NCBI GenBank assembly: GCA_963782915.1 | Contig: CAWALK010000023.1 | Location: forward strand, 64,001-128,000 | From: an uncultured archaeon | Lineage (GTDB): Archaea > Thermoproteota > Bathyarchaeia > Bathyarchaeales > Bathycorpusculaceae | Length of the DNA stretch: 64,000 nucleotides | Direction of reading: 5' to 3' | In this document: positions 1 through 64,000 of the stretch, one piece after another | Position numbering within the stretch: the stretch's first letter is position 1 | Layout of the letters: each line of letters opens with the position of its first letter | Notes under the pieces: generated by a model | Told to the model about the DNA's origin: nothing | What the model saw: the letters and a program-made list of their open reading frames with translations, nothing else | The model's database searches: none | Made by a program: the position numbers and the translations under genes

Positions 1-177
1 AGCCTCACACTTTTTGGCAGCATATTCTCACTCAACGACCGCAAAAAAATCAGTGCCCAAGCCAAAGGCACACTATCCCAAGCCCAAGAACTAGGCACCC
101 AAGTGGGCGAAGACCTAATCAAGCAGGGTGCACACGAATTCGAGAAAGAGTGGAGAGAAAAATATGGCGTATGGTAA
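1..177 (+). CDS. hemC: Hydroxymethylbilane synthase, C-terminal end (partial)
   Basis: Frame 1 reads SLTLFGSIFSLNDRKKISAQAKGTLSQAQELGTQVGEDLIKQGA...W*, resembling the HemC C-terminus; it overlaps the cobA start in hemC-cobA-hemD order. Confidence 0.7.
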   Translation, partial: SLTLFGSIFSLNDRKKISAQAKGTLSQAQELGTQVGEDLIKQGAHEFEKEWREKYGVW

Positions 178-919
178 AGTCTATCTTGTCGGCGCAGGCC
201 CCGGCGACCCACAGCTACTCACGATTAAAGCTGTTAAGGCATTAAAAGACGCAGACGTAGTCATCTATGACCGATTGGGCGTTAGTGAAGAGGTTCTGTG
301 TTTAGCGCCTGATGGTGCTGAGAGGATTTTTGTTGGCAAACGCACGGGACTCCACGAGGTACCCCAAGACCAAATCACAAACATTATCATAGAGAAGGCT
401 AAGCAGGGCGGTAAAATTGTCCGACTCAAAGGCGGCGACCCATTCATTTTCGGACGGGGCGGCGAAGAAGCCGAGGCACTGGTTGCGGAAGGCATAGAAT
501 TCGAAATTATTCCCGGAATCAGCTCTTCTGTTTCCGCTCCAATGTACGCGGGCATACCGTTAACGCATCGGGACTATGCAGCTTCAGTCGCAATTATCAC
601 TGGCCACCGTGCAGGCGATGCTGAGAAACCCGTGGATTGGGTAAAAATCGCCAATGCCGTAGACACAATAGTCATCTTGATGGGTGTGGAATCACTCGAA
701 GGCATCGTCGGCAAACTCTTAGCAGGCGGCATAAGCCCCGAAAAACCCGTTGCCATGGTTGAATCAGGCACACTCCCACAACAACGCACCCTAATCTCCA
801 CCTTAGGCACCGTAGTTAAAGAAGCGGCTGAGAAACAAATCAAACCCCCCTCAGTCATAGTCATAGGCGAAGTCGCCAATTTGGGCAGGAAACTGGCATG
901 GTTCAAAAAACCCCTCTAA
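164..919 (+). CDS. cobA: Uroporphyrinogen-III C-methyltransferase
   Basis: VYLVGAGPGDPQLLT, RLKGGDPFIFGRGGEE and AGIPLTHR motifs; ATG at 164. Confidence 0.95.
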   Translation: MAYGKVYLVGAGPGDPQLLTIKAVKALKDADVVIYDRLGVSEEVLCLAPDGAERIFVGKRTGLHEVPQDQITNIIIEKAKQGGKIVRLKGGDPFIFGRGGEEAEALVAEGIEFEIIPGISSSVSAPMYAGIPLTHRDYAASVAIITGHRAGDAEKPVDWVKIANAVDTIVILMGVESLEGIVGKLLAGGISPEKPVAMVESGTLPQQRTLISTLGTVVKEAAEKQIKPPSVIVIGEVANLGRKLAWFKKPL

Positions 920-1722
920 AGGGCCGAGTCGTAGCCATCACCCGCCCCACAGGCCAAGCCGAAGAAGCAGGGGTGCTCATAACTGCGAAGGGCGGGGTAC
1001 CCTACTATATCCCAGCCATAGAGATCAAAGGCTTAAGCAACCCTGAACCCATGAAAAAATTCATCTCTGAACTATCTCTGGGCAAAGTGAATTATGTCAT
1101 TTTAATGAGCACCAACGGCGTAAAGTACCTCTTTAGTGCAGCCGACGAAATCAAGCAGACCAAACAACTGCATGAGGGACTCAAAAAATCCTTCGTCATA
1201 GCCGTCGGCCCCAAAACAGCCGAAGCCATGAAAGAATACAACATACGCGTTGACATGGTGCCCCAAAAATACAGCAGCGACGGTCTCCTCGAAGCCCTCC
1301 AAGGCATGGACATCAAGGGCAAAAAGATCCGTATCCCACGAACCAGCAACGCCACCCCAACATTGACCAATCAACTGCGCGAAATGGGCGCTAACGTAGA
1401 GGAAATCTATGTTTACGAATCAGGCCTACCTGTCGATGAAGCGTTAAAAACCAAATTCTACAGTGACCTAACAAGCGGGCACATAAACGCATTATTATTC
1501 GGTAGCGGATTGAGCGCCAAAAACATATTCAAAATGCTTACCGAAAAAGCATCCATGGAGCAATTGCGAAAAGTGTTGGCTGAGAAAGTCACCGTCGTTG
1601 CCATCGGACCCACAACCGCAGAAGCCCTCTGCGAACTCAACGTAAAAGTCGATGTAGTCCCAGAGGATTACCTATTCGACAGCGCACTTGACGCCCTCGC
1701 CGATTACTGGGCTAAGTGCTAA
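898..1722 (+). CDS. hemD: Uroporphyrinogen-III synthase
   Basis: VAITRP, AVGPKTA and AIGPTTAEAL two-domain HemD pattern; follows cobA. Confidence 0.9.
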   Translation: MVQKTPLKGRVVAITRPTGQAEEAGVLITAKGGVPYYIPAIEIKGLSNPEPMKKFISELSLGKVNYVILMSTNGVKYLFSAADEIKQTKQLHEGLKKSFVIAVGPKTAEAMKEYNIRVDMVPQKYSSDGLLEALQGMDIKGKKIRIPRTSNATPTLTNQLREMGANVEEIYVYESGLPVDEALKTKFYSDLTSGHINALLFGSGLSAKNIFKMLTEKASMEQLRKVLAEKVTVVAIGPTTAEALCELNVKVDVVPEDYLFDSALDALADYWAKC

Positions 1723-2984
1723 TCGGTTTTTATTTCAATGTTAATGTAGTGGATTATGGGTATCGCAAGCACCGCTATCGCAGCTGCAACCCCAAAACCC
1801 ACCGCGAAGCCAAACGTGCCGATTAGGAAGCCGCCGATAAGCGACCCCAAAACATTCGCCAACGACACAACCGCCAAAAGCTCCCCCTGCGTGGTGCCTT
1901 TCTTGTTGAACTGCGCCTGCGAAATAGCAAAACACATAATCGGATACCAAACCAGCGCGTAGCAGATGAGGAAAAGAATTTCAAGTATTAAGGGGAAAAT
2001 AAATGCGTAACCGCTGCGGAAAGTTAAGAATACCGTTAAGCCTGCCCATGTCAGAATCAGCAGTGAACGCGTAGCCATCATGGTGCTCACCAGCTTCTGA
2101 TACTCCATTTTGACTCTGGGCACTATGTTTGAGAAGGAAATTACTGTAGCGACGTTTTCTGCGACGTTGATGGATAAGATGACGCTGGCAGAGAGGCCTA
2201 TTGCACTCATGAAGGGCACTTCGCCCACGCCATAAGTGTACACGCCTGTCCAGTGAACGAGGCATGCGAGGAATAGCAGATGTATGGGTTTGAGGCGTCG
2301 GAGCCGTTTTGGGATTTTTAGTTTTCGGGGGTCAAAATAATCCAGCACCGACATAGCCGTGGGTTGTTCCTCATCCTGCACGTTGAGGATGGGATACGCC
2401 TCGCGTTCAAGCGGCAACTGGGGTTCCTTGGCTGTACGCCACAAAATCAACGCTGAAACCACACAAAACGACGACGCAATAAAGAGCACCCAACTCAGCG
2501 GAATTACAAGCGTTATGAGGCTGTTTACAACTAGCCCAGCGATCACGCCTGCGTTGAAGTAGGAATTGTATTTGACGATTTCGCGCTGCCAGTTTTTGCC
2601 TTCGCGGTATTCGACCGCGTACATGGCTGCGACAGGCTGAATGCCCGCAGTGAAAATTGCCAATATGGTGTAGAGCAAAATAAGCTGCCAAACCGAACCC
2701 GCCAGCCCCAGAAGCACAAACATCGGAGCACACGCCAAAAAGAAAACCAACAAAAAACGCACCCGCAACCCAAAATAATCCGAGAGCCTACCCCAAACAA
2801 TCGACATTACAATAGTGGCTGAAGCGTTCGCAGCGATGATGATGCCGATGTCAACAAGCGTTGCCCCCAACGATAGGGCAGCCAGCGTGATTACGACTTT
2901 TATGGAGCCAATTGCCATGTTGATGGGAACCAAAGAAAAATACCACACAGACGGGCTTCTGGCAAATCGGCGGATAAAACTCAT
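1719..2984 (-). CDS. MFS transporter
   Basis: About 12 hydrophobic segments; WGRLSDYFG motif A. Confidence 0.85.
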   Translation of the reverse strand: MSFIRRFARSPSVWYFSLVPINMAIGSIKVVITLAALSLGATLVDIGIIIAANASATIVMSIVWGRLSDYFGLRVRFLLVFFLACAPMFVLLGLAGSVWQLILLYTILAIFTAGIQPVAAMYAVEYREGKNWQREIVKYNSYFNAGVIAGLVVNSLITLVIPLSWVLFIASSFCVVSALILWRTAKEPQLPLEREAYPILNVQDEEQPTAMSVLDYFDPRKLKIPKRLRRLKPIHLLFLACLVHWTGVYTYGVGEVPFMSAIGLSASVILSINVAENVATVISFSNIVPRVKMEYQKLVSTMMATRSLLILTWAGLTVFLTFRSGYAFIFPLILEILFLICYALVWYPIMCFAISQAQFNKKGTTQGELLAVVSLANVLGSLIGGFLIGTFGFAVGFGVAAAIAVLAIPIIHYINIEIKTD

Positions 2985-3151
2985 AGAATCTCATGAGCCA
3001 AAAATGCAAATGGCTCAATTAATACCATGTTTTTGAAGCTTAATTTCTCTTATCTATCCCTGTTGCTGTGTAGATACAGCCACTTACGTTTAAGACACCT
3101 AATCGATAACCACCATTTGAAGCAGTCTCTGTTTTTTAGGAGGTGGATTTT

Positions 3152-3358
3152 ATGGAAGCAACAGACAAAAGTGGAAAAGTCAAATTGACTATGGAATTAG
3201 AAATCAACGAACCAGCAATGGCCCTAATCAAAGAAAACATGGCGAATATGATGGATATGGCTTCTCAATGGCGTGCCAATATGGGTCAAGGCGGCAAAGG
3301 CAAGATGGGCGAAGGCGGACACGGCATGGGCACAATGATGCACCATGGCCAAGAATAA
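3152..3358 (+). CDS. Small hypothetical protein with Met/Gly/His-rich C-terminus
   Basis: GGAGGTG RBS upstream; tail GGHGMGTMMHHGQE. Confidence 0.65.
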   Translation: MEATDKSGKVKLTMELEINEPAMALIKENMANMMDMASQWRANMGQGGKGKMGEGGHGMGTMMHHGQE

Positions 3359-3362
3359 CCCC

Positions 3363-4127
3363 CTAAAGGGTGAAAGCTGGCTCCCCAGCTACAGAGGCAA
3401 TGATTGCTTCTGCTTTTTCTTCCTGTTCTTTTGTACCCGAAACTGCTAACCAAACTGCGCCTTCTGCACCGTTTACGCCGCCAGCAGCGATCAATATAGC
3501 CTCGACGCCGCAGAGGAGTTTGAGGGCTTCGATTTCTGTGAATACTTCGCCTGGAAGCGGCAAAAAGCGGTATCCTTCGGCGCCTGGTTCATTTATTTTT
3601 TGGGCTATGGCGTTTAAGTCGCCGTTTATGCGTTTTTCTAAGCCTACAGCGACGAATAATTTTACTCTGCGTCCGAAGACTGCGGGTAGGGATAAGCCTG
3701 CTGTGCCTGCCTTTGGATGACCGATCAATAGAGCAGCCTGCTTACGCTCTAAACCTAGTGCGTTTGCACCTTTGACTATGACATCGCCTTCTTTTAGTGA
3801 ATCTACGATGTCGCCGATGGTTTTGCCCTTTTGCCATTCACCTTTAACGACGACTACATCGCCTGGGAATTGGGTTTCGTCTGAGAGTCGCCCTTCCTTG
3901 GTTACGGGTTTGTTGGGTGGCATTGTTAAGCCGCGGAAGAAGCGTTCGCGGGAAAAACCGCTGATGCCCATGCTGCGACAGATTTCTTCGGCTAAGTAAC
4001 CGTTTGTGGTTCCTGCTATGAGTACGAGTGTGCCGTTTTTGGCGGCGCTTTGGATTTGGGGGTGCCTGGCTAGGGCTTTTGCTATTAGGCGTTTGCCTGA
4101 TGAAGGTGTTAGGAGGAATTGTTTCAA
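3363..4127 (-). CDS. Conserved hypothetical protein (alpha/beta, IAGTTN and KGAN motifs)
   Basis: 254-aa ORF with protein-like composition; GGAG RBS upstream. Confidence 0.7.
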   Translation of the reverse strand: MKQFLLTPSSGKRLIAKALARHPQIQSAAKNGTLVLIAGTTNGYLAEEICRSMGISGFSRERFFRGLTMPPNKPVTKEGRLSDETQFPGDVVVVKGEWQKGKTIGDIVDSLKEGDVIVKGANALGLERKQAALLIGHPKAGTAGLSLPAVFGRRVKLFVAVGLEKRINGDLNAIAQKINEPGAEGYRFLPLPGEVFTEIEALKLLCGVEAILIAAGGVNGAEGAVWLAVSGTKEQEEKAEAIIASVAGEPAFTL

Positions 4128-4724
4128 GGGCTTGTCTCCTTGACTTTGTATTTCGGTTGTAGATTATAAGATTTGTGACTTTGTATTGTATTGAGCCGTC
4201 GATGGCCTATAGAGAATATGTTGGGCACCTCTAAGAGCAGCTTTGCTTTCTTAAATTGCAAGGAGCTGAAAAATAGTATGTGTAATTTAACAACAGGAGT
4301 TTATCGTCAAGAAATAAGCACCCCTAAACTTGCGGGGAAAGTTGCTATCTCAAAAGAACGTGTCTGTGCTTGTTTTCTTCTCCAAGAAAATACAATTTCA
4401 GCAGAGGTTTCTGTGAATGTATAAAACTATAGTTATAGATTGCCAAAATATTGCTGCTGATTTCTTTTGCGGTGGTTGTATCGCTTATCGGAACTGCGAA
4501 ATATCAAAACAGAACCTTCACAGCGGCTCTGTAGAGGCGCAAAAAACAATTAAATCATAGATTGAACGCGTATTGCTTAAAAAAGCGGACGCAAGCGACA
4601 ACTACTACAAACACAAAAAGAAACAACTATTCAGCATTACCAGCGAAATTTGGAGCTTGAAAAAATAATAAAAAATAAAAAAGATTTTATTCTTAACTAA
4701 TTGGAAAGATGATTAAGCTTACGC

Positions 4725-4868
4725 TTAGTATCTTCTTGGTGGACGTCTTTTTGCGTAGCACTCGCGGCAATATACTGGTCTTGTGCCGTCTGGTTTGAAA
4801 GGAACATCGCATTCTTTTCCACAGTCAGCGCAAGTTGCCTTGTGCATTTCTCGGTTACCGTATGACAT
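4725..4868 (-). CDS. CxxC-x17-CxxC zinc-ribbon small protein (not in ORF track)
   Basis: Translates to MSYGNREMHKATCADCGKECDVPFKPDGTRPVYCRECYAKRRPPRRY*; GGAG RBS upstream. Confidence 0.9.
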   Translation of the reverse strand: MSYGNREMHKATCADCGKECDVPFKPDGTRPVYCRECYAKRRPPRRY

Positions 4869-5173
4869 ATTTGCTGTTTCAACTCCTACTATATTCGATT
4901 GTGTGCAAAATTTACTTTTGCACGTACACCATAGTCTTATTCGCGGCTTATAAATGGCGTGCCTTATAACTCAATATTAGACATGAAAATAGCCAAACTA
5001 GCGCTAACACGCTAACCCCCGATACATTCGGACAACAAATAGTCAAACTAATATACTTAAAACACCCATATAGGTGAATAAATCGGATATACCGTCCGAA
5101 TATTGGAGAAAAAGTCAAAAAATGGCAGCCGTGGGCTTAGCTTTTTCTCGGACCCAATACAAGTGAGTGCACT

Positions 5174-5818
5174 TTGAGACAGAAAAAATCGACCTTGGGC
5201 GAACATCTCGCTCTCCTATCAGTCAAATACAGTGTCTACCCAAACGAAGTTTTCCAAGCACTAGTAATAGCCCGCAAAAACGATCGTGCCACCTGCGGTA
5301 ACCTCTCAATCGAATACCGCGGCAAACTAAAAGGCGAAACAATCTTTCTAATAACCAAAGACAACGACGTAGTTGCACAATTCCGCGTCGAAGAAGAATT
5401 TCTGCTGCGAAAAGACAACCCATTCGAAAGCTGGATGAGCACGGACAAGATTAAAAAGAAAATTGCAAAACAAAATACTGACTCCGTTTATATCCAAATT
5501 AAAGACCTCAGAGCAGGTATGAAACGGGTTAATCTTAAAGCGGAAGTTCAAGAGATCCCCAAACCAGCGCAGGTCCATACTCAATTCGGCAACACAGTGA
5601 TGGTAGTTAACGCTTTAGTCGGTGACGAAACAGGCAAAGTTAAGCTCTGCCTTTGGGAAGGGCAAATCGGCCAAATTAACGTGGGCGACCAAATTGAACT
5701 CAGGAATGGGCAAGTCTGCGTTTTCCGAGGCGAAAAACAGCTGAGACTGGGCAAGAATGGCTCGTTAACTGTGTTGAAACGGGCTGAGGTTAAACCGCAA
5801 ATCGCAACAATAGGCTAA
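5174..5818 (+). CDS. OB-fold ssDNA-binding (SSB/RPA-like) protein with extra N-terminal domain
   Basis: C-terminal IKDL..VNL....VGDETGKVKLCLW..QLRLGK matches the archaeal SSB OB fold. Confidence 0.8.
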   Translation: MRQKKSTLGEHLALLSVKYSVYPNEVFQALVIARKNDRATCGNLSIEYRGKLKGETIFLITKDNDVVAQFRVEEEFLLRKDNPFESWMSTDKIKKKIAKQNTDSVYIQIKDLRAGMKRVNLKAEVQEIPKPAQVHTQFGNTVMVVNALVGDETGKVKLCLWEGQIGQINVGDQIELRNGQVCVFRGEKQLRLGKNGSLTVLKRAEVKPQIATIG

Positions 5819-5847
5819 TCAAAATAACTATCCCTTTTACAACACAT

Positions 5848-5901
5848 TTCTTGACTAACTCTTTCAGTCTAGGTCAAGATTCCTATACAAAAAATCTTAA
5901 A
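5848..5901 (+). repeat. Junction palindrome element, copy 1 (CTTGAC...GTCAAGATTCCTATACAA)
   Basis: Matches junctions at 7397, 8408, 9265 and 11398, with a longer spacer. Confidence 0.6.
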
Positions 5902-5935
5902 TTACCCAATACTTCGCTTTTAATTAGGTGCTAAT

Positions 5936-7324
5936 ATGCGCAAGCTTGTTTATGCCTCATTTTCTGCGGTCCTACTTCTGGCGTATTTAATGTCAGTGGG
6001 TTCTGCCTCTACCGTTTTTACTCCAGTTAGCGGCTTACTCACATCTGACACAACTTGGAGTCTAGCAAACAGTCCCTACCAATTAACAGGACCAGTCGGC
6101 GTAGCCAGTGGAGTAACATTAACTATCCAGCCCGGCGTAACCGTTGATCTGGCAAGTTTAGATATTCAAATAAATGGAACCCTAATCGCCAGAGGAACCA
6201 GCGACCAAAAAATCACTTTCAATAGCAACAGCCAAGACGCCGATATCGGTATAGCGGCAAACAGCACAAGCTGGGATGAATTAACCGGCACAGGATGCAT
6301 AATTCGAAACGCCATCATCAACGCTAATTTGGGCATCGGAAAAGTAGCGCCCAAAATCGACAGCAACACCATCACTGGACACTACCTGCTAACTTCGGGG
6401 TCCCCAATCATCTCTAACAACATTATCAACGAAGAAATTCATGTTTTAGACGGAACACCCCTCATAACCGGTAACACTATAAACAGTTTTATCGTTGGGA
6501 GCTGCAAGGGGCCAGTGACAATATCAAACAACATTATTACTGGTCACTTCGGTGATGCAATTAACGGTGCAGGCATCAGTTGCAGTGCAAACAACATCAT
6601 TACAGGTAATACTATCACCCACTTCAAGAAAGGCATCGTTTTGTTCTGTGGAAACAGCACAATAGAACGAAATGTAATCGTAGACAATACCCTCGGAATA
6701 CAGTTGGGACTATCCGGCTCAGGCACCAACGGCGTCTTCCAAGTAACCATCCGAAACAACCTGATAACCGATAACTCCAAGGGAATAAGCCTCACCGACC
6801 TATCGCAGACCCTCGCTGCGGGTGGCAGCATAGCCTTCACAATAAAAAACAACAATATCCAAGGCAACCGCGACTACGACATCTACTTGGGAATCAACAC
6901 ACCGATAAATGCCTCTTATAATTGGTGGGGTACAGCTGACCAGCAAGCCATAAACCAGACAATCTACGATGTCAAAAACAACTACAATCTCGGCACTGTA
7001 ACCTTCACTCCATACTTGACTGAACTTGATCCAGTTACACCCATCTATAATGGGCAGACACAAACCACTACCCCAACCGCAAGTACAACACCGGTGCCGA
7101 TCATTACCGAAACAGAGAACCCCACTGAGCCGCCGGCCACAACAACTCAAGACCCAGCCACGACGAATCCAACCCAGCATCCGGAGCAGCAGCCAATCAC
7201 CCAAAACAATCAGCAACTCACGCTAGGCTGGTCAGAAGTTGCAGTACTCATTGTATGCGTTGTTGTTGGGACTTTAACTGTGGCGCTGATATTACTCCGC
7301 CGAAAGCACATAACACAACAATAA
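5936..7324 (+). CDS. Secreted parallel beta-helix (NosD/pectin-lyase-like) protein with C-terminal TM anchor
   Basis: Signal peptide, I..N.I repeats, NWWGT motif, Thr/Pro linker, TM followed by RRKH. Confidence 0.85.
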   Translation: MRKLVYASFSAVLLLAYLMSVGSASTVFTPVSGLLTSDTTWSLANSPYQLTGPVGVASGVTLTIQPGVTVDLASLDIQINGTLIARGTSDQKITFNSNSQDADIGIAANSTSWDELTGTGCIIRNAIINANLGIGKVAPKIDSNTITGHYLLTSGSPIISNNIINEEIHVLDGTPLITGNTINSFIVGSCKGPVTISNNIITGHFGDAINGAGISCSANNIITGNTITHFKKGIVLFCGNSTIERNVIVDNTLGIQLGLSGSGTNGVFQVTIRNNLITDNSKGISLTDLSQTLAAGGSIAFTIKNNNIQGNRDYDIYLGINTPINASYNWWGTADQQAINQTIYDVKNNYNLGTVTFTPYLTELDPVTPIYNGQTQTTTPTASTTPVPIITETENPTEPPATTTQDPATTNPTQHPEQQPITQNNQQLTLGWSEVAVLIVCVVVGTLTVALILLRRKHITQQ

Positions 7325-7396
7325 TGAGAACTATCCACACTAAGTGGTGGCACACTCTGAGTAAATACCAGTTGCAACGTTTGTTTGTTTAGAATC

Positions 7397-7440
7397 CTTG
7401 ACAAGCCTTAGTCAAGAAACCTATACAAGAACGCTTTAAT
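7397..7440 (+). repeat. Junction palindrome element, copy 2
   Basis: CCTTGAC-aagcctta-GTCAAGAAACCTATACAAGAACGCTTTAA. Confidence 0.75.
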
Positions 7441-7464
7441 GCTCAGCTTAATTTAGTATGAATT

Positions 7465-8364
7465 ATGAACTCGCTAAGAAAGTGTATTTCATTAGTGCTT
7501 ATTCTAACTATGGTAACTTCAAGCTTATTCTTCAGCGAATTAACGGTTGCGGCATCTAAACCTTCCACGCCTCAGGTTACAATCAAATTTGTCAATGCAA
7601 CCTATCCCCTACCTACAACGGACCCATACACTGGACAAACAAGCACAATCTTGGGCGGAAATTATTCCATTGAAGTTACAATAAAGAACCAAGCCACAAG
7701 CGATTCAAATAGCAAAATTTACTACAATATCCGTTTAAAACCCTACTTTGATAATAACTCTTGGGCTGAACTTTATGGTGTATTGTATTACGTAAGTGAA
7801 AATAATGGGGACAGCACTTTCGATTATGCCTATTTCATAAACTCATATGCCCCCGCTCAATCAACATCAAGCGTTACAAAGATTATTATCCCTCTGGAAG
7901 AAACAACCGTTTATGGAAAAACAGGCACCAGCTATTATATACCGACGTATTATAATTACACTAGCCTTGTCCCTGAAGGCGGACAAGTTGATTTTCAGGT
8001 ACAAGCATTAACAGGACATGCAACTCAGAGGTGGGTTTCCAGAAGCCCATTTACCACCACTGTTGGCGGATATAATGTGGATGCAGTGGCGTTTGACGCT
8101 GCAAGCGATTGGAGCAGTACCCAAACAATAACAATCGCTGATGGCTCCGATTCAACTTATACACCCCCCGAAGACGTGACAACTTTAACCCCAATAATAA
8201 CTTCAACGCCAACTGTAACTAACACAAACTTGAATCCATCCGATTTAATTACGTTACCTTTGAGTATCTTTATCGCAATCATAATAGTGGTTGTGCTGCT
8301 TACAGTTACTCTATCAGTATTGCTTTTTAGAAGGCATCGAAAAACCATTAACTTGAGCAAATAG
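7465..8364 (+). CDS. Secreted membrane-anchored protein, paralog family (DPYTG / YYN.R.K / VDFQVQA / SDWS)
   Basis: Signal peptide, shared motifs, C-terminal TM followed by RRHRK. Confidence 0.8.
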   Translation: MNSLRKCISLVLILTMVTSSLFFSELTVAASKPSTPQVTIKFVNATYPLPTTDPYTGQTSTILGGNYSIEVTIKNQATSDSNSKIYYNIRLKPYFDNNSWAELYGVLYYVSENNGDSTFDYAYFINSYAPAQSTSSVTKIIIPLEETTVYGKTGTSYYIPTYYNYTSLVPEGGQVDFQVQALTGHATQRWVSRSPFTTTVGGYNVDAVAFDAASDWSSTQTITIADGSDSTYTPPEDVTTLTPIITSTPTVTNTNLNPSDLITLPLSIFIAIIIVVVLLTVTLSVLLFRRHRKTINLSK

Positions 8365-8460
8365 ACCTTTTCCCACGCTTGGGTGTACTCGCCCTCTCTA
8401 CCTATGGGTCAAGAAATATTGACTTGGCTTAGTTCAATATTCTATACAAGAACGCTTTTA
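8332..8460 (+). repeat. Conserved ~130-bp gene-junction repeat, copy 3
   Basis: AGGCATCGAAAA...AAATAGACCTTTTCCCAC...GTCAAGAAATATTGAC-ttggctta-G...CTATACAAGAACGCTTTTA; similar to 9189-9293 and 11327-11454. Confidence 0.75.
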
Positions 8461-8486
8461 TCGCCTCTATAACGCTAATACTAAAC

Positions 8487-9221
8487 ATGGGCAAAATCAG
8501 CAAGACTCTCGCATTATTCCTAACTCTAATAATCGCTACGTCATGCCTAACCTTACTGATGGTTAACTCTGCAAATGCCCAAACAATACCTAAACCATCT
8601 GTACCAGAGTTCACTATAAAAGTAGTACACCATTCAGTAGACCAACCAGCAATTTATTCAATAGACCCCTATACTGGAGAAAACAAGACGGTTGTTGAAG
8701 CAAAGCATGACGTATGGACAAGTGTAGTAGTAACAATCATGAATCAGCACTTCATACCCTATGCTGATGCGGAGGGGAATACAATTAATCTGTATTATAA
8801 TGTGCGCTCAAAAGGGTCTTTTTCAGAGAATTGGGTTGAGCTTGAGAACATTAATTATGGCTTCCCAACTCCAAGTCAAATTCCGTCCCCTCCAAGCGAA
8901 GATTATCTAGAGTTAGATTACACTGCAAACTACTCGTCTAATGCACAACTTGATTTTCAAGTACAGGCAATGATAGGCTTTATCCATGATATTGAAAATC
9001 CGTATGGTGGAATGGATAATCGGTATTACCCTGTTTTTACTGGTGAATCGAGCGGTTGGAGCAACACACAAACAATAACCATAGGACAATCCTCAACTTT
9101 ACCATCTCCATCGCCTACCGTTCCAGAACTATCTTGGTTAGCAATCATACCGTTGATGGTTTCAATGCTCTGTCTTGCTGTGGTACTTAGGCATCGAAAA
9201 ACGTCATACTTCAACAAATAG
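8487..9221 (+). CDS. Secreted paralog-family protein with PEF-CTERM-like sorting signal (VPEL)
   Basis: PKPSVPEFT, IDPYTG, LDFQVQA, SGWSNTQT, VPEL-TM-RHRK. Confidence 0.8.
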   Translation: MGKISKTLALFLTLIIATSCLTLLMVNSANAQTIPKPSVPEFTIKVVHHSVDQPAIYSIDPYTGENKTVVEAKHDVWTSVVVTIMNQHFIPYADAEGNTINLYYNVRSKGSFSENWVELENINYGFPTPSQIPSPPSEDYLELDYTANYSSNAQLDFQVQAMIGFIHDIENPYGGMDNRYYPVFTGESSGWSNTQTITIGQSSTLPSPSPTVPELSWLAIIPLMVSMLCLAVVLRHRKTSYFNK

Positions 9222-9293
9222 ACTTTTTACAGCGATAGGGTGTACACCCACCTCCTACTTTTTGGTCAAGAAACTTGACCAAATCAAGTCAAG
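9189..9293 (+). repeat. Gene-junction repeat, copy 4
   Basis: AGGCATCGAAAA...AAATAGACTTTTT...GGTGTACAC...GTCAAGAAACTTGAC-caaatcaa-GTCAAG. Confidence 0.7.
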
Positions 9294-9341
9294 TGCCATT
9301 TACTGGAAGCTTTATATCACAATCTTTTCATTGCCTTAAGT

Positions 9342-10578
9342 ATGCGACTTCTAAGCAAAAGCTTCCTTCTCATACTGATTTTAACAATCTTGGGGGCATC
9401 CATACTTGTTTCTATGCCTACTGGATTAGCTCAAAGTGACACAAACAAGAGTGGAATAATTAGTTCAGATACCACATGGACTAAGGCAAATAGTCCACAT
9501 AACCTTGCTGGAAATGTGCTTGTTAAGGAAGCAGTCACCTTAACTATAGAAGCAGGTGCTACCGTCAATCTCAACACCTACTATATCTTAGTCAACGGTA
9601 CACTACAAGCAAAAGGGACCAGTACTGATAAGATAGTGATAAATGGCATCGAGGGCTCTCCACCTCTAGCTCCATTGGGAAGTTCCTTAGCAATGCCCTT
9701 TACTTATGGGATTACAATCAATGGTGGCTGTACAATTGAAAACGCCATTATTAACAACGTTAGATTAGCACTTGGCAGTTCTAACAGAATTAGCAATTCA
9801 ACATTTAGTGGTTTTGTTTCTATAGGACAATCGTCAACTTTCGCGAACAATATTGCTACAGGTTTGGTTTTCGCTGGAGGAAACTCAAAAATATTAAACA
9901 ACATCGTTCACGGTGGCATTGAAACAGAATATGGGTCACCAACTATTTCTAGTAACATAATCTCTGGCGGTGGAAATGGCATCTGGTGCTATTTGTCTGA
10001 AAACGCTGTAATCACGGATAACATCATTACTGGTTGCGGTTCAGGCATTTTTGCTCAAGGTAGTAACGGTCTTATTAGTGGAAATTTCATTGCTGAAAAT
10101 ACTAATGGCATTACTGTTAACTACGGAGCTAAAGTAACAATTAAAGAAAATACAATAAAGCAAAATGAGGTTGGTATACAACTGCCCAGTTCTGCCTAGT
10201 CCAGTCATCAATTACAACAATATACAAAACAATTCTTACAGCGTTTACTTAGGGGCATCAGTTAACCTTGATGCTACCAATAATTGGTGGGGAACAACCG
10301 ATACCCAAGCAATAAATAAAACAATTTTCGACTTTAAGAATGACTTCAATTTGGGGTCGGTAACCTTCATTCCTTTCCTTTCGTCACCTAATCCCCAAGC
10401 ACCAACTGGCCCGACATTAACACCTGAACCATCAACAACTCCATCGTCTTCTGTTTCTGATAGTCCAATCCCATCTCCAACCATCCCAGAGTTATCTTGG
10501 TTGGTAATTTTGCCTTTGTTTGTTGCAATGCTCTTTATAGCGATAAAACTTAGGGGTCGGAAGGTTAGCAATGATTAG
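9342..10578 (+). CDS. Secreted beta-helix protein with IPEL sorting signal; one frameshift near 10190
   Basis: ORFs 9342-10199 and 10165-10578 together are colinear with 5936-7324 (SDTTW.ANSP...NNWWGT.D.QAIN.TI.D). Confidence 0.75.
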
Positions 10579-11359
10579 AGGTAAAACGTTTTCATTGGTT
10601 CTTATCCTGATTTTAGCAATGTCACTGTTTATTATTGCACAATCCGTTTCTGCACAAACAACACCTAAACCGTCTGTTCCCAAATTTACAGTGAGATATG
10701 TCGATTATTCATATGATATTCCACCAGTATATGGAATAGACCAATACACAGGGCAGAATACCATAATCCAAGCAGGTTATCATGTAGATAATAGCAGCAT
10801 TGAATTTACAATCAAGAATCAACCCTTCCAGAGCTATAATGATACAAATGGTAATTACAATACTTTGTACTATAACTTTAGATTCAAGGGTCAGTATGGA
10901 GATAGTTGGTCTAACTATCCAGACCTTGGTCATTCGTATGGGCGTTTTTCAGGCTTGTTCCCTGATGTTTCAGCTTCAAATTCCGACTATACTGTTATTT
11001 CAATTCCACTCCTTGCCTTAACAGCTTATGCTACTAGCACTCATTCTATTCCAATGGGTGTCAAGGTAGATTTCCAAGTCCAAGCAATCATGGGATATAT
11101 CAGTTCTACCCCCACTGGAATGTTAGCTGGTGATTTTTTCAGTTTTGAAGGAAATAGAAGTGATTGGAGCAATACACAAACAGTAACTTTAGGAAACACG
11201 GCTTTGTCATCGTCAACCCCAACATCAACGGCTTCATCACCAATCCCAACTCCAACCGTTCCAGAGTTTTCATGGTTAGTAATTTTGCCTTTGTTTGCTG
11301 CAATGCTATTTTTTGCGGTAATACTTAGGCATAGAAAAATCCCTAACTTGAAGCAATGA
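10571..11359 (+). CDS. Secreted paralog-family protein with PEF-CTERM (VPEF)
   Basis: PKPSVPKFT, IDQYTG, VDFQVQA, SDWSNTQT, VPEF-TM-RHRK. Confidence 0.8.
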   Translation: MIRGKTFSLVLILILAMSLFIIAQSVSAQTTPKPSVPKFTVRYVDYSYDIPPVYGIDQYTGQNTIIQAGYHVDNSSIEFTIKNQPFQSYNDTNGNYNTLYYNFRFKGQYGDSWSNYPDLGHSYGRFSGLFPDVSASNSDYTVISIPLLALTAYATSTHSIPMGVKVDFQVQAIMGYISSTPTGMLAGDFFSFEGNRSDWSNTQTVTLGNTALSSSTPTSTASSPIPTPTVPEFSWLVILPLFAAMLFFAVILRHRKIPNLKQ

Positions 11360-11454
11360 CCTTTTCCCACGGCTATATATGCACACCCTCTATTGTTCAG
11401 TCCATAAACCTTGACTTGGCTTAGTCAAGAAACCTATACAAGAACCCTTTAATC
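11327..11454 (+). repeat. Gene-junction repeat, copy 5
   Basis: AGGCATAGAAAA...GACCTTTTCCCAC...GTCCATAAACCTTGAC-ttggctta-GTCAAGAAACCTATACAAGAACCCTTTAA. Confidence 0.75.
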
Positions 11455-11470
11455 GTCCAAAAACCACGCT

Positions 11471-12187
11471 TTGGATATGAACAAAATCGGTAAATGTTCT
11501 ATCTTGAGTTTGGCAGCACTCTTGTTGCTTCTAAGTTGTGCTTTCGAATTAGCCAGTGCATCTGTCCCTTCCGTTCCAGAATTCACAGTAGCAACTGTCG
11601 ATCATTCATATATTGTACCAGCCGCCACTGACCCCTACTCAGGGCAAATTGACCCCAGCTATATCATCCAAAATAAAACCATTGACATAACTATCAAGAA
11701 CCAACCGTTCACATCATCCTGCAAATACATTTATCTCTCTTATGCTATTCGCGAAAAAGGATACTACGAAACGGAATGGAGAAATATTTCTTCTTTTTCA
11801 AGAAATTCAAGCCCAGGCCGTTTAGCGTCGGATTCCGCGAACACTGTGGTTTCTATTCCGTTGTACAATTATCCTGATGGTGGTGGCCAGGTTGATTTCC
11901 AGGTGCAAGCGGCTATTGTGACTGCGCATCCAATTTGGGAGGGTTCCAATATGGGTTATTGGACGTTTGAAACCAGCGATTGGAGCAGCACTAAGACAGT
12001 AACAATCCCTGCATCCTCTTCGGGTTCTCCTATACCATCGAGCGCTTCATCTAATCCAACCTCAGCACCGACCCAAACCACGGCAACTCCCGAATTTAAC
12101 ATAGTAGAAATCGCGATTCTGGCGGTATTAATCATCTTGACGGTTTTAGTTGCGCTCTTGATTGTTACATTAAGGCGACGCCGATAG
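11471..12187 (+). CDS. Secreted paralog-family protein with C-terminal TM anchor
   Basis: PSVPEFT, DPYSG, IKNQPF, VDFQVQA, SDWS, TM-RRRR. Confidence 0.8.
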   Translation: MDMNKIGKCSILSLAALLLLLSCAFELASASVPSVPEFTVATVDHSYIVPAATDPYSGQIDPSYIIQNKTIDITIKNQPFTSSCKYIYLSYAIREKGYYETEWRNISSFSRNSSPGRLASDSANTVVSIPLYNYPDGGGQVDFQVQAAIVTAHPIWEGSNMGYWTFETSDWSSTKTVTIPASSSGSPIPSSASSNPTSAPTQTTATPEFNIVEIAILAVLIILTVLVALLIVTLRRRR

Positions 12188-12527
12188 GATATACATTCAA
12201 GCTACCTCAAAAAGGCGATTTCAATGTCTTTTTTTTGTGAGGATTGGATGCGTAGGATTTTTCCCATCCCACTGTTCGGTTGTGGGAACAGTTAGTTTTT
12301 GGTTTAGGTCGATTTCCAAGTGTGGTGGAGGGTGGAGCACTTTTTTGTCCCATCTGATACGTTGAACTATATTGGTTTGGATGCGATGAGGATGGGGATT
12401 ATACTTAGAAGAATTGTCGGCATAATTACTTCAAGATACTAACAAGCGGACCTTCTTGGGTTTTATGTCTGGGGTAGTAGTTGTCGAGTGGCTGCCCAAG
12501 ACTACTACTACTCTACTACACACACCA

Positions 12528-12575
<48 letters not shown>

Positions 12576-13073
12576 CTCTCACTAATGACACAGCAAGCTA
12601 AAAGCCATCAAAAATAACCCGTAGACCTCATATGGCATACTTTACGCTTTCAAACCGCACCCACAGTTCTCTACCTGAGAAAAGAGACAACATAAACGGA
12701 AAAGCACTCAAACGCTATACCTGCGAAGGTAGCCCGTGTGCGCCACAGTTGCAAGAGACAGATTCGATTGTTTATACAATTTGTTTAACAGGCTGCTGTT
12801 GGCTCGGGCACTTGGTATAAGTTGGGATTGAGCAAGGAAAAGGGAGCGATAATCAGTTATCTTTCCGAGAAAACTATTGGCTACAACAAAGAAGGGCAAC
12901 TCCAAAAAACTTTTAGTCTTTGGAGAAAAAAAATTCAGTAGCAAGCAATTTATTTATATCAACTTAAAGCTGGTTTCTAAAATAAGCTATCAGTTAATGG
13001 GTAGAAGAAGTGGAAATTTTTTAGACATTCTACTTATTTTAACACAAATACCCCCATAGGAAAAGATGAAGGT

Positions 13074-13190
13074 CTTGAGAACTGCGAATGCAAAGCCGAC
13101 TGCCCCTCATGCAAGAACTCCCCAAAATGCGGAAATGAAAATCAACCAATAGACAAGAAAGCTACCCAGATTCTTTTACGACATTTCTAC
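13074..13190 (+). pseudogene. Remnant of DUF1998 Zn-binding C-terminus of an Hrq1/YprA-type helicase
   Basis: LENCECKADCPSCKNSPKCGNENQPIDKKATQILL; no start codon or helicase core upstream. Confidence 0.65.
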
Positions 13191-13380
13191 AATTATCCAC
13201 GAACGCCTAACCTCTACATCTTTATAACTAAAACAAATAAAGAGAAAAATCATGAGCTCAGCGGTCGGTACTCCATCCCTTAGTTTAAAGCCCTGGTTAC
13301 GTGCCCTTGTATGCCTCAAGGCTGCAAGCATAGGACTTTATTGCCGTACTCTGCCATATTTAATTAGGATTCGGTTTTTT

Positions 13381-13620
13381 ATGGCAACCCAAACAGACAT
13401 ACTGAGGGATGCACTCTCAGGATACAATCGCGACGACATAACCTCGATTATAGATAAGCTTGCCGGCGACAAAGACAACCTCCGAGTAGACCTAAAACAT
13501 GTAAGATTTAGCCTGAGTAACGAAAGGTTTGATGTTAATGGAGTGGTTGACTTCAAAGTTGTCCATAAAATTCCTAACGCTCACGCTGTCGTGAAGGAGA
13601 TAGTTAAGAAGTATGGTTGA
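13381..13620 (+). CDS. Hypothetical protein
   Basis: ATG at 13381 (MATQTDILRDAL...); overlaps next ORF. Confidence 0.6.
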   Translation: MATQTDILRDALSGYNRDDITSIIDKLAGDKDNLRVDLKHVRFSLSNERFDVNGVVDFKVVHKIPNAHAVVKEIVKKYG

Positions 13621-14029
13621 GCCGTCGGGGGGTATTCCGAATTTTGAGGGCGGCCAAGTTTTGCTCTCAACCGGTGATGTGGAGGTTCTGAAGGTTAATT
13701 TGAGCAGCACACACATCGATGTTGATGTGGAAGATAAGGCATTCATAAAGCGCCTAATTGAAATGCGTGACCAGCTAACACCAAAAATACCCAGCGATGG
13801 CGAAGTTGAGGACACGGGGAATCCACCCCAAATCGGTGGCATTCTATCTACTGCCCGCAGAGTCGCTGACACGCTATCTGACCGAGGCATAACCATAACA
13901 GTCTCATATAAGGGACACCGCATAGCAACCATCGGTGCCGAAGCACATCCGAAACTTCTACAGCACATAACTAAAACCCGTGGTATAGCGCTCAACAGTG
14001 TTGTCGCCGCTATTAGGCTCGTTATTTAG
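13613..14029 (+). CDS. Hypothetical protein
   Basis: 138-aa ORF coupled to both neighbours. Confidence 0.65.
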   Translation: MVEPSGGIPNFEGGQVLLSTGDVEVLKVNLSSTHIDVDVEDKAFIKRLIEMRDQLTPKIPSDGEVEDTGNPPQIGGILSTARRVADTLSDRGITITVSYKGHRIATIGAEAHPKLLQHITKTRGIALNSVVAAIRLVI

Positions 14030-14040
14030 TTGGGTTGATT

Positions 14041-14997
14041 ATGAATAAGGGACAGTTTGCAGGCCTACTTTTCCAGGCATTCACTAAGTGGCAGAAACAT
14101 AATGCTACACTTCGAGCGGCAGCGTTGACCTTCTTCACTATTCTGCCATTGCCGTCCCTTGCCCTGATAGCTGTGGCAATTCTTGCGCAGTTGTATGGGC
14201 AGCCGGCGGCACTGCAGCAGTTAATCAGTCATGTAAGTTCTATTGCAGGGCCAACTGTTGCCAATTTGTTGTATGAGGTGCTTTTGGATGCTCAGAGTCC
14301 CCTTACCGGTGCCGTAGAGTCTTTTTTTGCTGTAGTCTTCGCGTTGTTGGGTGCTTTAGGTGCTTTTTCCGTACTGCAACAATCAGTAGATGTTATCTGG
14401 GAAATCCAAGCTAAGGAACGGGGGCGGGCTGCGTTCATCAAGGAGAAAGTCTTGCCTTTTATCCTCGTCCTCGTAATCGGTATAATCGTTGTTGCTTGGA
14501 CTGCAGCTTCAACTGTGCTCTTTGACGCCGTTGTCTACGCTTTAGATCCATTTCTCGGCGGTTTTACACCATATTTGATTTGGCTTCTTCAAATTCTGCT
14601 TTCGTTCGGTTTAGGTACGCTGCTGTTTGCGATCATTTTTAGGGAACTGCCAGAGACGAAGGTTGAGTGGCGCGATGTATGGCTTGCAGCGCTGTTAACG
14701 GCCGCTGTTTTTACTGTATTGAATTATTTTTTTGGGCTCTATTTGAGTTTGGTTCAAGTGACGACGTTAGCTGGAACGGCGGGTTCTTTAATTGTGCTTT
14801 TTTTGTGGATTTACTTGGTTAATTTGTTTGTTCTTTTTGGTGCACAGTTTTCGAAGGTTTATGCCCAGGGGTTTGGTTCTCATCATAACAGGCCTGCGGT
14901 GTTAAAGTGGCCGCCTCGCCCAAAAGTGGACCATGTCGAGGTGAAGGCGGAGGTTAGCGTAAAGGTGGAAAACAAAAAAGCGTCAAAAAAAGAGTAG
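14041..14997 (+). CDS. YihY/BrkB family membrane protein
   Basis: AAALTFFT.L.LP and GSLIVLFLWIY....VLFGAQF motifs. Confidence 0.9.
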   Translation: MNKGQFAGLLFQAFTKWQKHNATLRAAALTFFTILPLPSLALIAVAILAQLYGQPAALQQLISHVSSIAGPTVANLLYEVLLDAQSPLTGAVESFFAVVFALLGALGAFSVLQQSVDVIWEIQAKERGRAAFIKEKVLPFILVLVIGIIVVAWTAASTVLFDAVVYALDPFLGGFTPYLIWLLQILLSFGLGTLLFAIIFRELPETKVEWRDVWLAALLTAAVFTVLNYFFGLYLSLVQVTTLAGTAGSLIVLFLWIYLVNLFVLFGAQFSKVYAQGFGSHHNRPAVLKWPPRPKVDHVEVKAEVSVKVENKKASKKE

Positions 14998-15121
14998 TTC
15001 AAGTTTCCCCTGAGTATTTAAGGCATTTGGGTTTTTGCCCGTTTTTATTTAGTTAAAGTAAGTCGGGTTTTTATAGAACTCCGTCGTATTTGCTTGAAAG
15101 AAGAGAGAGTGGAAATTCCAA

Positions 15122-15799
15122 TTGACTCTTATCGTTGATGACGCTGGCAGCGGCGATTTACTTTTCGGCGTTGTAGTCGGCGCATACCACCAAGAAACAG
15201 GCGAATTCAAATACGACCTCATTGACGTCAGATTCTACCAAGATATCTTCCGCGAAAAAGAATATCTGCAGGAATCCTCCCGAGTTGTCGCACGTCTTGT
15301 TTCAAAGTTTAATTTGAAACCCGACGAAGCCATTCATATCTGTCAAGGCTGCATCTTTGATGTTGCTGCTGAGGAACTTTCGAAAGTCTACGGTGAAGAC
15401 CGCGTTAAGCGAATTCATGTTGAGGGCGAAACACAGCGTTTAGTCGAAATCGCATATTTAGATGAAATACGAAATTTGGGTTACGAACCGATGGCTGAGA
15501 GGGAAGAAAAAAGAGGGAAAAGCTTCTTCCACATGATGCACTGGTTAAAAGACAACCCTGAAATGCTGCGCTATGCCAAAACAGGTTGGCCCCGACTAAA
15601 GAACTATCAGATATTCAAGGACTTTCATGCAAAACAAACGTTCAGTGCAGTTTGCAGCGAATGCGGTTCCGAATGTGAGGTGCCCTTCCAACCTAAAGCC
15701 GATAAACCGGTTTTCTGCAAAAAATGCTGGACAACCCACAAACCCGCACGTCCACACTCTAATCGACCCCGAAACAACAGGAAAACAATAAAACACTAA
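15122..15799 (+). CDS. RNase HII-like fold protein fused to CxxC-x17-CxxC zinc ribbon
   Basis: N-terminal IVDDAGSGDLLFGVVVG; C-terminal CSECGSECEVPFQPKADKPVFCKKC. Confidence 0.6.
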   Translation: MTLIVDDAGSGDLLFGVVVGAYHQETGEFKYDLIDVRFYQDIFREKEYLQESSRVVARLVSKFNLKPDEAIHICQGCIFDVAAEELSKVYGEDRVKRIHVEGETQRLVEIAYLDEIRNLGYEPMAEREEKRGKSFFHMMHWLKDNPEMLRYAKTGWPRLKNYQIFKDFHAKQTFSAVCSECGSECEVPFQPKADKPVFCKKCWTTHKPARPHSNRPRNNRKTIKH

Positions 15800-15817
15800 A
15801 GTTGGTATAATAAAAAA

Positions 15818-16138
15818 ATGAATATATTCTTAGACTTTAACTCAAGCTGGTATATACTCCTATTCGCTTTTCTTGGCGCATGGGCAATCTTGATCTTTGC
15901 ACGCAAAAAATTCAATTCAATGCACGAAATTAAAGAACAAGCGTTCTTGGCTTTCGGCGGCATGATTTCTATGGCTATGATGGAATTCTTTGCAGTCTCA
16001 ACTGGACTGTGGAATTATACGCCTGGCAACTGGCCGGTGATTTTGTGGCCAACCTACTTTGTGGCTATACTGTTCGGGTATCAGCTGCTTAGGTCTATCG
16101 AGCGTGTGCTTTTGCGTCGACCTGTAAATCCTTTTTAA
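15818..16138 (+). CDS. Small membrane protein
   Basis: Three hydrophobic segments; E.FAVSTGLWNY motif. Confidence 0.65.
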   Translation: MNIFLDFNSSWYILLFAFLGAWAILIFARKKFNSMHEIKEQAFLAFGGMISMAMMEFFAVSTGLWNYTPGNWPVILWPTYFVAILFGYQLLRSIERVLLRRPVNPF

Positions 16139-16308
16139 CAGGTTAACGCTAAATTAATTTTTTTATTTTTTTAATCAATCTTTTTCTTCAGTTTTGGTTA
16201 TTAGTGCAATCTTTTATCGAAATAAATGGCGGCGATATTTAGTCCGAACGTTTGAGAGCATAATCGGTCAAGGCACAAAATTCGAGATACAACTGCCCGC
16301 TTAACGTT

Positions 16309-16881
16309 TTGTTTGAATGCTTAAATACCGATTTACCCTTTTTTATTATAGGTTGTGTTTTGTTTTTGACTTCTAGCAGTAGGCATGTTTCTCATGGTGC
16401 GGTTGTTTGGGCTGGGAAACCCTGGGTGATTCCGGCAGCGATTTTTCGTACGGTAGGTGTGGTTGTTTTTGCTATATTTTTCTTGTTTATTGAAATGACC
16501 TTTGGCGTTGCTCTTACCCTTATAGCGGGGTTGCCTGTTTTTTTGTGGACTCTTTTTGCGTTTATTCTGGTTTGGGTTTTGAGTTTGCTTGATTTGCTGA
16601 TTTATTGGGTTTCCAACAGTTATGTACTGCGGCAAGATGGCTTAGAGGTTCGTCGTGGCATTTTTCGGCTGCATTCTTTTGTGGTGACTCCGTCGGGTTT
16701 TGGTGATTTGCTAGTTTACCAGTCGTTGGGCGGCAGAATCTTTGGCTACGGCGACTTAACCGTGAACTCTCAGGGTGAACGCCAAACAAAACTGCGGCTT
16801 GTGCGCTCGCCCTTCACAGTCGCCGATACCATGCGAGACATCATGGGTAAACCCATTGTCCGCGTGGAAAATCCTGCCTAA
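16309..16881 (+). CDS. Membrane protein with bacterial PH (bPH_2) domain; start uncertain
   Basis: Two TMs followed by Y....L.VRRG.....QS..GRIFGYGDL.V. Confidence 0.75.
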   Translation: MFECLNTDLPFFIIGCVLFLTSSSRHVSHGAVVWAGKPWVIPAAIFRTVGVVVFAIFFLFIEMTFGVALTLIAGLPVFLWTLFAFILVWVLSLLDLLIYWVSNSYVLRQDGLEVRRGIFRLHSFVVTPSGFGDLLVYQSLGGRIFGYGDLTVNSQGERQTKLRLVRSPFTVADTMRDIMGKPIVRVENPA

Positions 16882-17276
16882 AACATGCTGTTGTGGTTCT
16901 TAGGTTGCCGTACTACTGGCTGTATTACGTCCCAGTGCTCGGCTAATTTGCCATCCTCCACCCGGAAGATATCTACGATTGCTCGGCCCACGTCGGAGTG
17001 GTTGGGGATAAGGTGGCTATGCACGACCACGTATTCGCCTTCAGCGATGATGCGTTTAAAATCCAACCGTAAGTCGGGGTTGGCTTTTAGGTATCCTGAT
17101 GCATACGCGATTACGCCGTCTGGTCCGTCGGGGGCTTCGGGGTTGTGTTGGCGATAGTTGGGGCTGATGTATTGTGCTACGGCTTGTTCAGGTTTTTTCT
17201 GGTTGAATATCATGTCTAAACAGTTTTTTGCTATTTTTTTGTTGGTTGATAGGTCGTTTGCTATTTGTGTTTGCAT
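16878..17276 (-). CDS. SnoaL-like / NTF2-fold protein
   Basis: YRQHNP..PDG, IIAEGEYVVVH, DIFRVEDGKLAEHWD. Confidence 0.9.
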   Translation of the reverse strand: MQTQIANDLSTNKKIAKNCLDMIFNQKKPEQAVAQYISPNYRQHNPEAPDGPDGVIAYASGYLKANPDLRLDFKRIIAEGEYVVVHSHLIPNHSDVGRAIVDIFRVEDGKLAEHWDVIQPVVRQPKNHNSMF

Positions 17277-17979
17277 AATTGTTCCTCGTTTATGTGGGGT
17301 TTTTGTTGGGTTTTAAGGGTGTGTGGTTGCGGCTTGTAGCAGCGGGGTATGGGTCGGTTGCGTTGTTTGTCTTGAATTTTGAATGTCTAATGTACGTTTG
17401 ACGTTTGTTTGGGTCGTGGTGTGGATGTTTGCAGAGGTTTTCTTAATTGTTATGAACAATTCTCAACACCCTTTAAATCCCGCCCAGCCCATCAATGTTT
17501 TCAGAGCAAAACAAATACACGGAGAAAAATGGCATGTTGGATTTGGTAACAATCGTAACAGCAGCAGTTGTATGTGCCTTGCCCATCATATTCATGGGGT
17601 ATGTCAAATTCATGGTTCGGCGCGTGGAAACGCACACGGCAAGGTACAACAATGGTGCAGAGCGGTAGGTGCCTGTCTAAAACAGCCTCTCCCTGCTCCC
17701 AATAACCCGCAAAACCCACCCCTTTCCCTTTTTAGCCGTCAACACCATGGATTGAGTGGTGTTTTTCCCCTAATCAACCTTCAACATCAGGGATTTTTTG
17801 GTTAATATTTAATTTTTCACCAAAAAACATTTGAAAAAATAACAACGTGCACGACTAAAATTTTTGCGCTTTTACAAATTAGGCGTTGTATGTAGTTGTA
17901 GAGATATACACCCATATTACATAGCCTTATAAGCCAAAATCGCCGATGCACAAAGTCCCAACAGGAGGCGACAAAACAA

Positions 17980-18105
17980 ATGCTCAGTCGAGATTGTGAC
18001 GGATGCGAAATGCTCCACATGTGCAGTGAACGGTACCGGCGCGTCAGCAAAGACGAGAAGGTTTACTGCCCAGACGGCACAGCGCATCTTGTAGACCAAA
18101 ACTAA
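17980..18105 (+). CDS. 41-aa Cys-rich small protein (not in ORF track)
   Basis: MLSRDCDGCEMLHMCSERYRRVSKDEKVYCPDGTAHLVDQN*; GGAGG RBS and TTATAA box upstream. Confidence 0.65.
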   Translation: MLSRDCDGCEMLHMCSERYRRVSKDEKVYCPDGTAHLVDQN

Positions 18106-18583
18106 AACTCCCTTTCCCACTTTATTGTAGTAAACATTCCAGACAACAGCAGTTCTCTTTTTCAGGGGAACTTTTTAAGCACCTTTTTATCATACACCGA
18201 CTTTGGAAAAAATGTAACAACTCTCCGTCAAAACCGATTTCCGAAGGCAAAATACTCCTGCCCCCACAAGTACACCAAGAACTCGGAAACAAAATAACCA
18301 TAAAGGAAAACACCCAAAGGCTACCTATTAACAAGCAAACAATAAGTCGCCAACGAAAAACATAGGCAAATAATCAATTTGCCCTGCAATAAGTTCTCTA
18401 TATTGGGGCATAGTTAACGTGATTCATGTTAACAATATATACGGTTTAGCAAACAATTAACATTTGATAAAGGCTGTTCTCTAAATCAAAAAATGCTTAA
18501 GGACTGTTGTATGATACAGCCATGAATTCAAAAAAAGGTGCGATATAGCTAACAATAGCTAAAAATATTGTAAAATGAAAAGT

Positions 18584-18705
18584 TGCTGCCAGCTTTCCCA
18601 GGTTCACGTGGCCTAAGACCACACTACAGCTGGGAACGGAACACGGTTTAACTTCTGAGTTCGGTATGGGATCAGGTGGAACCCGTGCCCTTTGACCGGC
18701 AAACC
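18584..18705 (-). rRNA. rrf: 5S rRNA (stand-alone)
   Basis: Minus strand contains CCACCTGATCCCATACCGAACTCAGAAGTTAA; ends pair (TTGCCGG / CTGGCAG); about 122 nt. Confidence 0.93.
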
Positions 18706-18780
18706 TGCAGTTACTGGCAAGCTTGCCTTATAAGGGTTGGGTTTGTTTGCTTGAAATGTGCTTGTTTTGTTGTGTTTTTT

Positions 18781-18946
18781 GTTTGCGGAAATTGTTTATA
18801 GGCGCTGGGCGAGTTGGGTGCTGTGGGCGGTAATACAACCGAATGGGCCATGCCAGTGCCCGACCTCATTACGCTGTCATTGTTTGCAAAGTTATTCACA
18901 AATTCAGTGTATATATAGGGGAGGGGGTACCTCGGCAGAGCAGCAG
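18781..18946 (-). repeat. Dispersed intergenic repeat, homologous to 32195-32356
   Basis: Reverse complement CTCTGCC...CCCCCTCCCCTATATATACACTGAATTTGTGAATAACTTTGCAAACAATGA aligns with 32197-32260. Confidence 0.8.
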
Positions 18947-18972
18947 AAGTTGCCTTTTTATCCTTTATATAA

Positions 18973-20099
18973 CAGTAGATCAAAAAATCGTGTTTCACCT
19001 CCTCTAAAAATCAACCGTAAGCCTCCAAATCAGGCAGCCAAGACAAGACTAAACACAACCTAACAGCATTCTTAAGAGCATACGTCCTAACACGCCTTCT
19101 ACGCCTGAAATTCCACAAAACCCACAAATTATAGAGTACAACCGCCAAAAAGAAATACAGCTGCCTCAACCTATAGAGCTTAGAGGTAGTCTTAGCCAAA
19201 AACAACCCAATCATACGATAAGAAGTCTCAATCCCCCAACGCCGCCTAAACGTCTTCTTAAGCACCTTGGGCTTAAACATGGTGTTGGTAGCAAAAATAA
19301 GCAGCTTCTTGTTTTGACGCACAGTTACAAGCCTAAAAGTCGCCTGATCCAAAACCGACTTCTTATGCGTAGTCGTTGTATAAAATACATCCAATCCGGC
19401 TCTTAAGGGCTCCTTATGCCAAGGAATATGCATTATGTACTTGATTTTGGCGTTATCTAGATAGTTTATCACTTGAGTGGAGAAGTAGCCTCGATCCAAC
19501 AGCACCAGCTTAACTGTTAAGCCCAACTCAGAGACACAGTCTAGGAGATACTTGACATGCCACAGCTTGCTTCTATGAATCATTGTTGCTGCTGCTAAGG
19601 TTAATCTCTGACCGTTGTAGAGAACACTTATCGTTGCATATCTGTAGGCATGGTTTGAGCCGTTCTTGTGTTGGGTTCCCACTACGCCTTTTGCTTTAGG
19701 GTCACCGTAGTACATTTCATCATGCCAGTCTATGGCTACAACCAGTGGCTTGTTTAGGGCGCCTTTTTGTTTCATTTGCTGGATTGTTTGCCGGTTGATT
19801 TGGAGTATTTGTTGAGGGTTTTGTTGTTTTAGGTGGTTTCTGACTGTTTGGCCGCAGAGTTGGAGGTTTTGTGCGCACCCTTCTATGTAGCTGTTGTCTA
19901 TTGCTGCTAGGATGAGTGTTTTGGTGGTTTCTTGGCTATTTCGGGCGTGTTTGAGATTAAGGAAGCTGCCGATTGTTTCTTTAAAATATAAGTAAGCCTT
20001 TAGCTTATCCCTTCGTCTAGGGATGGCGCTGTAGCTAGTCATGCTTGATACCCAAAAGCTGGTTACAGCGCTATTCCGATAAAAACTTTTGATCTACTG
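18973..20099 (-). mobile_element. Insertion sequence, ISH3-like (IS4-type DDE)
   Basis: 13-bp terminal inverted repeats CAGTAGATCAAAA; 4-bp target duplication ATAA at 18969-18972 and 20100-20103; single transposase. Confidence 0.9.
19011..20042 (-). CDS. DDE transposase (ISH3-like)
   Basis: VAIDWH, LLDRGYF, RRRWGIETSYR motifs. Confidence 0.92.
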   Translation of the reverse strand: MTSYSAIPRRRDKLKAYLYFKETIGSFLNLKHARNSQETTKTLILAAIDNSYIEGCAQNLQLCGQTVRNHLKQQNPQQILQINRQTIQQMKQKGALNKPLVVAIDWHDEMYYGDPKAKGVVGTQHKNGSNHAYRYATISVLYNGQRLTLAAATMIHRSKLWHVKYLLDCVSELGLTVKLVLLDRGYFSTQVINYLDNAKIKYIMHIPWHKEPLRAGLDVFYTTTTHKKSVLDQATFRLVTVRQNKKLLIFATNTMFKPKVLKKTFRRRWGIETSYRMIGLFLAKTTSKLYRLRQLYFFLAVVLYNLWVLWNFRRRRRVRTYALKNAVRLCLVLSWLPDLEAYG

Positions 20100-20366
20100 A
20101 TAAGGGAGGGGGTAGGTGCTCTGAGGTAGGTAGGTCTAAGTTTTTTGTGCTTTTTATAGGGGATAGGGTCCACAGAGCAAAAGACCTCAACTTTGCCCTT
20201 GACTTATTTGCGAAACAATTCACACCCAAGTGGCAACCGCCGAAACCAACCGAACCCAAAACCCACCCAACCACAAAACCCCCAGTCCAACCAACAACAA
20301 AGAAAAAAACAAACGCAAAAGCAGAAATCTAAGACCGCAATTATTTTGCATAGAACGTGAATTCCT

Positions 20367-20900
20367 TTGGATAAGCCTGATTACGTAATGTGGTGCCGCA
20401 AATACGACAAAGCCTTCGGAGCACAAGCACAACGCGAACGAGAACTCGGCGCGAAATTCCGCAAAAACAAAGCCTTAACAGTTGCAGATTTAGGCTCCAT
20501 CGTCGAGTGGAAATATAAAGATGACGGGGAAAAATTGGAACGCGGCTTAGAATTAGTATCACGAAACGATCCTGAAAAAGTTCAAAAAATCACCAGCCAA
20601 GTCCTCTGCTTACCCCAAGGCGATGACATGTACCGCATGAACTGCTTAACCACACTCGAAGGCATAAGCCCACTATTAGCAAGCATCATACTGACGTTCT
20701 TTGACCCAAAACGTTACTGTATCTTTGACCTCAAAGTCTGGAAACCCCTACTGGGCAACGCTTCCGCAGGCTTGTATTCGCCGCAGAACTACATCAAACT
20801 CTTAGAAGCCATCCGTAAAACCGCAGCCAAACACAACCTGGAAGTCAGAGTAATCGATAAGGCATTGTATAAGAAAGCCATCGACAACGCCAAGCCCTAA
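20367..20900 (+). CDS. Hypothetical protein, possible HhH-type DNA-binding/glycosylase-like fold
   Basis: LTTLEGISPLLASIILTFFDP..Y.IFD and R.IDKALY pattern. Confidence 0.55.
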   Translation: MDKPDYVMWCRKYDKAFGAQAQRERELGAKFRKNKALTVADLGSIVEWKYKDDGEKLERGLELVSRNDPEKVQKITSQVLCLPQGDDMYRMNCLTTLEGISPLLASIILTFFDPKRYCIFDLKVWKPLLGNASAGLYSPQNYIKLLEAIRKTAAKHNLEVRVIDKALYKKAIDNAKP

Positions 20901-21644
20901 TCACTGTTTTAGTGTTTTTACTAACTCAGCAACCTTTTCAATGATGTAGTCATTGATTTTTTGTCCCTTCTGTGCCGACGCCGCTGTTGGGTCACCGTTA
21001 ACTCCGCCCGGAAAACCCAGTTCCGGATGTGCGATAACTTCGAAACGGGGCATATGCCAAACCTCCGCTTTACCCGCACCTTTAACTAACTCGGGCTTAA
21101 TCGCCATAACCCGCGAAGTCTCCAAAGTACCCGCATGCCCATCACCCGGCGAAGCATATTCCGAAGCTAATTCCTCCGCGAAATCAAAATCCGACAAAAC
21201 CATAACCCTCACCCGACCTGGCATTACCTCATCGTTCTTAACAACAATATCCTGAGCCGCCAACCGCAAAGCAACCATATGCGAATTACCAGCGTGACCG
21301 CTCATCACAATAATCCGGTAAAACCCGCTTCGAACCAATTCAGACAACACATCATGCGCTAACTTATAGAGCGTATCAAACCCGATGGTTAATGTGCCGG
21401 CAAAATTTCTGGTTGCATTACAGATGCCATAACGGAATGGCGGCGCAACCAAACAACCGGTTTTTTTAGCTACTTCCATGGCGATGTATTCGGGTTGAAT
21501 GCTATCAGTACAAAGCGGCAAATGATCGCCATGCTCCTCGACGCTTCCTATGGGAAAAATCATGACTGTGCCATCTTTGGCTGCTTGAGCTGCCTCTATT
21601 GTGCTTAATTCATCAAACCACAGCGGTTTTTTTGGAGTTGCCAT
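20901..21644 (-). CDS. Creatininase family amidohydrolase
   Basis: PIGSVEEHGDHLPLCTD, GHAGN, HAGTLETS. Confidence 0.92.
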   Translation of the reverse strand: MATPKKPLWFDELSTIEAAQAAKDGTVMIFPIGSVEEHGDHLPLCTDSIQPEYIAMEVAKKTGCLVAPPFRYGICNATRNFAGTLTIGFDTLYKLAHDVLSELVRSGFYRIIVMSGHAGNSHMVALRLAAQDIVVKNDEVMPGRVRVMVLSDFDFAEELASEYASPGDGHAGTLETSRVMAIKPELVKGAGKAEVWHMPRFEVIAHPELGFPGGVNGDPTAASAQKGQKINDYIIEKVAELVKTLKQ

Positions 21645-21772
21645 AAAGGTTAATCGGGGAAACATGTTTTTTTGTGTTGCGGAAGCTAAACAACTGCCGT
21701 GTCGGTGGTAGAAAAGTTTGAAATACACCTACAATAGATACTTGATTTGGAGCGCTTACGTTGTAGGTGCTG

Positions 21773-22656
21773 ATGATTACTTTGGAATTGCCGAATTGGA
21801 ATTGGCTAAAATCAACCTCACATAAGCAGTTAGAGCTCGAATTGGGTCCACTAGAGACATTCCTAAATCGATACATCGCCAATCCAGTAGACCCAACAAA
21901 GTCCAAAAAGCAAAGGATGCATTGGCAATCGTAAAAGAAGCAAAAGTCACTTTGCAGCAACGTAAAGTTCAGAATGCTTGGGCACTATACTACCAAGCGG
22001 AATTATTAGAATACGAATTAAAAACCAAAGAAGAACTTGATGCCCGCGCCGGCAAAATCCTTTTTGAAAGCGCCATTTTACTCAATGACGGGGCAAAACA
22101 GAATATTCGCAGATTAATCGGCCAAGGCTCAGATAACGGTGGCTGGGTATTACAGAAAAATGTTGCGCCATCAAATGTAATCGAAGCTAGACGAATCATT
22201 CAGGATTACTACATAAAAAAGTACACCTACTTGGACGTCGCCATGCAGATGCTCTCCATTCTAACAACTATCGTTGCAATTTTGAGTCTAATTATAGCGT
22301 TTACGCTTACTTCGGTACCAAACACAATTACATCCGCTCCGGCAAGTTCGGTGTTCTGGATCACAATCGGCTTATTTGGAGGCGTTGGAGGCTCAATAAG
22401 CGGCTTGTTCGGTTTAAAACAGTCGTTTGCTTTAGACAGCGATATGCCTGAACGGGTTTTGAACAAATGGATAACTATTGCCAAACCAATCATTGGCTTC
22501 GCAGCTGCAATCGTAATCGCGATTTTTTTGATTGCAGGCTTTGTTGAGGTTGCCAATATTGAAGTAAGCACTTATCTGATATTTTCAATGGCGTTTGTAT
22601 CAGGATTTTCAGAGCGCTTAATTATTGGCGCGGTATCTTCTAGGCTGCCTTCCTAA
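21773..22656 (+). CDS. Membrane protein with C-terminal 4-TM domain; probable frameshift near 21900
   Basis: GGVGGSIS and FVSGFSERL motifs; an upstream frame from ATG 21773 joins ORF 21922. Confidence 0.6.
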
Positions 22657-22684
22657 CAGGCGGCCAAAGAAAAATAGTGCTCTT

Positions 22685-23608
22685 TTACTCTAGGAACTGT
22701 TCAAGGTACTGCATGATTAAATCGTAGGCTTGTTCATCATCGGGGCCAACCCTGAGGTGCGAGTCGTTGGTGCTGATTAATGCTTCACCATCGTTTTCCC
22801 CCACAGGCTCATTATATTTGATTCTAAAAACACACCGAGACACCCCGCTATTTTGGGTTTGGAAAGTCAGCAAAGGATACTTCACCCCCGGCAAATGCAC
22901 CTCATATTTCCCTTCTGCTTTGGCTTCAACAAGAAAATTCTTGGTTTCCCCCAACCCCAGAAGACTCTCAAGCAAAGCACCCTTATACTTGGGGAAACAG
23001 GCTTGCACTTCCAAATCAACCCTTTCTCTGACAGCGACTATTTTTTGGGCGATCGTATCTTTGTCCCAGAGTTCAAACCCTAACCTCTCAGCAGCAGCCT
23101 TTGCTTGTTCAGTGAAATACCCTGTTGCTATCAGGAGTGTTTTTTGGCATTCACCCTTCATCTCTTCTGCGAATAAAACGCTTGCTTCCGTGACTTTGTA
23201 GGTTTTGGGGCATTTTATGGCTTGAACTGCCACTTTTTCGCCATCCTTAGCGACTACGCCGTCAAATCCAAATTCGTTAGCTGCAAACTTTTCTGGCTGG
23301 CTTTCATATCCCAGTTCGCTAAGGAGCCACTGGGTGAAGTACTCGAATTCTTTGTCTGAGAGGCAATCAACTTGGTAACAGCCTGCATTCAGTGGTTCTG
23401 TTTCCGCTGATTTCTCAAACATCCGCAGAATCTTTTGCCCTTTCTTATCCGAGGCTTTCCCACTGATTTGTTTTTGGATTCGAGCAGCCAACACCTCAGC
23501 TTTATCCATTGGCAACTGCAAATTATCCGCAAGATACCCTGGCAAATCGATGTTTGGGTACTGCTCTTTTATCTCTTTTAGTATGCCCTTGGCGTTGGTT
23601 GGCTGCAT
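22685..23608 (-). CDS. Mrr-like (Mrr_cat) restriction endonuclease domain protein
   Basis: LSDKEFEYF...LGY...GFDGV....VAVQAIK...ATGYFTEQA...ELWD. Confidence 0.75.
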   Translation of the reverse strand: MQPTNAKGILKEIKEQYPNIDLPGYLADNLQLPMDKAEVLAARIQKQISGKASDKKGQKILRMFEKSAETEPLNAGCYQVDCLSDKEFEYFTQWLLSELGYESQPEKFAANEFGFDGVVAKDGEKVAVQAIKCPKTYKVTEASVLFAEEMKGECQKTLLIATGYFTEQAKAAAERLGFELWDKDTIAQKIVAVRERVDLEVQACFPKYKGALLESLLGLGETKNFLVEAKAEGKYEVHLPGVKYPLLTFQTQNSGVSRCVFRIKYNEPVGENDGEALISTNDSHLRVGPDDEQAYDLIMQYLEQFLE

Positions 23609-23610
23609 TT

Positions 23611-24981
23611 TTAGGGCTCCTTCGATTTAGCATGTTTAGGGCACAGTTTTCGTTGGAACTCATCGGTGTATGTAAGGTTTTGTTTCGAGAAGACTTTACC
23701 GCATATGTCGCAGAGTCCATAGTGGTAGATGCATACGCTAGAGTTGTCGTGGCTGCATTTGAATTCGAGGAGTTTGCTGTGTTTTTTGCCGCAGACACTG
23801 CAGACGAAGCCGCTGTCGCGTTCAATGTATTCGTTTAATTTTTCATCTAGCACTAATGGGGCTTTTTTGCTGTAGATTTTTCCTGTGTCTATTGATTGTC
23901 TGGTGCATTCTGGGCAGACGTAGAGTCCGTCTTGGGTTGCGTACCCTTCAGAGAAAGCTTTGTGGCAAACGGGGCAATTAACTTCTATGGAGTGGTTGAC
24001 GCCTAAGATGAAGCATCCGGGTATAGCGGCTTTGTTGTTGAGTTTTATTTCGAATTTAGCCTTAGCTGTGTTAATGACCAGTAGATTGATGAATTTCACG
24101 GCTATGTTGGTTAAGTATGATTCTTCTTCTCTTCTAAACAGCGCCTCATAGTTTGATTGCCATTTTGCATAGTCAAAGTCATGTTTTTTTGAGATAACGT
24201 GTTCTTTGCGTTCTCTTCTTAGCCGTTTTTCGAAGCTTCGCAGTTTTGCTTTTTTCTCTTTGTTTAGAGGTAAATCGTAGAGCGCCAATTTTTCTTTGAG
24301 TATGGCTGAGAGTTTTTCGTCTGCAACCGTTTTGAGTTTGTCCAGGATGTCTGGTTTTAGTTTTGTTTTATAATCCTGAAGCTCAATTGCCTCATTCTTC
24401 AGTAAACTATCTTCATTGAAGTCCTCGGCTGGCGCAAGGTTGCCTTTTTCATCAATTAAAACCGTGATTTTCTCTTCGCTTTTTGGTCTGAGCTTATTTT
24501 GGAAGGTTGCCAAGAAATAAAACAGGAAATACCTTACAGGCTCGGTTTTGCCCACGTCCACCGAATAGATTTTTCCATTGTTAACCTGATGGTAACATGG
24601 CTGCGTTTTTGTGCATAAATGAATCGTTTCTTCATCTGCTGTGAGTTGTTGGCAGCTCTGGCAATCAAACTCGCTATCTTTGCAATACTTTTTCACCAGC
24701 GCCTCAAAACTTTCCTTAGGTCTTACTAGAACTTGGCAGGGTGCCCCATTCTCCAAGCATTCCTTTAGTATCTGCTGAAAAGCTGGGCTCCCAGCCGTTA
24801 TTAGTTGGGCTTTGGTTTCACGCGCTATCGCTGGTTCATAAGTATACTCATGCGAATCGGCATCGTTTGGATAGGTTACGGTGAAGACGTCGCTGTTTTC
24901 TCCAGCTATTTCTCCCTGCTTGGATTTTACGTATGCCTTGATGAATTGCCGAATTTCTGCACCAACTTCTTCTGTGCTCAA
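23611..24981 (-). CDS. Multi-zinc-finger protein, YqhG-like partner of SNF2 helicase
   Basis: Many CxxC pairs (CPVC, CPEC, CSVC, CDIC, CPKH); overlaps the helicase stop. Confidence 0.6.
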   Translation of the reverse strand: MSTEEVGAEIRQFIKAYVKSKQGEIAGENSDVFTVTYPNDADSHEYTYEPAIARETKAQLITAGSPAFQQILKECLENGAPCQVLVRPKESFEALVKKYCKDSEFDCQSCQQLTADEETIHLCTKTQPCYHQVNNGKIYSVDVGKTEPVRYFLFYFLATFQNKLRPKSEEKITVLIDEKGNLAPAEDFNEDSLLKNEAIELQDYKTKLKPDILDKLKTVADEKLSAILKEKLALYDLPLNKEKKAKLRSFEKRLRRERKEHVISKKHDFDYAKWQSNYEALFRREEESYLTNIAVKFINLLVINTAKAKFEIKLNNKAAIPGCFILGVNHSIEVNCPVCHKAFSEGYATQDGLYVCPECTRQSIDTGKIYSKKAPLVLDEKLNEYIERDSGFVCSVCGKKHSKLLEFKCSHDNSSVCIYHYGLCDICGKVFSKQNLTYTDEFQRKLCPKHAKSKEP

Positions 24982-26975
24982 TCAAGGACCCCCTGAGTGA
25001 ACTGCTCAGCTAACTCTTCGTTCTGTTTAGACACGGTGAGGTCGGTTGCGAGTTTCTCCAGTTCCTTCTTTAAATCAATACGTGAATTGCTTCGGAGCAA
25101 GATTTCGGCAATGGTCTTCTGTATATCCTGATTGCCCTCTTTTAGTTCGGCTAGAACTGTTTCCATTTTGCCAATAGTCATGGTAAACAGGTCGATTTTC
25201 TGGTAGAGTATGTGCAGGACATAGTCGTCTATGGTGTCTTTAACCGCTAAGTTGAATACTGTGACATCGCGGTCCTGTTTAAATCGGTGAATTCTGCCAA
25301 TCCGCTGCTCAATCTTCATGGGGTTCCAATGCAAATCATAATTGAACATTAAGCAGCAATTCTGCAAGTTGAGACCTTCCGCGGCTGCATCGGTGGCAAC
25401 GAGATATTTGACTTCGCCATTCTTGAAGCTCTGAATAACTGCATCCCGTTCCATTTGGTTCATATCGCCAAGGAATACTGCTGCTGGACCGAATTGGGCA
25501 TCAAGCATTTCCTTTATTTTGTGTGCAGTAATTTTTCGAAGACAGAAAATCAGCGCCTGTTCCTTTGGAGTTTCCTTAAGGATATTGCTTAGGAGCTCCA
25601 TTTTTGCACTTTTAATTTTCCCCGCCATCTCAATGAGTTTGCTTGTAACCGCCGCTTCTGTGGGAAACCTTTGCCCTCTTTTAAGGAGCGATTGAATTGA
25701 AGCTGCCGGTGAACTCGAAAAAGACTGCTGTAATGTGATGGCTTGGAAAACCAAGATTGCGTTGCTCTGCGATTCACTGAATGTCCTGTTAGGATTCTCA
25801 GCGATGAGAGCTTCTATTGTTCGGAAACTGTTTTTGCTCATTTCACGCAGGTATTCGGTTGCTGTATCGATGAATTCCCTTTCAGCTTCATTGGGTTCGA
25901 GTGTTCTGGATTCTACAATACGTTTGGTAAATGGAATGCCTGTTTGTTCTCTTCGGGTCCGGCACATTACATCTTGGAGGTTTTGCCGTAGCAGATACGC
26001 TTCGCCCTCTCTCAAAACGCGGCTTCTGGCGTCTTCGGCATAACGGGATATGAATGCGCGTTCGCTATCAAGCATCCCCGGCTGAATTAAATCAACAATA
26101 CTGAATAAGTCGGTTAACTTGTTGCAAAGTGGCGTAGCAGTTAGCAGCAAGAGATGGTTTTTTCTTAACTCTGAAAGGCTGTTCCGTCCTTTGCTATGCG
26201 TATTCCTAAATGCATGCGCCTCATCCACAACCACCAAATCCCATGTCCGCTTAGAAATCTCTTCAAACTTGCGGGGCAAAAGAGTATGTGAACACAAAAT
26301 TCGGTTGCCCGTCTTAAAGTTCGCCCGTTCTCCCGGCTTGTTAGCTATAAGAAAGGTCTCGCCGAATTTTTCATTCATCTCGCTTTTCCATTGTGAAAGC
26401 AAGCTTTTGGGCGCAATAATCAGGATGGAGTTAATCTCCTCTCGCAGTAGCAGTTCCTTCATTATGAGACCTGCCTCGATAGTTTTGCCCAAACCTACCT
26501 CATCTGCGAGGATGGCGTTTGCATTCATTTCATTTATGACTTGCAACGCTGTTTTTAGCTGGAAATTGTAGGGAACCAATTTTGTACGGATTGCATCGAT
26601 GGCGATTAAGCGATCGATTTTAGCTGTCTGTTTCAGCTTTAAGGCTTCTAAGTTGAGTTGGAAAGCTTGGAATGTGTGGAATCTGTTTTTTTGTATTTGC
26701 TCTTTAATGTTATATGGATCAGAGAATGTGCAGGTGTATCTATGCTTGGTTTTCTCGCCTGAGGTGTTTTCCTCTTCGAATTCACAGGAAACGGTTTTCT
26801 CTTCAGGTTTAGCCTGAGCTTTTTTTGTTTTCTTAGGTTTAGGTGCCTGCACAGTGGCTGATTTAGTTTCTGGCTGTTGTACCGCCCAGTTTTCAAACTC
26901 ATTATCAGTCGAGATTGATGGGTTCTGGTATTCGCCGCCGTTCTCTTGGAGGTTTTCAGGCAAGAGTATCGCCAT
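24978..26975 (-). CDS. SNF2-family helicase/ATPase (YqhH/RapA-like)
   Basis: LADEVGLGKT, VVDEAH, LLLTATP, AAEGLNLQ, WNPMKIEQRIGRIHR. Confidence 0.92.
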   Translation of the reverse strand: MAILLPENLQENGGEYQNPSISTDNEFENWAVQQPETKSATVQAPKPKKTKKAQAKPEEKTVSCEFEEENTSGEKTKHRYTCTFSDPYNIKEQIQKNRFHTFQAFQLNLEALKLKQTAKIDRLIAIDAIRTKLVPYNFQLKTALQVINEMNANAILADEVGLGKTIEAGLIMKELLLREEINSILIIAPKSLLSQWKSEMNEKFGETFLIANKPGERANFKTGNRILCSHTLLPRKFEEISKRTWDLVVVDEAHAFRNTHSKGRNSLSELRKNHLLLLTATPLCNKLTDLFSIVDLIQPGMLDSERAFISRYAEDARSRVLREGEAYLLRQNLQDVMCRTRREQTGIPFTKRIVESRTLEPNEAEREFIDTATEYLREMSKNSFRTIEALIAENPNRTFSESQSNAILVFQAITLQQSFSSSPAASIQSLLKRGQRFPTEAAVTSKLIEMAGKIKSAKMELLSNILKETPKEQALIFCLRKITAHKIKEMLDAQFGPAAVFLGDMNQMERDAVIQSFKNGEVKYLVATDAAAEGLNLQNCCLMFNYDLHWNPMKIEQRIGRIHRFKQDRDVTVFNLAVKDTIDDYVLHILYQKIDLFTMTIGKMETVLAELKEGNQDIQKTIAEILLRSNSRIDLKKELEKLATDLTVSKQNEELAEQFTQGVLD

Positions 26976-27237
26976 CTACTAACCGACTAAATATAAAAAC
27001 CTGAAGTGCATCCAGGCGATTGTTCTGTAGCCTTCTTCAAGAGTAGCAGCGCCAATTCCAGATACAATGGGCAGTATTTTTCCCCAAATATTTCATTTGA
27101 ACCCCGTGTTTTGTTTGTCTCCATGCGGTTCATTAATAATTTGGGCCTCTAGATGTAACATAGTAAGTAGGCGATTGGTTCTATGGGACCGTCACCCTTT
27201 AATTCCAAAACCATTTCTAGCATACCGCTCCGGTGAT

Positions 27238-28618
27238 ATGTTGTTTAAGAAAACAAAAATAGTCTGCACAGTAGGACCTGCAAGCTTCCCAAAAGAAACA
27301 ATCACAAAAATGTATCGATCAGGCATGAATGGTGTAAGAATTAACACTGCATATGGGAACATAGCGCAGTATCAGTCAACCATAGAGACCGTTCGTGAAA
27401 TAGCGGAGATCCCCATAATAATCGACCTTAAAGGACCCGAAGTTAGACTAAGAACATCAGAGTCCAAAACTATTCACACTAACGACGTTTTCGAAGTAGG
27501 CTTCAACGGAGAAGAAATCTGCTTCAACCATGACTTCTACGACAAAGTAGCAATAGACGACGTTATCCTCATCGATAACGGTAAGATCAAAACAAAAATC
27601 GTACAAAAAGGCAACCGCAAGCTATGCTTACGTGCCCTAACTGCCGGAGAAATAGAAGACGGCAAAGGCGTTAACATTCCAAATAAACACCTTTCCCTTT
27701 CAACCCTGTCTAAGAAGGACTTAGAGGTTGTACAGTTTGCAAAGAAGCACAACGTCGAATATGCTGCGCTTTCTTTTACGAGAAATGCCAAAGACATAGA
27801 AGCGCTCTCAAAAACCCACAAATTCGAAGGCGGCATAATCGCTAAAATCGAGAATAACGAAGGCGTACAAAACGCCGCAGAAATTCCTAGAAGCCGCCAC
27901 AGGTATAATGGTTGCAAGAGGCGACTTGGGAGTTGAAATTGAACCCGAAAAGGTACCCCTCATACAGAAATCGCTGATAAAACAGTGTAACCAAAGGGGC
28001 AAATTAGTGATAACCGCCACTGAAATGCTCGAATCCATGATTCACCAGCCTAGCCCAACCCGAGCTGAAGTCAGCGACGTAGCAAACGCTATCCTCGATG
28101 GCTCAGATGCAATTATGCTTTCCGGCGAAACAGCAATCGGGCAATACCCAATAGAAGCCGTTGATATGATGGCTCGCATTGCGCATGAAACCGAGGCAGC
28201 AGTCATAAGTAAAGTTGAAGGCACCCACTTCATCAATATTTCAGACACTGTCAGTAAAGCGATACAGGAAATTTGCCTAAGCATGCCCCTTAGTAAAGTG
28301 ATTACTTTGACTAAAACTGGCTACACTGCCCGCATGATTGCGCGATTCAAGATTTCGCAGCCAATTATCGCTGTTACCCCTGAGATAAAAGTGAAGAAAC
28401 AGTTAGAGTTAGTGTTTGGTGTAAAACCCGTTTTTATTGATTACTTGGGCGAAAAGGATACGATTTCTGCGGTTGCTAAGCAACTCTATGATATGCATTT
28501 AATTGAGGATAAAGAAACGGTGCTCTTCACTGCAGGTGAGCGCACGATAATGAAGCATGCTAGCAACGCGATTGAAATCCATAAGATTGAGGAATTGCGG
28601 AATTTCTTTTCCTCTTAA
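27238..28618 (+). CDS. pyk: Pyruvate kinase; single frameshift near 27886
   Basis: KTKIVCTVGPAS, DLKGPEVR, AKIEN, MVARGDLGVE, PTRAEVSDVANAILDG. Confidence 0.93.
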
Positions 28619-28904
28619 CTACCCTTTTTGTATTAATTGATCAGAAAGTGCGGTTCTGCTTGCGGTTTGCTCCACACCCATCCTGCAACCTGATTTGGAC
28701 GCTGAAGGTAAAATGCAATCACCAGCAAAGTTTTTTGGTTGTTTCCACAGATAAACAAATAGTAAGCCCTCTATTTTCTCGAGCAATGGGTTTCTGTAGC
28801 ATCAAGCGTTATTGCCTTTGCTTCCCAACCAGAAGATAGCCCAAAATTATCGATACAAACAACACTTAACACGCTTAAAACACGAAAGCTAATAACGAAA
28901 AAGG

Positions 28905-28979
28905 CGGGTCCGACGGGAGTTGAACCCGCGACCCTCGGATTAAAAGTCCGATGCTCTAGCCTGACTGAGCTACGGACCC
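28905..28979 (-). tRNA. tRNA-Lys(TTT)
   Basis: GGGTCCGTAGCTCAG...CGGAC-TTT-TAATCCG...GGTTCAACTCC...CGGACCCG cloverleaf; no intron. Confidence 0.95.
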
Positions 28980-29071
28980 GCTCTTGATTCGTTGCGGCTG
29001 ATAGAAAATGTGGGGGGGTTTTTTAGTGTTTCGTTTTTAAAAGTGTAAATAGGTAATAGTTGGGGGTTGTT

Positions 29072-29431
29072 TTAGGCTCTTAGGATCGTTGACATGAAGC
29101 TTTTGATCTTGTCATGTGAGTTGAGGATGGTTTCTATGGTTTTTGCACCTTTATCTGTGAGTTTGTAGACTCTTTTGCGTTCTACCCATATGCCTTCCAC
29201 TAAGCCATTGCGTTCTAGTGAGTAGAGTAGGGAATAGACTGTGCCGGAGCTGACTAGGAAGCCGAATTTGTTGTGGATGTAGGATATTACGTCGTATCCG
29301 CTTATGGGACCGTTTTGGAGTTCAGCCATTATTATGGTGTCTAGGAAGGTTTTGATTACTCGTTCATGCATTTTTTTGATTATGCGGGCTTCTGATTTTT
29401 CGCCGTTTACTGATATTGTTAATGCGACCAA
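29072..29431 (-). CDS. PadR-family winged-helix regulator
   Basis: SGYDVI...SSGTVYSLLYSLERNGLV....KRVYKLTDKG. Confidence 0.88.
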   Translation of the reverse strand: MVALTISVNGEKSEARIIKKMHERVIKTFLDTIIMAELQNGPISGYDVISYIHNKFGFLVSSGTVYSLLYSLERNGLVEGIWVERKRVYKLTDKGAKTIETILNSHDKIKSFMSTILRA

Positions 29432-29859
29432 TGTTTTGCACGCTCGTTGATTCTTTATTCTTGTTTAGAATATTAATAAGTTATTGACATAGAATTGGCA
29501 ATATTATAACAAGTCATGAAAAGTATGGACATGATATGTCGCCAGATGTCATCCTTAAGATGCAGTAAGCTTTTTTCTTGACTGGACTTTGATCCATCGC
29601 TTGTTGAACCATTGTAATATACAGTGAAATAATGTTGCCTTCAACAACCCTGTATTTACATGAAACAATCAATCGATTGGGGTCTAACCGCAGAAAAATT
29701 ACCTATTTCATATATATACAACCCCAAAGGCATAACCCGTTTTTACTATAAAACCGCCGATTTAGAGCCCAACACACCGAATTTATTAGTCACCGATATA
29801 TGTGCATGTTAACAAACGTTATCTCTGTTTTTGCGATACAAACTTTCGGTGTTAAGTAA

Positions 29860-31884
29860 TTGATCTCATGGAAATACACGTTTAAGCGATTAAATGAAGA
29901 ATACGAAATCGCCACAAAAAAGAAGCAGGCGTTAGATAACCTCTGCGCCACTGGCAAAATTTCGCAAGCAACCCGCGACTCATTCACAACTGATATAGTA
30001 ACAGCTATTGCCGATCTTGAAAAGCAGCGCCAAGACCTCGGAGAAAAAATGCAAGTAAAAACCACCGAGCTAGAAGGACAACTAAAAACCTTGGAAATGC
30101 TTCTCGCAAACTACGAAATCCAGCATGTAGTAGGCGAAATCGACGATGAAATCTACGGAAGAGAACTAGGTCTCCTCTCAAATATCCTCGACAACACAAA
30201 AAATGAATTAGGCACAATAAAGGACGCGACCAGCCAACTTTTTCCTGCCCCAAAAGCAGTCGAAGCTCCAGTAATCGCTGAGTCAGTTGCTCCAGTTGCA
30301 CAAGCGCCAATTATCTCAACTCCTGTAGAAGTCCCGGTTGAAACTGCCACAATCCAACCCGCAATCGTGGAAACAGTGACAGCCGCAGAAACTACATCCG
30401 TTGAAACAGCGCCAATTGAAGCCGCTCCGGTTATTGAAGCGCCAGTCGAAATAGTTCAAGCTGAAGCAGCGCCAGCGGAAATTGCCGCCCCAGTAGTCGA
30501 GGCAGCCCCCATTGTTGAGGCTCCCGTAGAGACTCCTGTTGAGGCAGCACCCGTTGAAGCTGTACCAGTTGAAGTTGCAGTTGTTGAAGCCCCCATCGTT
30601 GAGGCTCCAGTTGAAGCTGCACCAGTAGAAACAGTTGCAGTTGAAACTCCAGTTGTCGAGGTAGCAGCAGTTGAGGCAGCCGTTGAAGTTGCTCCAATTG
30701 AAGCAGCTCCAATCGAAGTTGCACCAGTTGTTGAAGAAGCAGTCGTTGAGGCTCCAGTAGTAGAAGCCGCTTCAGTTGAAGAAGTAGCAGTTATTGAAGC
30801 TCCAGTAGCAGAAGCAGCAGTAGTTGAGCAAGTTATCGAAGCTCCAGTCGTCGAAGTAGCAATTGAAGCTGCACCAGTAGAAACAGTTGCAGTCGAAGCC
30901 CCAGTTGTTGAGGCTGCTGCAGTTGAGCAAGCAGTTCCAGCAGTTGAAGCAGCTGCAATTGAAGAAACACCAGTCGTTGAAGCAGCGCCAGTTGAAGTAG
31001 CAGTTGTTGAAGCCCCAATCGTTGAGGCTCCAGTCGAAGCTGCACCAGTAATTGAAGAAGCAGCAGTTGAAGTTCCAGTTGTTGAGGCAGCCCCAGTTGA
31101 GGTTCCAGTTGAAGAAGCTCCAGCAATCATTGAAGCTCCAATCATCGAAGCCCCAGTTGAAGCAGCCCCAATGGAAGTAGTAGCTGAAGCAGTCGTTGAA
31201 GCTCCAGCAGTTGAAGCATCTATAGTTGAAATTGCAGCAGTTGAAGAAACTCCAGTTATCGAAGCCGCTGCAGTTGAGGAAGTTGCAGTTGCTGAGGCTC
31301 CGGTTGAAATCGTCAGCGAAGCAGTCGTTGAAGAAGCAGTTGCAGCTGAAGCAGTAATTGAAGAATCAGTCGTTGAAATTGCAGCTCCAGTAATTGAAGA
31401 AGCCGCTCAAATCGAGCAGTCAATAGTTGAAGAAGCAACCGTTGAAGTTCCAGCTATTGAGGCACAAGTTGAGGCTCCCGTTGAAGAAGCCCCAGCAGTC
31501 CTCGAAGCCCCAATACTCGAAGCTCCCGTTGAAACCGCAACCGTCGAAGAAGCTGCAATCGTTGAAGCTCCAGTTGTTGAAGCTCAAACAGAAGAAGCAG
31601 CAACCGAAGCAGCCGCAGAACCAGAACAAGTTATTGAAGCAGCTCCACTTCAAACATTCGAAGTAACCGAGCATGCAGCAACCGAAATCACACTCGAAAA
31701 AGTCATGGAACAAGCAATAGAAGAACAAATCGTTCAGCCAGTCATCGTGGAGGAGGCCCACGTTCCGGCCCACCCTTCAGAAGCGCCCACAGCGGCGCAT
31801 TCAGAAGTGGAAGCGGAAACAGCCGACCAAACCACCGACCAAACCCCCCAAGCAGAAGAAGACGAAGAAGACACAACTGAGTAA
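29860..31884 (+). CDS. CdvA-like coiled-coil protein with very long Glu/Ala/Val/Pro repeat tail
   Basis: N-terminal coiled coil with EIQHVVGEIDDE.Y; about 540 aa of VEAAP/VEAP repeats. Confidence 0.6.
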   Translation: MISWKYTFKRLNEEYEIATKKKQALDNLCATGKISQATRDSFTTDIVTAIADLEKQRQDLGEKMQVKTTELEGQLKTLEMLLANYEIQHVVGEIDDEIYGRELGLLSNILDNTKNELGTIKDATSQLFPAPKAVEAPVIAESVAPVAQAPIISTPVEVPVETATIQPAIVETVTAAETTSVETAPIEAAPVIEAPVEIVQAEAAPAEIAAPVVEAAPIVEAPVETPVEAAPVEAVPVEVAVVEAPIVEAPVEAAPVETVAVETPVVEVAAVEAAVEVAPIEAAPIEVAPVVEEAVVEAPVVEAASVEEVAVIEAPVAEAAVVEQVIEAPVVEVAIEAAPVETVAVEAPVVEAAAVEQAVPAVEAAAIEETPVVEAAPVEVAVVEAPIVEAPVEAAPVIEEAAVEVPVVEAAPVEVPVEEAPAIIEAPIIEAPVEAAPMEVVAEAVVEAPAVEASIVEIAAVEETPVIEAAAVEEVAVAEAPVEIVSEAVVEEAVAAEAVIEESVVEIAAPVIEEAAQIEQSIVEEATVEVPAIEAQVEAPVEEAPAVLEAPILEAPVETATVEEAAIVEAPVVEAQTEEAATEAAAEPEQVIEAAPLQTFEVTEHAATEITLEKVMEQAIEEQIVQPVIVEEAHVPAHPSEAPTAAHSEVEAETADQTTDQTPQAEEDEEDTTE

Positions 31885-31960
31885 GCTATAAAATAGCTTA
31901 TCTTTTCTTTTTGTTCTTAATTTTTTGTTTATTTTTTTTGTTATTTTGGTTTTTTGCGTT
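31883..31960 (+). terminator. Hairpin (AAGCTAT/ATAGCTT) followed by T-rich tract
   Basis: Inverted repeat directly after the stop codon, then long T runs. Confidence 0.5.
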
Positions 31961-32011
31961 TTTATTTGTTGTTGCTGTTTACGCTTCTTATTTCAACATT
32001 AACTGAGGTCT

Positions 32012-32356
32012 TGTGCTCGCACCAGCCTACCCCCCCTCTATTTATAGGCACAACAAATGCAGAGGAAAACGGAGTCCTGTCAAGCGTTTGTTGGTTTTTG
32101 GCGTTGGGGTATAGGCGTTTGTAGGTTGATTTTTAGGTTTGCTATGCGTCTGTGCCAGGGGCTAAACGGGTTAGGGATTTAAGCGGGGCTTTGTTGCTCT
32201 GCCAGCTACCCCCCTCCCCTATATATACACTAAATTTCTGAATAACTTTGCAAACAATGAACAGCGCAATGCAAATCGGGCAATAGCATAGCCATCCAAT
32301 CCTTTAACCGACGGGCAGCAACAAACCGCTTGCGCCCTTAAGGAATCTCCAAAAAC
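32012..32356 (+). repeat. Dispersed intergenic repeat with two CCCCTC(C)CTATWTA cores
   Basis: Similar to 18781-18946 (inverted) and 54370-54630. Confidence 0.7.
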
Positions 32357-32893
32357 AAAAAACACATAACGAATAGCACAATTAAAAAAATAGTAAAAGC
32401 AGAACTGTTTTACAGTTGATAGTGGACTATTTCCGTGCCGCCTGGTTCTTGGGTTCCTTTGCTTGCCGCTTCACCGTTTTGTGTGTTAGGCGCTTCATTT
32501 CTGCAGGCGGTATATTGCCCTTAGACGGCATTAACAAATCCGGAGAGGGCCCTTTGCGACAGGTTTTTCAGGAATTTGCTCCATTTTATGGATGTTTTCT
32601 CCATGACGACTATGAATATTCTTTGACATAAAAAGCACCAAAACCAAAGCACATTTTGCAGCCAATAAGTTTTTGTGACTACAACAGTGAGCATCCATCT
32701 ACATAGTCAACGACTGAAACTATTTGCCGAGGGCATGAACCAAAACGGCTTCACCGTATTCACAAAAACCAAAACATAAGGCAACGCCAATAACAACACT
32801 AAAGCGCCTGTTGCTTTGCCAAAGACCCCCTATCCCCTATAAAAAGAACCTTTTGTTCTCAGATTAGTCCCCGTTAAAAAAAGCCAAGGCTTT

Positions 32894-33238
32894 TTACGTG
32901 GACGTTTTAATTTTGGCTGTTCCTATAGCCCATTTCTTTGCTGCATCCAACTCTTCTGCATCTGGGTGTCCCCGCTTAACAAACCCCAAGCCCCCGCCAA
33001 AACAGCTAAAATGATTATTGAGCATTCGCTGACCCTTAGCATCCAATGCACCTCCTAATGTGTCGATGACGTTTTTGTCAGCTATCCCTTTGCCCCAGCC
33101 AAAGCAAGTCATGAATAACGCAAACTGCTTTTTACCGTTTAGACGCACTGTTTGGAGGTAGCCTAGAAGGTCCTGGTGTGGTTGCCCTTTGTATATGCCT
33201 GTGCCAATGAATACGGTATCATAATCATTGATGCTCAC
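32894..33238 (-). CDS. Flavodoxin-like protein, apparently N-terminally truncated
   Basis: YDTVFIGTGIY, ALFMT, GHPDAEELDAAKKWA; N-terminal S.TGNT loop not found. Confidence 0.6.
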   Translation of the reverse strand: MSINDYDTVFIGTGIYKGQPHQDLLGYLQTVRLNGKKQFALFMTCFGWGKGIADKNVIDTLGGALDAKGQRMLNNHFSCFGGGLGFVKRGHPDAEELDAAKKWAIGTAKIKTST

Positions 33239-33366
33239 CGCGGGGGTAAAGCGGATTATATGGGTTTCGCAGGGAAAGACCCTGTGTTTTTGGGCTGGGT
33301 TAAAGACTTATTCAGTTATTATTGGGAAAAAGGAAAACGGCTATAAGCGCTAGCCGATTGGCGCAA

Positions 33367-34104
33367 CTATTTTTCGAGAAGCGTTTGTAGTAGCTTGATT
33401 GCTGCCCATGCCGCCAACGCGCTGGTATGCGGATTGTCTGGGTGTGGGTCGTTTGCGAAGCGTAGGGCCATTTCGCCGTATCGCCATTTGATGTTGATTT
33501 CGTGGGTGTTGCGTGTGACTTTAGGGTCGCTGATCACTCTAACTTTTACTTGGACCGGCTTAACCGTTAACGCCAAAGTGGCTGCAACGTTCATTTCCCG
33601 GGGGAACTGCCGTGCCGCCTCTTTCGCGGTGCCTTCATAGATTATTGCTTCTTCGGTGTTTGTTTTGTTTAGTGCTTTGGGGTTTTTGCGTGACGTTATC
33701 GTTACTTCGTCGATGCCTGCGTTGGCTGCTGCGGCGATGGCGTCTAATCCTCCGATTGCGCCCGCTGGAAAATGCACTTTGGGCTCATCCGCGTTTAAGC
33801 TAAGTAGTGCGCCTGTGCTCATTATGATTATTTCAGTGTTTGACTCCACCAGTTTCTCGTAGTAGTCGCGGACTGCCTGCTGCCCCGCTGCCTCCACTAT
33901 GACTTTGGGTTTGGAGGCAATTAATTCGTCAACGCTGCTTGCGATTTTAACTCGGAACTGGAGGTCATGCTTTAGTTTCTGGGCTTTGGCGGCGTCAGTG
34001 TCGAAGACGACGAGTTCGTCGCAGACAACTATTTTGCGGTCAATTGCTTCTGCTAGGACGGTGCCGATTGCGCCGCATCCGATTAAACCAACTTTTTTTG
34101 CCAT
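33367..34104 (-). CDS. nadX: L-aspartate dehydrogenase
   Basis: GLIGCGAIG, VEAAG, GAIGGLD, FP..MNVAATL, NPHTSALAA. Confidence 0.9.
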   Translation of the reverse strand: MAKKVGLIGCGAIGTVLAEAIDRKIVVCDELVVFDTDAAKAQKLKHDLQFRVKIASSVDELIASKPKVIVEAAGQQAVRDYYEKLVESNTEIIIMSTGALLSLNADEPKVHFPAGAIGGLDAIAAAANAGIDEVTITSRKNPKALNKTNTEEAIIYEGTAKEAARQFPREMNVAATLALTVKPVQVKVRVISDPKVTRNTHEINIKWRYGEMALRFANDPHPDNPHTSALAAWAAIKLLQTLLEK

Positions 34105-34115
34105 AATTTTTCACT

Positions 34116-36585
34116 TTAGTATTCTGGTTTTATGTATACTTGAGTTTGGGCGACTTGTCTGCCCTCAGCTTTTTCAGCTATTACTTTTATGTTTTCGATT
34201 TTTAGGGTTGCTGCGATGTCGATGGTTGCTTGGCGTATTGCGACGGCGGTGGCGTCGTCTGCGGTGTAGATGGTTAAGTTTTTGATGGGTGCGTTGAGTG
34301 AGAGTTTCTTTTCTGCTTTGTCGCGGCGGATTTCGCTCATTATGGCGGTGATTAAGTCGCCGTCTTTCTCAGCTGCCTCATCAACCAGTGAGGCGTTGAA
34401 CTTTGGCCATTGCGAAACCTGTATGCTCTTGTAGCCTTTGCCATCCATGTACATGTACTGATAGATTTCTTCTGCCATGTGTGGGGTGACTGGGGCGAGG
34501 AGTTGTAGCATGCGGTAGAGTACCTCATAGAGGGTGTGTTGTGCTGCGGCGGTGTTTGCTTTGCCGTAGACTTCGGGGCGGTATAATCTGTCTTTGATGG
34601 CTTCGACGTAGAAGTCGCAGAAGACGTGCCAGGTGAAGTTGCGGATTTCCTCTACTGCGATGTTGAATTGGCATTTTTCGTAGGCTTCGGTGACTTTTTT
34701 GGTGATGTTCTCGGTTTTGCTAAGGATCCATTTGTCGAGTAGTTGGAGGTCCATTTCGTCGCTGGCTTTTGGCGTATAGTTGCCCAGCAAGTTGCTTGCG
34801 AATCCGGAGGCATTCCAGAGTTTAACCAGGAAGCGTCTGCCGTATTCGACGTCTTGGGCGCGGTAGGGTATGTCTGAACCGGTTGCTCCTCCGCCTGCTG
34901 CCCATTGGCGGACTGCGTCGGCTCCGTACTTGTTGAGTGTTTCCGGTGCGGCAGCATAGTTTTTGAGTGATTTGCTCATTTTTCTGCCATCGGCGCCTAA
35001 GACCATGCCGTTGATGAGTACGCTGTTGAAGGGGCGCTCGTCGAAGAGTGCTAGGTGGCGTACCATGAGGTAGTATGCCCATGTGCGGATGATGTCGGTT
35101 CCGGATGGGTGTATGCTTGCCGGGATACAGGCGCTTCCAGTCCGCTCGGTCTGGCCAGCCAGCGTGGACGGCGCAGGTGATTGAGCTATCCATCCAAGTA
35201 TCCATAACATCCTGTTCGCCGCGGAAGTCTATGCCGCCACATTTGGGGCACTTCTCGATTCGTGGGCCCTCAAGCTTGGGGTCAATCGGAACCCAGCCTT
35301 CCTCCGCGATTATCATTTCGCCGCAACCCTTACAGAACCACACCGGGATCGGAGTGGCGAATAAGCGTTGGCGGCTGATTACCCAGTCCCAATTCAAGCG
35401 AATGCGCCCAGTCGATCAGGCGGTTACGCATGTAATCTGGGTACCAAGGTATTGCCTTAGCGTTCTCCTCAACTTTGTCAGTTAACTCCATGTTTTTCAT
35501 GAACCACTGTTTTACTTCGAGAATTTCGACGCCGGTCTTGCAGCGGTCGCAGACGCCGACTTCCTGCTGGATTTTTTCGCTCTTCTCAAGCAACCCAGCT
35601 TCGGTGAGGTCTTTGACTATGGCGGCTCGGGCTTGGTTAATGTAGAGGCCAGCGTATTTGCAGCCTGCCTCGCTAATTTGGCCGGTCTGGGTTATGAGGC
35701 GGATGACGGGGAGTTTGTGTTTTATGACCGTTTTTACGTCTTCCTTGTCGCCGTAGGTACAGATTTGCATGGCGCCAGTGCCGAATTTGGGGTCGACGGC
35801 TTCGTCAGTTATGATTGTGACTTCGCGGTTCATGAGTGGCACATTGATTTTTCTGCCAATGTATTTGGCGTAGCGTTCGTCTTTGGGGTTTACTTCGACG
35901 GCGACGCAGGCGGGGATGAATTCGGGGCGGGAAGTCGCAATCAGCAGGTACTCTTGCTGCCTGCGAGGTGGTATTTGATGTAGTGGAGCGTGCCCTCTTT
36001 TTTGACGTGGTCAACTTCTGCGTCGGCGATGGCTGTTTCGTCGCGTGGACACCAATTAACTGGATGTGTGCCCTGATACATGAAGCCCTTCTGGTAAAGT
36101 TGGATGAAGCTGAGTTGGGTGCGACGCCAATAGTCGGGGTCCATGGTTTTGTACTCTGTAGTCCAATCGATGGAGGCGCCCATTTTGAGGATGCCTTCCT
36201 TCATCATGGCAATGTATTTCTCGACCAGTTCGATGCACCAGGCGCGGAACTGGTCTGGGGGAACATCGCGTTTGCGGATGTTTTTGGCTTTTTCAACTTG
36301 GATCTCTATGCCTAAGCCGTGGCAGTCCCAGCCCTGCGGGAAGAGCACGTTGTAGCCTTGCATGCGTTTGTAGCGGGCTACCATGTCGAAGTACGTCCAG
36401 TTTAGGACGTTGCCCATGTGGAGTTCGCCTGAAGGGTAAGGCGGAGGCGTATCGATGCTATAGGGGACGCGTGATTTGTCGTTCCAGTCGTAGTGGTATA
36501 GGGCCATTTCTTCCCATTTGGCTTGCCATTTAGCTTCGATTTCAGTGAAATTGTAATCTTTAGGCATAGGCTGCATGAACATCAA
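34116..36585 (-). CDS. valS: Valyl-tRNA synthetase, split by about 4 frameshifts
   Basis: IDTPPPYPSGELHMGN, DWVISRQR, MDTWMDSS and KMSKS spread over consecutive ORFs. Confidence 0.92.
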
Positions 36586-36753
36586 TCCTAATGTTACTGT
36601 TTGACTACAGCAAGACTAAGCTAAACCCTAAAAACATTACCCTAAATTAAAAAAAGTAATTTTGTGCCTTAGGGCTAATATTGCCGCCAATATAGAAACC
36701 TGCCGTTTAATCCCAAGCACTTAATCGTTTATTCACTTGGGCTATTGATTTTG

Positions 36754-37161
36754 CTAAAAAAACTCTCTCGGAGTCAGTATGCTTGTTTTTTTGTAGCAGC
36801 CCAGTTTAAGAAGATGGTTATCTCCTGTTATAATATAGTCAGCTCCAGATGCTACAGCGCATTCTATTATCTTATCGTCTTCAGCATCTTCATCTATGAT
36901 ATGCAACTTTAACTTTGGTTTGACTATTGTTGAGTTGACTTCGATGGCGCGTAGGATTTCTTTTTGTTTTACATCCGCCTTTTGTAGGACGGTGGCGATT
37001 TTTGGGTAAAGGAGGACTTTAGAGATTTCAAGTAGGATGTCAGGACTAATGTAAATTGTTAGGTCCTGTTTTGCTTGGGAAAACTCGTCGCTTAGAACCT
37101 TTTTCATAAAGATTGAAACCCAAACGTTGGTGTCCAAGACTACTTTGACTTTCTTGCCCAC
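36754..37161 (-). CDS. PIN-domain toxin (VapC-like)
   Basis: VVLDTNV, DDKIIECA, YIITGDNHLL. Confidence 0.9.
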   Translation of the reverse strand: MGKKVKVVLDTNVWVSIFMKKVLSDEFSQAKQDLTIYISPDILLEISKVLLYPKIATVLQKADVKQKEILRAIEVNSTIVKPKLKLHIIDEDAEDDKIIECAVASGADYIITGDNHLLKLGCYKKTSILTPREFF

Positions 37162-37403
37162 TCGACTGCCTCAGCCACAATCGTATCGACATCAATAGAT
37201 TCTTCGCTGGTTGCTTTTTCAACTTTGTTGGCGATGTCCTCGATGGAGCCTTCCTTTGTTTTTCTCAGCAGTATGTCTCCATTGCGGGTAAGTACCAATA
37301 GTTTTTCGCCGCTTTTTACTCCCATTTTTTTGCGTACTTCTCTGGGAATTACCACTTGGCCCTTAGCCGAAACCTTGATTATGTCCTCAATCTGCTCTGA
37401 CAT
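37140..37403 (-). CDS. AbrB/MazE-family antitoxin
   Basis: VSAKGQVVIPREVRKKMGV; overlaps the PIN gene. Confidence 0.9.
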   Translation of the reverse strand: MSEQIEDIIKVSAKGQVVIPREVRKKMGVKSGEKLLVLTRNGDILLRKTKEGSIEDIANKVEKATSEESIDVDTIVAEAVEWARKSK

Positions 37404-37571
37404 ATGTCTCAGTTAGTCTTACAAGTAAATAAATTTTTACTTTTCCTCCTATGAGACAAGAATACTCATAAAACGTTTAAAGTAGCTTTTTAGAAAATAT
37501 ATCGATTTTTAATCAAGTGACTATTCAGGATAAAACAATGAAACAAACCGCATTCTTCTAAAGAGAAAGTA

Positions 37572-38344
37572 TCAGCATTTCTCACATGACTGCTTAGCCG
37601 TATTCCCACAGCATCTTGGATTATCAAAATAGTCACGACCAACCCGTATGATACTCTGGTCCTGAGTCAAAAGCGCAACCTCGTTTGGCCAATAGTAAGC
37701 GTCACAAGATTCTTCATGTCCGATATGAACATCGCCAAATTGCAGTATAGAACTCTAACTTCTCCGAGGTCTTTGAGGTCTTGGCTATCTGCGATTTCAG
37801 GAGTTACTGCGATGTTGAGTTTTACGCGGTGTTTTTCTTTGGCCTCTTTTAGGGCAGGATGGATTTCTTTAACTACCTCGGGCAAGGTCATGAACATTGT
37901 AATTTCCCGCTTAGACCCTTGAATCAGGAGTTTGAGGCGGTTAACGATGCTTTTTTGCCCACGCAGAATATATGCGATTTCGAGTTCCTCAGGCTTCTCC
38001 GCACTATCATAGATGGGCGTCAATTTGCTTATGATGACATCCGCCTGCTTCATCTTCCCATCTAACTCGTCTTTTAGTTGCTGTTTGAGGTTTGTGATTG
38101 CTTCGTTTGGTGCGATGGGGCGATAAATCGATGGGGTGCTCTGCTGTATGCTTATCATGCCTTTTTTGGATAGGCTGTCGAGTGCGTAGTAGATTTTTGA
38201 GTCTGGGATTTTGGTTTGGTTGCAGAGTGCGCTTGCTGTTATGTTGGGGTGGGTTAGGAGTGTGGTGTATGTTAGGGCTTCGTGGGTTGTGAGGTTGAGT
38301 TCTTTGAGTTGGGAGATTATTTGGTTTAGGGCGGTGTCTTCCAT
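37572..38344 (-). CDS. TrmB-family transcriptional regulator with Cys-rich tail; frameshift near 37692
   Basis: LT..EA..Y..LL...TAS.L.....IP.SKIY..L..L..KG N-terminal HTH; shifted frame continues ...YFDNPRCCGNTAKQSCEKC*. Confidence 0.8.
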
Positions 38345-38403
38345 GGCGGGTTTTCTTCTTCTGGTTTCTGGTGAGTATGTGTGAGAAAACCGTTAAATAG
38401 TTT

Positions 38404-38425
38404 TCTACTACCAAAAAGTAGTAGA
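38404..38425. promoter_or_regulatory. Perfect palindrome TCTACTAC-N6-GTAGTAGA in the hgcA promoter
   Basis: Lies between a TTAAAT box (38393) and the hgcA ATG (38436). Confidence 0.65.
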
Positions 38426-38435
38426 GAATGAGAAA

Positions 38436-39482
38436 ATGAGTAAACAAACATGCGGATGCAGCACCGCCAAACCAACCACACAAACCCAAAAAACAGCAAC
38501 AAAAATACAGCCCACAACCTCCATCACGGGCAAAGTGGAACTAAAAGACCACATCCTCGCCCGCTTAGGAATCAACCGACAAAACCACACAGTAACCCCC
38601 GGATTATACTCACTGGGAAACCCCAACCCCAACACACCCGTCTTCGTAACCGCAAACTACACCCTAAGCTTCGACGCACTGCGCTCCTCGCTAAAAAACA
38701 AAGACGCCTACATCCTAGTCCTGGACACCATGGGAGTCAACGTTTGGTGTGCAGCAGGCAAAGGAACCTTCGGCACCGACGAATTATTAAGCAAAATCGA
38801 AGCCACCCATCTAGCCGATGTAGTCGCCCATCGAAAACTAGTTTTGCCCCAACTCGGCGCCTCAGGAGTCAACAGCTTCGAAGTTGAAAAGCAAAGCGGC
38901 TTCAAAGTCGAATTTGGCCCCGTACGGGCAGATGACCTTCCAGAGTACCTAAAAACTGGAAAAGCCACCGCAGAAATGCGGCAAGTAAAATACCCCCTAA
39001 AAGACCGAGCCGTGCTAATACCCGTAGAACTCAACTCGGCAATCCTTCCCCTCATTGTCTCAGTAATCGCACTGTACATTCTAGGCGGCGCCTATCCTGC
39101 AATCGCAGCTGCCACCGCAATCTTGGCGGGAACTGCCCTGTTTCCTTTAGCGTTGCCTTGGTTGCCAACTAAAGATTTCAGCTCAAAAGGTTTCATACTC
39201 GGTGGCGTCCTGTCGTTGCCTTTGGCTGCAGTGGCGTTCTTGAGTGCTCCAGCCTCGGTAATGTGGCTGCGGGTCGCGGCGGGTTTGGCTTACGTCTTGC
39301 TAATGGCACCAGTTACAGCGTACCTTGCACTAAACTTCACAGGCGCATCAACCTACACGAGTCGAACTGGTGTTAAAAAAGAAATCTTCCGCTACATCCC
39401 CGCCATGGCTGCCTCCCTGATAATCGGGACAGTTCTCGCAGGCATAGTCATTGGAATGCACTTCTTCGGAGGTGCAATATAG
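38436..39482 (+). CDS. hgcA: Mercury methylation corrinoid protein HgcA
   Basis: PVFVTANY, cap-helix NVWCAAGKG, LPQLGA, C-terminal multi-TM domain with LNFTGAS.YTS. Confidence 0.93.
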   Translation: MSKQTCGCSTAKPTTQTQKTATKIQPTTSITGKVELKDHILARLGINRQNHTVTPGLYSLGNPNPNTPVFVTANYTLSFDALRSSLKNKDAYILVLDTMGVNVWCAAGKGTFGTDELLSKIEATHLADVVAHRKLVLPQLGASGVNSFEVEKQSGFKVEFGPVRADDLPEYLKTGKATAEMRQVKYPLKDRAVLIPVELNSAILPLIVSVIALYILGGAYPAIAAATAILAGTALFPLALPWLPTKDFSSKGFILGGVLSLPLAAVAFLSAPASVMWLRVAAGLAYVLLMAPVTAYLALNFTGASTYTSRTGVKKEIFRYIPAMAASLIIGTVLAGIVIGMHFFGGAI

Positions 39483-39761
39483 ATGTTCAACTCCTACCAA
39501 GAAACCACCCTGCAATTTGACAAAGACAAATGCATCGGCTGCGGCAAATGCAGCACCGTGTGCCCACACAGAGTCTTTAGCCAAAATGGCAACAAGGCAG
39601 AACTCGTAAACCCGTCAGCATGTATGGAATGTGGCGCTTGCCAACTTAACTGCCCAGCAGGCGCAATAACCGTGGAAAGCGGCGTTGGCTGTGCTGGCGC
39701 TATGATTCGGGCGGCACTTAAGGGCGAAAAGCTTGATAGCGGCAACTGCAGTTGCGGATAA
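39483..39761 (+). CDS. hgcB: Mercury methylation ferredoxin HgcB
   Basis: CIGCGKCSTVCP, CMECGACQLNCP, GVGCA and terminal CSC; directly after hgcA. Confidence 0.93.
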   Translation: MFNSYQETTLQFDKDKCIGCGKCSTVCPHRVFSQNGNKAELVNPSACMECGACQLNCPAGAITVESGVGCAGAMIRAALKGEKLDSGNCSCG

Positions 39762-39775
39762 GGAGGACACACAGC

Positions 39776-40228
39776 ATGAACAAGCCGGAGCCAGCTTTCA
39801 AGATTCGACCAGTTAGGGCTTGATGACCTAAAAACTATCTCGCTCCCTTCTTTTGGGGTACAAGTTGCCGTTGGATGGGCTCGAAGGGACAAAGTTGTGG
39901 GTTCTTGAGTTGGGCGGTGGAGAGGTTGTGGGGGTTGCGGGTTTGGAGTTGTATGGCAATCAGGGTTTGCTGCGTTCAGTTGCAGTCGCAGATAGCATGC
40001 ACAATCGTGGCTATGGAGCAGCGTTAGCTAACTATGTGATATGTGAGGCAAGGAAGAGTCGGGTGCAAGAATTGTTTTTGCTCACAACAACAGCTCCTGA
40101 GTTTTTCAAGAAATTGGGATTCAAAGAAGAAAAACCGAGAAAAAGTGGTCGGCGGCATTGTGGACTCCGTTGAGTTCAAAAGTGCTTGCCCCAAAACCGC
40201 CATCCTCATGCGTCTACCCCTGGCTTAA
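39776..40228 (+). CDS. Arsenic-resistance GNAT acetyltransferase ArsN2-like; frameshifted
   Basis: GLELYG..GLLRSVAV, LFLLTTTA..FF..LGF, S.EFKSACP.TA.LM; GGAGG RBS. Confidence 0.75.
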
Positions 40229-40232
40229 TTAT

Positions 40233-40580
40233 CTACACCTTTTTGGTGGGGTAGGCAGCTTTGCCTATCACTTCAGATAGCTTCTCAGAGGAGGGCACAC
40301 CGCCATAGAGCACCAATTCGCCGTTGATGAATAGAGCTGGCATTGCATCCATGCCGTACTTGTCAAACAGGGGTTTGAGTTTGCTGAAGTCGCCGATTTC
40401 TTTTCCGTAACGGACCTCGGTAGCAGTCACAACTTCAACTGAAGCTTCGACGTTACTTTTGCCCAGTACTTCCTTCACTTTTGCTTTGTACTGTTCATCC
40501 ATTGGTTTAAGGGCTGGGTTGCAGCAGGAGAAAGTGAGGATTGAGATTTGCATTTTATTGGTCATAGAGGTGCTTCCCAA
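40233..40580 (-). CDS. Thioredoxin-fold ArsD-like metallochaperone
   Basis: SCCNP, MPALFINGELV..G.VPS; coupled to arsA. Confidence 0.6.
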   Translation of the reverse strand: MGSTSMTNKMQISILTFSCCNPALKPMDEQYKAKVKEVLGKSNVEASVEVVTATEVRYGKEIGDFSKLKPLFDKYGMDAMPALFINGELVLYGGVPSSEKLSEVIGKAAYPTKKV

Positions 40581-41469
40581 CCTTTCTGAGGCTTTCTATT
40601 CCATAGATATCGGTGTCAAAGAGCGGTACGTCTTTTCTTAAGATAGTTTTGAATCTGGTTTCGATTTCTTTGAAGTACTTTTCTTGTGTTGCTCTTCGTC
40701 GTTCAAGAAACCAGTTGCCCTTGAGAACCTCTGGCGGAATAACCTCGTTAACAACCAGTGACGCTACGTTTATGCCAAATTTGGATAGATCGTCGATGGC
40801 TCGTGCTGTCTCCTCAATCGGCAACTTCTCGGGTAAAAGCACGAGGTTGAAGGCGGATATGGTTTCGTCCGAGAGGCTTTTCACAGCTTGGTCGTATCGC
40901 TGTTTTTCTTTCTTCAACCCTTCCAGCGTGCTTTCATCCACGCCGCCTAATGCTTCGGCGAGCTCTTTTCTGTTCTTGATTTGGTTAGTCATGTATCCCG
41001 ACCAATCAAACGGCATCGACAGCTCCCTGAGAGTATGTCCTGTGGGCGCTGTATCGAACACTACATGGTCATATTTTTTGTCGCCAAGATATGTTACGAA
41101 TTGGTCGAATGCCGCCATTTCTTCTGCGCAAGGGGTGCTGATGGCGTCTTTGCCAAGGATTTGGTCAAAGTTTTGCATCATGCCTTGGAGTCGGGTTTGG
41201 AAGATGCCTGTTGCTTTTTTGGGGTTGATGTTTAACCCGCAGAGGTTTTGGATCTTGTCTATTTTTGTGATTTCGGTTTCTCCTATTTTTTGTTCATAGG
41301 TTGCTGAGAGGCTCACTGTTGGGTCGGTTGCGACGATTAGGGTGTCGTAGCCTTGGTCGGCTAGCCAGACGGCTGTTGAGGCTGCCATGGTTGTTTTTCC
41401 TACGCCTCCTTTGCCGCCGAAGAAGAGAAATTTTCGGTTTTCTATGAGTTTTTTCATTTCTTGTGTCAT
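40555..41469 (-). CDS. arsA: ArsA/GET3-family ATPase (single domain)
   Basis: GGKGGVGKTT, TDP, TPCAEE, FDTAPTGHTLR. Confidence 0.8.
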   Translation of the reverse strand: MTQEMKKLIENRKFLFFGGKGGVGKTTMAASTAVWLADQGYDTLIVATDPTVSLSATYEQKIGETEITKIDKIQNLCGLNINPKKATGIFQTRLQGMMQNFDQILGKDAISTPCAEEMAAFDQFVTYLGDKKYDHVVFDTAPTGHTLRELSMPFDWSGYMTNQIKNRKELAEALGGVDESTLEGLKKEKQRYDQAVKSLSDETISAFNLVLLPEKLPIEETARAIDDLSKFGINVASLVVNEVIPPEVLKGNWFLERRRATQEKYFKEIETRFKTILRKDVPLFDTDIYGIESLRKVGKHLYDQ

Positions 41470-41534
41470 ATATCGGTCACACCAATATCGGATAAACCGA
41501 TATGCTTATAAGATTTCGTGTCGGTATCCGATAG
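41470..41534. promoter_or_regulatory. Tandem palindromes ATATCGG-N5-CC(G/A)ATAT, candidate operator
   Basis: Copies at 41470-41488 and 41485-41503, variant at 41518-41534, in the divergent arsA/regulator intergenic region. Confidence 0.65.
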
Positions 41535-41545
41535 TGGTCAACACC

Positions 41546-42289
41546 ATGCAATCGCCCTCATCCGAAATCGCAGGCAACCTGCAAGCCAAAATAATGATGT
41601 TACTGCGAGAAGAGCAACTCTGCGGCGTAGACCTAATGAAGCGGTTAAAAATCAAAAGCCCCGGCACAATCTACCCTGTACTCGAGGCACTTAGAACAAA
41701 AGGCTTAATCGACTTCAAAATTGAAACCTCAGGCGCAGTCCGTAAAAAAGTCTATTCTCTGACAGAGACTGGCACCCAAAAGATGCAAGACCATCTGACC
41801 AGTTCAATGAAATTTTGCTGCGACACCTCCGAGCATATCAACCGAATCCTCGGTATTGTGAAGGAACTTATAGAGATCAAACGCAAAGAAAAAGTACTCT
41901 CAACCTTAGACCATGACGAGTTGAAACGTTACCTCAAAGCAGCGGACGTAACCTATTCAAGTGATCTGCAGGTTCCGGCTGGAACATTCGATAAGGCGTT
42001 GAGCTTTTTGGGCGTTGGCTGCTTAATCGGCAACGAAACCTCAGACATCGCCAACTATGTAAAACAGCTCTACCTAAGCTTGAAGAGAGGCGGGGTTTTG
42101 TTGGCGATTGAAACCCAGAAAACAGATAACATGTTTAGCCAAATCCTCTTCGAAGACGTTTTTGGATTAAAAGAGCCACCTGGATTACCCCTTGACGAGT
42201 TAAGGGCTGTTTTGGAGAAAGCGGGGTTCACCAATGTATCGGTTACGGCGAATATGGGTCTGCTCTTTGCTGTAGCACAAAAACCTTAA
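41546..42289 (+). CDS. PadR-type wHTH regulator fused to a methyltransferase-like domain
   Basis: SPGTIYPVL..L...GLI, KKVYSLTETG, CC pair, FDKALS, LKRGGVLL, LEKAGF. Confidence 0.7.
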   Translation: MQSPSSEIAGNLQAKIMMLLREEQLCGVDLMKRLKIKSPGTIYPVLEALRTKGLIDFKIETSGAVRKKVYSLTETGTQKMQDHLTSSMKFCCDTSEHINRILGIVKELIEIKRKEKVLSTLDHDELKRYLKAADVTYSSDLQVPAGTFDKALSFLGVGCLIGNETSDIANYVKQLYLSLKRGGVLLAIETQKTDNMFSQILFEDVFGLKEPPGLPLDELRAVLEKAGFTNVSVTANMGLLFAVAQKP

Positions 42290-42377
42290 CACCCCTTTAG
42301 GTAGCAAAATCTGTTGGTTGTTGTTGTGTATATGAGGGTTCTTGCCAACAACTACTATAGACAAAGTAGTTCCCTGA

Positions 42378-42815
42378 CTAATGGGTTAGGTCTTTTTTTA
42401 CTTCTGAGAGCGTATATTTTTCTTCTTCCCTACCAGTGTAGGGAGCTTCTTCCATGTCACCAAGGAATGTATGGATAACAGCGAGCAATTCATCCATCTT
42501 AACTGGTTTCAAAATGAAAGCTTCTGCGCCGTAATCGCGTGCTTTAGCTCCGGCTTCCGCGGATGGGTAACCGGTTATTATGAATTTGATTGTCTGCTGC
42601 AATTCATTCTTAGCTTTAGAAAGCAGGTCGGTTCCTTTCATGTCCGGGAGAATAACATCGATTATGGCGAGGTCATAGTGGCTGCCCTTTAGTTTATCAA
42701 GGGCTTCCTTAGCGGTTTCTGCGGTGTCGGTTGCGTACCCGTTTTTTTCTAGGACACGGCTTAATGATCGGAGTATGGATTGGTCGTCATCCACAATAAG
42801 GATTGTTTTTTTCAA
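42378..42815 (-). CDS. Response regulator receiver protein
   Basis: ILIVDDD, IIDVILPDMKG, ITG, ILKP. Confidence 0.92.
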   Translation of the reverse strand: MKKTILIVDDDQSILRSLSRVLEKNGYATDTAETAKEALDKLKGSHYDLAIIDVILPDMKGTDLLSKAKNELQQTIKFIITGYPSAEAGAKARDYGAEAFILKPVKMDELLAVIHTFLGDMEEAPYTGREEEKYTLSEVKKDLTH

Positions 42816-42953
42816 AAATCTTAGCCTTCCAAAAACCTAAGTTGTCCACCTTAAATTTGAGCGGATTACGCTTTAAAAGTTGTGTTTAACGCTTAAGCTA
42901 CAACAGGCGTATCAAAAAAAGAACTGAGTAAGGCCGGGGAAATAAAAAAGAAA

Positions 42954-43619
42954 TTACTCTCTGCTCGAGAGTACATAGATGTAGTCTGCGGTATCTGCGC
43001 ACATGTCCGCTGCGTTTTCAAGGAACTCGATTAGGTCATCAAAAATTATAATCGCGCCCTTATTCATGATTGCACCATACTTGACAAACAACTTCTTAGT
43101 AGCCAAATACTCGTTATCTATGGTGTGCTCGATTTCTTCAACCTTCTTAGCCTCATTAATGGCCTGAGTTGGATTAGATGAAATCTTCTCTACACTACTG
43201 CGCAGCACATTAACCATGTCGACCAATTTGCCAGTCATCAACAAAGCCTTAGCGCTCAATTCCACTGGAATCTCTACTTCCCAAAGCATCTCGAGGCATC
43301 TAGCCACATCTTTGGTATGATCTGCCAGGGTATCTGCCCGCTTAACTAGGTGCAATAGGTCTTCGCGGTAATCCGCTAGCAAAGCGGTTCCCGTCGATAA
43401 CTCCATGAAGACTTCTGTGCGAAGCTTATCAACCCCTGCTTCTGTCTCATAGAGGTTGTCGATGTACTTTTTTGCTTCTTTAAAATTCTTTTCAGAGAAA
43501 CTTTTTGTTGCTTTATTTAGCCAAGTTACCGTGTCAAAGGCTTTAGCTATTTCACTATGCGCTAAATCTAAGCCTTTTGTTTTGCGGCGCTGAACGAACC
43601 AGTCGTAACTCTTCTCCAT
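42954..43619 (-). CDS. DUF47 / PhoU-like phosphate transport regulator
   Basis: E...D.LR, REDLL.LV...D.LAD, EH.ID, E.AAD.C.D.AD. Confidence 0.85.
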   Translation of the reverse strand: MEKSYDWFVQRRKTKGLDLAHSEIAKAFDTVTWLNKATKSFSEKNFKEAKKYIDNLYETEAGVDKLRTEVFMELSTGTALLADYREDLLHLVKRADTLADHTKDVARCLEMLWEVEIPVELSAKALLMTGKLVDMVNVLRSSVEKISSNPTQAINEAKKVEEIEHTIDNEYLATKKLFVKYGAIMNKGAIIIFDDLIEFLENAADMCADTADYIYVLSSRE

Positions 43620-43786
43620 GTGGTTAGCTCCCTTCTACAGTATTGGGTTCTTGCTGTTATAACCCTTATCTTAGTAACCGCTGCCAAAAGAAAATAACAT
43701 AAAATAAAGACGGGATTTTAAAAAACATAAAAATCTGTGTTAGCCATATCCAAAAAGCGGAGTAGGCTAACAACCCTATTTCAGGT

Positions 43787-44407
43787 TTAAGCTGGAGCTG
43801 GAACGTATGCTTGCACGTTTGCTTCACGATAGTACATTGCTTGTGCTGTGTAGAGTGTGATTGATACTGTTAGGCCGATGTCGTTGATGGTGATTGAGTC
43901 CGGGTTGATGATGTAGAGTACCATGGTGTATCCTGATGGCAACACGAGGTCGTTTACTGCAAGGCTAAAGTCGTATTGTGTTGTTCCGAAGGTCATATGG
44001 TTGTTGTCATCTCGTGTGAATCCTGAGTGGAAGGGCAAATCGTTGGCGATTGGGTTAGTGGTAATGGTGTATAGGACGAATTTGGTGTTTGCTGCGTCAT
44101 TCCAGGGGCTTTCTTGACCTCGAACAGCTAGTTTGTCGATGACTATGTCTCGACCACCAGTGTTAATGACCATGAGTGAAGCGATAGAATAGTCTGCGTC
44201 GCCTGCTTGCGCGGCTGCGTTGTGCCAGAGGTGCTGCTTGGTTAGGTGTAAGCTTTCTTCTTGGACACGTGTGCTTACGACGTTGATGGCGAAGTAAGTT
44301 ACTACGCTTGCCAACAGTACTGAGATTACCAGTATGATGAGGGTTGTTACGACTGTGCTTAGAGCATACTTGTTTTTCATTAATCTACGGTAGCGATTGT
44401 AGATCAT
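43787..44407 (-). CDS. Archaeal type IV pilin/archaellin-like protein
   Basis: Class III signal peptide KYA|LSTVVTTLIILVISVLLA; NTGGRD motif. Confidence 0.75.
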   Translation of the reverse strand: MIYNRYRRLMKNKYALSTVVTTLIILVISVLLASVVTYFAINVVSTRVQEESLHLTKQHLWHNAAAQAGDADYSIASLMVINTGGRDIVIDKLAVRGQESPWNDAANTKFVLYTITTNPIANDLPFHSGFTRDDNNHMTFGTTQYDFSLAVNDLVLPSGYTMVLYIINPDSITINDIGLTVSITLYTAQAMYYREANVQAYVPAPA

Positions 44408-44658
44408 TTTGTTTCACTTCTTGTTATTGTTTCCTTTTTAGGGCGGAAAAGTATATAACTATTGTGTAGTAAGACTAAAGATACACGTTACACGTATGAA
44501 AAAACCCTGAAAAAAGCCCTGAACAACATAGCACCTGAAAAAAACACGACAGCAATAACTTAAATTCAACCCAAAAAACCCCAAATTCAGTAACCAAACA
44601 ACACACCAATCAGCAGCGGCACAAAACTAATATTGCTCAAAAAAGCATATTCCACTCA

Positions 44659-44752
44659 GTTCTTGGGGAGCTGGAAAATGATCCGGCTGAGAGGATGCCT
44701 ATGTGGCATCGACCCTGCGAACCTGAACCAGGTAATACTGGCGGAGGGAAAA
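44659..44752 (+). ncRNA. TPP (THI-box) riboswitch
   Basis: GGGGAGC...GGCTGAGAG...GACCC...ACCTGAACCAGGTAATACTGGCGGAGGGAA consensus directly upstream of thiT. Confidence 0.9.
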
Positions 44753-44758
44753 CAAGTA

Positions 44759-45340
44759 GTGAATACCACAAAAGAGAATGCCCTGAATAGTGAATTTAAA
44801 AACCCAAATTCCTTTAGAAACCCAAAAGTTTTAGCTGAAATGGCCATCTTCACCGCTTTAGCCACTGTCTTAAGCACAATTATAATATACATTATGCCAC
44901 AAGGCGGCTCAATCACACTTGCCTCAATGGTGCCTATTATTTGGCTGGCGCTAAGAAGAGGTCCAAAAGTCGGTATTGCCACTGGAATACTCTATGGCTT
45001 CATCCAATTTTTAATGATGCCCTACATTGCACCAGTGACAAACCCAATAGTAGCATTAATCCAAGTGCTACTCGACTACCCAATTGCGTTTGGAGTGTTG
45101 GGGTTAGCCGGCTACTTTTCCAAATACCCAGTTGTCGGAGCCGCAGTCGGAGTATCACTGCGTTTTGTGATGAGCTTCCTTTCGGGCGCATTCATCTGGG
45201 CGGGAATCTACGCTATAGGATTAGACCCCTACGTCTACTCAGCTGTGTACAATGGAAGTTATATGCTGCCTGAACTCATCATAACAGTATTCGTTATATT
45301 CCTGCTTCAGGCAAGTAAAACCTTGAAGGCATATCTCTAA
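44759..45340 (+). CDS. thiT: ECF-type thiamine transporter S component ThiT
   Basis: LAEMAIF.ALA, MPQGGSITL.SMVP, Q.LLDYP.AF, YS.VYNGSY; GTG start after the riboswitch. Confidence 0.88.
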   Translation: MNTTKENALNSEFKNPNSFRNPKVLAEMAIFTALATVLSTIIIYIMPQGGSITLASMVPIIWLALRRGPKVGIATGILYGFIQFLMMPYIAPVTNPIVALIQVLLDYPIAFGVLGLAGYFSKYPVVGAAVGVSLRFVMSFLSGAFIWAGIYAIGLDPYVYSAVYNGSYMLPELIITVFVIFLLQASKTLKAYL

Positions 45341-46341
45341 TGGGAAAACTCGCCGCAAAAGACCTCCAAGAAATGCTCAACTGCATACCGCCCGATCCGC
45401 GGGTGGTGGTGCCGCCAATGATTGGCTACGATGCCGGCGTGCATCGCTTAGGCGACCAATACGTGGTGGTGGCAGCTGACCCCTGCACAGGCGTTCCCGA
45501 AGAATGGTTCGGCTGGTTACTCATCAACTATGCCGCCTCAGACGTGGCATTATCGGGCGCTAAACCCCAATATTGCACGGTTACGCTGCTTGGGCCACGG
45601 CCAACCGAGTCTGCTGTTTTTCAGAAGTTAATGAAGCAAACTTGCATGGCCGCCGACGAATTAGGCATCGCCATAGTCCGGGGACACACCGGCATGTACG
45701 ATAGCGTAAAAGAGGTACTCGGCGTCTGCACAGTATATGGAACAGTGAAGCCGGAAAAGCTGATTACTTCCGGCGGTGCAAAACCCGGCGACAACATTTT
45801 CTGCACAAAACCCCTGGGCGCTGAAACGATTACCAACTATTCATTAACGCATCCTGCGGTGGCGCGCAAGCTTTTTGGCATGGAAAAACAGCGGGAGTTT
45901 GCCGGCCAAGTGAAGCTGCAAAGTTGCGTTAAAGAGGCGCTTTTATTGGCTGAGGTTGAGGGTGTGCATGCGATGCATGATGCAACAGAAGGCGGCTTCG
46001 TATCAGCCCTAAATGAATTGGCTGGTGCATCGAATGTCGGCATAACTGTGAATTGGGAAAAAATTCCTATTCCGCCTGAAAGTCAGGTATTACAGAGGCA
46101 TTTTGGGTTAAGCGACCCTCAGGTGCTGGCGATGTCTTCCACCGGCACCATCTTAGGAGCCGTTATACCCGAATCAAAAGACAAAATCGCTTCAGCCCTC
46201 CAAAAACTTGGATTAACCGCATCTTTTATCGGCGAATTCACAGAAAACAAAGAAAGAATACTTGTTAAGGGCGGCATCAAAACAGCGTTTCCCGCCGTCG
46301 CTGATGACCCCTACACAGCCATGATGGCTTTTACTTCCTAA
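45340..46341 (+). CDS. AIR synthase-related (PurM/ThiL/HypE superfamily) protein
   Basis: GYDAG, DP, DVA.SGA.P, GHT, MHDATEGG; TAATG overlap with thiT. Confidence 0.82.
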   Translation: MGKLAAKDLQEMLNCIPPDPRVVVPPMIGYDAGVHRLGDQYVVVAADPCTGVPEEWFGWLLINYAASDVALSGAKPQYCTVTLLGPRPTESAVFQKLMKQTCMAADELGIAIVRGHTGMYDSVKEVLGVCTVYGTVKPEKLITSGGAKPGDNIFCTKPLGAETITNYSLTHPAVARKLFGMEKQREFAGQVKLQSCVKEALLLAEVEGVHAMHDATEGGFVSALNELAGASNVGITVNWEKIPIPPESQVLQRHFGLSDPQVLAMSSTGTILGAVIPESKDKIASALQKLGLTASFIGEFTENKERILVKGGIKTAFPAVADDPYTAMMAFTS

Positions 46342-47209
46342 GCTCTTTTAATACGAACTGTACGATTTCGTCAGCAATGCTAACTTTCGCAACTTGCTGC
46401 AATCCCTTCCAGCCGGGTTGACTATTAACGTCCACAATGCGTGGGCCCTCTGGTCCTTCAAGAATGTCTACGCCGGCAACTTTGCATCCTACAGCTTTCG
46501 CTGCTTTTATGGCTAAGTCTTTGAATTCGTCGCTGATTTCTGTTGCTGCGGGTTTGGCTCCTTGGCTATAGTTTGTTTTCCATCCTGTTGCAACGCGGCG
46601 CATGGATGCGATGACTTGGTCGCCTAGGACGAATGCGCGTATGTCGCTAAAACCGTGTTCGACGAATTCTTGCATGTAGATGACGCCGTGGTGGAATGTG
46701 ATGGCTTTGAAGATGGTGTCGGCTATGTCTACGTCGTTGACGCGGGTTGCGCCTTGTCCGCGTGATCCGAATATTGGTTTGACGACTATGTCGCCGCCGA
46801 GTTCATCAAACGCCTTTATGGCTTCGTTAACGCTCTCGGTAGCTAAGGTTCGTGGAACCGGAACGCCCACATCTTCGAGTAACGCGAGGATGTCATATTT
46901 GTCGACGCAGTGCTCAATCGCAGTGGGCGGGTTAACCATGTAGAAGCCTTTGCGCTCCAACTTGTAGAGCATGTCCATGCGGAAAACAAGCTCTTCGAGT
47001 GATCCGCGGCCGATGGGTCGGATGATGAGTGCGTCTAAATCGTCCATGATGCTTATGCCGTTAACTTTGAAGTAGGGTCTGTAAGCTAATCGGGCGACTA
47101 GTTTTGGAAAAGTGAAGCATTCATAGGGTATGCCTCGTTTGGTGAGTGCTTCTCGAACTTGAGAGCTGCTCCATGCTTCTGGGTTGCGTGTCATGATGCC
47201 GAATTTCAT
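46331..47209 (-). CDS. RimK-family ATP-grasp ligase (MptN/CofF-like)
   Basis: VPVPRT, VVKPIFGSRG, QEFV, DIRAFV, WKTNYSQG, AGVDIL, VNSQPGW. Confidence 0.88.
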   Translation of the reverse strand: MKFGIMTRNPEAWSSSQVREALTKRGIPYECFTFPKLVARLAYRPYFKVNGISIMDDLDALIIRPIGRGSLEELVFRMDMLYKLERKGFYMVNPPTAIEHCVDKYDILALLEDVGVPVPRTLATESVNEAIKAFDELGGDIVVKPIFGSRGQGATRVNDVDIADTIFKAITFHHGVIYMQEFVEHGFSDIRAFVLGDQVIASMRRVATGWKTNYSQGAKPAATEISDEFKDLAIKAAKAVGCKVAGVDILEGPEGPRIVDVNSQPGWKGLQQVAKVSIADEIVQFVLKELRK

Positions 47210-47319
47210 GTGGGTCGGTCCTTGGGTGCTGTTTAGAACATGCGTAGGGTTTGTGCTCTTAAAGCTTCTGGGCAAAATGGAGTCTATGCGCTAAATAGAC
47301 CCGCATACAGCAAGACGCA

Positions 47320-47808
47320 TTAATTCATGTTTAGAGGGAAGAGACGTTCTTGCACGCGTTTGTTTCTGCCTATGATTTCGCCGACGAATGCGCCAGCGGT
47401 TAAACAGAGTGCTAAGCTGGTTACGACAAAGAATTCTTCTCCGAGTCCATTTGCTGCCTGCGCCATGACTCCACTTACGGTGAGTGCTGCCCAGATGCCA
47501 AAACCGATTACAGATATGCCTACAAAGAGGAAGGTCGCCCGCTTACTCAAAGATAAATTGGATGGGCTAACTCGAATAAAGCCAACAGCGCCAATCACTA
47601 CAGCGATTGTAACTGCCAGAAACGCTGTTTGAAGCAACCCTATGCCCATTACTACACCAAAAACCGCCGAAACAACAGCCAACAGGGCAGTCAGCACTAT
47701 CCAGTAGGATTTTCTAGTTGTTATGCCCGGAACTTCAGGCTCTTTACGCTTAAGCTTAACTTTCTGCTTCTGCTTGGTCTTGTATGGCTTAGGCATGAAC
47801 TGTACCAT
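47320..47808 (-). CDS. Membrane protein
   Basis: Four hydrophobic segments after a basic N-terminus. Confidence 0.65.
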   Translation of the reverse strand: MVQFMPKPYKTKQKQKVKLKRKEPEVPGITTRKSYWIVLTALLAVVSAVFGVVMGIGLLQTAFLAVTIAVVIGAVGFIRVSPSNLSLSKRATFLFVGISVIGFGIWAALTVSGVMAQAANGLGEEFFVVTSLALCLTAGAFVGEIIGRNKRVQERLFPLNMN

Positions 47809-47999
47809 GCAAAACCAGCCCTTATTAACATTTCACCAATACTACCTCAACCCAGAATCTAAAACAAACACCAAACAAAATACTTGCAGATTCCAAGCAG
47901 ATGTCAAACCATCAAGTCTGCTGTGTGTATATTTTACAGCAAAACAATAAAGCTCTAAATTACACAAAAAAGGGAGAAGAAATTGAAGTTTCTTCTATT

Positions 48000-50444
48000 C
48001 TATGGCCGTTTTCTAAGCATTGTAACGATGACTGCACCAACGATTGCTATGGCAACGATGATTGCTGCGCCTACTGCTAAGACGTATGTGTCAGTCATTG
48101 GTTTCGCTGTATCTGCTATAGGTGTGGCTGAGGTTTGTGGTACTTCATCGACCTGTAATGCTGTTTCAGCAAATGAGCTACCGTATGAGTCGGAGCCTGC
48201 GTAGGAAGCGAGTATGGTGTATTTTCCGGGGATATCGGGTTGCCATGTGAAGCTGTATGCGCCTGTTAAGTCTGTGGTTGTTTCGCCTATGTTTCGGTAA
48301 TTGCCGTTTGAGTCGATAACATCTAATGTTACTTTTACGCCTGTTGCATTAGTTGGCATTGGTTGTTGCATGTATAGGTATTCCATCCAGTTGGTCATGC
48401 TTGTGTCAGATACTGCTGCTGCACCGTTTGCGCTTGGAGTTTTGTCGATTACTTTGCCTTCGATTAGTACACTGCTGCCAAATGTGGATACTTTGGGTGC
48501 TGTAGTTATGGTGCTTTGGCTTTCGCCTTTGCCAAAGCAGTAAACCAATCCATCATAGTAGTTGAACGAAACTGCGTATCCGTCAGCGATTACTGGGAAC
48601 AATCCCCAGAAGGATACATTCCATAAGCCTTGTCCGGTAACTGCGTCAATACAGTACATCTTTGAACCTCGATATAGCGGTGTAGAGGGTGAGTGTTCGT
48701 TGGTTACTGCGTAGATTTTGCCATCACAAATCGACATTGCGCTGTCTTTGAATACATAGTGACCATATACTGTTTCTAATCCACTGTTGTCTGTTGAGAA
48801 CTTCCACATTTCTTGGCCTGTGGTTATGTTGTAGGCATGTACTATTCCGTCGTAGCCTGCTGCGTATAGGATACCGTATGCAGATTGCCAATCAGCGTAT
48901 GGTTGATAGACACCCCATGCGTTCTCGTATGGTTCTGTTGGTCCCCAAGCGACTGCGCCTGTGCGGACGTTGAAGCCGTACCATTGCATAGTTTCTTTGA
49001 CGAATATCGGCAGAATGTTGCTGTCTATGAAGCCGTTGAGTATTGTGCCTTCGAATGTGCGGTTTACTGGTGACCACATGTTGTTTAGTGCGGTGGGGTA
49101 TTTTCCGTCTGAGCCCTTCTTGATAGTGTCAGTGCTGATATCGTATGCTACATCGCCTACTTTTGTTGTTCCGGGTGCGCCGTCAGTGTATGTTGCTCTT
49201 GCATAGATTACGCCGTCTTTGATTTTCAATAGGCTTTGTGTACCTGCCATGTCGGGTACTGTTACGTTCCATTCGTAGCCTTTATTGCCGTCTATCACGG
49301 GGCCTGTGGGTCTGTAGTACCAGTCACCGGTCATTGAGGTCTCTAGAACTTTGGAAGAGTTCCATAGTGTTAATCTGTTGGTTGCTCCTGCGAGGTTGTA
49401 GATTAGGATTTCACCGTTTTCTCCAAATACCATGGTTCCTGAGCTAACGTTTGCTATGTCGAGTAACCAGTCGCCTGTGAATGCGTCATACATTTTGTAG
49501 GTGCTTCCAGAAACGCTCCAGAGATGCGGGATGATGCCGTGTACGTTGGGTGTTTGCCAGTTAAGTAGTTGACCAAAAGTGACTGTGGTGCCGTTTTTGA
49601 ACCAGATTTCTTCACCTGTCTGTAGATCTACACAGTAGAGTCCCTGCCAGCCAGCTACGCCTGATCGTTGGTTATAGTAAAGTCTGCCGTCCATTATGAT
49701 TGGCGGTTGGAATTTGCGGTCGTAGGTTTCGCCTGGGAAGTAGTTGGTGTCTCCGGTTGCTTCTCCAACGATTCCTCCGAACGCTATCTCTTTAGTCCAC
49801 ATAACGTGGGGAGAGTTGGGTGCTGTGCCGTATGGGTTAAAGTTGCCGTTAACGTCGTAGCATCGTGGTCCATGTGGTCCTGCTGAGCCGCCTGCTAACC
49901 AGTTGCCAGCCAGTACGTTCCAGCCGTGGTTTGCAGCGTTTATCGGTCGTTCCCAGTAACCTTCAGGTAGCGGATTGTATGGTAATGCTTCGACTTGTTC
50001 TTCTTGTACGCTTAATTGGACTGTTGCGCTTTCGCTTGGTTTGTACCAGTTGACTGTGCCGCTTTGAGTGATGTTTTGTCCCGGGAAAGTGATTTTGAAG
50101 GTGTAGTTGCCTGTTTGTGTAGGTGTGTATTTTATGATGCCTGAGCCGGCTGCGTCGGATGGGTCTAGGTTTATGGTTTCTACTTTGCCGTCTGGTGCGG
50201 TGATTGTCATTTTCCAGTTTTGCCATCGGTCGCCTCGTGGTCCTGAGGCGGTTGGGGGTGCTTTGTCCATCCAGTAGACAACGTTTGCCGATTGCCCGAC
50301 ACCTATTGGGTCTGGCTGCGCTGTCAGAAACAGGTAGGTCGGATAGTTTGCTGCTTCAGTTGAGGGTATGTTAATTGCCAGTATTGAAAAAGTCATTGTC
50401 AAAATTATCGCTACTGTCATTATAATTTGTGGTTTCTTTTTCAT
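48000..50444 (-). CDS. Large secreted PQQ-type beta-propeller protein with Ig-like domains and TM anchor
   Basis: LYCVDLQTGEEIW-type repeats, PDPIGVGQ, WMEYLYMQQP, C-terminal TM. Confidence 0.85.
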   Translation of the reverse strand: MKKKPQIIMTVAIILTMTFSILAINIPSTEAANYPTYLFLTAQPDPIGVGQSANVVYWMDKAPPTASGPRGDRWQNWKMTITAPDGKVETINLDPSDAAGSGIIKYTPTQTGNYTFKITFPGQNITQSGTVNWYKPSESATVQLSVQEEQVEALPYNPLPEGYWERPINAANHGWNVLAGNWLAGGSAGPHGPRCYDVNGNFNPYGTAPNSPHVMWTKEIAFGGIVGEATGDTNYFPGETYDRKFQPPIIMDGRLYYNQRSGVAGWQGLYCVDLQTGEEIWFKNGTTVTFGQLLNWQTPNVHGIIPHLWSVSGSTYKMYDAFTGDWLLDIANVSSGTMVFGENGEILIYNLAGATNRLTLWNSSKVLETSMTGDWYYRPTGPVIDGNKGYEWNVTVPDMAGTQSLLKIKDGVIYARATYTDGAPGTTKVGDVAYDISTDTIKKGSDGKYPTALNNMWSPVNRTFEGTILNGFIDSNILPIFVKETMQWYGFNVRTGAVAWGPTEPYENAWGVYQPYADWQSAYGILYAAGYDGIVHAYNITTGQEMWKFSTDNSGLETVYGHYVFKDSAMSICDGKIYAVTNEHSPSTPLYRGSKMYCIDAVTGQGLWNVSFWGLFPVIADGYAVSFNYYDGLVYCFGKGESQSTITTAPKVSTFGSSVLIEGKVIDKTPSANGAAAVSDTSMTNWMEYLYMQQPMPTNATGVKVTLDVIDSNGNYRNIGETTTDLTGAYSFTWQPDIPGKYTILASYAGSDSYGSSFAETALQVDEVPQTSATPIADTAKPMTDTYVLAVGAAIIVAIAIVGAVIVTMLRKRP

Positions 50445-50655
50445 AGTATTCACAACTAAAGTTGATGGACTCTTTTTGACGCGAAGGAAATATAAAACTT
50501 TCCACATTATCGGTAAGTCGCTATACACCAAAAAAAGGCAACGCCAACGCCTCTAAAAAATTTTTCTACAAATTTCTTGATTAGTCGTTAAAACGATTAA
50601 AAAAACCCTGTTACCTATGGGTGAGGGGTTCACGCAAAAAACTGAACTATCAGTT

Positions 50656-52636
50656 CTACTTGATTCGTTCTAACCTCAGAGTGTTGAGCAGTAGGAGCAT
50701 GGTTAAGCCGTCGTCGCCTGCCGCAACCGTAAACCACAGCGGCGTCAACCCCAAAAAGCCAAGTGTGCCTAAAACGAATTTTATGATTAGTGAGCCTGCG
50801 ATGTTTTGTTTGGCGATTACCATGGATTTTTGGCTCAGCTTGATTAGGTAGGGGATTTGTGCGAGTTCATCTTTTACCAACACTACATCCGCCGACTCCA
50901 AGGCGACGTCGACGCCTCGTGCACCCATTGCGATGCCTACATCTGAAGCTGCCAGTGCCGGAGCATCATTCACGCCGTCGCCGACCATTGCGACTAAGCC
51001 GTCTTTGCCCTTCATATCCTCGATGCACGCTAACTTGTCTTCGGGGAAAAGCTCAGAGTGCACATCATCAATCCCCAACGTGTAAGCGATTTCGTTGGCA
51101 ATCTCAGCCTTATCACCCGTTAACATTGCAGTTTTAACATTCTGCTTCTTTAACGCGTGAATGGACAGTAGGGCATCTTCTCGAACCTGATCAACAACGC
51201 AAACTGCAGCCAAACCCGTCTTGCCAACGGCAATACAAACAGCGGTGTGGGCGTCACCTGCCGCAATTTCAAAAGCCTCCGTGCAGTCGCAGCCAAATTC
51301 GCGCATCAACTCCACGTTACCAATAGCTACATGTTTACCGTTCACCATGCCGACTATGCCTTTGCCCGGAACCTCAATAACACCCGTCACCTCTACTTTG
51401 CTGAGATCAATGCCTCGCTCCATTGCTTTTCGCACGATGGCTTGTGCAATAGGATGGTTAGAAAACTGGTCGAGAGCCGCAGCATAAGTTAGGGCTTCAT
51501 TTTCGTCTTTAGTTGTATCCGGTCGCCTAATTTCGTGTACTGCTTGGCGCCCAAGAGTTAGAGTTCCGGTTTTGTCAAAAACAACGGTTTTTACTTTTGC
51601 AAGTTTTTCTATGAATACTCCGCCCTTGATGATTACACCTCTTTTAGCAGCCACAGTAATCGCTACAAAAATCGTTGCCGGAACAGAAATGATGAACGCG
51701 CTGGGACAGGACACCACCAGCAGCATCAGTGAACGGTAGAACCATGTTTCAAATCCTCCGCCAGCGATGTAGGGCATCGCAAGAGCAGTGAAAACCGCCA
51801 ATACGATGACTATGGGCACATAGATTTTTGCGAACCTATCCACCAAACGTTCAATGCCTGCTTTTCGTTTCTGTGATTCAATAACAAGCTGCACGATGCG
51901 GGATACGAGGGTTTCAGTGGATTTCTTAGTAACCTCGATTTTTAGGACGCCGCCGGTGTTTAGGGTTCCGGCGAAGACACAGTCGTTGACCCGTTTGGGT
52001 ACAGGCACCGATTCACCCGTCACCAAGGCTTGGTCAACATGCGAGAAACCGTCGGTAACATTGCCGTCCAAGTGGGATGCGTTCGCCGGGTTTAACAAGG
52101 ATGATTGTGCCTGTTTGCACTTCGGTTACGTTGATGCTTTCTTCTTTACCAGCGGCTAAGACGCGTGCTTTCTCCGGGATAACTTTGGAGATTGCCTCTA
52201 CGGTGCGTTTGGCTCTTTCTTGGATGTAGCCTTCAAAGTATTCTGCGATGCAGTAGAGGAACAGTACCGTGGCGGCTTCAAAACGGTAATCCAGTGCTAA
52301 GGCGCCTAAGCCTGCGACTGCCATGAGGAATTCTACGCTGAATCTGCGCTCGACAACGAGTTCTTTTAAGCCCACTACGCCGATGTAGATAGCTGCAGTC
52401 AGCACCGCAACGTAGTAGAGTATCAAGGATACGGTGGCTGGGAGGTTGATGATTGGGATTGTGAAGCCCAATGGGATGCCCTTGAAGAATATGTCCATTA
52501 TGCCTGCTACTAGGATTGTTAGGCCTAACCAAACGGCGAAGCCAACGAGTACCTTTTTGTTTTCTTCTTCTTCACCGATTACGGTTGTTTGCGGTTTTGG
52601 TTCTGGTTTTTCTTCGCAGGTTCCCATAACAATCAA
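50656..52636 (-). CDS. Heavy-metal P1B-type ATPase with SCP motif; frameshift near 52075
   Basis: TGES, VSCPSA, DKTGTLT, HP, TGD, GDGVNDAP. Confidence 0.9.
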
Positions 52637-52701
52637 ACTTTCAAAGGCACATTTTTGATATTAAGTTAGTGCTAAATCGCTATGCAAAAATATTAGTTAA
52701 C

Positions 52702-52728
52702 TATTAACAGTAAACTAAAATGTTAATA
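52702..52728. promoter_or_regulatory. Perfect palindrome TATTAACA-N11-TGTTAATA, candidate NikR operator
   Basis: Lies between the divergent P1B-ATPase and nikR starts. Confidence 0.6.
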
Positions 52729-52736
52729 AAAACCTA

Positions 52737-53147
52737 ATGGTGAACCAAACGACAGTAATCAGCATAACCCTACCACCCGAACTGCTACGGAAATTCGAAG
52801 ATTTCATGCAAACCAAAGGTTACTACAGCCGCTCAGAAGCCTTCCGCGACGCCGTCCGAGGCTTAATCTCAGAATCCGAATTAGCAGTGCTCAATTCAGA
52901 GAATGTAGCCGCCACGATTATGGTAACCTGCGATTACGAAAGAAAAGACGTTGACCTAAAGATGACCGAGTTGCGCCACGAATTCGACGATGTAGTCATC
53001 GAAAATGTGCATCGGCATATCGGTGAGAAGTATTGTTTGGAAATCTTCATTGCTCAAGGCAATAACAGCAGAATTTTGAATTTGGTTAATCGGTTGCGTG
53101 GGATGCATGGGATTTTGCAGGTTAAATCCATGTTCATGATGCTCTAA
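52737..53147 (+). CDS. nikR: Nickel-responsive regulator NikR family
   Basis: RHH domain ISITLP..LL..F....GY.SRSEA.RDA; His/Cys ligands RHEF, VHRH, YCLE. Confidence 0.85.
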   Translation: MVNQTTVISITLPPELLRKFEDFMQTKGYYSRSEAFRDAVRGLISESELAVLNSENVAATIMVTCDYERKDVDLKMTELRHEFDDVVIENVHRHIGEKYCLEIFIAQGNNSRILNLVNRLRGMHGILQVKSMFMML

Positions 53148-53213
53148 GTGCCAAGTGCCCCCAAATGTGCAAAGGATTAAATGCTATCAAAACAACCCAT
53201 ACCTTGTTGACCT

Positions 53214-54068
53214 ATGAAGCCAACAGCGTATACAGCAATTTTAGTTCTGGCGCTTCTGGTGGCATTGGCAGCCAGCGCTGTGTCCATATGTTCTTTTGCA
53301 TCTGCAAATCCCAGTGGCGAACCATTGCAGCTTTCAATGCCCATTGAACACATCAACTACACAATAACAACCATCAACGGGTCATTATGGGCAAAAATCG
53401 ACGGGTACTACCCAATAAGCATCCAAAACTCAGCCAGCGATATTCTGCCGATGCTTTATCCTATGCCGCCAAACTCCACCAACATCCACCTCTACTTGGG
53501 GGATCATGAGCTTGAATGGAGCAACTACACCCAAACGTATCCAGATTCACTGCACAGAACAGCGCTGGGGGATTGGTGGATGGTTTCGAGTGTTTTGGGG
53601 AATTTATCGGATTCTTTTTTGCTACAAATCCATTATGAGCATCCGTTGGAGCGGGTGAATGGCAGCTATGTTTTGCTCTATGACCTCAACATCGCCGATT
53701 ATTTGTCAGCGCAGAATCCAGATTCCACGGCTTACTTTACAGTGCGCTTTGAGGGCAATGTTTCGGATGTGCATGTTTACACTGCACCCCCAAACAGTTT
53801 GGCAAGCCAATGGCAACCCAAAGCTTTCGCATTCACCGCTGAAGGATTAACTTTTGAGGTGCATTCACAGTTTGGGGCGGATTTACCTGGCGATTTAGCA
53901 GTGGTCTTTTCAGATGGAACAAGCAGCAGTCAAAATGAGCAGCAGGGTGCATTGGAGCCAACATGGGTTATCCCAGTAGTGTTAGACATAATTCTAATAG
54001 CAATACTGCTCTATGCAAAACGAAAAACAGTACTCTCAGCGTTTTCTTCGAGGAAAACCCCTACTTAA
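53214..54068 (+). CDS. Secreted membrane-anchored hypothetical protein
   Basis: Signal peptide, C-terminal TM followed by KRK. Confidence 0.7.
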   Translation: MKPTAYTAILVLALLVALAASAVSICSFASANPSGEPLQLSMPIEHINYTITTINGSLWAKIDGYYPISIQNSASDILPMLYPMPPNSTNIHLYLGDHELEWSNYTQTYPDSLHRTALGDWWMVSSVLGNLSDSFLLQIHYEHPLERVNGSYVLLYDLNIADYLSAQNPDSTAYFTVRFEGNVSDVHVYTAPPNSLASQWQPKAFAFTAEGLTFEVHSQFGADLPGDLAVVFSDGTSSSQNEQQGALEPTWVIPVVLDIILIAILLYAKRKTVLSAFSSRKTPT

Positions 54069-54369
54069 GCAGCACTTAGGTTTGATTCGCCTCAAGGCAG
54101 CTTTATCTTGATTGTTTATTGTTTGCCGCGAGCCCGACTGCGCGTTTCCGATAAGTTGGTACGTCGAACTCGAAGAGCGGAGTTTTCCTCACCAAAGTTC
54201 TCTCCAACCTAGCCATGTTGGTTTGTGTTTAAAACAGTTTCGATTCAGCATATATTATTTTACCATACTTGCGTATACCAAAAATTGCCTTTGATTGCAT
54301 TGTTTGCCTCTTTTATGCTATGTGCTAACATGTTTACTATGCAGACAAGCCTGAGCGTCGTTTGCGATT

Positions 54370-54630
54370 TTTTCTCTATCCCCCTTATTTATAGGCTCAA
54401 TGTGTGCAGACAAACAAGAGAGGGAGTGGGCGTTTGTTGGTTATGCACGGCTTTTTCTATGCGACTGCTAAGGGGCATCTGCGGTTCTAGGCAGTTGTGC
54501 CGAGAATAGGGGTTTTGGGTTATAACACGGGATTTGTTGCTTTGCCAAGACCTCCCTATCCCCTATAAAAAGGACAAAAGAGGAGACCTACCTACCTCAG
54601 AGGTACCTCCCCCTCCCTTATTTAAAGCTC
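54370..54630 (+). repeat. Dispersed intergenic repeat with three C-rich/TATA cores
   Basis: 54536-54622 matches the reverse complement of 20100-20183 (CCCTATCCCCTATAAAAAG...AGACCTACCTACCTCAGAG...CCCCTCCCTTAT). Confidence 0.8.
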
Positions 54631-54709
54631 AAAACATGTAAGTGAACTATTGTGAAGTTCAGCTACAGAAGATTAGTGCATTTTTGAAAAAGGGTTGATG
54701 ATGTCCTTC

Positions 54710-54859
54710 TTACATGAAGGACTTCAAGTAGCATTCTTCATGCCGTACAGCCGTACTCTTCCTTGTAGCTACACGCTGGCCTTCAAGGATGGGTTGATGG
54801 CAGATTAAACAGAAATTTCGTCCTTTCTTTTGGGTTCTCAATATGAGTCTATGGTTCAT
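54710..54859 (-). CDS. 49-aa putative zinc-finger protein (not in ORF track)
   Basis: MNHRLILRTQKKGRNFCLICHQPILEGQRVATRKSTAVRHEECYLKSFM* (CxxC...HxxC). Confidence 0.55.
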   Translation of the reverse strand: MNHRLILRTQKKGRNFCLICHQPILEGQRVATRKSTAVRHEECYLKSFM

Positions 54860-54925
54860 GATATAGTGGTTTGTCGCCATGTTACTCACTGAAAACAGCT
54901 TCTTTGAAATCGAATAAGAGGGTTT

Positions 54926-55013
54926 TTGTCAAGGTTTGTGGACTAAGGGTTAGTCAAGGTTTCTTGACTAAGTTTTTACGTTTCTGGACTAACGTTTTGG
55001 TTTGTGGACTAAC
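54926..55013. promoter_or_regulatory. GTCAAG/CTTGAC palindrome cluster with four GACTAA direct repeats
   Basis: TAGTCAAG-GTTT-CTTGACTA at 54951-54970; same motif as the junctions at 5.8-11.5 kb. Confidence 0.65.
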
Positions 55014-55081
55014 TTTTTTTGATGGTAAAGCGAATGGTTTTAGTCCCTTTAGCGTTCATATTATGGGATAGTGAAAGTTCG

Positions 55082-55963
55082 GTGCCGCTCATCTCCAGCT
55101 TTGACCCATGGCGTTCAGGCCTCTGCACATGCCCACCCAAACTCACCTTCAATCCCTATACGGGGTGTGACCACGGTTGCCTCTACTGCTACGCCACCAG
55201 CTACATCCCAAACCACAAAGAGTGCCACCCCAAAAAAGACCTCATAGCCACGCTGAAACGGGAAGCGGCTAAACTCAGTGGCGAAACCATATCCATCGCC
55301 AACTCATCCGACCCCTACCCCCGCGCTGAAGCATCCGAGTGCCAAACACGCCGCTGCCTTGAGGTTTTAGCTGAGAGTAACTGTAGAATCCAAATCATAA
55401 CCAAAAGCAACCTCGTCGCCCGAGACGACGACCTACTCTGCAAAGTGCCTGCGACGGTTGCGTTAACGATAACAACCGATAACGAGTTTTTAGCCAAAAT
55501 CATAGAACCACACGCACCAACGCCCTCCCAGCGCATAAGAGCCGCACAGGACCTCATCAAAGCAGGCGTACCTGTCTCAGTACGAATCGACCCCATAATC
55601 CCAAACATAAACGATCAACCGCAAAAACTCATCAAAACCCTCGCTGACATAGGCGTCAAACACATAACCTGCTCAACGTATAAGGCTAAACCTGACAATT
55701 GGGCTCGACTATACACGGCTATGCCCAAACTGATGGAGCAACTTAAACCGCTGTATTTTGTGCAAGGCGAAAAAGTCGGCGGCAGCGCACTTCTACCCGC
55801 TGATTACCGCTTTAAGCTCCTCAAAGGTGTTCGCGATTCTGTGTTGGCGTCCGGAATGCAGTTTGGGGTTTGCCGAGAAGGACTGCATGGGTTAAGTACG
55901 GCAGCGTGTGACGGTTCATGGCTGCTGCCCAATAAGGAGGATAAACAATGCAAGCTCGCATAG
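55082..55963 (+). CDS. Radical SAM protein, SPL-like family
   Basis: NPYTGCDHGCLYCY, SDPYP, ITKS, RIDPIIP. Confidence 0.88.
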   Translation: MPLISSFDPWRSGLCTCPPKLTFNPYTGCDHGCLYCYATSYIPNHKECHPKKDLIATLKREAAKLSGETISIANSSDPYPRAEASECQTRRCLEVLAESNCRIQIITKSNLVARDDDLLCKVPATVALTITTDNEFLAKIIEPHAPTPSQRIRAAQDLIKAGVPVSVRIDPIIPNINDQPQKLIKTLADIGVKHITCSTYKAKPDNWARLYTAMPKLMEQLKPLYFVQGEKVGGSALLPADYRFKLLKGVRDSVLASGMQFGVCREGLHGLSTAACDGSWLLPNKEDKQCKLA

Positions 55964-57015
55964 TAATGCTAGCGGACTTCGATTATTTCTTTGCCCAATG
56001 CGAAGAACTCCGAAACCCCGCAATCAAAGACAAACCCATAGTCGTCGGCGTCTACTCGGGGCGAACGGAAGAAAGCGGAGCCGTATCAACAAGCAACTAC
56101 ATCGCCCGCAAATATGGCGTCAAATCGGGGCTGCCCCTGTTTATGGCTAAAAAGAAACTGGAGGGCTTAGACCCAGTCTTCTTCCACGTTGACCATGAAT
56201 ACTACGACCAAATCAGCAACCGCATCATGGATATTTTCAGAACTTACGCGACTGCCCTTGAACAAGTCAGCGTGGACGAGGCTTACTTGGATGTTACAGC
56301 ACAAGTTGAGGGCAGCTTCGAAAAAGCCCGCGACTACGCCCAAAAAATCAAGGCAGACGTGAAAGCGCAGGTTGGAATATCCTTCACCATCGGCGTCGGA
56401 CCCAACAAGCTTATCGCCAAAATCGCTTGCGACAGCCAGAAACCCGACGGCTTAACCATAGTTAAACCCGAAGACGCCCAAAGTTTCCTTGCGCCGCTCC
56501 CAGTTGACCGCCTGATGGGTGTGGGGAAGAAGACGACTGTGCGCATGGAGCAGATGGGCATAAAAACCATCGGGGACCTCGCCAAATACGATTGCCAAGT
56601 GCTCATCGAAGTCTTCGGCAAAGTCATGGGCATCTACTTCCACAACGCAGCCAACGCAGTCGATAACGAACCTGTGCAGGAGCAAGGGGAAGCTGAATCC
56701 ATCAGCAAAATCGGCACACTCAAGGCAGATACGCATGATTTAGAGTTTATTCTGCAGAAAACCGATGAATTAACCGAGTTTGTCTACAAAGAAGTCTCTG
56801 AGAAGGGCTACAGTTTCAAGACAGTCTCGATTTATGTGGTTAATGTAGATTTAAGCAGCAAAACCCGCTCCATAACACTTGAGCAACCTGCTAAGGATAA
56901 AGAAACCATCAAACGCAACGTTCAAGCCTTGTTTGAAAAGTTCCTGGCAGAATCACCCCTTGAAATCCGAAGGGTCGGCGTAAAAGTTTCTGGGTTTCAG
57001 CAAAGAGGAGTCTAA
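55948..57015 (+). CDS. dinB: Y-family DNA polymerase IV
   Basis: DFDYFFAQCE, SNY.AR..GV.SG, SVDEAYLD, AKIA....KPDG. Confidence 0.95.
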   Translation: MQARIVMLADFDYFFAQCEELRNPAIKDKPIVVGVYSGRTEESGAVSTSNYIARKYGVKSGLPLFMAKKKLEGLDPVFFHVDHEYYDQISNRIMDIFRTYATALEQVSVDEAYLDVTAQVEGSFEKARDYAQKIKADVKAQVGISFTIGVGPNKLIAKIACDSQKPDGLTIVKPEDAQSFLAPLPVDRLMGVGKKTTVRMEQMGIKTIGDLAKYDCQVLIEVFGKVMGIYFHNAANAVDNEPVQEQGEAESISKIGTLKADTHDLEFILQKTDELTEFVYKEVSEKGYSFKTVSIYVVNVDLSSKTRSITLEQPAKDKETIKRNVQALFEKFLAESPLEIRRVGVKVSGFQQRGV

Positions 57016-57054
57016 GCAGAAAGCTGTTTGAGCTTTTTCTCAAGATAGGGCAAT

Positions 57055-58407
57055 TTAGCGCTTTTTCCTGAAAAAAATGAAAACACCAACAATGGATAGT
57101 GAAAGAATCAACAATACCACTACGAGTGTTAAGTATTCTAATGGTGTAGAAAACAACGATAGTGAAGGGGACTGCTTTAATGTAGGTGAAGGTGTCGATG
57201 CAGGCAGGTCCGCCTGTATTTTAGTTAAATAAAACTGTAAACCTGAAGCCCTTAACTGCCATTGGCCGCCAACTACAAAGTTGCCATCGGCAGATTCAAT
57301 GAAACAATTCTCATAGTAGCCGTAGCGACCACGATCTCCATATGTTTGGTTCCACTGCAAATTTCCGAATGAATCAGTTTTAACTATCCATATCTGTCGA
57401 TAATCTGAGACTCCAGCAAAAGCTAACCCGCCGTCACTGGTTTGAATCACAGAATTTAGGGTAGGAGAAGCGCCGTTTGGAAGAATGGGTGAGCTTGCGT
57501 TATTGTAGGTTTGAATCCATTCTATGGCACCCTCAGAGTCTGTTTTAATTGCTGTTGCCGCTCCCTGTGTCCAAACCCATTGTGTAGAGGATACCAAGAC
57601 AGGGCTTGTGTTATATGTAAAAACGTATCCTCCATCGCTGGTTTGAACAATCGATTTGTCGGTTGATGTAGATAGGCCTATGTTGTAGGTTTTTCTCCAA
57701 ACGAAGCCGCCATCAGCATTTATTTTTAGCAGTAAGAGCTCTTTAGAGTTTACGTCGGTCCGTGAGGTATTGTCGGCATTTGTGTAGCCAACTATTGTAT
57801 AGTTACCATCGGTTGTCTGTATTAGCTGGGATGAAACGTCGCTTATTCCTTCATCGTATGTGGTTTCCCACATTGATTTGCCTTCTGAGTCGGTCTTAAT
57901 GAAACCGATTTTTTTGGAAAGAACATCATAATTAGTTATTGTTTCCGATAATGCAAAGCCTCCGTCTGCTATCTGTACAATCGAATCAATTTCGCCATTC
58001 TTGGAAAGAGAGCGCCTCCACTGCATGTTCCCGCTTGAATCCACTTTGACAAGATCACCGTTGACTACAGTTACGTAGCTGCCATCGCTTGTCTGAGCCA
58101 AACCCGCAATTGTAGTTGAGCCGTCAAATTCTTTTTGCCACTCAACACTACCTGTACTATTTACTTTGTAAAGAATAACGCTTGGAGCAACTCCCGTGCC
58201 ATAGGGAACGTTTGGAGCAACAAACGCGTATCCACCGTCGATAGTTTGAATTAGGGCTTTCATTTCGTTTCCCTGATACGCTTCATTGTAGTATTGCTCC
58301 CACTGCAGTGAATGCTGATTATTACTTTGAGCAGAATTCAACTCAGGCACTGAAAATAACAGAACTAGAAGCGCCAACGCTGCAACTAGGCATCGTTTTG
58401 ATAGCAT
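57055..58407 (-). CDS. Secreted beta-propeller-repeat protein (QT.DGGY / KTDS.G..W repeats) with TM anchor
   Basis: Signal peptide, repeated IQTxDGG motifs, TM-RKKR. Confidence 0.82.
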   Translation of the reverse strand: MLSKRCLVAALALLVLLFSVPELNSAQSNNQHSLQWEQYYNEAYQGNEMKALIQTIDGGYAFVAPNVPYGTGVAPSVILYKVNSTGSVEWQKEFDGSTTIAGLAQTSDGSYVTVVNGDLVKVDSSGNMQWRRSLSKNGEIDSIVQIADGGFALSETITNYDVLSKKIGFIKTDSEGKSMWETTYDEGISDVSSQLIQTTDGNYTIVGYTNADNTSRTDVNSKELLLLKINADGGFVWRKTYNIGLSTSTDKSIVQTSDGGYVFTYNTSPVLVSSTQWVWTQGAATAIKTDSEGAIEWIQTYNNASSPILPNGASPTLNSVIQTSDGGLAFAGVSDYRQIWIVKTDSFGNLQWNQTYGDRGRYGYYENCFIESADGNFVVGGQWQLRASGLQFYLTKIQADLPASTPSPTLKQSPSLSLFSTPLEYLTLVVVLLILSLSIVGVFIFFRKKR

Positions 58408-58526
58408 ATTCGAGTTTAAGACATTGAATCCTTATAACGTTAACTAAGAGGAGCCCAAACAAGACAGAAGTCTTAATGACTTTTAAAATTCCTAAAAATA
58501 AGAAAAAAAGCTGATTTAGCTGCTGC

Positions 58527-58960
58527 TCTTCGGCAAAGTCATGGGCATCTACTTCCACAACGCAGCCAACGCAGTCGATAACGAACCCGTCGTGGAGCAG
58601 GGCGAAGCAGAATCCATCAGCAAAATCGGCACCCTCAAGGCAGATACGCACGATTTAGACTTTATCCTGCAGAAAACCGATGAATTAACCGAGTTTGTCT
58701 ACAAAGAAGTCTCTGAGAAGGGCTACAGTTTCAAGACAGTGTCGATTTATGTGGTTAATGTAGATTTAAGCAGCAAAACCCGCTCCATAACACTTGAGCA
58801 ACCTGCTAAGGATAAAGAAACCATCAAACGCAACGTTCAAGCCTTGTTTGAAAAGTTCCTCGCAGAATCACCCCTTGAAATCCGAAGAGTCGGCGTAAAA
58901 GTATCTGGATTTAGTAAAGAGGAGCCTAAACAGAAGCAGTTGAGCTTTTTCTTTGGATAA
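58527..58960 (+). pseudogene. Duplicated 3' third of dinB with intact PIP-box-like tail
   Basis: Near-identical to 56612-57018 with mostly synonymous differences; ends KQKQLSFFFG. Confidence 0.85.
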
Positions 58961-58991
58961 AATGGAAAAAGGAAAATATTTTGGGTTTAGT

Positions 58992-59219
58992 TTATTTGAG
59001 CGCTAATATGCCGTCTTTAACTTTTTCGCCCACAACTTGCCCCAAGACAAGTTGGGTTCCAATCTGCGCCCATTTTGCAAGCTCATCCATATCGCTTTTT
59101 TGGAGTTGTGCTGGTTCCTTTTTTAGGTGAGATTTGCATTGGCGTTCAAGGAAGCCTTTAGCGGCTGGTCCCATCTGTTTGGTTAGTACTGAGAGGCATT
59201 GTTGCTCAAGAGTGGACAT
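58992..59219 (-). CDS. Small helical hypothetical protein
   Basis: 75-aa ORF starting 1 bp after the HAMP gene. Confidence 0.65.
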   Translation of the reverse strand: MSTLEQQCLSVLTKQMGPAAKGFLERQCKSHLKKEPAQLQKSDMDELAKWAQIGTQLVLGQVVGEKVKDGILALK

Positions 59220-59220
59220 T

Positions 59221-60036
59221 TTAGGCTTGCTCCTCTTGGTTCATGGCTGTTGTCATTTTGAATGCGTTGATCATGCGTTGGAATGCTTCTCCTAGTTCGC
59301 TGATTTCGTCTTTTGTGTTGATTTTGATTTCGTGGTCTAGTTCGCCCATGCTTACTTTGCCTGCGATGTCTGTTAGTTTCTTGAGTGGATCAGTCATGCG
59401 TTTGCCCATTACTAATGCCATGGTGATTGATACTCCAGCGATTACTGTGATTCCGACTGCTGAGAGTGTAACGCTAAAGCTTGCGTAACTTGCTGCTTCT
59501 GCGGTTGCTGCTTGAATGTTTTCAACGATTAAGAGCTGGAAGTTGTCTAGGTTTGCGGTGACTTCGCGGACTGCGTCAGTGATGATTTTTGTTTGTGCTG
59601 CTACTTCAGCTACGTTTTGTGCACTGTAAGCAGCAACTAATTTCTCGACAGCTGGTGTAATTATGGTTGAATCGATTTGATTGCAGGTGTTGAATACAGT
59701 GGATAGTGTTGAACCTGCGGGTAAGTTATCGACTAGATAAGTTGAAGTTGCGGCGGTTAATGTTTGTCCTGTTTGTGTGTCTGTTATTGCGCTTGTAGGA
59801 TCGGATGCAAGTTCGCCAACACCTTGGCTTCTTAAGGTGAAACCTTTTTCGTAAGCGGTGGCGTAGTTGCCGATTTCTACTTGTTTGTTTACGTTGGCTT
59901 GGATGTCATTCATTTTCATGGTGTTTACGGTTATAGCGGCGCCTATGCCGATAAAGAGCGCGACTATTAGCATGTAGGATATTAGCATTTTACTTTTAAT
60001 TTTCACGTATGTGTTCCCCCGATTGTATTGTCTCAT
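59221..60036 (-). CDS. Membrane sensor with extracellular helical domain and HAMP, no output domain
   Basis: TM-helical-TM followed by TDPLKKL...A.KVS.GELD..I....KDEISEL..AF.RM. Confidence 0.85.
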   Translation of the reverse strand: MRQYNRGNTYVKIKSKMLISYMLIVALFIGIGAAITVNTMKMNDIQANVNKQVEIGNYATAYEKGFTLRSQGVGELASDPTSAITDTQTGQTLTAATSTYLVDNLPAGSTLSTVFNTCNQIDSTIITPAVEKLVAAYSAQNVAEVAAQTKIITDAVREVTANLDNFQLLIVENIQAATAEAASYASFSVTLSAVGITVIAGVSITMALVMGKRMTDPLKKLTDIAGKVSMGELDHEIKINTKDEISELGEAFQRMINAFKMTTAMNQEEQA

Positions 60037-60271
60037 TAACGGGGTAATCAGAACTATATCTCTTATGAAAGATTAACCTATTTTCAAAATATGAATTAAA
60101 AATATCAAAATAATGCAACTATTCAGCTCCAAATATTATTGCAAACAAACGATGTCAATCGAAAACAACCCGTAACAAGGCATGTTTCCTCAAACGCAGT
60201 GAATACAATGCCAACCATCAAAAGACAAACTTTATCACCTCAACTCACAAAATACCATTGAGGTTCAAACT

Positions 60272-60865
60272 GTGTTTTCCGATCAAAAGAAACGATTGCC
60301 CCCAGACCAAAAAGCCACCGACCACATCTTACATTGGGGCACAGAACACCCAGGCATAACCAGCACAAACCCCAAAATAAACCTCGAAACCTACACCCTA
60401 ACCATCGAAGGCGAAGTAGACAACCCCGTAAAACTTGGCTGGAAAGACTTCCTAGCCTTGCCCCAAACCGTTTCTGTAAGCGATTTTCACTGCGTAGAGG
60501 GCTGGAGCGTTTTGGACTGCAAATGGGAAGGCGTCAAAATCACTGACATAGAAAAACTGGTCAAGCCCAAAGCGGTGGCGCGTGCGGTAACTTTTGAATG
60601 CGCAGACAACTACACCACCTCACTGTACCGTGAAGAACTCGCTGGCGACGACGTGCTTTTAGTGCATAAATTGAATGATGCCCCGTTGGAGGAGGGTTTA
60701 GGGTTTCCAGTGCGCTTGATTGTGCCCAGCAAGTATGCGTACAAGAGTCCCCTGTGGGTTGAGCGGGTGCGGTTTACGCGTAATAAGGAGCTTGGGTTTT
60801 GGGAGCGCCGAGGGTACAGTGACAGCGCGGATGTGTGGAAGAACGATCGCTATAGGGCTAAATAG
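60272..60865 (+). CDS. Molybdopterin-dependent oxidoreductase, sulfite-oxidase/MsrP-like
   Basis: DFHCVEGWS, WEGV, GFPVRLIVP.KY.YKS, GFWE.RGY. Confidence 0.9.
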   Translation: MFSDQKKRLPPDQKATDHILHWGTEHPGITSTNPKINLETYTLTIEGEVDNPVKLGWKDFLALPQTVSVSDFHCVEGWSVLDCKWEGVKITDIEKLVKPKAVARAVTFECADNYTTSLYREELAGDDVLLVHKLNDAPLEEGLGFPVRLIVPSKYAYKSPLWVERVRFTRNKELGFWERRGYSDSADVWKNDRYRAK

Positions 60866-61007
60866 GGGTTGTTTCGATTAAGTCACAGGGATGTGGCTGA
60901 CTGGTGTGTTTGCAAAGGTTTGATTGATTAATGGATTGCTTTGGAAGCTAGATAAGGTTTATTAGGTTATTGTGATACTCTGTTGGACTCTCGTGAGGTT
61001 GAAGAAT

Positions 61008-61130
61008 ATGGTCAAGAAAAACAGCGTAAAAAGCCAAATAAGCCCGCAAGAAGGCTTTGAAGCGGAAAATACGCTTGCAAATAAACGCAAAGAAGAAGCA
61101 AAACAGGTACTCTACATAACAAGAATCTAA
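61008..61130 (+). CDS. Possible 40-aa small protein
   Basis: MVKKNSVKSQISPQEGFEAENTLANKRKEEAKQVLYITRI* with GAGGT RBS. Confidence 0.35.
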   Translation: MVKKNSVKSQISPQEGFEAENTLANKRKEEAKQVLYITRI

Positions 61131-61289
61131 GCGATATTTTGGCTCCTAACAGTCAGGTGTGCAGAAAATCCATAGAGGATAGATTGCTATTGACTATTTT
61201 ACCAAATCAAACCAAAACGTCGCAGAAACCAACCACACTCTAATCTTTTATAGTTGACCACCATCCGTTCTAACCCAGAGACGATTAGC

Positions 61290-61742
61290 ATGGAATACAC
61301 AGAAGCCACACTCAACCGAATCTATATCCTCAGACTCCACCAAAACGAAGTCATACATGAAACAGTAGAAAAATTCGCCAAAGAAAAACAAATCAAAAAC
61401 GCATTATGCTTCTTTCTGGGCGGCGCAGACGACAAAAGCAAACTCGTCGTCGGACCCAAAGACGGCAAAGCCATGCCACCCCAAGTCATGACCACCATAC
61501 TCCAAGGCGTACATGAAGGCCTCGCAGTAGGCACAATATTCACCGATGAAACAGACAACCCCAAACTGCACATGCATGGAAGCTTCGGCAGAAACGACCT
61601 CGCCGCCAACACAGTCACCGGCTGCATGCGCGTAGGAGTTAGCGTTTGGCAAATCGGCGAAATCGCCATCTTCGAATTATCCGGTGGCTCGGCGAAGCGC
61701 GTGAAGAATAAAGAAACCGGTTTTGAAATGCTCGAATGTTAG
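61290..61742 (+). CDS. PPC/DUF296 domain protein
   Basis: RIYILRL, GTIF....PKLHMHGSFG. Confidence 0.85.
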   Translation: MEYTEATLNRIYILRLHQNEVIHETVEKFAKEKQIKNALCFFLGGADDKSKLVVGPKDGKAMPPQVMTTILQGVHEGLAVGTIFTDETDNPKLHMHGSFGRNDLAANTVTGCMRVGVSVWQIGEIAIFELSGGSAKRVKNKETGFEMLEC

Positions 61743-63324
61743 CCTAAGAAGCGGACCAGATAGATTCTGTTCCCCATCCACCCATTATAGTCACCCCAGA
61801 AGGGTTGATCCAATGGGTCTCCGAAGCGGTCGGTCGAGTAGATCAGTTGTTAAGACTTGTACATAGTCGAGTGTTGTATTGAAGAATTCTTGATGGATGC
61901 CGTAGTCGTAGAGGATTATGTATTTTACGTTGCGTTCTTGGCAGAGCTGGACGAATTCGGTTTTGTTGAAGTTGGGTGTAAAGGCATCAACGGCTAATGA
62001 GGGGTACTGCCAGATTTGGTCAGCCGTCATGTTTGCCGGTAGATAGAAGCGGAACATGTCTTGGCTTAGCAGATTGTATGAGCAGACTAATACGGCGGAT
62101 TGGTTGCGGGTGAGGTTGCCTGCGAGGTATGCGGTTGCTTCTTTGATTGGGAGGTGCAGTTGGTCGCGGCTGGTCATTTCGTAGGCGTTGTAGCCACTGT
62201 AAGCGACTGCGACAGCGATTATGGCGATGAAGGATACGGATGCCAGTTTCTTGAGTTGGGCAGCGTTTAGGTGTATTGGTTTTGGTTTCCAGCGTTCCAG
62301 TCTGCCATAGAGGAACATCACAAAAGACGCCGCCGAAATCCCCAAAATAGGAAACAGTGGGGTGACATAGCGCCATTGCCGATTAGAAATCAACGTAAAA
62401 AACCCATAAACTACCACAAACCACGTCAAAAAGAAGATGTCCTGCTTTTTTCTGCGATAAGCAAACAACCCCAATCCGGCCAAACCCAAAATGAAGATGG
62501 GCAATGATATCGGATGCACGGGGATGTCGTTGAATGGCCAGGTCATTTCGACGAGGTAGTAGACGGGGATGGGTTGGAAGCGGTTGCTATACGCTGGTCT
62601 GTCTTGTCCGCCTTCACTCATGACGTATTGGATGGTTTCGAATTTGGTCATGCCGTTATAGTGGTAAATCATACAGGAACCATGGGGCAACAACCAAAAC
62701 AACGATGACTATGATGACTATGAATTTTGCTAAGTTGAGTTTCAAACGTTTTCGGGCCAAAAACAGTATGCTTAACAGCATAGCCAGGGCGGCGACGATG
62801 ATCTGGTACTTCGCCAACACCCCGATGCCCAACGCTAACCCGCATAAGACTAACGCGCGGTTGCTGCCGTCCTTATTGAGCCATGTGTAGAAGGCAAACA
62901 TGACCAGTGTAAAGAAGAAAATCAGCATCGTTTCAAGCATGGTTACGCGGCTGAGCCAGAAGAACCCCGGCATCGTACCCAACAGAACCGCTGCGACAAG
63001 CGCGTTTTTTGGGCCGTAAGTGCGTTTGGCGAATTCAAAAACCAACCAAATGGAGAGCGCTGCAAAGGTTACTGCGACCAGTCGCCCCGCAACTTCGTTA
63101 ACGCCGAAAACCGCGAAGAAACCCGTGGTTACAACATCGAATATGGGCGGGTAATACGCGTAGGTGGTCATGTAGCCCCATGAATCGCCGCGGCTAAGCA
63201 ATGTGGCGCCGAATAAGTGGGGCATCTCGTCCCATTGCACCGACATGTAACCTAAACTGTAAGTCGAAGCAACGATGAAAACTACTAGAAAAGCAAGCAA
63301 CGCCAAGTAGTACTTGTATTTCAT
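61739..63324 (-). CDS. PMT/ArnT-type (GT-C) glycosyltransferase; frameshifted
   Basis: WDEMPH, YPP, GRL, LAKY and RYVTPLFP across two ORFs. Confidence 0.8.
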
Positions 63325-63548
63325 CAAAAAACTTCGCTGAGGCTGCTGGCTGATGCTGCTTGTTTGGGTAATGTTTAGCGACCCCTCTTTCGGGTCAAAG
63401 ATTAGTGGTCTGCATCTAAAAAGAGTTTGCACATCATCCGCCGAAAACCGTGTCTCCGTGTATAAATGCGGAAATGATTTATGCATAGAAACATTTGATT
63501 CCATCTTAGTCCAAATTGGGGTGGTACCGCTTAGTGACAAATCAGTCT

Positions 63549-64000
63549 GTGAAGGAAATTTCGATTCTGTTGCCCGCGTTTAATGAGGCATCGCAGATTG
63601 AGCAGTGCATACTCGAAGTCGAAGCCGCTGCGCGGTCACTGAGCAAATCTTATGAAATAATCGTGTCGGAAGACGGTAGCACAGACGGCACAGACACCAT
63701 CGTTTCGAAGATGGCTAAGTTTAACCCAAACATTGTCCTACTCCACTCAACCACGCGATTAGGCAAGGGCAAAGCCATCAAAAACGCGGTTAACTCTTCA
63801 AGAGGAAAAATCGTCACCTTCATGGATGTGGATTTAGCAACTGACCTTGCATGTTTACCTAAACTACTAGACGTAGTCCATCAGAAAGGCGGCATGGCTA
63901 TTGGGTCCAGACACATCGAAGGCTCAAACGTTCAACGTCACGCAAAAAGGACGCTTTTCAGCTTAACATACAATGCCCTCGTTCGGATGCTCTTTTTCGA
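63549..64000 (+). CDS. GT2 glycosyltransferase (dolichol-P-sugar synthase-like), runs off the window
   Basis: SILLPAFNE, IIVSEDGSTDGT, GKGKA, FMDVD, IGSR. Confidence 0.88.
   Translation, partial: MKEISILLPAFNEASQIEQCILEVEAAARSLSKSYEIIVSEDGSTDGTDTIVSKMAKFNPNIVLLHSTTRLGKGKAIKNAVNSSRGKIVTFMDVDLATDLACLPKLLDVVHQKGGMAIGSRHIEGSNVQRHAKRTLFSLTYNALVRMLFF

Follow-up and report, generated by a model that had tools for sequence, protein, structure and literature searches.

A putative four-half-site operator in the promoters of a surface-protein gene array, conserved across Bathyarchaeia

Between positions 5850 and 12187 of the window, that is, the whole 64-kb stretch of bathyarchaeial DNA analysed here, six genes follow one another on the plus strand (Table 1). 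As the first-pass annotation of this DNA had proposed, open reading frames, Pfam searches and paralog identity assign their secreted, C-terminally anchored products to two paralog families, A and B. All six proteins begin with a hydrophobic N-terminus and end with a hydrophobic stretch followed by basic residues. A single frameshift, with the change of frame near 10180-10200, interrupts A2; the start of B3 overlaps the end of A2, and B3 has no promoter of its own. For B4, the ATG at 11477 is a likelier start than 11471. The four family-B paralogs are 36-38% identical and matched no Pfam family; the AF2 model of B3 (pLDDT 82.7) is a beta-sandwich, in which helices 5-26 and 235-254 correspond to the hydrophobic N- and C-terminal stretches. 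At the protein level, their earlier description as having conserved ends and variable middles holds only moderately well: the middle has indeed the lowest mean pairwise identity (9-22% in alignment columns 121-195), but the ends are themselves only moderately conserved (30-42% in the N-terminal third, 24-38% after the middle columns).

Table 1. Genes, gene-end motifs and putative operators of the array, with one variant located outside it (window positions).
Feature	Position	Strand	Description
A1	5936-7324	+	Secreted right-handed beta-helix (NosD-like); C-terminal TM helix and basic tail; Pfam Beta_helix PF13229, 33.9 bits
B1	7465-8364	+	Family-B surface protein, 299 aa
B2	8487-9221	+	Family-B surface protein; tail PEL-SWL...RHRK
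A2	9342-10199 plus 10165-10578	+	Beta-helix gene in two frames; Beta_helix 56.2 bits, and NosD
B3	10571-11359	+	Family-B gene; co-operonic with A2 (ATGA overlap)
B4	11471-12187	+	Family-B surface protein; tail PEF...RRRR
Gene-end motif after B1	8360..8403	+	Stop codon, then ACCTTTTCCCACG... with T-run; nhmmer E=1.9e-9
Gene-end motif after B2	9217..9257	+	nhmmer E=8.2e-5
Gene-end motif after B3	11354..11395	+	nhmmer E=7.2e-6
A1 putative operator, degenerate	5851..5902	+	TTGAC 5851-5855, 17-nt spacer, GTCAAG 5873-5878, CTATACAAAAA 5883-5893, TATA-like CTTAAAT 5896-5902
B1 putative operator and TATA	7384..7442	+	Core palindrome 7398-7415; fourth half-site region carries CTATACAAGAA 7421-7431; TATA-like CTTTAAT 7434-7440; ATG 24 nt after box; 52.7 bits
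B2 putative operator and TATA	8405..8463	+	GTCAAGAAA 8408-8416, TTGAC 8419-8423, spacer ttggctta, right arm GTTCAA 8432-8437 with one-base insertion (extra T), CTATACAAGAA 8442-8452, CTTTTAT 8455-8461; ATG 25 nt after box; 40.0 bits
A2 putative operator and TATA	9261..9319	+	GTCAAGAAA 9265-9273, core palindrome 9275-9292, TATA-like 9310-9317; ATG 24 nt after box; 29.1 bits
B4 putative operator and TATA	11397..11455	+	Core palindrome 11411-11428, CTATACAAGAA 11434-11444, CTTTAAT 11447-11453; ATG 11477 23 nt after box; 64.5 bits
Variant putative operator outside array	54946..55012	-	Four tandem TTAGTCMANAAAC units, two then CTTGAC; N9 centre, not N8; TATA-like CTCTTAT follows

The C-terminal ends of B2, B3, B4 and A2 (P-E-F/L followed by a hydrophobic helix and a cluster of basic residues) resemble PEF-CTERM/archaeosortase signals (TIGR03024). 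In L018, a related locus from another genome, the gene for an exosortase/archaeosortase-family protein (TIGR04178, 58.3 bits) lies 2.4 kb away from the B operon. The tails of the array reach only 11.5-13.6 bits with TIGR03024 (13.6 for B2), all below the curated cut-off of 23, with no match for the A2 tail; the PEF motif is absent from the A1 and B1 tails, and no archaeosortase was found in the 64-kb window.

Successive genes are joined by similar blocks, and self-blastn bore out the roughly 100-130 bp of homology reported earlier at 8332, 9189 and 11327 (8332-8463 vs 11327-11455, 72% over 132 nt; 8332-8416 vs 9189-9273, 78% over 88 nt). Further pairs are 7393-7440 vs 11406-11453 (90% over 48 nt) and the A2 and B3 tails, 10465-10554 vs 11240-11329 (87% over 90 nt). 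This 100-130 bp junction is best read as three successive functional pieces: the stretch that encodes the PEF-like anchor tail, a conserved gene-end motif with a T-run, and the putative operator and TATA box of the next gene. For the gene-end motif, which is likely a terminator, nhmmer found 33 matches (E<=1), spread over 10 of 78 sources; in other genomes it often begins at the stop codon, after B and non-B genes alike.

The palindrome TTGAC-N8-GTCAA is found exactly at 7398, 9275 and 11411 and nowhere else in the 64 kb, i.e. three copies against 0.05 expected, a count that none of 100 shuffles reached. It lies in the middle of a longer element of roughly 40 bp with dyad symmetry, GTCAA-N6-TTGAC-N8-GTCAA-N6-TTtAC (fourth half-site TTGAC/TTtAC), whose four alternating half-sites make up two 16-bp GTCAA-N6-TTGAC palindromes at a distance of 24 bp. 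About 8 nt separate the element from a TATA-like box downstream; from this box to the start codon the distance is 23-25 nt, or ~27-28 nt when measured from the box centre. Copies at 5851, 7398, 8419, 9275 and 11411 precede five of the six genes, as annotated at first pass, and the spacers given there (aagcctta, ttggctta, caaatcaa, ttggctta) proved correct, with 17 nt at 5851; this longer spacer keeps the 5851 copy below threshold in both weight-matrix scans. The conserved CTATACAAGAA after the junction was likewise retrieved, exactly at 7421, 8442 and 11434 and with one mismatch at 5883, while GTCAAGAAA occurs 10 times in the window against 0.91 expected. Motif and weight-matrix scans found no element 3' of B4, the last gene of the array. 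Since the first weight matrix was trained on palindrome-selected sites, a relaxed matrix was used to correct for that selection; with it, the variant on the minus strand scores 12.9 bits, where 20 shuffles gave at most 11.4, and a 59-codon, small zinc-finger-like CxxC...HxxC ORF (54710-54889, minus strand) has its GTG start 24 nt after the box of this variant.

We compared the array with 77 loci (1.27 Mb) from other Bathyarchaeia genomes, which were fetched through family B, so that the apparent tie of the element to surface proteins is partly a matter of ascertainment. TTGAC-N8-GTCAA occurs 29 times in these loci, against 0-8 times with spacers of 4-15 and 0-7 times for ten control palindromes, and GTCAA-N6-TTGAC 45 times against 0-6 with spacers of 2-12. 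One common layout is seen in 26 of the 29 TTGAC-N8-GTCAA sites. Across the 25 unique sites, columns that played no part in the selection are also conserved (GTCAAGAAA at -11..-3, TtTACgA at +24..+30, CTTTTAT at +36..+42), and position +33 is an invariant A. The element reaches at least 20 bits in 34 of the 77 loci (shuffled-locus maximum, 18.5 bits), and 39 have no match of at least 14 bits; at 15 bits or more, it is missing from 77 of the 108 family-B ORFs and from all 8 family-A ORFs of the loci. Some, not all, of these element-less genes are internal to operons.

Behind the element, the loci carry family-B genes, NosD-like beta-helix genes and genes for other membrane or secreted proteins: 42 family-B, 1 family-A and 21 others for the 64 relaxed-matrix matches with a downstream ORF. 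Pfam searches on 14 of the downstream proteins (13 of the 21 others and a 480-aa protein of L047 first filed under B) returned NosD/Beta_helix for three and no family above the cut-off for the remaining 11. A start codon stands 23-25 nt after the box in 38 of the 64 matches, so that the motif keeps a fixed distance to the starts of unrelated genes, which the first-pass annotation had held to speak against recombination. In L061, L071 and L039, the two TATA boxes of a divergent gene pair face outward from a single symmetric element between them. These patterns indicate a putative operator that is conserved across the class Bathyarchaeia and is not merely a by-product of local duplication. The earlier suggestion of a shared operator spread by duplication was thus right as to the kind of site, and incomplete given this conservation. 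That the likeness of the junctions is a mere remnant of recent tandem duplication or gene conversion, the palindrome having no function, is scarcely credible: the paralogs do stand in tandem, with junction blocks 72-90% identical, but these non-coding junctions are better conserved than the protein bodies, and half-sites and spacings recur in other species before non-homologous genes. This cross-species conservation contradicts the remnant reading.

Tyrosine-recombinase core sites such as dif/XerA, integron attC and pdif modules are inverted repeats around a 6-8 bp spacer, and the arms of Xer/Cre/integron-type sites measure ~11-13 bp. The window element resembles them in that most gene junctions of the array carry an inverted repeat with an 8-bp spacer, and a cassette site of this kind had been put forward at first pass. 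The palindrome would then be the core site of a tyrosine or serine recombinase, encoded elsewhere in the genome, that inserts, excises or reorders gene cassettes. The intermixing of A and B genes in arrays, the identical spacer ttggctta at 8424 and 11416, a homology to L018 that begins at the element edge and the provirus genes directly adjoining the element in three related loci would all suit this reading, which we nevertheless regard as very improbable. The symmetric arms span only 5-6 bp, with flanks beyond them in direct rather than inverted repeat, and spacers vary between sites of one genome. Across species, the site keeps a fixed position relative to a TATA-like box and a start codon, and divergent genes share it. 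No element follows B4, and a scan of 61 window ORFs returned no Phage_integrase, resolvase or tyrosine recombinase family, a DDE transposase (19011-20042) being the only mobile-element gene found in the window.

The positions of gene-content differences also bear on this reading. In four syntenic pairs of loci and in the comparison of the window with L018, edges fall in signal-peptide-coding, tail-coding or gene-end motif sequence and never inside the palindrome, contrary to the expected gain or loss of genes exactly at the motif; between L002 and L003, a gene was gained or lost within an operon that has no palindrome. The difference between L064 and L065 ends ~40 nt upstream of the element, and the window/L018 homology starts at the first half-site. 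Exchange of another kind is apparent between the window and L018. Over 107 nt, the A2 promoter shares 89% identity with that of an L018 family-B gene, and A2 also matches a family-B gene of that locus in its first ~10 codons and in its PEL-SWL...RGRK tail. B3 is a mosaic, its signal peptide resembling L018 gene 2 (25/30 identical) and its body gene 1 (47/64), and end pieces common to the A2-B3 and L018 operons are 82-89% identical. Such alignments show that ectodomain-coding bodies have been exchanged between slots whose promoter, signal peptide and tail stay in place; homologous recombination is the probable mechanism. The cassette-like character noted at first pass therefore stands for the bodies, whose exchange points seen here lie outside the palindrome.

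Some of these observations would fit well with a mobile module, made of gene-end motif, operator and TATA box and spread by proviruses or integrative elements with surface-protein cargo, in which horizontal spread would outweigh selection for one host regulon. Provirus genes (terminase large subunit, phrog_2, E=1.2e-27; a ParB-like protein; phrog_11143) adjoin an element-bearing B gene in L018, L064 and L065. Beside the L018 terminase, further large ORFs at 2-3812 look on inspection like portal, capsid and scaffold genes, and a membrane-protein gene next to it in the same cluster (4148-5041, minus strand) has the element. The window promoter at 11400-11452 is 94% identical to that of L020 over 53 nt, although the proteins are only ~40% identical. 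This promoter match, the likeness of the A2-B3 end pieces to the provirus-adjoining L018 operon, and the edges observed in L018 and L064/L065 point the same way. However, the four ORFs flanking the window array gave 0 PHROG matches, a tblastn search of 50,697 phage records returned nothing for B3, and provirus genes are not apparent in most element-bearing loci, the scan for them having covered L018 and L064 only. We consider this scenario unlikely, if less so than a recombination site, and it would add to the operator reading rather than replace it, because the promoter would still need the host transcription machinery and a regulator.

The repeated palindrome is most likely the binding site of a regulator, within a promoter common to many surface-protein genes of Bathyarchaeia, and not a recombination site. 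Taken jointly, the best explanation, which we hold to be probable, is an operator directly upstream of BRE and TATA box in a promoter class for secreted, C-terminally anchored surface proteins, in an array that would have grown by tandem duplication and been reshuffled by homologous recombination at the conserved ends of its genes (signal-peptide-coding 5' end, tail-coding 3' end). A dimeric regulator of helix-turn-helix type may occupy each 16-bp palindrome, and hence two dimers each promoter; abutting the BRE, it would control the recruitment of TBP and TFB. Activation appears more likely than repression, since the site leaves the TATA box and the start uncovered. Archaeal TATA boxes lie ~28 nt upstream of the transcription start (PMC8553660), and with the start codon spacing given above, transcripts are predicted to be leaderless or nearly so. 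The search for a co-occurring recombinase or regulator suggested at first pass yielded neither: besides the lack of a recombinase in the 64 kb, no transcription-factor family recurs beside the element in the 77 loci, the commonest candidate being an ArsR-like helix-turn-helix protein (6/77).

Ptr2 of Methanocaldococcus jannaschii exemplifies an archaeal regulator with an upstream site next to BRE/TATA. Published accounts place regulator sites likewise in the EarA-dependent fla promoter of Methanococcus maripaludis (PMC5512572) and for Sta1 (PMC1635249). As far as these accounts extend, the element described here is similar in its placement, as a putative regulator site, immediately 5' of the BRE and TATA box in a surface-structure operon, in being dyad-symmetric or repeated, and in its proposed role of aiding TFB/TBP recruitment. 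It differs by its GTCAA half-site, its four-half-site 40-bp layout and its bathyarchaeial lineage, features that none of the papers found in literature searches describes. At the protein level, VARTIG, outlined as a hypervariable Ig-domain gene module of Thermococcales (PMC8416519), offers a parallel in archaeal beta-sandwich surface proteins whose variable parts have apparently been exchanged by recombination between genomes. Relative to that outline, family, lineage and gene organisation differ, the whole ectodomain between signal peptide and anchor varies here, and strong divergence against conserved flanks appears in only one of the four syntenic pairs (L026/L074). The MASP multigene surface family of Trypanosoma cruzi, summarised as having conserved N- and C-termini around a variable centre (PMC2691823), is eukaryotic and made of unrelated proteins; by analogy only, it shares with the bathyarchaeial genes, on that summary, conserved signal and anchor ends around a variable centre and an organisation in tandem arrays.

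The six same-strand genes that the first-pass annotation had described as secreted, anchored and drawn from two families are borne out by gene calls, Pfam searches and N- and C-terminal hydrophobic segments, each of the six proteins being hydrophobic at the N-terminus and carrying, towards the C-terminus, a hydrophobic helix with basic residues after it. A1 and A2 belong to the beta-helix/NosD-like proteins (family A), with Pfam scores above the gathering score. The four others, B1-B4, with mutual identities of 36-38%, define family B, for which no Pfam or NCBIfam model was matched; the B3 start lies within the final A2 codons, and the gene lacks a separate promoter. The window itself is archaeal (G+C 45%), with an RPA/SSB-type OB-fold protein encoded directly 5' of the array, and with a CdvA-like protein, TrmB, CdhD and other archaeal families also encoded. 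A2 is interrupted by one frameshift near 10180-10200. Genes split over adjacent frames were found in the window for pyruvate kinase, a class I aminoacyl-tRNA ligase, a P-type ATPase and A2 (27067-28618, 34116-36585, 50656-52636 and 9342-10578), representing either real pseudogenes or assembly indel errors, and with several such genes present the A2 frameshift should not be over-read.

Coordinates of the array genes, associated motifs and provirus genes (window positions unless a locus is named)
Feature	Position	Strand	Remarks
Six-gene array	5936-12187	+	
A1	5936-7324	+	Right-handed beta-helix/NosD-like; PF13229 33.9 bits
B1	7465-8364	+	Family B
B2	8487-9221	+	Family B
A2	9342-10578	+	Beta-helix/NosD-like; PF13229 56.2 bits, PF05048 38.6 bits
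B3	10571-11359	+	Family B
B4	11471/11477-12187	+	Family B
Gene-end motif	8360-8403, 9217-9257, 11354-11395		30 more copies in 9 loci
Variant operator copy, four-unit	54946-55012	-	Precedes the 59-codon CxxC...HxxC ORF
CxxC...HxxC ORF, 59 codons	54710-54889	-	GTG start 24 nt past TATA-like box
Provirus genes, head-tailed	L018 1-8739; L064 5893-8529; L065 254-1242		Terminase large subunit, ParB-like protein, phrog_11143

The repeated motif in front of these genes is real and far beyond chance, as both its counts and the homology of the junctions indicate. Exact copies of TTGAC-N8-GTCAA lie at 7398, 9275 and 11411 and are otherwise absent from the 64 kb (three observed versus 0.05 expected, with 0 of 100 shuffles reaching three), and two imperfect copies accompany them, the one before B2 carrying one extra T in its right arm and the one before A1 having a 17-nt spacer. 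The string CTATACAAGAA has three exact occurrences. Self-comparison of the array likewise recovered the junction homology of about 100-130 bp reported at first reading, as blocks of 48-132 nt with 72-90% identity, the tail-coding ends of A2 and B3 being 87% identical.

The motif was also counted in 77 loci (1.27 Mb) fetched around family-B genes, nearly all from Bathyarchaeia MAGs and with the window's own genome absent. TTGAC-N8-GTCAA was present 29 times in this set, against 0-8 occurrences for spacers of 4-15 nt and 0-7 for ten control palindromes, and 26 of these 29 had a common layout. A matrix derived from 25 unique sites showed strong conservation in columns outside the selection as well, with GTCAAGAAA located 6 nt 5' of TTGAC, and TtTACgA 6 nt 3' of GTCAA, followed by an invariant A and a CTTTTAT box. 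Furthermore, GTCAA-N6-TTGAC was more enriched in the loci than the originally proposed palindrome (45 occurrences versus 0-6 at other spacers). The conserved outer columns and this enrichment argue for an element larger than the palindrome; judged from the aligned sites, the full element is GTCAA-N6-TTGAC-N8-GTCAA-N6-TT(G/t)AC, i.e. two 16-bp palindromes placed 24 bp apart around a symmetry axis at the N8 centre, of which the palindrome first noticed is the inner half-site pair. Elements of at least 20 bits occur in 34 of the 77 loci (the maximum in shuffled loci being 18.5 bits), 39 loci have none of at least 14 bits, and 77 of the 108 B ORFs and all eight A ORFs in the loci are without an element of at least 15 bits, a patchy occurrence that weighs against an operator reading. 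Complete Bathyarchaeia chromosomes carrying the element include OY970286.1, OY970280.1 and OY969706.1.

With an ascertainment-corrected matrix and a threshold of 14 bits, 83 matches were retained in the window and loci, 64 of them with a downstream ORF. The start codon lies 23-25 nt past the TATA-like box in 38 of these 64 matches, and this spacing is also found in four of the five window copies. Measured from the centre of the box, the start codon is about 27-28 nt away, and an excerpt of PMC8553660 places archaeal transcription start 'around 28 nucleotides' from the TATA box. With the start codon located where transcription would be expected to begin, we infer that the transcripts are leaderless. 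In loci that had themselves been selected via family B, together with the window, the genes 3' of the 64 matches comprise 42 of family B, one of family A (A2 of the window) and 21 others. Pfam was searched with 14 proteins, namely 13 of these 21 and a 480-aa protein of locus L047 previously filed under family B: three were NosD/beta-helix proteins and 11 had no family above the cut-off, while 12 of the 14 displayed an N-terminal hydrophobic segment by eye (the exceptions being those of L023 and L046). At three loci (L061, L071 and L039), a single symmetric element has an outward-facing TATA box on either side and serves a divergent gene pair.

Across species, the element thus keeps a constant spacing to the core promoter ahead of genes that are not homologous, and constant spacing to the starts of unrelated genes is the pattern that the first-pass annotation had itself listed as refuting a recombination site. 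We consider that the feature is best explained as a new, class-wide operator/promoter architecture for surface-protein genes. The full-text literature searched contained no description of the motif, of Bathyarchaeia promoters or regulators, or of family B. Between 5700 and 12500, neither bacterial-type promoters (9 promoter-like sites versus 16.4 expected) nor bacterial-type terminators (8 terminator-like sites versus 5.3 expected) were in excess, and Rfam had no match in the array. Clustering of 1729 ORFs disclosed no recurrent regulator gene near the element that tracks it, which also weighs against the operator reading. Of the genes seen with the element, the CxxC...HxxC ORF alone is non-secreted; its Pfam matches (zf-RING-like, DUF2175) are all sub-threshold, and it has no homologue in the 77 loci. 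Its product could, speculatively, be an autoregulated factor and a candidate regulator, which we report as an unproven lead.

The other reading put forward initially, that the palindrome is a tyrosine-recombinase core site within an integron-like cassette array, is not supported. Such core sites consist of two inverted arms of about 11-13 bp around a 6-8 bp crossover spacer, and integron cassettes are promoterless, served by one external promoter, and each terminates in a recombination site of its own. In the array, by contrast, inverted symmetry is restricted to TTGAC(T)/(A)GTCAA and the outer flanks repeat each other in direct orientation (TTAGTCAAGAAAC); a separate TATA-like box precedes the start of every unit by 23-25 nt, and the site is absent after the last gene. 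A Pfam scan of 61 window ORFs detected no recombinase family. The breakpoints, which under this reading should fall at the motif, lie instead in coding ends, at the gene-end motif or after a stop codon, and no edge of a gene-content change lies inside the palindrome in four syntenic pairs of loci or in the comparison of the window with L018.

From the stop codons of B1, B2 and B3, the 40 nt that extend to the next operator form a conserved motif in which the stop codon is followed by ACCTTTTCCCACGG and a sequence resembling GTGTAC. Recovered by nhmmer in 33 copies (E<=1) from 10 of 78 sources, it often begins at the stop codon of both B and non-B genes. This motif is likely a gene-end signal, whose T-run would act as an archaeal terminator; an RNA hairpin (GGGTG..CACCC) was considered and rejected, RNAalifold predicting no pairs on 24 copies. 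The junction homology of 100-130 bp consists, consecutively, of tail-coding sequence, the gene-end motif and the operator with its TATA box, and this three-piece structure explains why homology runs into the promoter of a gene of the other family. In addition, L002, L007, L019 and L038 have A and B genes side by side or within one operon, which indicates that their mixture in the window is an old association and not a random cassette assembly.

Comparisons between loci revealed where gene content changes. The L018 operon contains two B genes, its promoter and first 10 codons matching window A2 (89% over 107 nt) and its first tail and second-gene start matching the window at 82% over 294 nt; between these shared pieces stands a family-B body in L018 and a beta-helix body in the window, with edges after about codon 10 and directly ahead of the PEF motif. 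B3 is itself a mosaic, its signal peptide fitting gene 2 of L018 (25/30) better than gene 1 (11/29), and its body fitting gene 1 (47/64) better than gene 2 (28/63). Loci L026 and L074 have flanks 92-98% identical around a block of about 0.9 kb that is 45-65% identical and takes in the promoter and B body together with the 5' end of the divergent gene; its edges fall where the signal peptide and the tail are encoded. Among the other syntenic pairs, L002 and L003 differ by one beta-helix gene within an operon, with edges directly before two tail-coding repeats where the palindrome is absent; L064 and L065 differ by 8.6 kb versus 1.3 kb, with edges at gene-end motif copies about 40 nt upstream of the element; and L033 and L036 are distinguished by an insertion located past the stop codon. 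In these last three pairs B-gene similarity is on a par with that of the flanks, so that strong allele divergence concerns one syntenic pair of four.

These alignments show that body exchange between genes is real, and its simplest mechanism would be homologous recombination between the conserved ends, swapping the bodies. The promoter module might also travel with integrated elements, a reading of low probability that we keep on two grounds: the window/L018 homology starts at the first half-site, as a mobile module would also predict, and in L018, L064 and L065 B genes with the element have provirus genes as immediate neighbours. A membrane-protein gene of the L018 cluster (4148-5041, minus strand), adjoining the terminase gene, carries the element as well. 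Further large ORFs of L018 resemble portal and capsid genes by eye. Starting from exchange between conserved ends, a broader and rather improbable scenario would be a surface-coat diversification system in Bathyarchaeia, composed of 'slots' that share the operator/promoter and the gene-end motif and have a signal peptide encoded at the 5' end and a PEF-like anchor at the 3' end. The conserved ends of the slots would serve as homology arms, through which whole ectodomain bodies (family-B beta-sandwiches, NosD-like beta-helices and others) would move from slot to slot, from one genome to another and by way of proviruses carrying such genes, every slot being kept under one regulator.

Family B is represented in databases by 1865 proteins at E<=0.001, the named ones being Bathyarchaeota or 'Crenarchaeota' MAG proteins, and the closest relatives of B1 (P0005, P0007, P0010 and P0012; 73-84% identical) are encoded on metagenome contigs. 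In the ESM Atlas, family-B matches were to unnamed Bathyarchaeota clusters only, and a tblastn search with B3 against phage records returned no match. The fold of B3 was predicted with confidence (pLDDT 82.7). A PDB fold search with this model gave no match at E<=0.001, the best sub-threshold ones, none with a TM score above 0.25, being cytokine-receptor FN3 domains and a Lactobacillus S-layer domain, and the predicted fold is therefore described as a 'beta-sandwich' and nothing narrower. P-E-F/L stands directly ahead of the C-terminal helix in B2, B3, B4 and A2. Against the PEF-CTERM sorting domain TIGR03024 (curated cut-off 23 bits), the tails of B2 and B3 scored 13.6 bits and that of B4 11.5 bits, those of A2, A1 and B1 had no match, and a PEF-CTERM assignment by curated score was rejected for every tail of the array. 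STEVOR matches of the tails, far under the cut-off, reflect a TM helix and a basic tail and were also discarded. No archaeosortase was found in the window. Locus L018 encodes, 2.4 kb away from its B operon, a 1784-aa protein (13082-18436) in which an N-terminal exosortase/archaeosortase-family domain (TIGR04178, 58.3 bits) is fused to long repeats, and which is possibly the processing enzyme for PEF-like tails. Family B and its beta-helix partners are likely main cell-surface components.

Other features were recorded along the window. An (ACT)n microsatellite of 26.7 copies (12501-12575) lies directly downstream of the array, and a lone 5S rRNA gene (18584-18703, minus strand), 92-98% identical to copies in five loci, adjoins a DDE transposase gene (19011-20042, minus strand). 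A TPP riboswitch (44654-44765, 60.1 bits) precedes a YuaJ-type thiamine transporter, and its position indicates that the ORF start listed at 44633 is too far upstream. The non-coding stretch 4671-4924 is conserved with L057 (84%) and L014 (73%) and matches no Rfam family even at E<=1; the conserved non-coding region 4100-5250 gave no Rfam match. Finally, a Mrr-type restriction endonuclease, an unknown 456-aa protein and an SNF2 helicase are encoded in a row (22685-26975) and may form a defence cluster.

Bathyarchaeia are abundant and largely uncultured archaea of sediments and soils. A 40-bp operator of fixed geometry in many species offers a handle for defining a regulon by genome scanning, for isolating the regulator through DNA-affinity capture and for predicting leaderless starts. 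Our results also flag a very large, uncharacterised family of anchored, putative beta-sandwich proteins, reveal mosaic evolution of these genes between conserved ends, and remove the reading of an integron-like archaeal cassette. With regard to known systems, the element lacks what defines tyrosine-recombinase core sites and integron cassettes. The mosaic surface proteins resemble, by analogy only, the VARTIG of Thermococcales, as presented in an excerpt of PMC8416519. The element itself is like archaeal regulator sites adjoining the BRE and TATA box, as at the EarA-dependent fla promoter, where, according to an extract of PMC5512572, the activator is proposed to assist TFB recruitment.

Follow-up and report, generated by a model that had tools for sequence, protein, structure and literature searches.

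We find that the mercury methylation genes hgcAB of an uncultured bathyarchaeon face the gene of a TrmB-type regulator across a promoter region with a perfect palindrome, and that both the palindrome and three cysteines of the regulator are conserved in nearly all of a subfamily that is linked largely to arsM. We consider it rather likely that this protein is a thiol-based, metalloid-responsive repressor that binds the palindrome as its operator and was recruited from arsM to hgcAB. The sole hgcAB regulator that has been tested is, according to the available portion of the preprint, an arsenic-responsive ArsR-like protein of bacteria (bioRxiv 10.1101/2022.10.17.512643). The window referred to throughout is the whole stretch of DNA that was analyzed, 64,000 nucleotides long, and its central features are these:

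37572-38344, minus strand: TrmB-family (TrmBL2-like) regulator gene, split by one missing base behind 37691
38393-38399, no strand assigned: TATA-like box TTAAATA, with A-rich BRE-like stretches on either side
38404-38425, no strand assigned: predicted operator, TCTACTAC-N6-GTAGTAGA, with the core CTACTA-N8-TAGTAG at 38405-38424
38436-39482, plus strand: hgcA (corrinoid protein, mercury methylation), 348 aa, NCBIfam NF040863
39483-39761, plus strand: hgcB (ferredoxin partner), 92 aa, NCBIfam NF040864

By their profile scores, HgcA and HgcB are true equivalogs and not CdhD-like paralogs. HgcA reached 413.1 bits with the NCBIfam equivalog model NF040863 (cut-off of 275), and it stayed below the cut-offs of the models for the HgcAB-like fusion (202.5 bits, cut-off of 285) and, of the CdhD/AcsC type, for ACDS gamma (80.3 bits, cut-off of 306). 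The cap-helix motif of HgcA is defined as N(V/I)WCA(A/G)GK. Here, NVWCAAGK begins with residue 102 and the C-terminal half, from about residue 192 to residue 348, contains hydrophobic segments, and the intact cap helix and the membrane domain by which HgcA is recognized are thereby both present. HgcB passed the cut-off of 99 of the NCBIfam equivalog NF040864 with 117 bits and has the two CX2CX2CX3C motifs, the GVGCA motif, and the terminal cysteines (C-terminal end ...NCSCG) that had been noticed at the outset. We regard the two proteins as a predicted Hg(II) methylation pair.

The nearest relatives of the contig are Bathyarchaeia MAGs, in agreement with the bathyarchaeal origin first assumed. 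The accompanying view that this lineage is not usually listed among methylators needs to be qualified, as bathyarchaeal HgcA proteins already bear that name in NCBI records; the main text of PMC10349881 has no match for "Bathyarch." Of the genomes sampled, 3 of the 41 from the window's genus (the window's genome among them) and 8 of the 401 from the class encode a full-length HgcA, and in 5 of these 8 the regulator described here is not adjacent to hgcA. Complete hgcAB is thereby documented for peat, soil, and wetland Bathyarchaeia that belong to a single genus.

The regulator gene is divergent from hgcA and separated from it by 91 bp (38345-38435), which matches the distance of about 90 bp given before. 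In intact homologs the protein has 257 aa; the window has a TrmB-like ORF of 225 aa (37667-38344, minus strand) and an open tail frame (37572-37730, minus strand) that ends in ...DYFDNPRCCGNTAKQSCEKC before its stop. Where the intact homolog P0002 (257 aa, 99% identical) reads ...TLTMWPNEV..., the window reads ...TLTIGQ..., and the 39 residues of the tail that follow the break show one difference from P0002. The window is short of one base, since a relative of about 92% identity, on a contig of sequencing run X2, has one extra base behind 37691; this was the sole run contig spanning the site in a comparison in which no run contained more than 0.20 of the sampled words, and run X1 provided two 100%-identical contigs that both end at 37590 and do not reach the site. 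Reading through the break restores the conserved C terminus, and the single frameshift reported near 37692 is thereby borne out. In G188, G013, and L152 the orthologous regulator genes are uninterrupted. Since neighboring genes are broken as well, among them a class I aminoacyl-tRNA synthetase gene that the genome has in a single copy, the frameshift is probably an assembly indel; if it were real, the organism would lack the C-terminal cysteines. A 220-nt contig from an RNA library (X11) aligned with positions 38133-38349 with 3 differences, and we did not count it as expression because DNA can occur in such libraries.

Judged from its sequence, the regulator is a member of a distinct short TrmBL2-like subfamily. 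The window ORF matches the TrmB winged-HTH family PF01978 with 62.3 bits (cut-off of 25.6) and P0002 matches it with 59.2 bits, while for PF11495 P0002 obtained 24.5 bits (cut-off of 22.2) over only profile positions 4-125 of 233 and the truncated window ORF obtained 21 bits, below the cut-off. A profile of the regulator aligned with TrmBL2 in the PDB over nearly the full length (E value of 1.7e-27). The AF2 model has a mean pLDDT of 91.3, with a C-terminal domain of the PLD-like type that is well folded, and the tail end is predicted to be disordered (pLDDT of 55 in the last block). Searching with this model in Foldseek placed TrmBL2 chains at ranks 1-8 (E values from 2e-15 to 1e-13) and TrmB 3qph at rank nine (2.4e-9), with TM scores of only about 0.4, as expected for a multidomain protein with a flexible arrangement. 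Scores remained far below the cut-offs of the equivalog models for the sugar-sensing TrmB/TrmBL1 proteins (NF040851, 42.8 of 600 bits; NF047390, 66.5 of 650; NF047392, 55 of 500) and also for TrmBL2 (NF041141, 44.8 of 530). The recognition-helix residues I46, P47, S49, K50, I51, and Y52 were invariant in 72 sequences. Members of the subfamily occur in Bathyarchaeia, Asgard archaea, Thermoplasmata, and Thaumarchaeota, and a metagenome scan with one protein as the query found 3 loci. The original idea of a TrmB repurposed from a sugar sensor does not hold for a short TrmBL2-like form that, by its partial PF11495 match, appears to lack the sugar-binding subdomain and comes from a pre-existing cysteine-bearing subfamily.

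The palindrome consists of TCTACTAC (38404-38411), the spacer CAAAAA, and GTAGTAGA (38418-38425), a perfect 8+6+8 arrangement that follows the TATA-like box and precedes the hgcA ATG at 38436, as first described. Perfect palindromes with 8-nt arms and a spacer of 0-10 are as frequent in the window (12) as in five shuffles (6-18), although the possibility of a chance feature is ruled out by conservation across genomes; it is this conservation together with the position that makes the palindrome significant. The core, with at most 1 mismatch, was found at a fixed distance in 78 of 89 distinct regions upstream of TrmB genes compared to 1 of 1780 shuffles, and it is kept in regulators down to 26% protein identity, which turns the single palindrome of the preliminary description into a predicted family-wide operator. 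Across loci the arms are constant and the spacer is variable. Exact cores in 80 loci (780,176 nt) numbered 64 at -130 to -60 relative to the start of TrmB; a single further one was found outside this interval, in G013, where it precedes a nitroreductase gene of the hgcAB island by 19 nt. In the window, the operator core is the sole exact match (0.04 expected); the two 2-mismatch matches there (21990 and 33846) are at chance level (1.21 expected), and no operator lies within 1.5 kb of the genome's own arsM (contig C1). The TATA-like box is 4 nt from the operator in Bathyarchaeia and Asgard loci alike and is probably common to both divergent promoters. In its accessible text, PMC4158304 reports a TACT half-site for the TrmB proteins of P. 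furiosus, T. litoralis, and H. salinarum and associates TrmB sites downstream of BRE/TATA with repression, and the location of the operator between TATA box and ATG fits repression in this style.

The cysteine codons of the regulator gene lie at the following positions:

37742-37744, minus strand: Cys201 codon, coordinates derived from the ORF start
37608-37613, minus strand: vicinal CC codons (residues 245-246 in the 257-aa protein), read in the frame that follows the break
37575-37586, minus strand: terminal C-x2-C of the tail, clade specific

The Cys tail that had been put forward as a feature of the regulator was upheld for one part and restricted for the other. Among 68 family members, C201 is conserved in 66 and C245 and C246 in 63 each, and of 36 close homologs (at least 71% identity) all but one have the CC pair (35 of 36). 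The terminal C-x2-C belongs to a clade: of the same 36 homologs, 20 have it, 9 show a single additional Cys, and 6 show no additional Cys, the remaining one being truncated; the motif is absent from the arsM-linked members in the family alignment. When proteins were ranked as representatives of 50%-identity clusters, a C-terminal CC or CxC was found in 18 of 30 full-length proteins among the first 51, whereas none of the 83 full-length proteins ranked 52-150 had it. In ArsR proteins, As(III) sites are usually built from a vicinal CC and a third Cys.

The divergent arrangement with hgcAB and the same palindrome recur in other Bathyarchaeia (G188, G013/L062, L063, L152, and one run contig), which is the synteny that the preliminary description proposed to look for. 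Linkage of homologous TrmB genes to hgcA is, however, limited to a close clade of the window's genus (TrmB identity of about 79% or more), and the wider subfamily has arsM in about half of its loci. An ArsM cluster was present in 41 of 80 loci, and in 34 of the 69 loci that could be evaluated for this it is part of the chain of divergent genes; its representative (L072:4686-5516) was the only ORF scanned with profiles and scored 360 bits with NF008823 (cut-off of 263), and the other 40 ORFs were joined to it through BLASTP clustering. About half of the family loci have no arsM within the fetched flanks, and some are without a close divergent gene. An AhpD-like CxxC protein is encoded at 23 loci, often alongside ArsM; further partners are flavin reductases and, with 10 ORFs spread over 9 loci, nitroreductases. 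The 98-aa AhpD-like protein matches NCBIfam NF041537, an AhpD-like domain fused to ArsM, and therefore fits an ArsM helper. The regulators that face hgcAB form one clade (SH-aLRT of 100) inside the arsM-linked radiation, and a single change of partner is needed. Because the regulator comes from a pre-existing cysteine-bearing subfamily linked largely to arsM, As is better supported than Hg as its effector.

Downstream of hgcB, the conserved island continues with four genes:

39778-40173, plus strand: ArsN2-like GNAT acetyltransferase gene, with at least 3 frame changes in the assembly
40233-40580, minus strand: thioredoxin-like gene (Pfam Thioredoxin_3, 35.1 bits)
40555-41469, minus strand: single-domain ArsA/GET3-family ATPase gene (ArsA_ATPase, 260.6 bits; TIGR00345, 250.4 bits, cut-off of 135)
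41387-42289, plus strand: PadR-like HTH protein gene (Pfam PadR, 40.8 bits), C-terminal half of the protein without family assignment, end of the conserved island

The ArsN2-like gene is conserved in G188, where it is intact, and in L152; its 106-aa ORF in the window scored 89.9 bits with NF040501, below the cut-off of 125. The order of the thioredoxin-like and ArsA-family genes is retained in G188 and G013, as is the PadR-like gene. A methyltransferase fusion was considered for the last of these and rejected: the family match is confined to the PadR part, and a genome scan for the ArsM family missed the ORF.

We infer DNA binding, repression, dimerization, and the effector from these features. 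In the mechanism that we propose, a dimer of the regulator would bind the 20-bp operator CTACTA-N8-TAGTAG, which lies 4 nt from the probably common TATA box, and would cover the stretch up to the expected transcription start of hgcA, so that recruitment of RNA polymerase at hgcAB would be blocked. The regulator may also control its own gene, as the operator abuts the BRE side of its own promoter. The ligand of C201 and the C-terminal CC would be a thiophilic metalloid, most likely As(III) or a methylated As(III) species, and its binding would free the regulator from the DNA. In one clade, that of the window's genus, hgcAB would have replaced arsM behind the same operator. This suggests that an arsenic-type sensor may switch on mercury methylation in these archaea.

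The same cysteines could instead form a thiol-disulfide switch, in which oxidation of C201 and CC by an oxidant or electrophile releases the regulator and in which hgcAB, arsM, and the AhpD-like and nitroreductase genes make up a redox-stress regulon. The AhpD/CMD-like CxxC proteins at 23 loci and the 10 nitroreductase ORFs in 9 loci, along with the flavin reductases, point in this direction, as do the second operator of G013, which precedes a nitroreductase gene, and the roughly one-half of loci whose fetched flanks contain no arsM. We nevertheless find such a switch unlikely, given that arsM is the commonest partner (41 of 80 loci), that the AhpD-like domain is known in fusion with ArsM (NF041537) and fits a helper of it, that ArsN2-like and ArsA-family genes accompany hgcAB in its island, and that ArsR proteins usually bind As(III) through just such a set of a vicinal CC and one more Cys. 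More improbable still is a change of effector in the hgcAB-facing clade to Hg(II) or methylmercury, with the C-x2-C of the tail helping to bind it, which would make the system a true mercury-responsive methylation switch. It is true that the extra C-x2-C is seen only in the close clade (20 of 36, and 9 more with one extra Cys) and is lacking in arsM-linked members, but 6 of the 36 close homologs have no extra Cys, with P0020, P0025, and P0028 apparently co-occurring with HgcA, and the tail end is predicted to be disordered (pLDDT of 55 in the last block). Of the Hg/As sensor that was originally suggested, the arsenic half gains support from the arsM linkage, and the mercury half is backed by none of our results.

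We also give little credence to the idea that the operator serves only the self-control of the regulator, or that the regulator gene is dead in the window's organism, with hgcAB being constitutive. The window copy is indeed frameshifted, the operator follows the regulator gene whatever its neighbor is, and nearby divergent genes are missing from some loci. Against this stand the fixed place of the operator, between the TATA-like box and the start of the divergent gene, the intact orthologs in G188, G013, and L152, and a tail frame that has remained open, with one difference from P0002 in 39 residues; moreover, the breaks in neighboring genes, including the sole class I aminoacyl-tRNA synthetase gene, point to assembly indels. 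There is a slight chance that SAH, SAM, or another organic compound linked to methyl transfer is the ligand, bound by the PLD-like domain at the C terminus, and that the cysteines are structural. ArsM and HgcA are both methyl-transfer proteins, the C-terminal module is well folded in the model, and the ND132 regulator responds to SAH in addition to arsenic in the available part of bioRxiv 10.1101/2022.10.17.512643; the cysteines, however, are the very signature that separates this subfamily from other TrmB proteins.

Every sequence feature of the preliminary description was confirmed, while its interpretation was supported in part only. With a metalloid-responsive repressor of hgcAB as the preferred reading, a second, unrelated family of candidate regulators is added to ArsR, with a sharp operator, a three-cysteine site, and an evolutionary record leading from arsM to hgcAB, and the TrmB family gains a likely non-sugar, metalloid-sensing branch in at least four archaeal lineages. 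A wider and more tentative proposal, which we would not call likely, is that these proteins make up an archaeal class of thiol-based metalloid-sensing factors of their own, with the TrmBL2 fold and the operator CTACTA-N8-TAGTAG, from Thermoplasmata to Asgard archaea and Bathyarchaea, and that hgcAB came under the control of arsenic-type regulators separately in the two domains, in Bacteria (ArsR) and Archaea (the TrmB type, and ArsR in the bathyarchaeon G378, where arsR, arsM, and hgcA stand in a row). If this independent wiring is true, the native, selected role of HgcAB would lie in arsenic or metalloid metabolism, and arsenic exposure rather than mercury would set the methylmercury potential of peat and wetland Bathyarchaeia.

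The known protein closest to the regulator in both sequence and fold is TrmBL2 of Pyrococcus furiosus and Thermococcus kodakarensis (PDB entries 5bpd, 5box, and 5bqt), which is of similar size (264 compared to 257 aa) and has the same winged HTH, long helix, and PLD-like C-terminal domain without a sugar-binding subdomain. TrmBL2 has no Cys at the place aligned with C201 by HMMER, whereas the subfamily has three conserved cysteines, and, unlike the subfamily with its strictly conserved operator, it is described in the accessible text of PMC4158304 as chromatin-like and binding DNA widely. The sugar-sensing proteins TrmB, TrmBL1, and VNG1451C share the HTH family PF01978 and, as far as that text reports, palindromic operators with TACT half-sites (TACT-N3-AGTA and TACT-N7-8-GAGTA), but their partners are sugar genes and those of the subfamily are arsM or hgcAB.

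Our literature search found no paper with both hgcA and TrmB, and the only archaeal candidate for an hgcAB regulator in the literature searched was AbrB/MazE/PrlF-like (Zhang et al. 2023, PMC10349881, in its accessible text). Like ours, that candidate was found through synteny, directly upstream of hgcA, and an AbrB-like ORF of 95 aa occupies this place in the bathyarchaeal genomes G335 and G143; it differs from the TrmB type in family and orientation. The ArsR-like protein of Pseudodesulfovibrio mercurii ND132, which controls hgcAB and is responsive to both arsenic and SAH according to the portion available of bioRxiv 10.1101/2022.10.17.512643, belongs to the ArsR/SmtB fold and family, unrelated to TrmB, and its gene is cotranscribed with hgcAB, whereas the bathyarchaeal TrmB gene is divergent and known from sequence. 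What the two would have in common is the logic proposed here, a cysteine-based metalloid sensor placed near ars genes or hgcAB, and the pairing of the TrmB-type regulator with hgcAB would then be to archaea what the ArsR–hgcAB link is to bacteria.

The regulator gene that diverges from hgcA in the window belongs to a cysteine-bearing TrmB subfamily with a conserved operator across archaea, which is a broader finding than that of the preliminary description, where a single thiol-based Hg/As sensor was proposed to repress hgcAB. The genes and sites concerned are as follows.

34116-36585, minus strand: class I aminoacyl-tRNA synthetase gene in four ORF pieces (Pfam PF00133 plus anticodon domain)
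36754-37161, minus strand: PIN-domain gene, just past the regulator gene
37140-37403, minus strand: AbrB/MazE-type antitoxin gene, just past the regulator gene
37667-38344, minus strand: regulator ORF, 225 aa, TrmB-type HTH (PF01978, 62.3 bits)
38393-38399: TTAAATA box, read from the sequence
38404-38425: palindrome TCTACTAC-N6-GTAGTAGA, between the TTAAATA box and the hgcA ATG at 38436
38436-39482, plus strand: hgcA, matching the NCBI HgcA equivalog model
39483-39761, plus strand: hgcB, directly after hgcA, matching the NCBI HgcB equivalog model
39778-40173, plus strand: ArsN2-like acetyltransferase gene, broken, downstream of hgcB

The identity of hgcA and hgcB was confirmed. HgcA scored 413.1 bits on the NCBI equivalog model (cut-off 275), 202.5 bits on the HgcAB-like fusion model, which is below that model's cut-off, and 80.3 bits on the acetyl-CoA decarbonylase gamma model, and HgcB scored 117 bits on its equivalog (cut-off 99). 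Together with the cap-helix motif from residue 102 and the hydrophobic C-terminal half of HgcA, the equivalog scores argue that these are real hgcAB genes and not CdhD-like paralogs; the CdhD-like paralog of the window genome sits apart from them on contig C12. The island around hgcAB, consisting of ArsN2-like, thioredoxin-like, ArsA-family ATPase and PadR-like genes, is kept in the Bathyarchaeia genomes G188 and G013. The PIN and AbrB/MazE pair (36754-37403) resembles an ordinary VapBC-type module, and its AbrB/MazE gene is not immediately upstream of hgcA. After the island, a 145-aa ORF (42378-42815, minus strand) looks by eye like a response-regulator receiver domain.

The regulator ORF, divergent from hgcA across a 91-bp gap, had been described as hiding its C-terminus behind a single frameshift near 37692, and both points held. 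The adjoining frame reads through without a stop from 37730 to 37572, ending in ...DYFDNPRCCGNTAKQSCEKC*, and the best database homolog, P0002 (257 aa, 99% identical), reads ...TLTMWPNEV... across the window's break and differs from the regulator tail at 1 of the 39 residues past it. A 5,053-nt contig of an unrelated run, about 92% identical over the trmB-hgcA-hgcB stretch, has one additional base behind 37691, so that the window lacks a base there. None of the sequencing runs with near-identical sequence spans this site. Assembly indels are the likelier cause, because other nearby genes are also broken. Three of the synthetase pieces fit successive parts of PF00133 plus the anticodon domain, the second piece being without a family match, and since this split gene is the sole close copy in the genome, the stretch 34116-36585 probably contains indel errors. 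The ArsN2-like gene needs at least three frame changes, one of them in a run of A, to fit its intact G188 ortholog. The regulator frameshift is thus probably an assembly artefact. In locus L063 of a Bathyarchaeota MAG (4840-6640), frame changes split hgcA into four pieces and the regulator gene into two, like the window neighbourhood.

The regulator profile matched TrmBL2 structures over nearly the full length (E 1.7e-27), and the best fold matches of an AlphaFold2 model of P0002 (72 aligned sequences, mean pLDDT 91.3) were TrmBL2 and then TrmB. As the regulator also fell below the cut-off of every NCBI equivalog model tested for sugar-sensing TrmB proteins and for TrmBL2, it is a short member of the TrmB family that lacks the sugar-binding subdomain. 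A word-based search gave 443 relatives among 781 candidates, and in an HMM search against 1.84 billion cluster representatives, 10,422 matched at E ≤ 0.001 but only 51 at E ≤ 1e-30, indicating that the subfamily is small and distinct inside the TrmB family. At the latter threshold, 24 of the 401 sampled genomes of the window's class have a member. A one-genome-per-species scan returned 93 relatives, with 80 loci retained, labelled as Bathyarchaeia, Asgard archaea (Atabeyarchaeum, Hodarchaeota, Thorarchaeota), Thermoplasmata, Methanomassiliicoccales and Thaumarchaeota/Nitrososphaerota. Three of the contigs, all short, are filed as bacterial MAGs. L082, L086 and homolog P0029 represent short contigs (2.8-7 kb) with the archaeal regulator that are assigned to bacterial MAGs (Acidoferrum, Sulfotelmatobacter, a cyanobacterium), likely by mis-binning.

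The claim of a cysteine tail stood for its conserved part. C201 is found in 66 of 68 family sequences and C245 and C246 in 63 of 68 each (numbering of the intact 257-aa form), and two exceptions to the C-terminal CC have C-x-C a few residues later. Among the cluster representatives, a strict pattern that missed a few cases counted a C-terminal CC or CxC in 18 of the 30 full-length proteins ranked in the top 51, and in 0 of 83 full-length proteins at ranks 52-150. The terminal C-x2-C is limited to the close clade: among the 36 homologs with ≥71% identity, 20 carry it, 9 possess a single extra Cys, 6 lack any and 1 is truncated.

The palindrome lies between the TATA-like box and the hgcA ATG as first reported. 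Palindromes with perfect 8-nt arms are not rare by themselves (12 in the window with spacers of 0-10, compared to 6-18 in shuffles), and the weight comes from recurrence of the same site. In G188 and G013, the intergenic regions orthologous to that of the window have identical arms and a different spacer. When all loci were turned to the direction of the regulator gene, 53 of the 89 distinct upstream regions contained the core CTACTA-N8-TAGTAG exactly and a further 25 contained it with a single mismatch, compared to 1 of 1780 shuffled regions at ≤1 mismatch. Across the 780,176 nt of the 80 genome loci, the looser CTACT-N10-AGTAG occurred 64 times at -130 to -60 of the regulator start and once elsewhere. 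The arms are constant down to 26% protein identity, with variable spacer and flanks, the recognition-helix residues are invariant across 72 regulator sequences, and in the loci of Bathyarchaeia and Asgard archaea the operator is followed at 4 nt by a TATA box. The exact pattern has just two occurrences in the window genome, one at hgcA and one in another place, and a reversed control pattern is equally frequent.

The lone off-site operator (L156, G013:C24 13931-13950; L062 3009-3028) precedes a nitroreductase gene of the hgcAB island by 19 nt; G013 also has arsM and a flavin reductase gene about 2 kb past the regulator gene. In other Bathyarchaeia, a nitroreductase gene also occurs as the divergent neighbour of the regulator gene. 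A second, shorter palindrome-like CTACT-N7-AGTAG lies at about -41 from the regulator start, between TATA box and start, in many arsM-linked Bathyarchaeia loci (L066, L070, L072-L074, L080-L082, L101 and others); at this position the window has by eye only a degenerate remnant.

When the ORFs of the 80 loci were clustered, arsenite methyltransferase emerged as one cluster with 41 members in 41 loci (representative 360 bits on NF008823, cut-off 263). It belongs to the divergent chain of genes in 34 of the 69 loci that could be evaluated. Many loci (23) have a 98-aa AhpD/CMD-like CxxC protein between the operator and arsM. The TrmB-hgcAB synteny, which the preliminary description had proposed looking for in other Bathyarchaeia, is confined to a close clade comprising the window, G188, G013 (L062), L063, the metagenome contig L152 and the ~92%-identical run contig; hgcA is absent from the fetched flanks of the other 78 genome loci. 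Indirect indication comes from ten TrmB/HgcA pairs of two protein searches that match in one assembly statistic, one pair being G188. In a quick-search tree of 67 regulators, with the root not inferred, the four hgcAB-facing ones form a single clade (SH-aLRT 100), whose sister clade faces AhpD/arsM. The hgcAB-facing clade is nested in a larger group that faces arsM, and one change suffices for the hgcA label.

Of 401 genomes sampled in the class, 8 encode a full-length HgcA, as do 3 of the 41 sampled in the genus, window genome included, and NCBI records already label bathyarchaeal proteins HgcA. Its neighbours in the class are of three kinds, the TrmB type occurring in 3 genomes. In G378 (L034, C117, 252-2460), an ArsR-like gene (109 aa, CCC stretch), arsM and hgcA stand in a row on one strand, and the TrmB-subfamily gene is on a different contig. 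In G335 and G143, two bathyarchaeal genomes of another family, a 95-aa AbrB/SpoVT-like ORF lies immediately upstream of hgcA in the same orientation (L035 2469-2756, minus; L036 1181-1468, plus).

The regulator would most likely bind the operator as a dimer. At hgcA, the operator fills the gap from the TATA box to the expected start at ~38420-38425 (putative leader ~10-15 nt), for which reason the bound protein would block polymerase recruitment; at its own gene, the operator would border this same TATA region, which is roughly symmetric, on its BRE side. The regulator would be released once C201 and the CC pair had taken up As(III) or a thiophilic species related to it. This mechanism is inferred from anatomy, conservation, known TrmB proteins and ArsR-type sensors. 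The gene context suggests arsenic rather than mercury as the effector. The observation made earlier stands and its interpretation is partly supported; the conserved operator and the cysteine-bearing subfamily strengthen it, and the suggested effector, the restricted terminal C-x2-C and the probable artefact at the frameshift weaken it.

Our literature search did not find hgcA and TrmB together, although supplementary tables of hgcAB surveys, outside the search, may list such contigs. Judged by titles and abstracts, searches for TrmB with arsM, arsenite methyltransferase or arsenite gave other subjects only, and TrmB was not found among the matches listed by a broader multi-term search. Co-mentions of hgcA with Bathyarchaeia or Bathyarchaeota exist, the terms being unconnected in one inspected case. 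The half-site TACT is common to the subfamily and to characterised TrmB proteins, which are reported to repress where their site is downstream of BRE/TATA (PMC4158304). The AbrB-type neighbour of G335 and G143 fits the AbrB/MazE/PrlF-like candidate regulators of archaeal hgcAB described for Methanomicrobia (PMC10349881). In the bacterium Pseudodesulfovibrio mercurii ND132, hgcAB is reported to be controlled by an arsenic-responsive regulator of an unrelated family (bioRxiv 10.1101/2022.10.17.512643), and the window locus would be an archaeal case convergent with that regulation.

Follow-up and report, generated by a model that had tools for sequence, protein, structure and literature searches.

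The locus described here raises the question of how a TPP riboswitch could control a gene whose ribosome-binding site (RBS) appears to lie inside the aptamer itself, and what the PurM-fold protein encoded by the next gene contributes. The locus is part of a window (the whole stretch of DNA that was analysed, 64,000 nucleotides) from a Bathyarchaeia archaeon, which bears out the TACK-type archaeal host proposed in a preliminary description of the sequence. The window probably contains a two-gene Bathyarchaeia operon that is repressed by TPP through direct occlusion of the RBS within the aptamer, with the PurM-like enzyme acting on an imported vitamer. The locus was compared with 80 related loci, all from this one class, and its main features are:

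44621..44635, + strand: archaeal promoter-like element, a purine-rich BRE-like AAAAC followed by a TATA-like TAATATT (regex across loci)
44654..44660, + strand: predicted transcription start zone, ~26 nt downstream of the TATA centre
44654..44765, + strand: TPP riboswitch aptamer (RF00059; Rfam match, with helix support from 80 homologous aptamers)
44759..45340, + strand: thiT, ECF-type thiamine transporter S component, 193 aa, GTG start (profiles and 3rlb homology)
45340..46341, + strand: PurM-superfamily (AIRS + AIRS_C) protein, 333 aa, of no characterised subfamily (Pfam, NCBIfam and fold)

To judge from its sequence and those of its relatives, the aptamer is a genuine TPP riboswitch, and it presumably binds TPP. 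The preliminary description had recognised a full THI-box consensus and had named a covariance-model search with RF00059 as the way to check it. This search gave a significant match on the + strand at 44654-44765 that covers all 105 model positions (1-105) and scores 60.1 bits, above the gathering score of 54.3; its E-value of 2.7e-9 refers to 4227 families searched over the entire 64 kb. Only three families, RF00059 among them, reached their gathering scores within the window in the Rfam scan. RF00059 also matched in 19 of 20 and in 13 of 13 loci, with relatives scoring 56.3-72.9 bits, and nhmmer detected aptamers in 78 of the 80 loci. The sequences GCTGAGA, AACCTGA and GGCG.AGGGA are invariant in 80/80 aptamers, and all 80 therefore carry the conserved TPP-riboswitch junction motifs CUGAGA, ACCUGA and GCG.AGGGA, which we take to be the ligand-contact motifs of the TPP aptamer. 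The covariance-model alignment places the helices and the SD-like sequence as follows:

44659-63/44750-53, + strand: aptamer helix P1, weak
44664-67/44713-16, + strand: aptamer helix P2
44670-74/44685-89, + strand: aptamer helix P2b
44696-701/44704-09, + strand: aptamer helix P3
44722-24/44745-47, + strand: aptamer helix P4
44728-31/44738-41, + strand: aptamer helix P5
44743..44747, + strand: SD-like GGAGG, within the P4 3' strand and the P4/P5 internal loop

Over the 80 aptamers, all cells (100%) of P2b, P4 and P5 are paired, as are 99.6% of those of P3 and 81.9% of those of P2. Compensatory double changes occur in all six pairs of P3, those in P2b and P2 being weaker, and the observed helix covariation score was reached by none of 500 shuffles. 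Neither P4 nor most of P5 varies anywhere in the set, so these pairs are uninformative on covariation. For P1 we make no claim of conservation: only 57.8% of its cells pair in the Rfam register, and the aptamers' own 5' and 3' flanks (-2.79 kcal/mol) pair no better than swapped ones (-3.02 kcal/mol), with the own combination better in 36 of 80.

The preliminary description had also located an SD within the aptamer stem, with GGAGGG about 10 nt before the GTG of thiT, and the alignment agrees with it down to the coordinates. GGAGGG occupies 44743-44748, and the GTG at 44759-44761, in frame with the ThiT open reading frame (ORF), follows 10 nt past GGAGGG and 11 nt past GGAGG. Bases G44744-A-G-G44747 form the 3' strand of P4 and face C44722-C-U(-G)44725, with one G/G mismatch where G44744 opposes G44725, a position at which the Rfam consensus has u. 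GGCGGAGGGA is found in 77 of the 80 aptamers and GGCGAAGGGA in 3, a resemblance to an SD that partly comes free because AGGGA belongs to every TPP aptamer. The G that makes GGAGG replaces the consensus u at the cost of one P4 pair, yet it is kept in those 77. An ATG, GTG or TTG that opens an ORF of at least 100 codons lies 4-12 nt after GGAGG in 73/80 aptamers, and in 67 of these 73 it lies at 7-11 nt. This geometry suggests that GGAGG acts as an SD. SD-like 5-mers are not enriched at the gene starts of the window (4/66, taken as crude longest-ORF starts, against a 4.3% background), clear SDs precede some of its genes, such as the GGAGG before 55948, and the Rfam scan found no 16S rRNA in the 64 kb.

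Little leader RNA is predicted upstream of the aptamer. Archaeal promoters have an established layout of BRE and TATA elements, with transcription starting ~26 nt past the centre of the TATA box, and by this layout the element at 44621..44635 would act as the promoter. A purine run and T/A box centred 31-42 nt before the aptamer GGGG was found by regular expression in 66/80 loci, and variants of the box are visible by eye in the remaining 14. The 5' end of the transcript is thus predicted to fall ~5-15 nt before the GGGG. Downstream, the sequence from the aptamer to codon 20 of thiT nowhere contains five consecutive T.

Direct occlusion of the RBS is the most likely mechanism, because the leader leaves no space for an expression platform, be it a terminator or an anti-SD hairpin, and lacks oligo-T. 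In this mechanism, the conserved promoter would start the transcript so close to the aptamer that the aptamer makes up nearly the entire 5' leader, with GGAGG on the 3' strand of P4 and the weak, A/U-rich 3' strand of P1 serving as the spacer to the thiT start. When TPP is scarce, the P4/P1 region would breathe and allow the small ribosomal subunit to load. In a ligand-free ensemble model, the mean probability of P4 is only 0.25-0.29, and P4 is therefore not stable alone; against this mechanism, the same model leaves the SD bases unpaired with a probability of only ~0.4. Bound TPP would lock P4-P5 against P2-P3, burying GGAGG and the spacer and blocking initiation at thiT, and the TAATG overlap would carry this block on to the coupled PurM-like gene. 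The thiT product would then serve an ECF thiamine importer as its substrate-capture subunit, and the ATP-using PurM-fold enzyme would most likely take the imported vitamer as its substrate; phosphorylation of thiamine or TMP, for instance, would trap and activate it.

Two other readings of the leader have to be weighed against direct occlusion. Strand exchange, which we consider unlikely, would have the ligand-free UCAGUUC (44656-44662) pair with the invariant GAACCUGA (44719-44726), removing the partner of the SD and leaving GGAGG free until TPP drives this helix apart and P4 forms again. In its minimum-free-energy fold the window RNA does use the pairing between the 5' end and GAACCUGA, the helix is paired in 69.3% of cells in its fixed register and in 47.5-56.3% after a shift of one column, the 5' flank and the GAACCUGA region form a duplex that is better than its own-shuffle mean in 76/80, and the leader variants AGUUC, AGGUC and AGG..UUC are, by eye, all complementary to GAACCU. 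Nevertheless, the ensemble probability of this helix averages only 0.27-0.33 and exceeds 0.5 in just 14-21 of 79-80 sequences, its bases are those of the nominal P1 5' strand, and the pairing hinges on precisely where the transcript begins, which is a prediction here. Covariation, moreover, is impossible in this helix because its 3' side never varies. It is very unlikely, in our estimate, that the aptamer acts elsewhere than on translation initiation, through transcript stability or through transcription elongation or termination. SD use is not general in the window, which leaves room for such an effect, as does the scarcity of precedents: according to the available part of PMC8241225, no natural archaeal riboswitch other than the Thermococcus fluoride switch has been tested so far. 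Against action at another level, no oligo-T tract follows the aptamer, and the tight constraint on the distance from GGAGG to the start codon (4-12 nt in 73/80) is hard to explain without translation.

Direct occlusion, the favoured mechanism, has bacterial precedents in other riboswitch classes. The accessible text of one review (PMC10907184) lists SAM-II and preQ1-I/II as direct-occlusion riboswitches (Group 1) and places the TPP class under 'strand exchange'. Such switches need no separate platform because their ligand-binding aptamer contains the RBS or lies directly against it, and the leader described here is alike in having its putative RBS inside the aptamer without a separate platform. 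SAM-II and preQ1-I/II, as they appear in that text, are small bacterial H-type pseudoknots, whereas here a three-way-junction TPP aptamer in an archaeon is the predicted occluder. If direct occlusion is true, the TPP class would join the direct-occlusion switches, in contrast to its placement in the review. Given the single archaeal riboswitch tested so far according to PMC8241225 (in part), a TPP riboswitch whose SD and start codon abut the aptamer as its sole output would offer a minimal case for riboswitch action on archaeal translation.

The gene that follows this aptamer is a thiT, as the preliminary description had it. Its product scores 130.7 bits against PF09515 (cut-off 25.8) and 109.8 against TIGR02357, barely above the cut-off of 108.45, and residues 16-188 match the solved ThiT 3rlb_A with an E-value of 6.9e-9. 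The aligned D, W, Y and N, presumably the thiamine contacts, are invariant in the homologue alignment. Alignment of the N terminus with homologues supports the start at GTG 44759: the segment SFRNPKVLAE, which lies upstream of an alternative ATG at 44840, is conserved at the protein level in 19 homologues, and the annotated starts of several homologues align with the GTG. No ECF energising genes (EcfA, EcfA' or EcfT) were found by Pfam among the 66 window ORFs scanned. An organism name is attached to 8 of 20 clusters that were consulted (P0241 from the top group plus the 19 next-best), and these 8 comprise 1 archaeal cluster, 6 with a bacterial phylum or order, and 1 named only 'bacterium'. 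These names are compatible with a bacterial origin of thiT; no compositional sign of recent transfer was found, with a GC content of 0.42-0.45 over thiT and 0.42-0.47 in its neighbours.

To our knowledge, the transporter genes regulated by TPP riboswitches in Thermoplasma are not thiT. Euryarchaeal (Thermoplasma) TPP riboswitches, reported by Rodionov et al. 2002 as cited in the available portion of PMC5473149, resemble the present one in that a TPP aptamer occupies the archaeal leader of a thiamine-related transporter gene, and differ in occurring in Euryarchaeota rather than Bathyarchaeia (TACK) and in the transporter family. The same portion gives riboswitch totals of 79 for Euryarchaeota, 6 for Crenarchaeota, 1 for Korarchaeota and 1 for Thaumarchaeota. 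In Lactococcus lactis, the bacterial TPP riboswitch RSthiT lies upstream of thiT (PMC8862789, in part), and it has in common with our locus an RF00059 aptamer in the leader of a ThiT (PF09515) gene and the logic of TPP repressing uptake. Unlike RSthiT, as far as that source goes, the riboswitch described here has an archaeal host, no expression platform after the aptamer, GGAGG inside P4 with the start 11 nt on, and a PurM-fold gene in its operon. A literature search returned no paper on a TPP riboswitch in Bathyarchaeota or, among the matches listed, in Bathyarchaeia, and AIR synthase was not mentioned in the literature among the matches listed.

The riboswitch, the transporter and the PurM-like gene recur together across Bathyarchaeia. 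The stop codon TAA of thiT (45338-45340) overlaps the ATG of the PurM-like gene (45340-45342), confirming the TAATG coupling (45338-45342) noted earlier. The preliminary description had made its reading depend on this linkage being present in relatives, and in 79/80 loci thiT indeed precedes the PurM-like gene with both on one strand, an adjacency that persists at 54-88% identity. The two genes overlap or are separated by at most 38 nt in 71/78 loci, and a TPP aptamer directly precedes thiT in 77/78 assessable loci. At one locus (L007) both genes are present but no aptamer precedes thiT, not even a residual one at E <= 10, and in 6 loci a KaiC-like ATPase lies between the two genes. A convergent downstream RimK-like gene is kept in 71/80 loci, while the upstream flank is not kept (PhoU-like gene in 4/80, pilin-like gene in 0/80). 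Bathyarchaeia are an abundant lineage of sediment, soil and gut, and we argue that they depend on external thiamine because the module is conserved across the class.

The assignment of the downstream gene to the PurM superfamily in the preliminary description stands. The protein has both AIRS (PF00586, 50.8 bits) and AIRS_C (PF02769, 73.7 bits) domains, and its AlphaFold model (mean pLDDT 89) adopts the PurM-superfamily fold. The analogy with ThiL that was drawn alongside fared less well, as the ThiL cut-off is missed and SelD and HypE are at least as close in both sequence and fold. Foldseek gives a probability of 1.00 for HypE, SelD, ThiL and PurM alike, with TM-scores of 0.75 for HypE, 0.74 for SelD and 0.69-0.71 for ThiL. 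Membership was rejected for ThiL (TIGR01379, 87.7 against a cut-off of 184.15), HypE (TIGR02124, 82.7 against 251.6) and SelD (TIGR00476, 91.9 against 125), and in a profile of the PurM-like family the best solved ThiL scores only 31.4 bits, against 67.7 for HypE. HypE carries a C-terminal Cys motif, and the PurM-like protein ends in MMAFTS with no terminal Cys. The SelD motif has an N-terminal Cys/Sec, and this family instead has its own invariant N-terminal MGKL, so that no such residue stands upstream of the Lys. The PurM-like protein therefore has the AIRS + AIRS_C two-domain fold in common with ThiL, HypE and SelD, but lies below all their curated cut-offs and is set apart by the MGKL.

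Judged from operon linkage only, the PurM-like protein may have a role in thiamine salvage. More specifically, and tentatively, the thiT-linked PurM-fold protein could represent a new, ATP-dependent thiamine-salvage family, largely of Bathyarchaeia, that phosphorylates imported thiamine or TMP, or that re-closes ring-opened (damaged) thiamine via the formamide-oxygen activation of PurM and HypE. We know of no kinase assigned to the thiamine-to-TPP step in archaea; phosphorylation by the PurM-fold protein would, if true, be this missing step, and the family is a candidate for the unassigned archaeal salvage step. It is also possible, though we doubt it, that the riboswitch and thiT work as described and the PurM-like gene has no thiamine function, being co-transcribed and kept next to thiT by inherited synteny. 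The linkage may partly be of this kind, because all 80 loci come from one class and the convergent RimK-like neighbour is kept as well (71/80); the protein also falls below every thiamine-family cut-off, the KaiC-like ATPase splits the two genes in 6 loci, and L007 retains the gene pair without the riboswitch. Simple inheritance accounts less readily for same-strand adjacency in 79/80 loci at 54-88% identity with a gap of at most 38 nt or an overlap in 71/78, for an upstream flank that varies while the pair stays together, and for an operon that survives gene insertion.

A thiamine-salvage enzyme under the switch would have a parallel in pnuT-tpk, an operon in which one TPP riboswitch precedes a transporter gene and then a kinase gene. 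The order of a transporter gene and a gene for an ATP-using enzyme under one TPP riboswitch is alike at our locus, and makes pnuT-tpk a model for the proposed trapping role. Both proteins belong to other families there, and a kinase role of the PurM-like protein is hypothetical. The available part of PMC5749112 describes pnuT-tpk as a thiamine facilitator with a trapping kinase. If our reading is true, the platform-less, SD-occluding switch and the salvage enzyme would make up a self-contained archaeal module for uptake, trapping and sensing. Fused (Rosetta-stone) forms of the PurM-like protein were absent at E <= 1e-20 among proteins of 584-2000 aa, which is weak evidence. In the ESM Atlas the protein matched only generic HypE/AIR-synthase clusters, from Nitrososphaerota, Bacillota and Chloroflexota.

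A scan of the whole window against Rfam returned three families at or above their gathering scores: tRNA, 5S rRNA and the TPP riboswitch RF00059. The RF00059 match, at 44654-44765 on the forward strand, spans the full model and scores 60.1 bits (gathering score 54.3, E 2.7e-9), which supports the riboswitch proposed in the preliminary description; the aptamer, GGAGGG, GTG and TAA/ATG overlap described there are all correctly placed. In the covariance-model alignment, GAGG at 44744-44747 forms the 3′ strand of helix P4 opposite CCU(G) at 44722-44725, with a flagged G/G mismatch, and the P4/P5 internal loop holds G44743 and G44744. The nominal 3′ strand of P1 is A44750-C44753. Downstream, the thiT stop codon (TAA, 45338-45340) overlaps the ATG at 45340 of a 333-aa ORF that encodes the PurM-like protein.

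Features of the window around the aptamer and other Rfam matches
18584-18703, reverse strand: stand-alone 5S rRNA (Rfam scan)
28905-28979, reverse strand: tRNA (Rfam scan)
44743-44748, forward strand: GGAGGG (window sequence)
44759, forward strand: in-frame GTG of thiT (window sequence)
46331-47275, reverse strand: RimK-family ATP-grasp ligase, closest to MptN (265.5 bits; cut-off 350, not reached)

Genome contigs were searched with an alignment of the PurM-like protein, which matched 138 stretches, 119 of them relatives; the best 80 of these 119 (54-88% identity) were retained, and all loci in the conservation counts belong to one class. Nearly all 80 are labelled Bathyarchaeota or Bathyarchaeia, with three labelled as bacterial MAGs (L044, L069 and L072), and the closest PurM-like and ThiT proteins come from sources named Candidatus Bathyarchaeota, Bathyarchaeia, Bathycorpusculum or Nitrososphaerota. 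The window also encodes a CdvA-like protein, and together these observations bear out the earlier assignment to a TACK-type archaeon.

The linkage of the PurM-like gene to thiT extends to the relatives, with a ThiT profile match just upstream on the same strand in 79 of the 80 loci; the sequence of the remaining locus, L079, starts within the PurM-like gene. ThiT matches are split or truncated in L001, L013, L015, L045, L056 and L058. With the window included, 71 of 78 cases have the PurM-like start -17 to 38 nt from the thiT stop; the spacing is 136 nt in L071 and 743-745 nt in six loci (L064, L067, L070, L073, L074 and L077), where a same-strand KaiC-like ATPase (PF06745, 112 bits) fills the gap. 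This inserted protein is a single-domain KaiC/RecA-like ATPase, and its host loci are the deepest-branching ones.

KaiC/RecA-like insert (PF06745)
~4273-4995 in L064, L067, L070, L073 and L074, strand of thiT
1793-2506 in L077, strand of thiT

Upstream neighbors are not conserved (PhoU-like in 4/80 loci, pilin-like in 0/80), and thiT and the PurM-like gene remain co-directional and almost abutting. Part of this conservation is inherited synteny, because 71/80 loci likewise keep the RimK/MptN-like gene that converges on the pair from downstream. MptN is tetrahydromethanopterin:alpha-L-glutamate ligase.

The aptamer accompanies the gene pair. RF00059 exceeds its gathering score in all 13 long loci scanned and in all but one of the 20 short loci, the exception (L063) being cut by a contig end; an nhmmer profile built from the Rfam hits gave 84 matches in 78/80 loci plus the window. 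With L058 and L079 cut at a contig end, 78 loci could be assessed, and in 77 of them the aptamer lies immediately 5′ of thiT. In L007 the only aptamer is 2.9 kb upstream, before a different gene, and none was detected before thiT of this locus even at E ≤ 10. L007 (4032-4401) holds the only assessable thiT/PurM-like pair lacking a TPP aptamer, and its ThiT is divergent, scoring 139 bits against the family profile.

Pairing was counted by placing the Rfam structure on an alignment of 80 aptamers.

Helix conservation across 80 aptamers (cells paired; compensatory changes)
P1: 57.8%; weak
P2: 81.9%; in 1/4 pairs
P2b: 100%; in 1/5 pairs
P3: 99.6%; in 6/6 pairs
P4: 100%; invariant
P5: 100%; almost invariant

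The Rfam structure is 90.6% paired, compared with 32-55% for slid controls, and its covariation was matched by none of 500 shuffles, a control that is subject to the relatedness of the sequences. P1 is short and A/U-rich, and its conservation is not demonstrable because only 57.8% of its cells pair and the 5′ and 3′ flanks of each locus pair no better with each other than with swapped partners (-2.79 vs -3.02 kcal/mol, better in 36/80).

Pfam places the beginning of its ThiT match close to a downstream ATG (44840). However, 19 homologues conserve the stretch from GTG 44759 to this ATG (…SEFKNPNSFRNPKVLAE…), in which S, F, N and P never vary, and in several of them the annotated V or M start lines up with GTG 44759; for two homologues the gene call begins farther upstream, and the added residues are translated aptamer. 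The sequence GGCGGAGGGA is found in 77/80 aptamers and GGCGAAGGGA in the remaining three. In 73/80, the start codon of an ORF of ≥100 codons follows (ATG 31, GTG 33, TTG 9), separated from GGAGG by 4-12 nt in all 73 and by 7-11 nt in 67 of them. A start codon is in the expected place in L013 and L056, but their ORF is broken. L067, L071, L076 and L080 carry ACG or ATA in the homologous position, 10-12 nt after AGGGA, where near-cognate initiation, a sequencing error or gene decay may be the explanation. No obvious start codon follows the L009 aptamer at 2991. This geometry leaves no room for a terminator or an anti-SD hairpin between aptamer and thiT start, and no oligo-T follows the window aptamer.

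In 66/80 loci the GGGG of the aptamer is preceded, at a distance of 31-42 nt, by a purine-rich run and T/A box (AAAACTAA(A)TAT), and variants of this promoter-like box are visible in the other 14. Archaeal TATA-like boxes and transcription starts have a usual spacing, by which the transcript would start ~5-15 nt before GGGG, and therefore the predicted leader is essentially the aptamer alone. Many loci share a pyrimidine-rich motif (ATTATCCCC, TTACCCTCC) downstream of the TATA-like box and ahead of the aptamer, 10-18 nt before GGGG (window 44640-44655 and relatives), probably at or before the transcription start; in some loci it is complementary to GGAGGG.

Direct occlusion of the SD-like sequence is probably how the riboswitch acts, judging from the sequence features. 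TPP would lock P4/P5 against P2/P3, which would bury GGAGG, the spacer (the P1 3′ strand) and the neighborhood of the start codon. Consistent with this reading, the G that completes GGAGG stands where the consensus has u, at the price of a P4 pair, and is kept nonetheless; P4 alone is unstable in the modeled ligand-free ensemble (mean probability 0.25-0.29); and textbook SDs precede some window genes (GGAGG before 55948, AGGTG before 5936, GAGGT before 60272). Against it, SD-like 5-mers show no enrichment when all crude window gene starts are taken together (4/66 vs a background of 4.3%), the SD is unpaired only ~40% of the time without ligand in the ensemble model, and AGGGA is, to our knowledge, part of every TPP aptamer.

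Modeling also suggested a strand-exchange variant, in which the transcript 5′ end UCAGUUC would pair with the invariant GAACCUGA and free the SD. This pairing appears in the MFE fold and its complementarity is retained in several leader variants, but its ensemble weight is low and, with a 3′ side that never varies, the helix can show no covariation. A passage of PMC10907184 assigns direct occlusion to pseudoknot classes and gives TPP as the example of strand exchange. TPP and fluoride are named as common archaeal riboswitch classes in a section of PMC5473149, which counts 79 archaeal riboswitches in Euryarchaeota, 6 in Crenarchaeota, 1 in Korarchaeota and 1 in Thaumarchaeota, and an excerpt of PMC8241225 names the Thermococcus fluoride riboswitch as the only one tested in archaea. 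Our literature search found nothing relevant on a TPP riboswitch, thiamine or ThiT in Bathyarchaeota/Bathyarchaeia; automated annotation of public genome records may already label these aptamers.

ThiT matches PF09515 (130.7 bits), TIGR02357 (109.8 against a cut-off of 108.45) and the solved ThiT 3rlb (E 6.9e-9), and no ECF ATPase or T component was found among the 66 window ORFs scanned. At E ≤ 1e-3 its family profile matches 3058 representative clusters, 104 of which reach E ≤ 1e-30, with scores dropping from 295 bits through a few intermediates (230-175, several of them fragments) to ~165 and below. Among twenty clusters examined (P0241 from the top group, and 19 next-best), eight carried an organism name: one archaeal (Nitrososphaeria), one merely 'bacterium', and six bacterial (Armatimonadota, Caldisericia, Clostridia, Coprothermobacterota, Eubacteriales and Syntrophomonadaceae). 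In GC content, thiT does not stand out. The cluster names and GC content are compatible with a possible old acquisition of ThiT from bacteria by the ancestor of Bathyarchaeia.

The PurM-like protein, with AIRS and AIRS_C domains, is a distinct subfamily. In all, 2443 proteins match it at E ≤ 1e-3, the best 120 of which are all 67-88% identical. Identities as SelD (91.9 against an equivalog cut-off of 125), ThiL (87.7 against 184.15) and HypE (82.7 against 251.6) were rejected on these scores. Compared with solved proteins, the family profile scores best with HypE (67.7 bits), then SelD (57.3) and ThiL (just 31.4), and the AlphaFold model (mean pLDDT 89) gives nearly equal TM scores for HypE (0.75), SelD (0.74), ThiL (0.69-0.71) and PurM (0.70). 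The protein has an invariant N-terminal MGKL and no C-terminal Cys, and no longer fused forms were found. The conserved operon and shared riboswitch make it a candidate for a thiamine role, as a trapping kinase, a TMP kinase substitute or a repair enzyme; a literature search returned nothing relevant joining 'AIR synthase' with a thiamine transporter or riboswitch.

In a few loci a second TPP aptamer precedes the one before thiT by ~1.3 kb; those of L007 and L020 pass the Rfam gathering score. Downstream of it lie a further membrane protein resembling ECF S components (PF07155, 33-43 bits) and a class I SAM-dependent methyltransferase (PF08241), which would then be under TPP control.

Loci with second aptamers
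L007, 1350-2711
L009, 2991-4302
L020, 2931-4253
L036, 2957-4263
L054, 2992-3093, weaker match (nhmmer)
L057, 3284-3380, weaker match (nhmmer)

Other features of the window
19011-20042, reverse strand: DDE transposase, adjoining the 5S rRNA
22685-26975, reverse strand: SNF2-family helicase, unassigned 456-aa ORF and Mrr-type restriction endonuclease domain protein in a row
27067-28618, forward strand: split pyruvate kinase
29860-31884, forward strand: CdvA-like protein with a long extensin-like repeat region
34116-36585, reverse strand: split class I aminoacyl-tRNA synthetase
50656-52636, reverse strand: split P-type ATPase

The SNF2/Mrr row may be a defence island. In the three split genes, Pfam matches continue across two or three consecutive ORFs each, the result of frameshifting, pseudogene formation or misassembly, and thiT of several relatives is split likewise.
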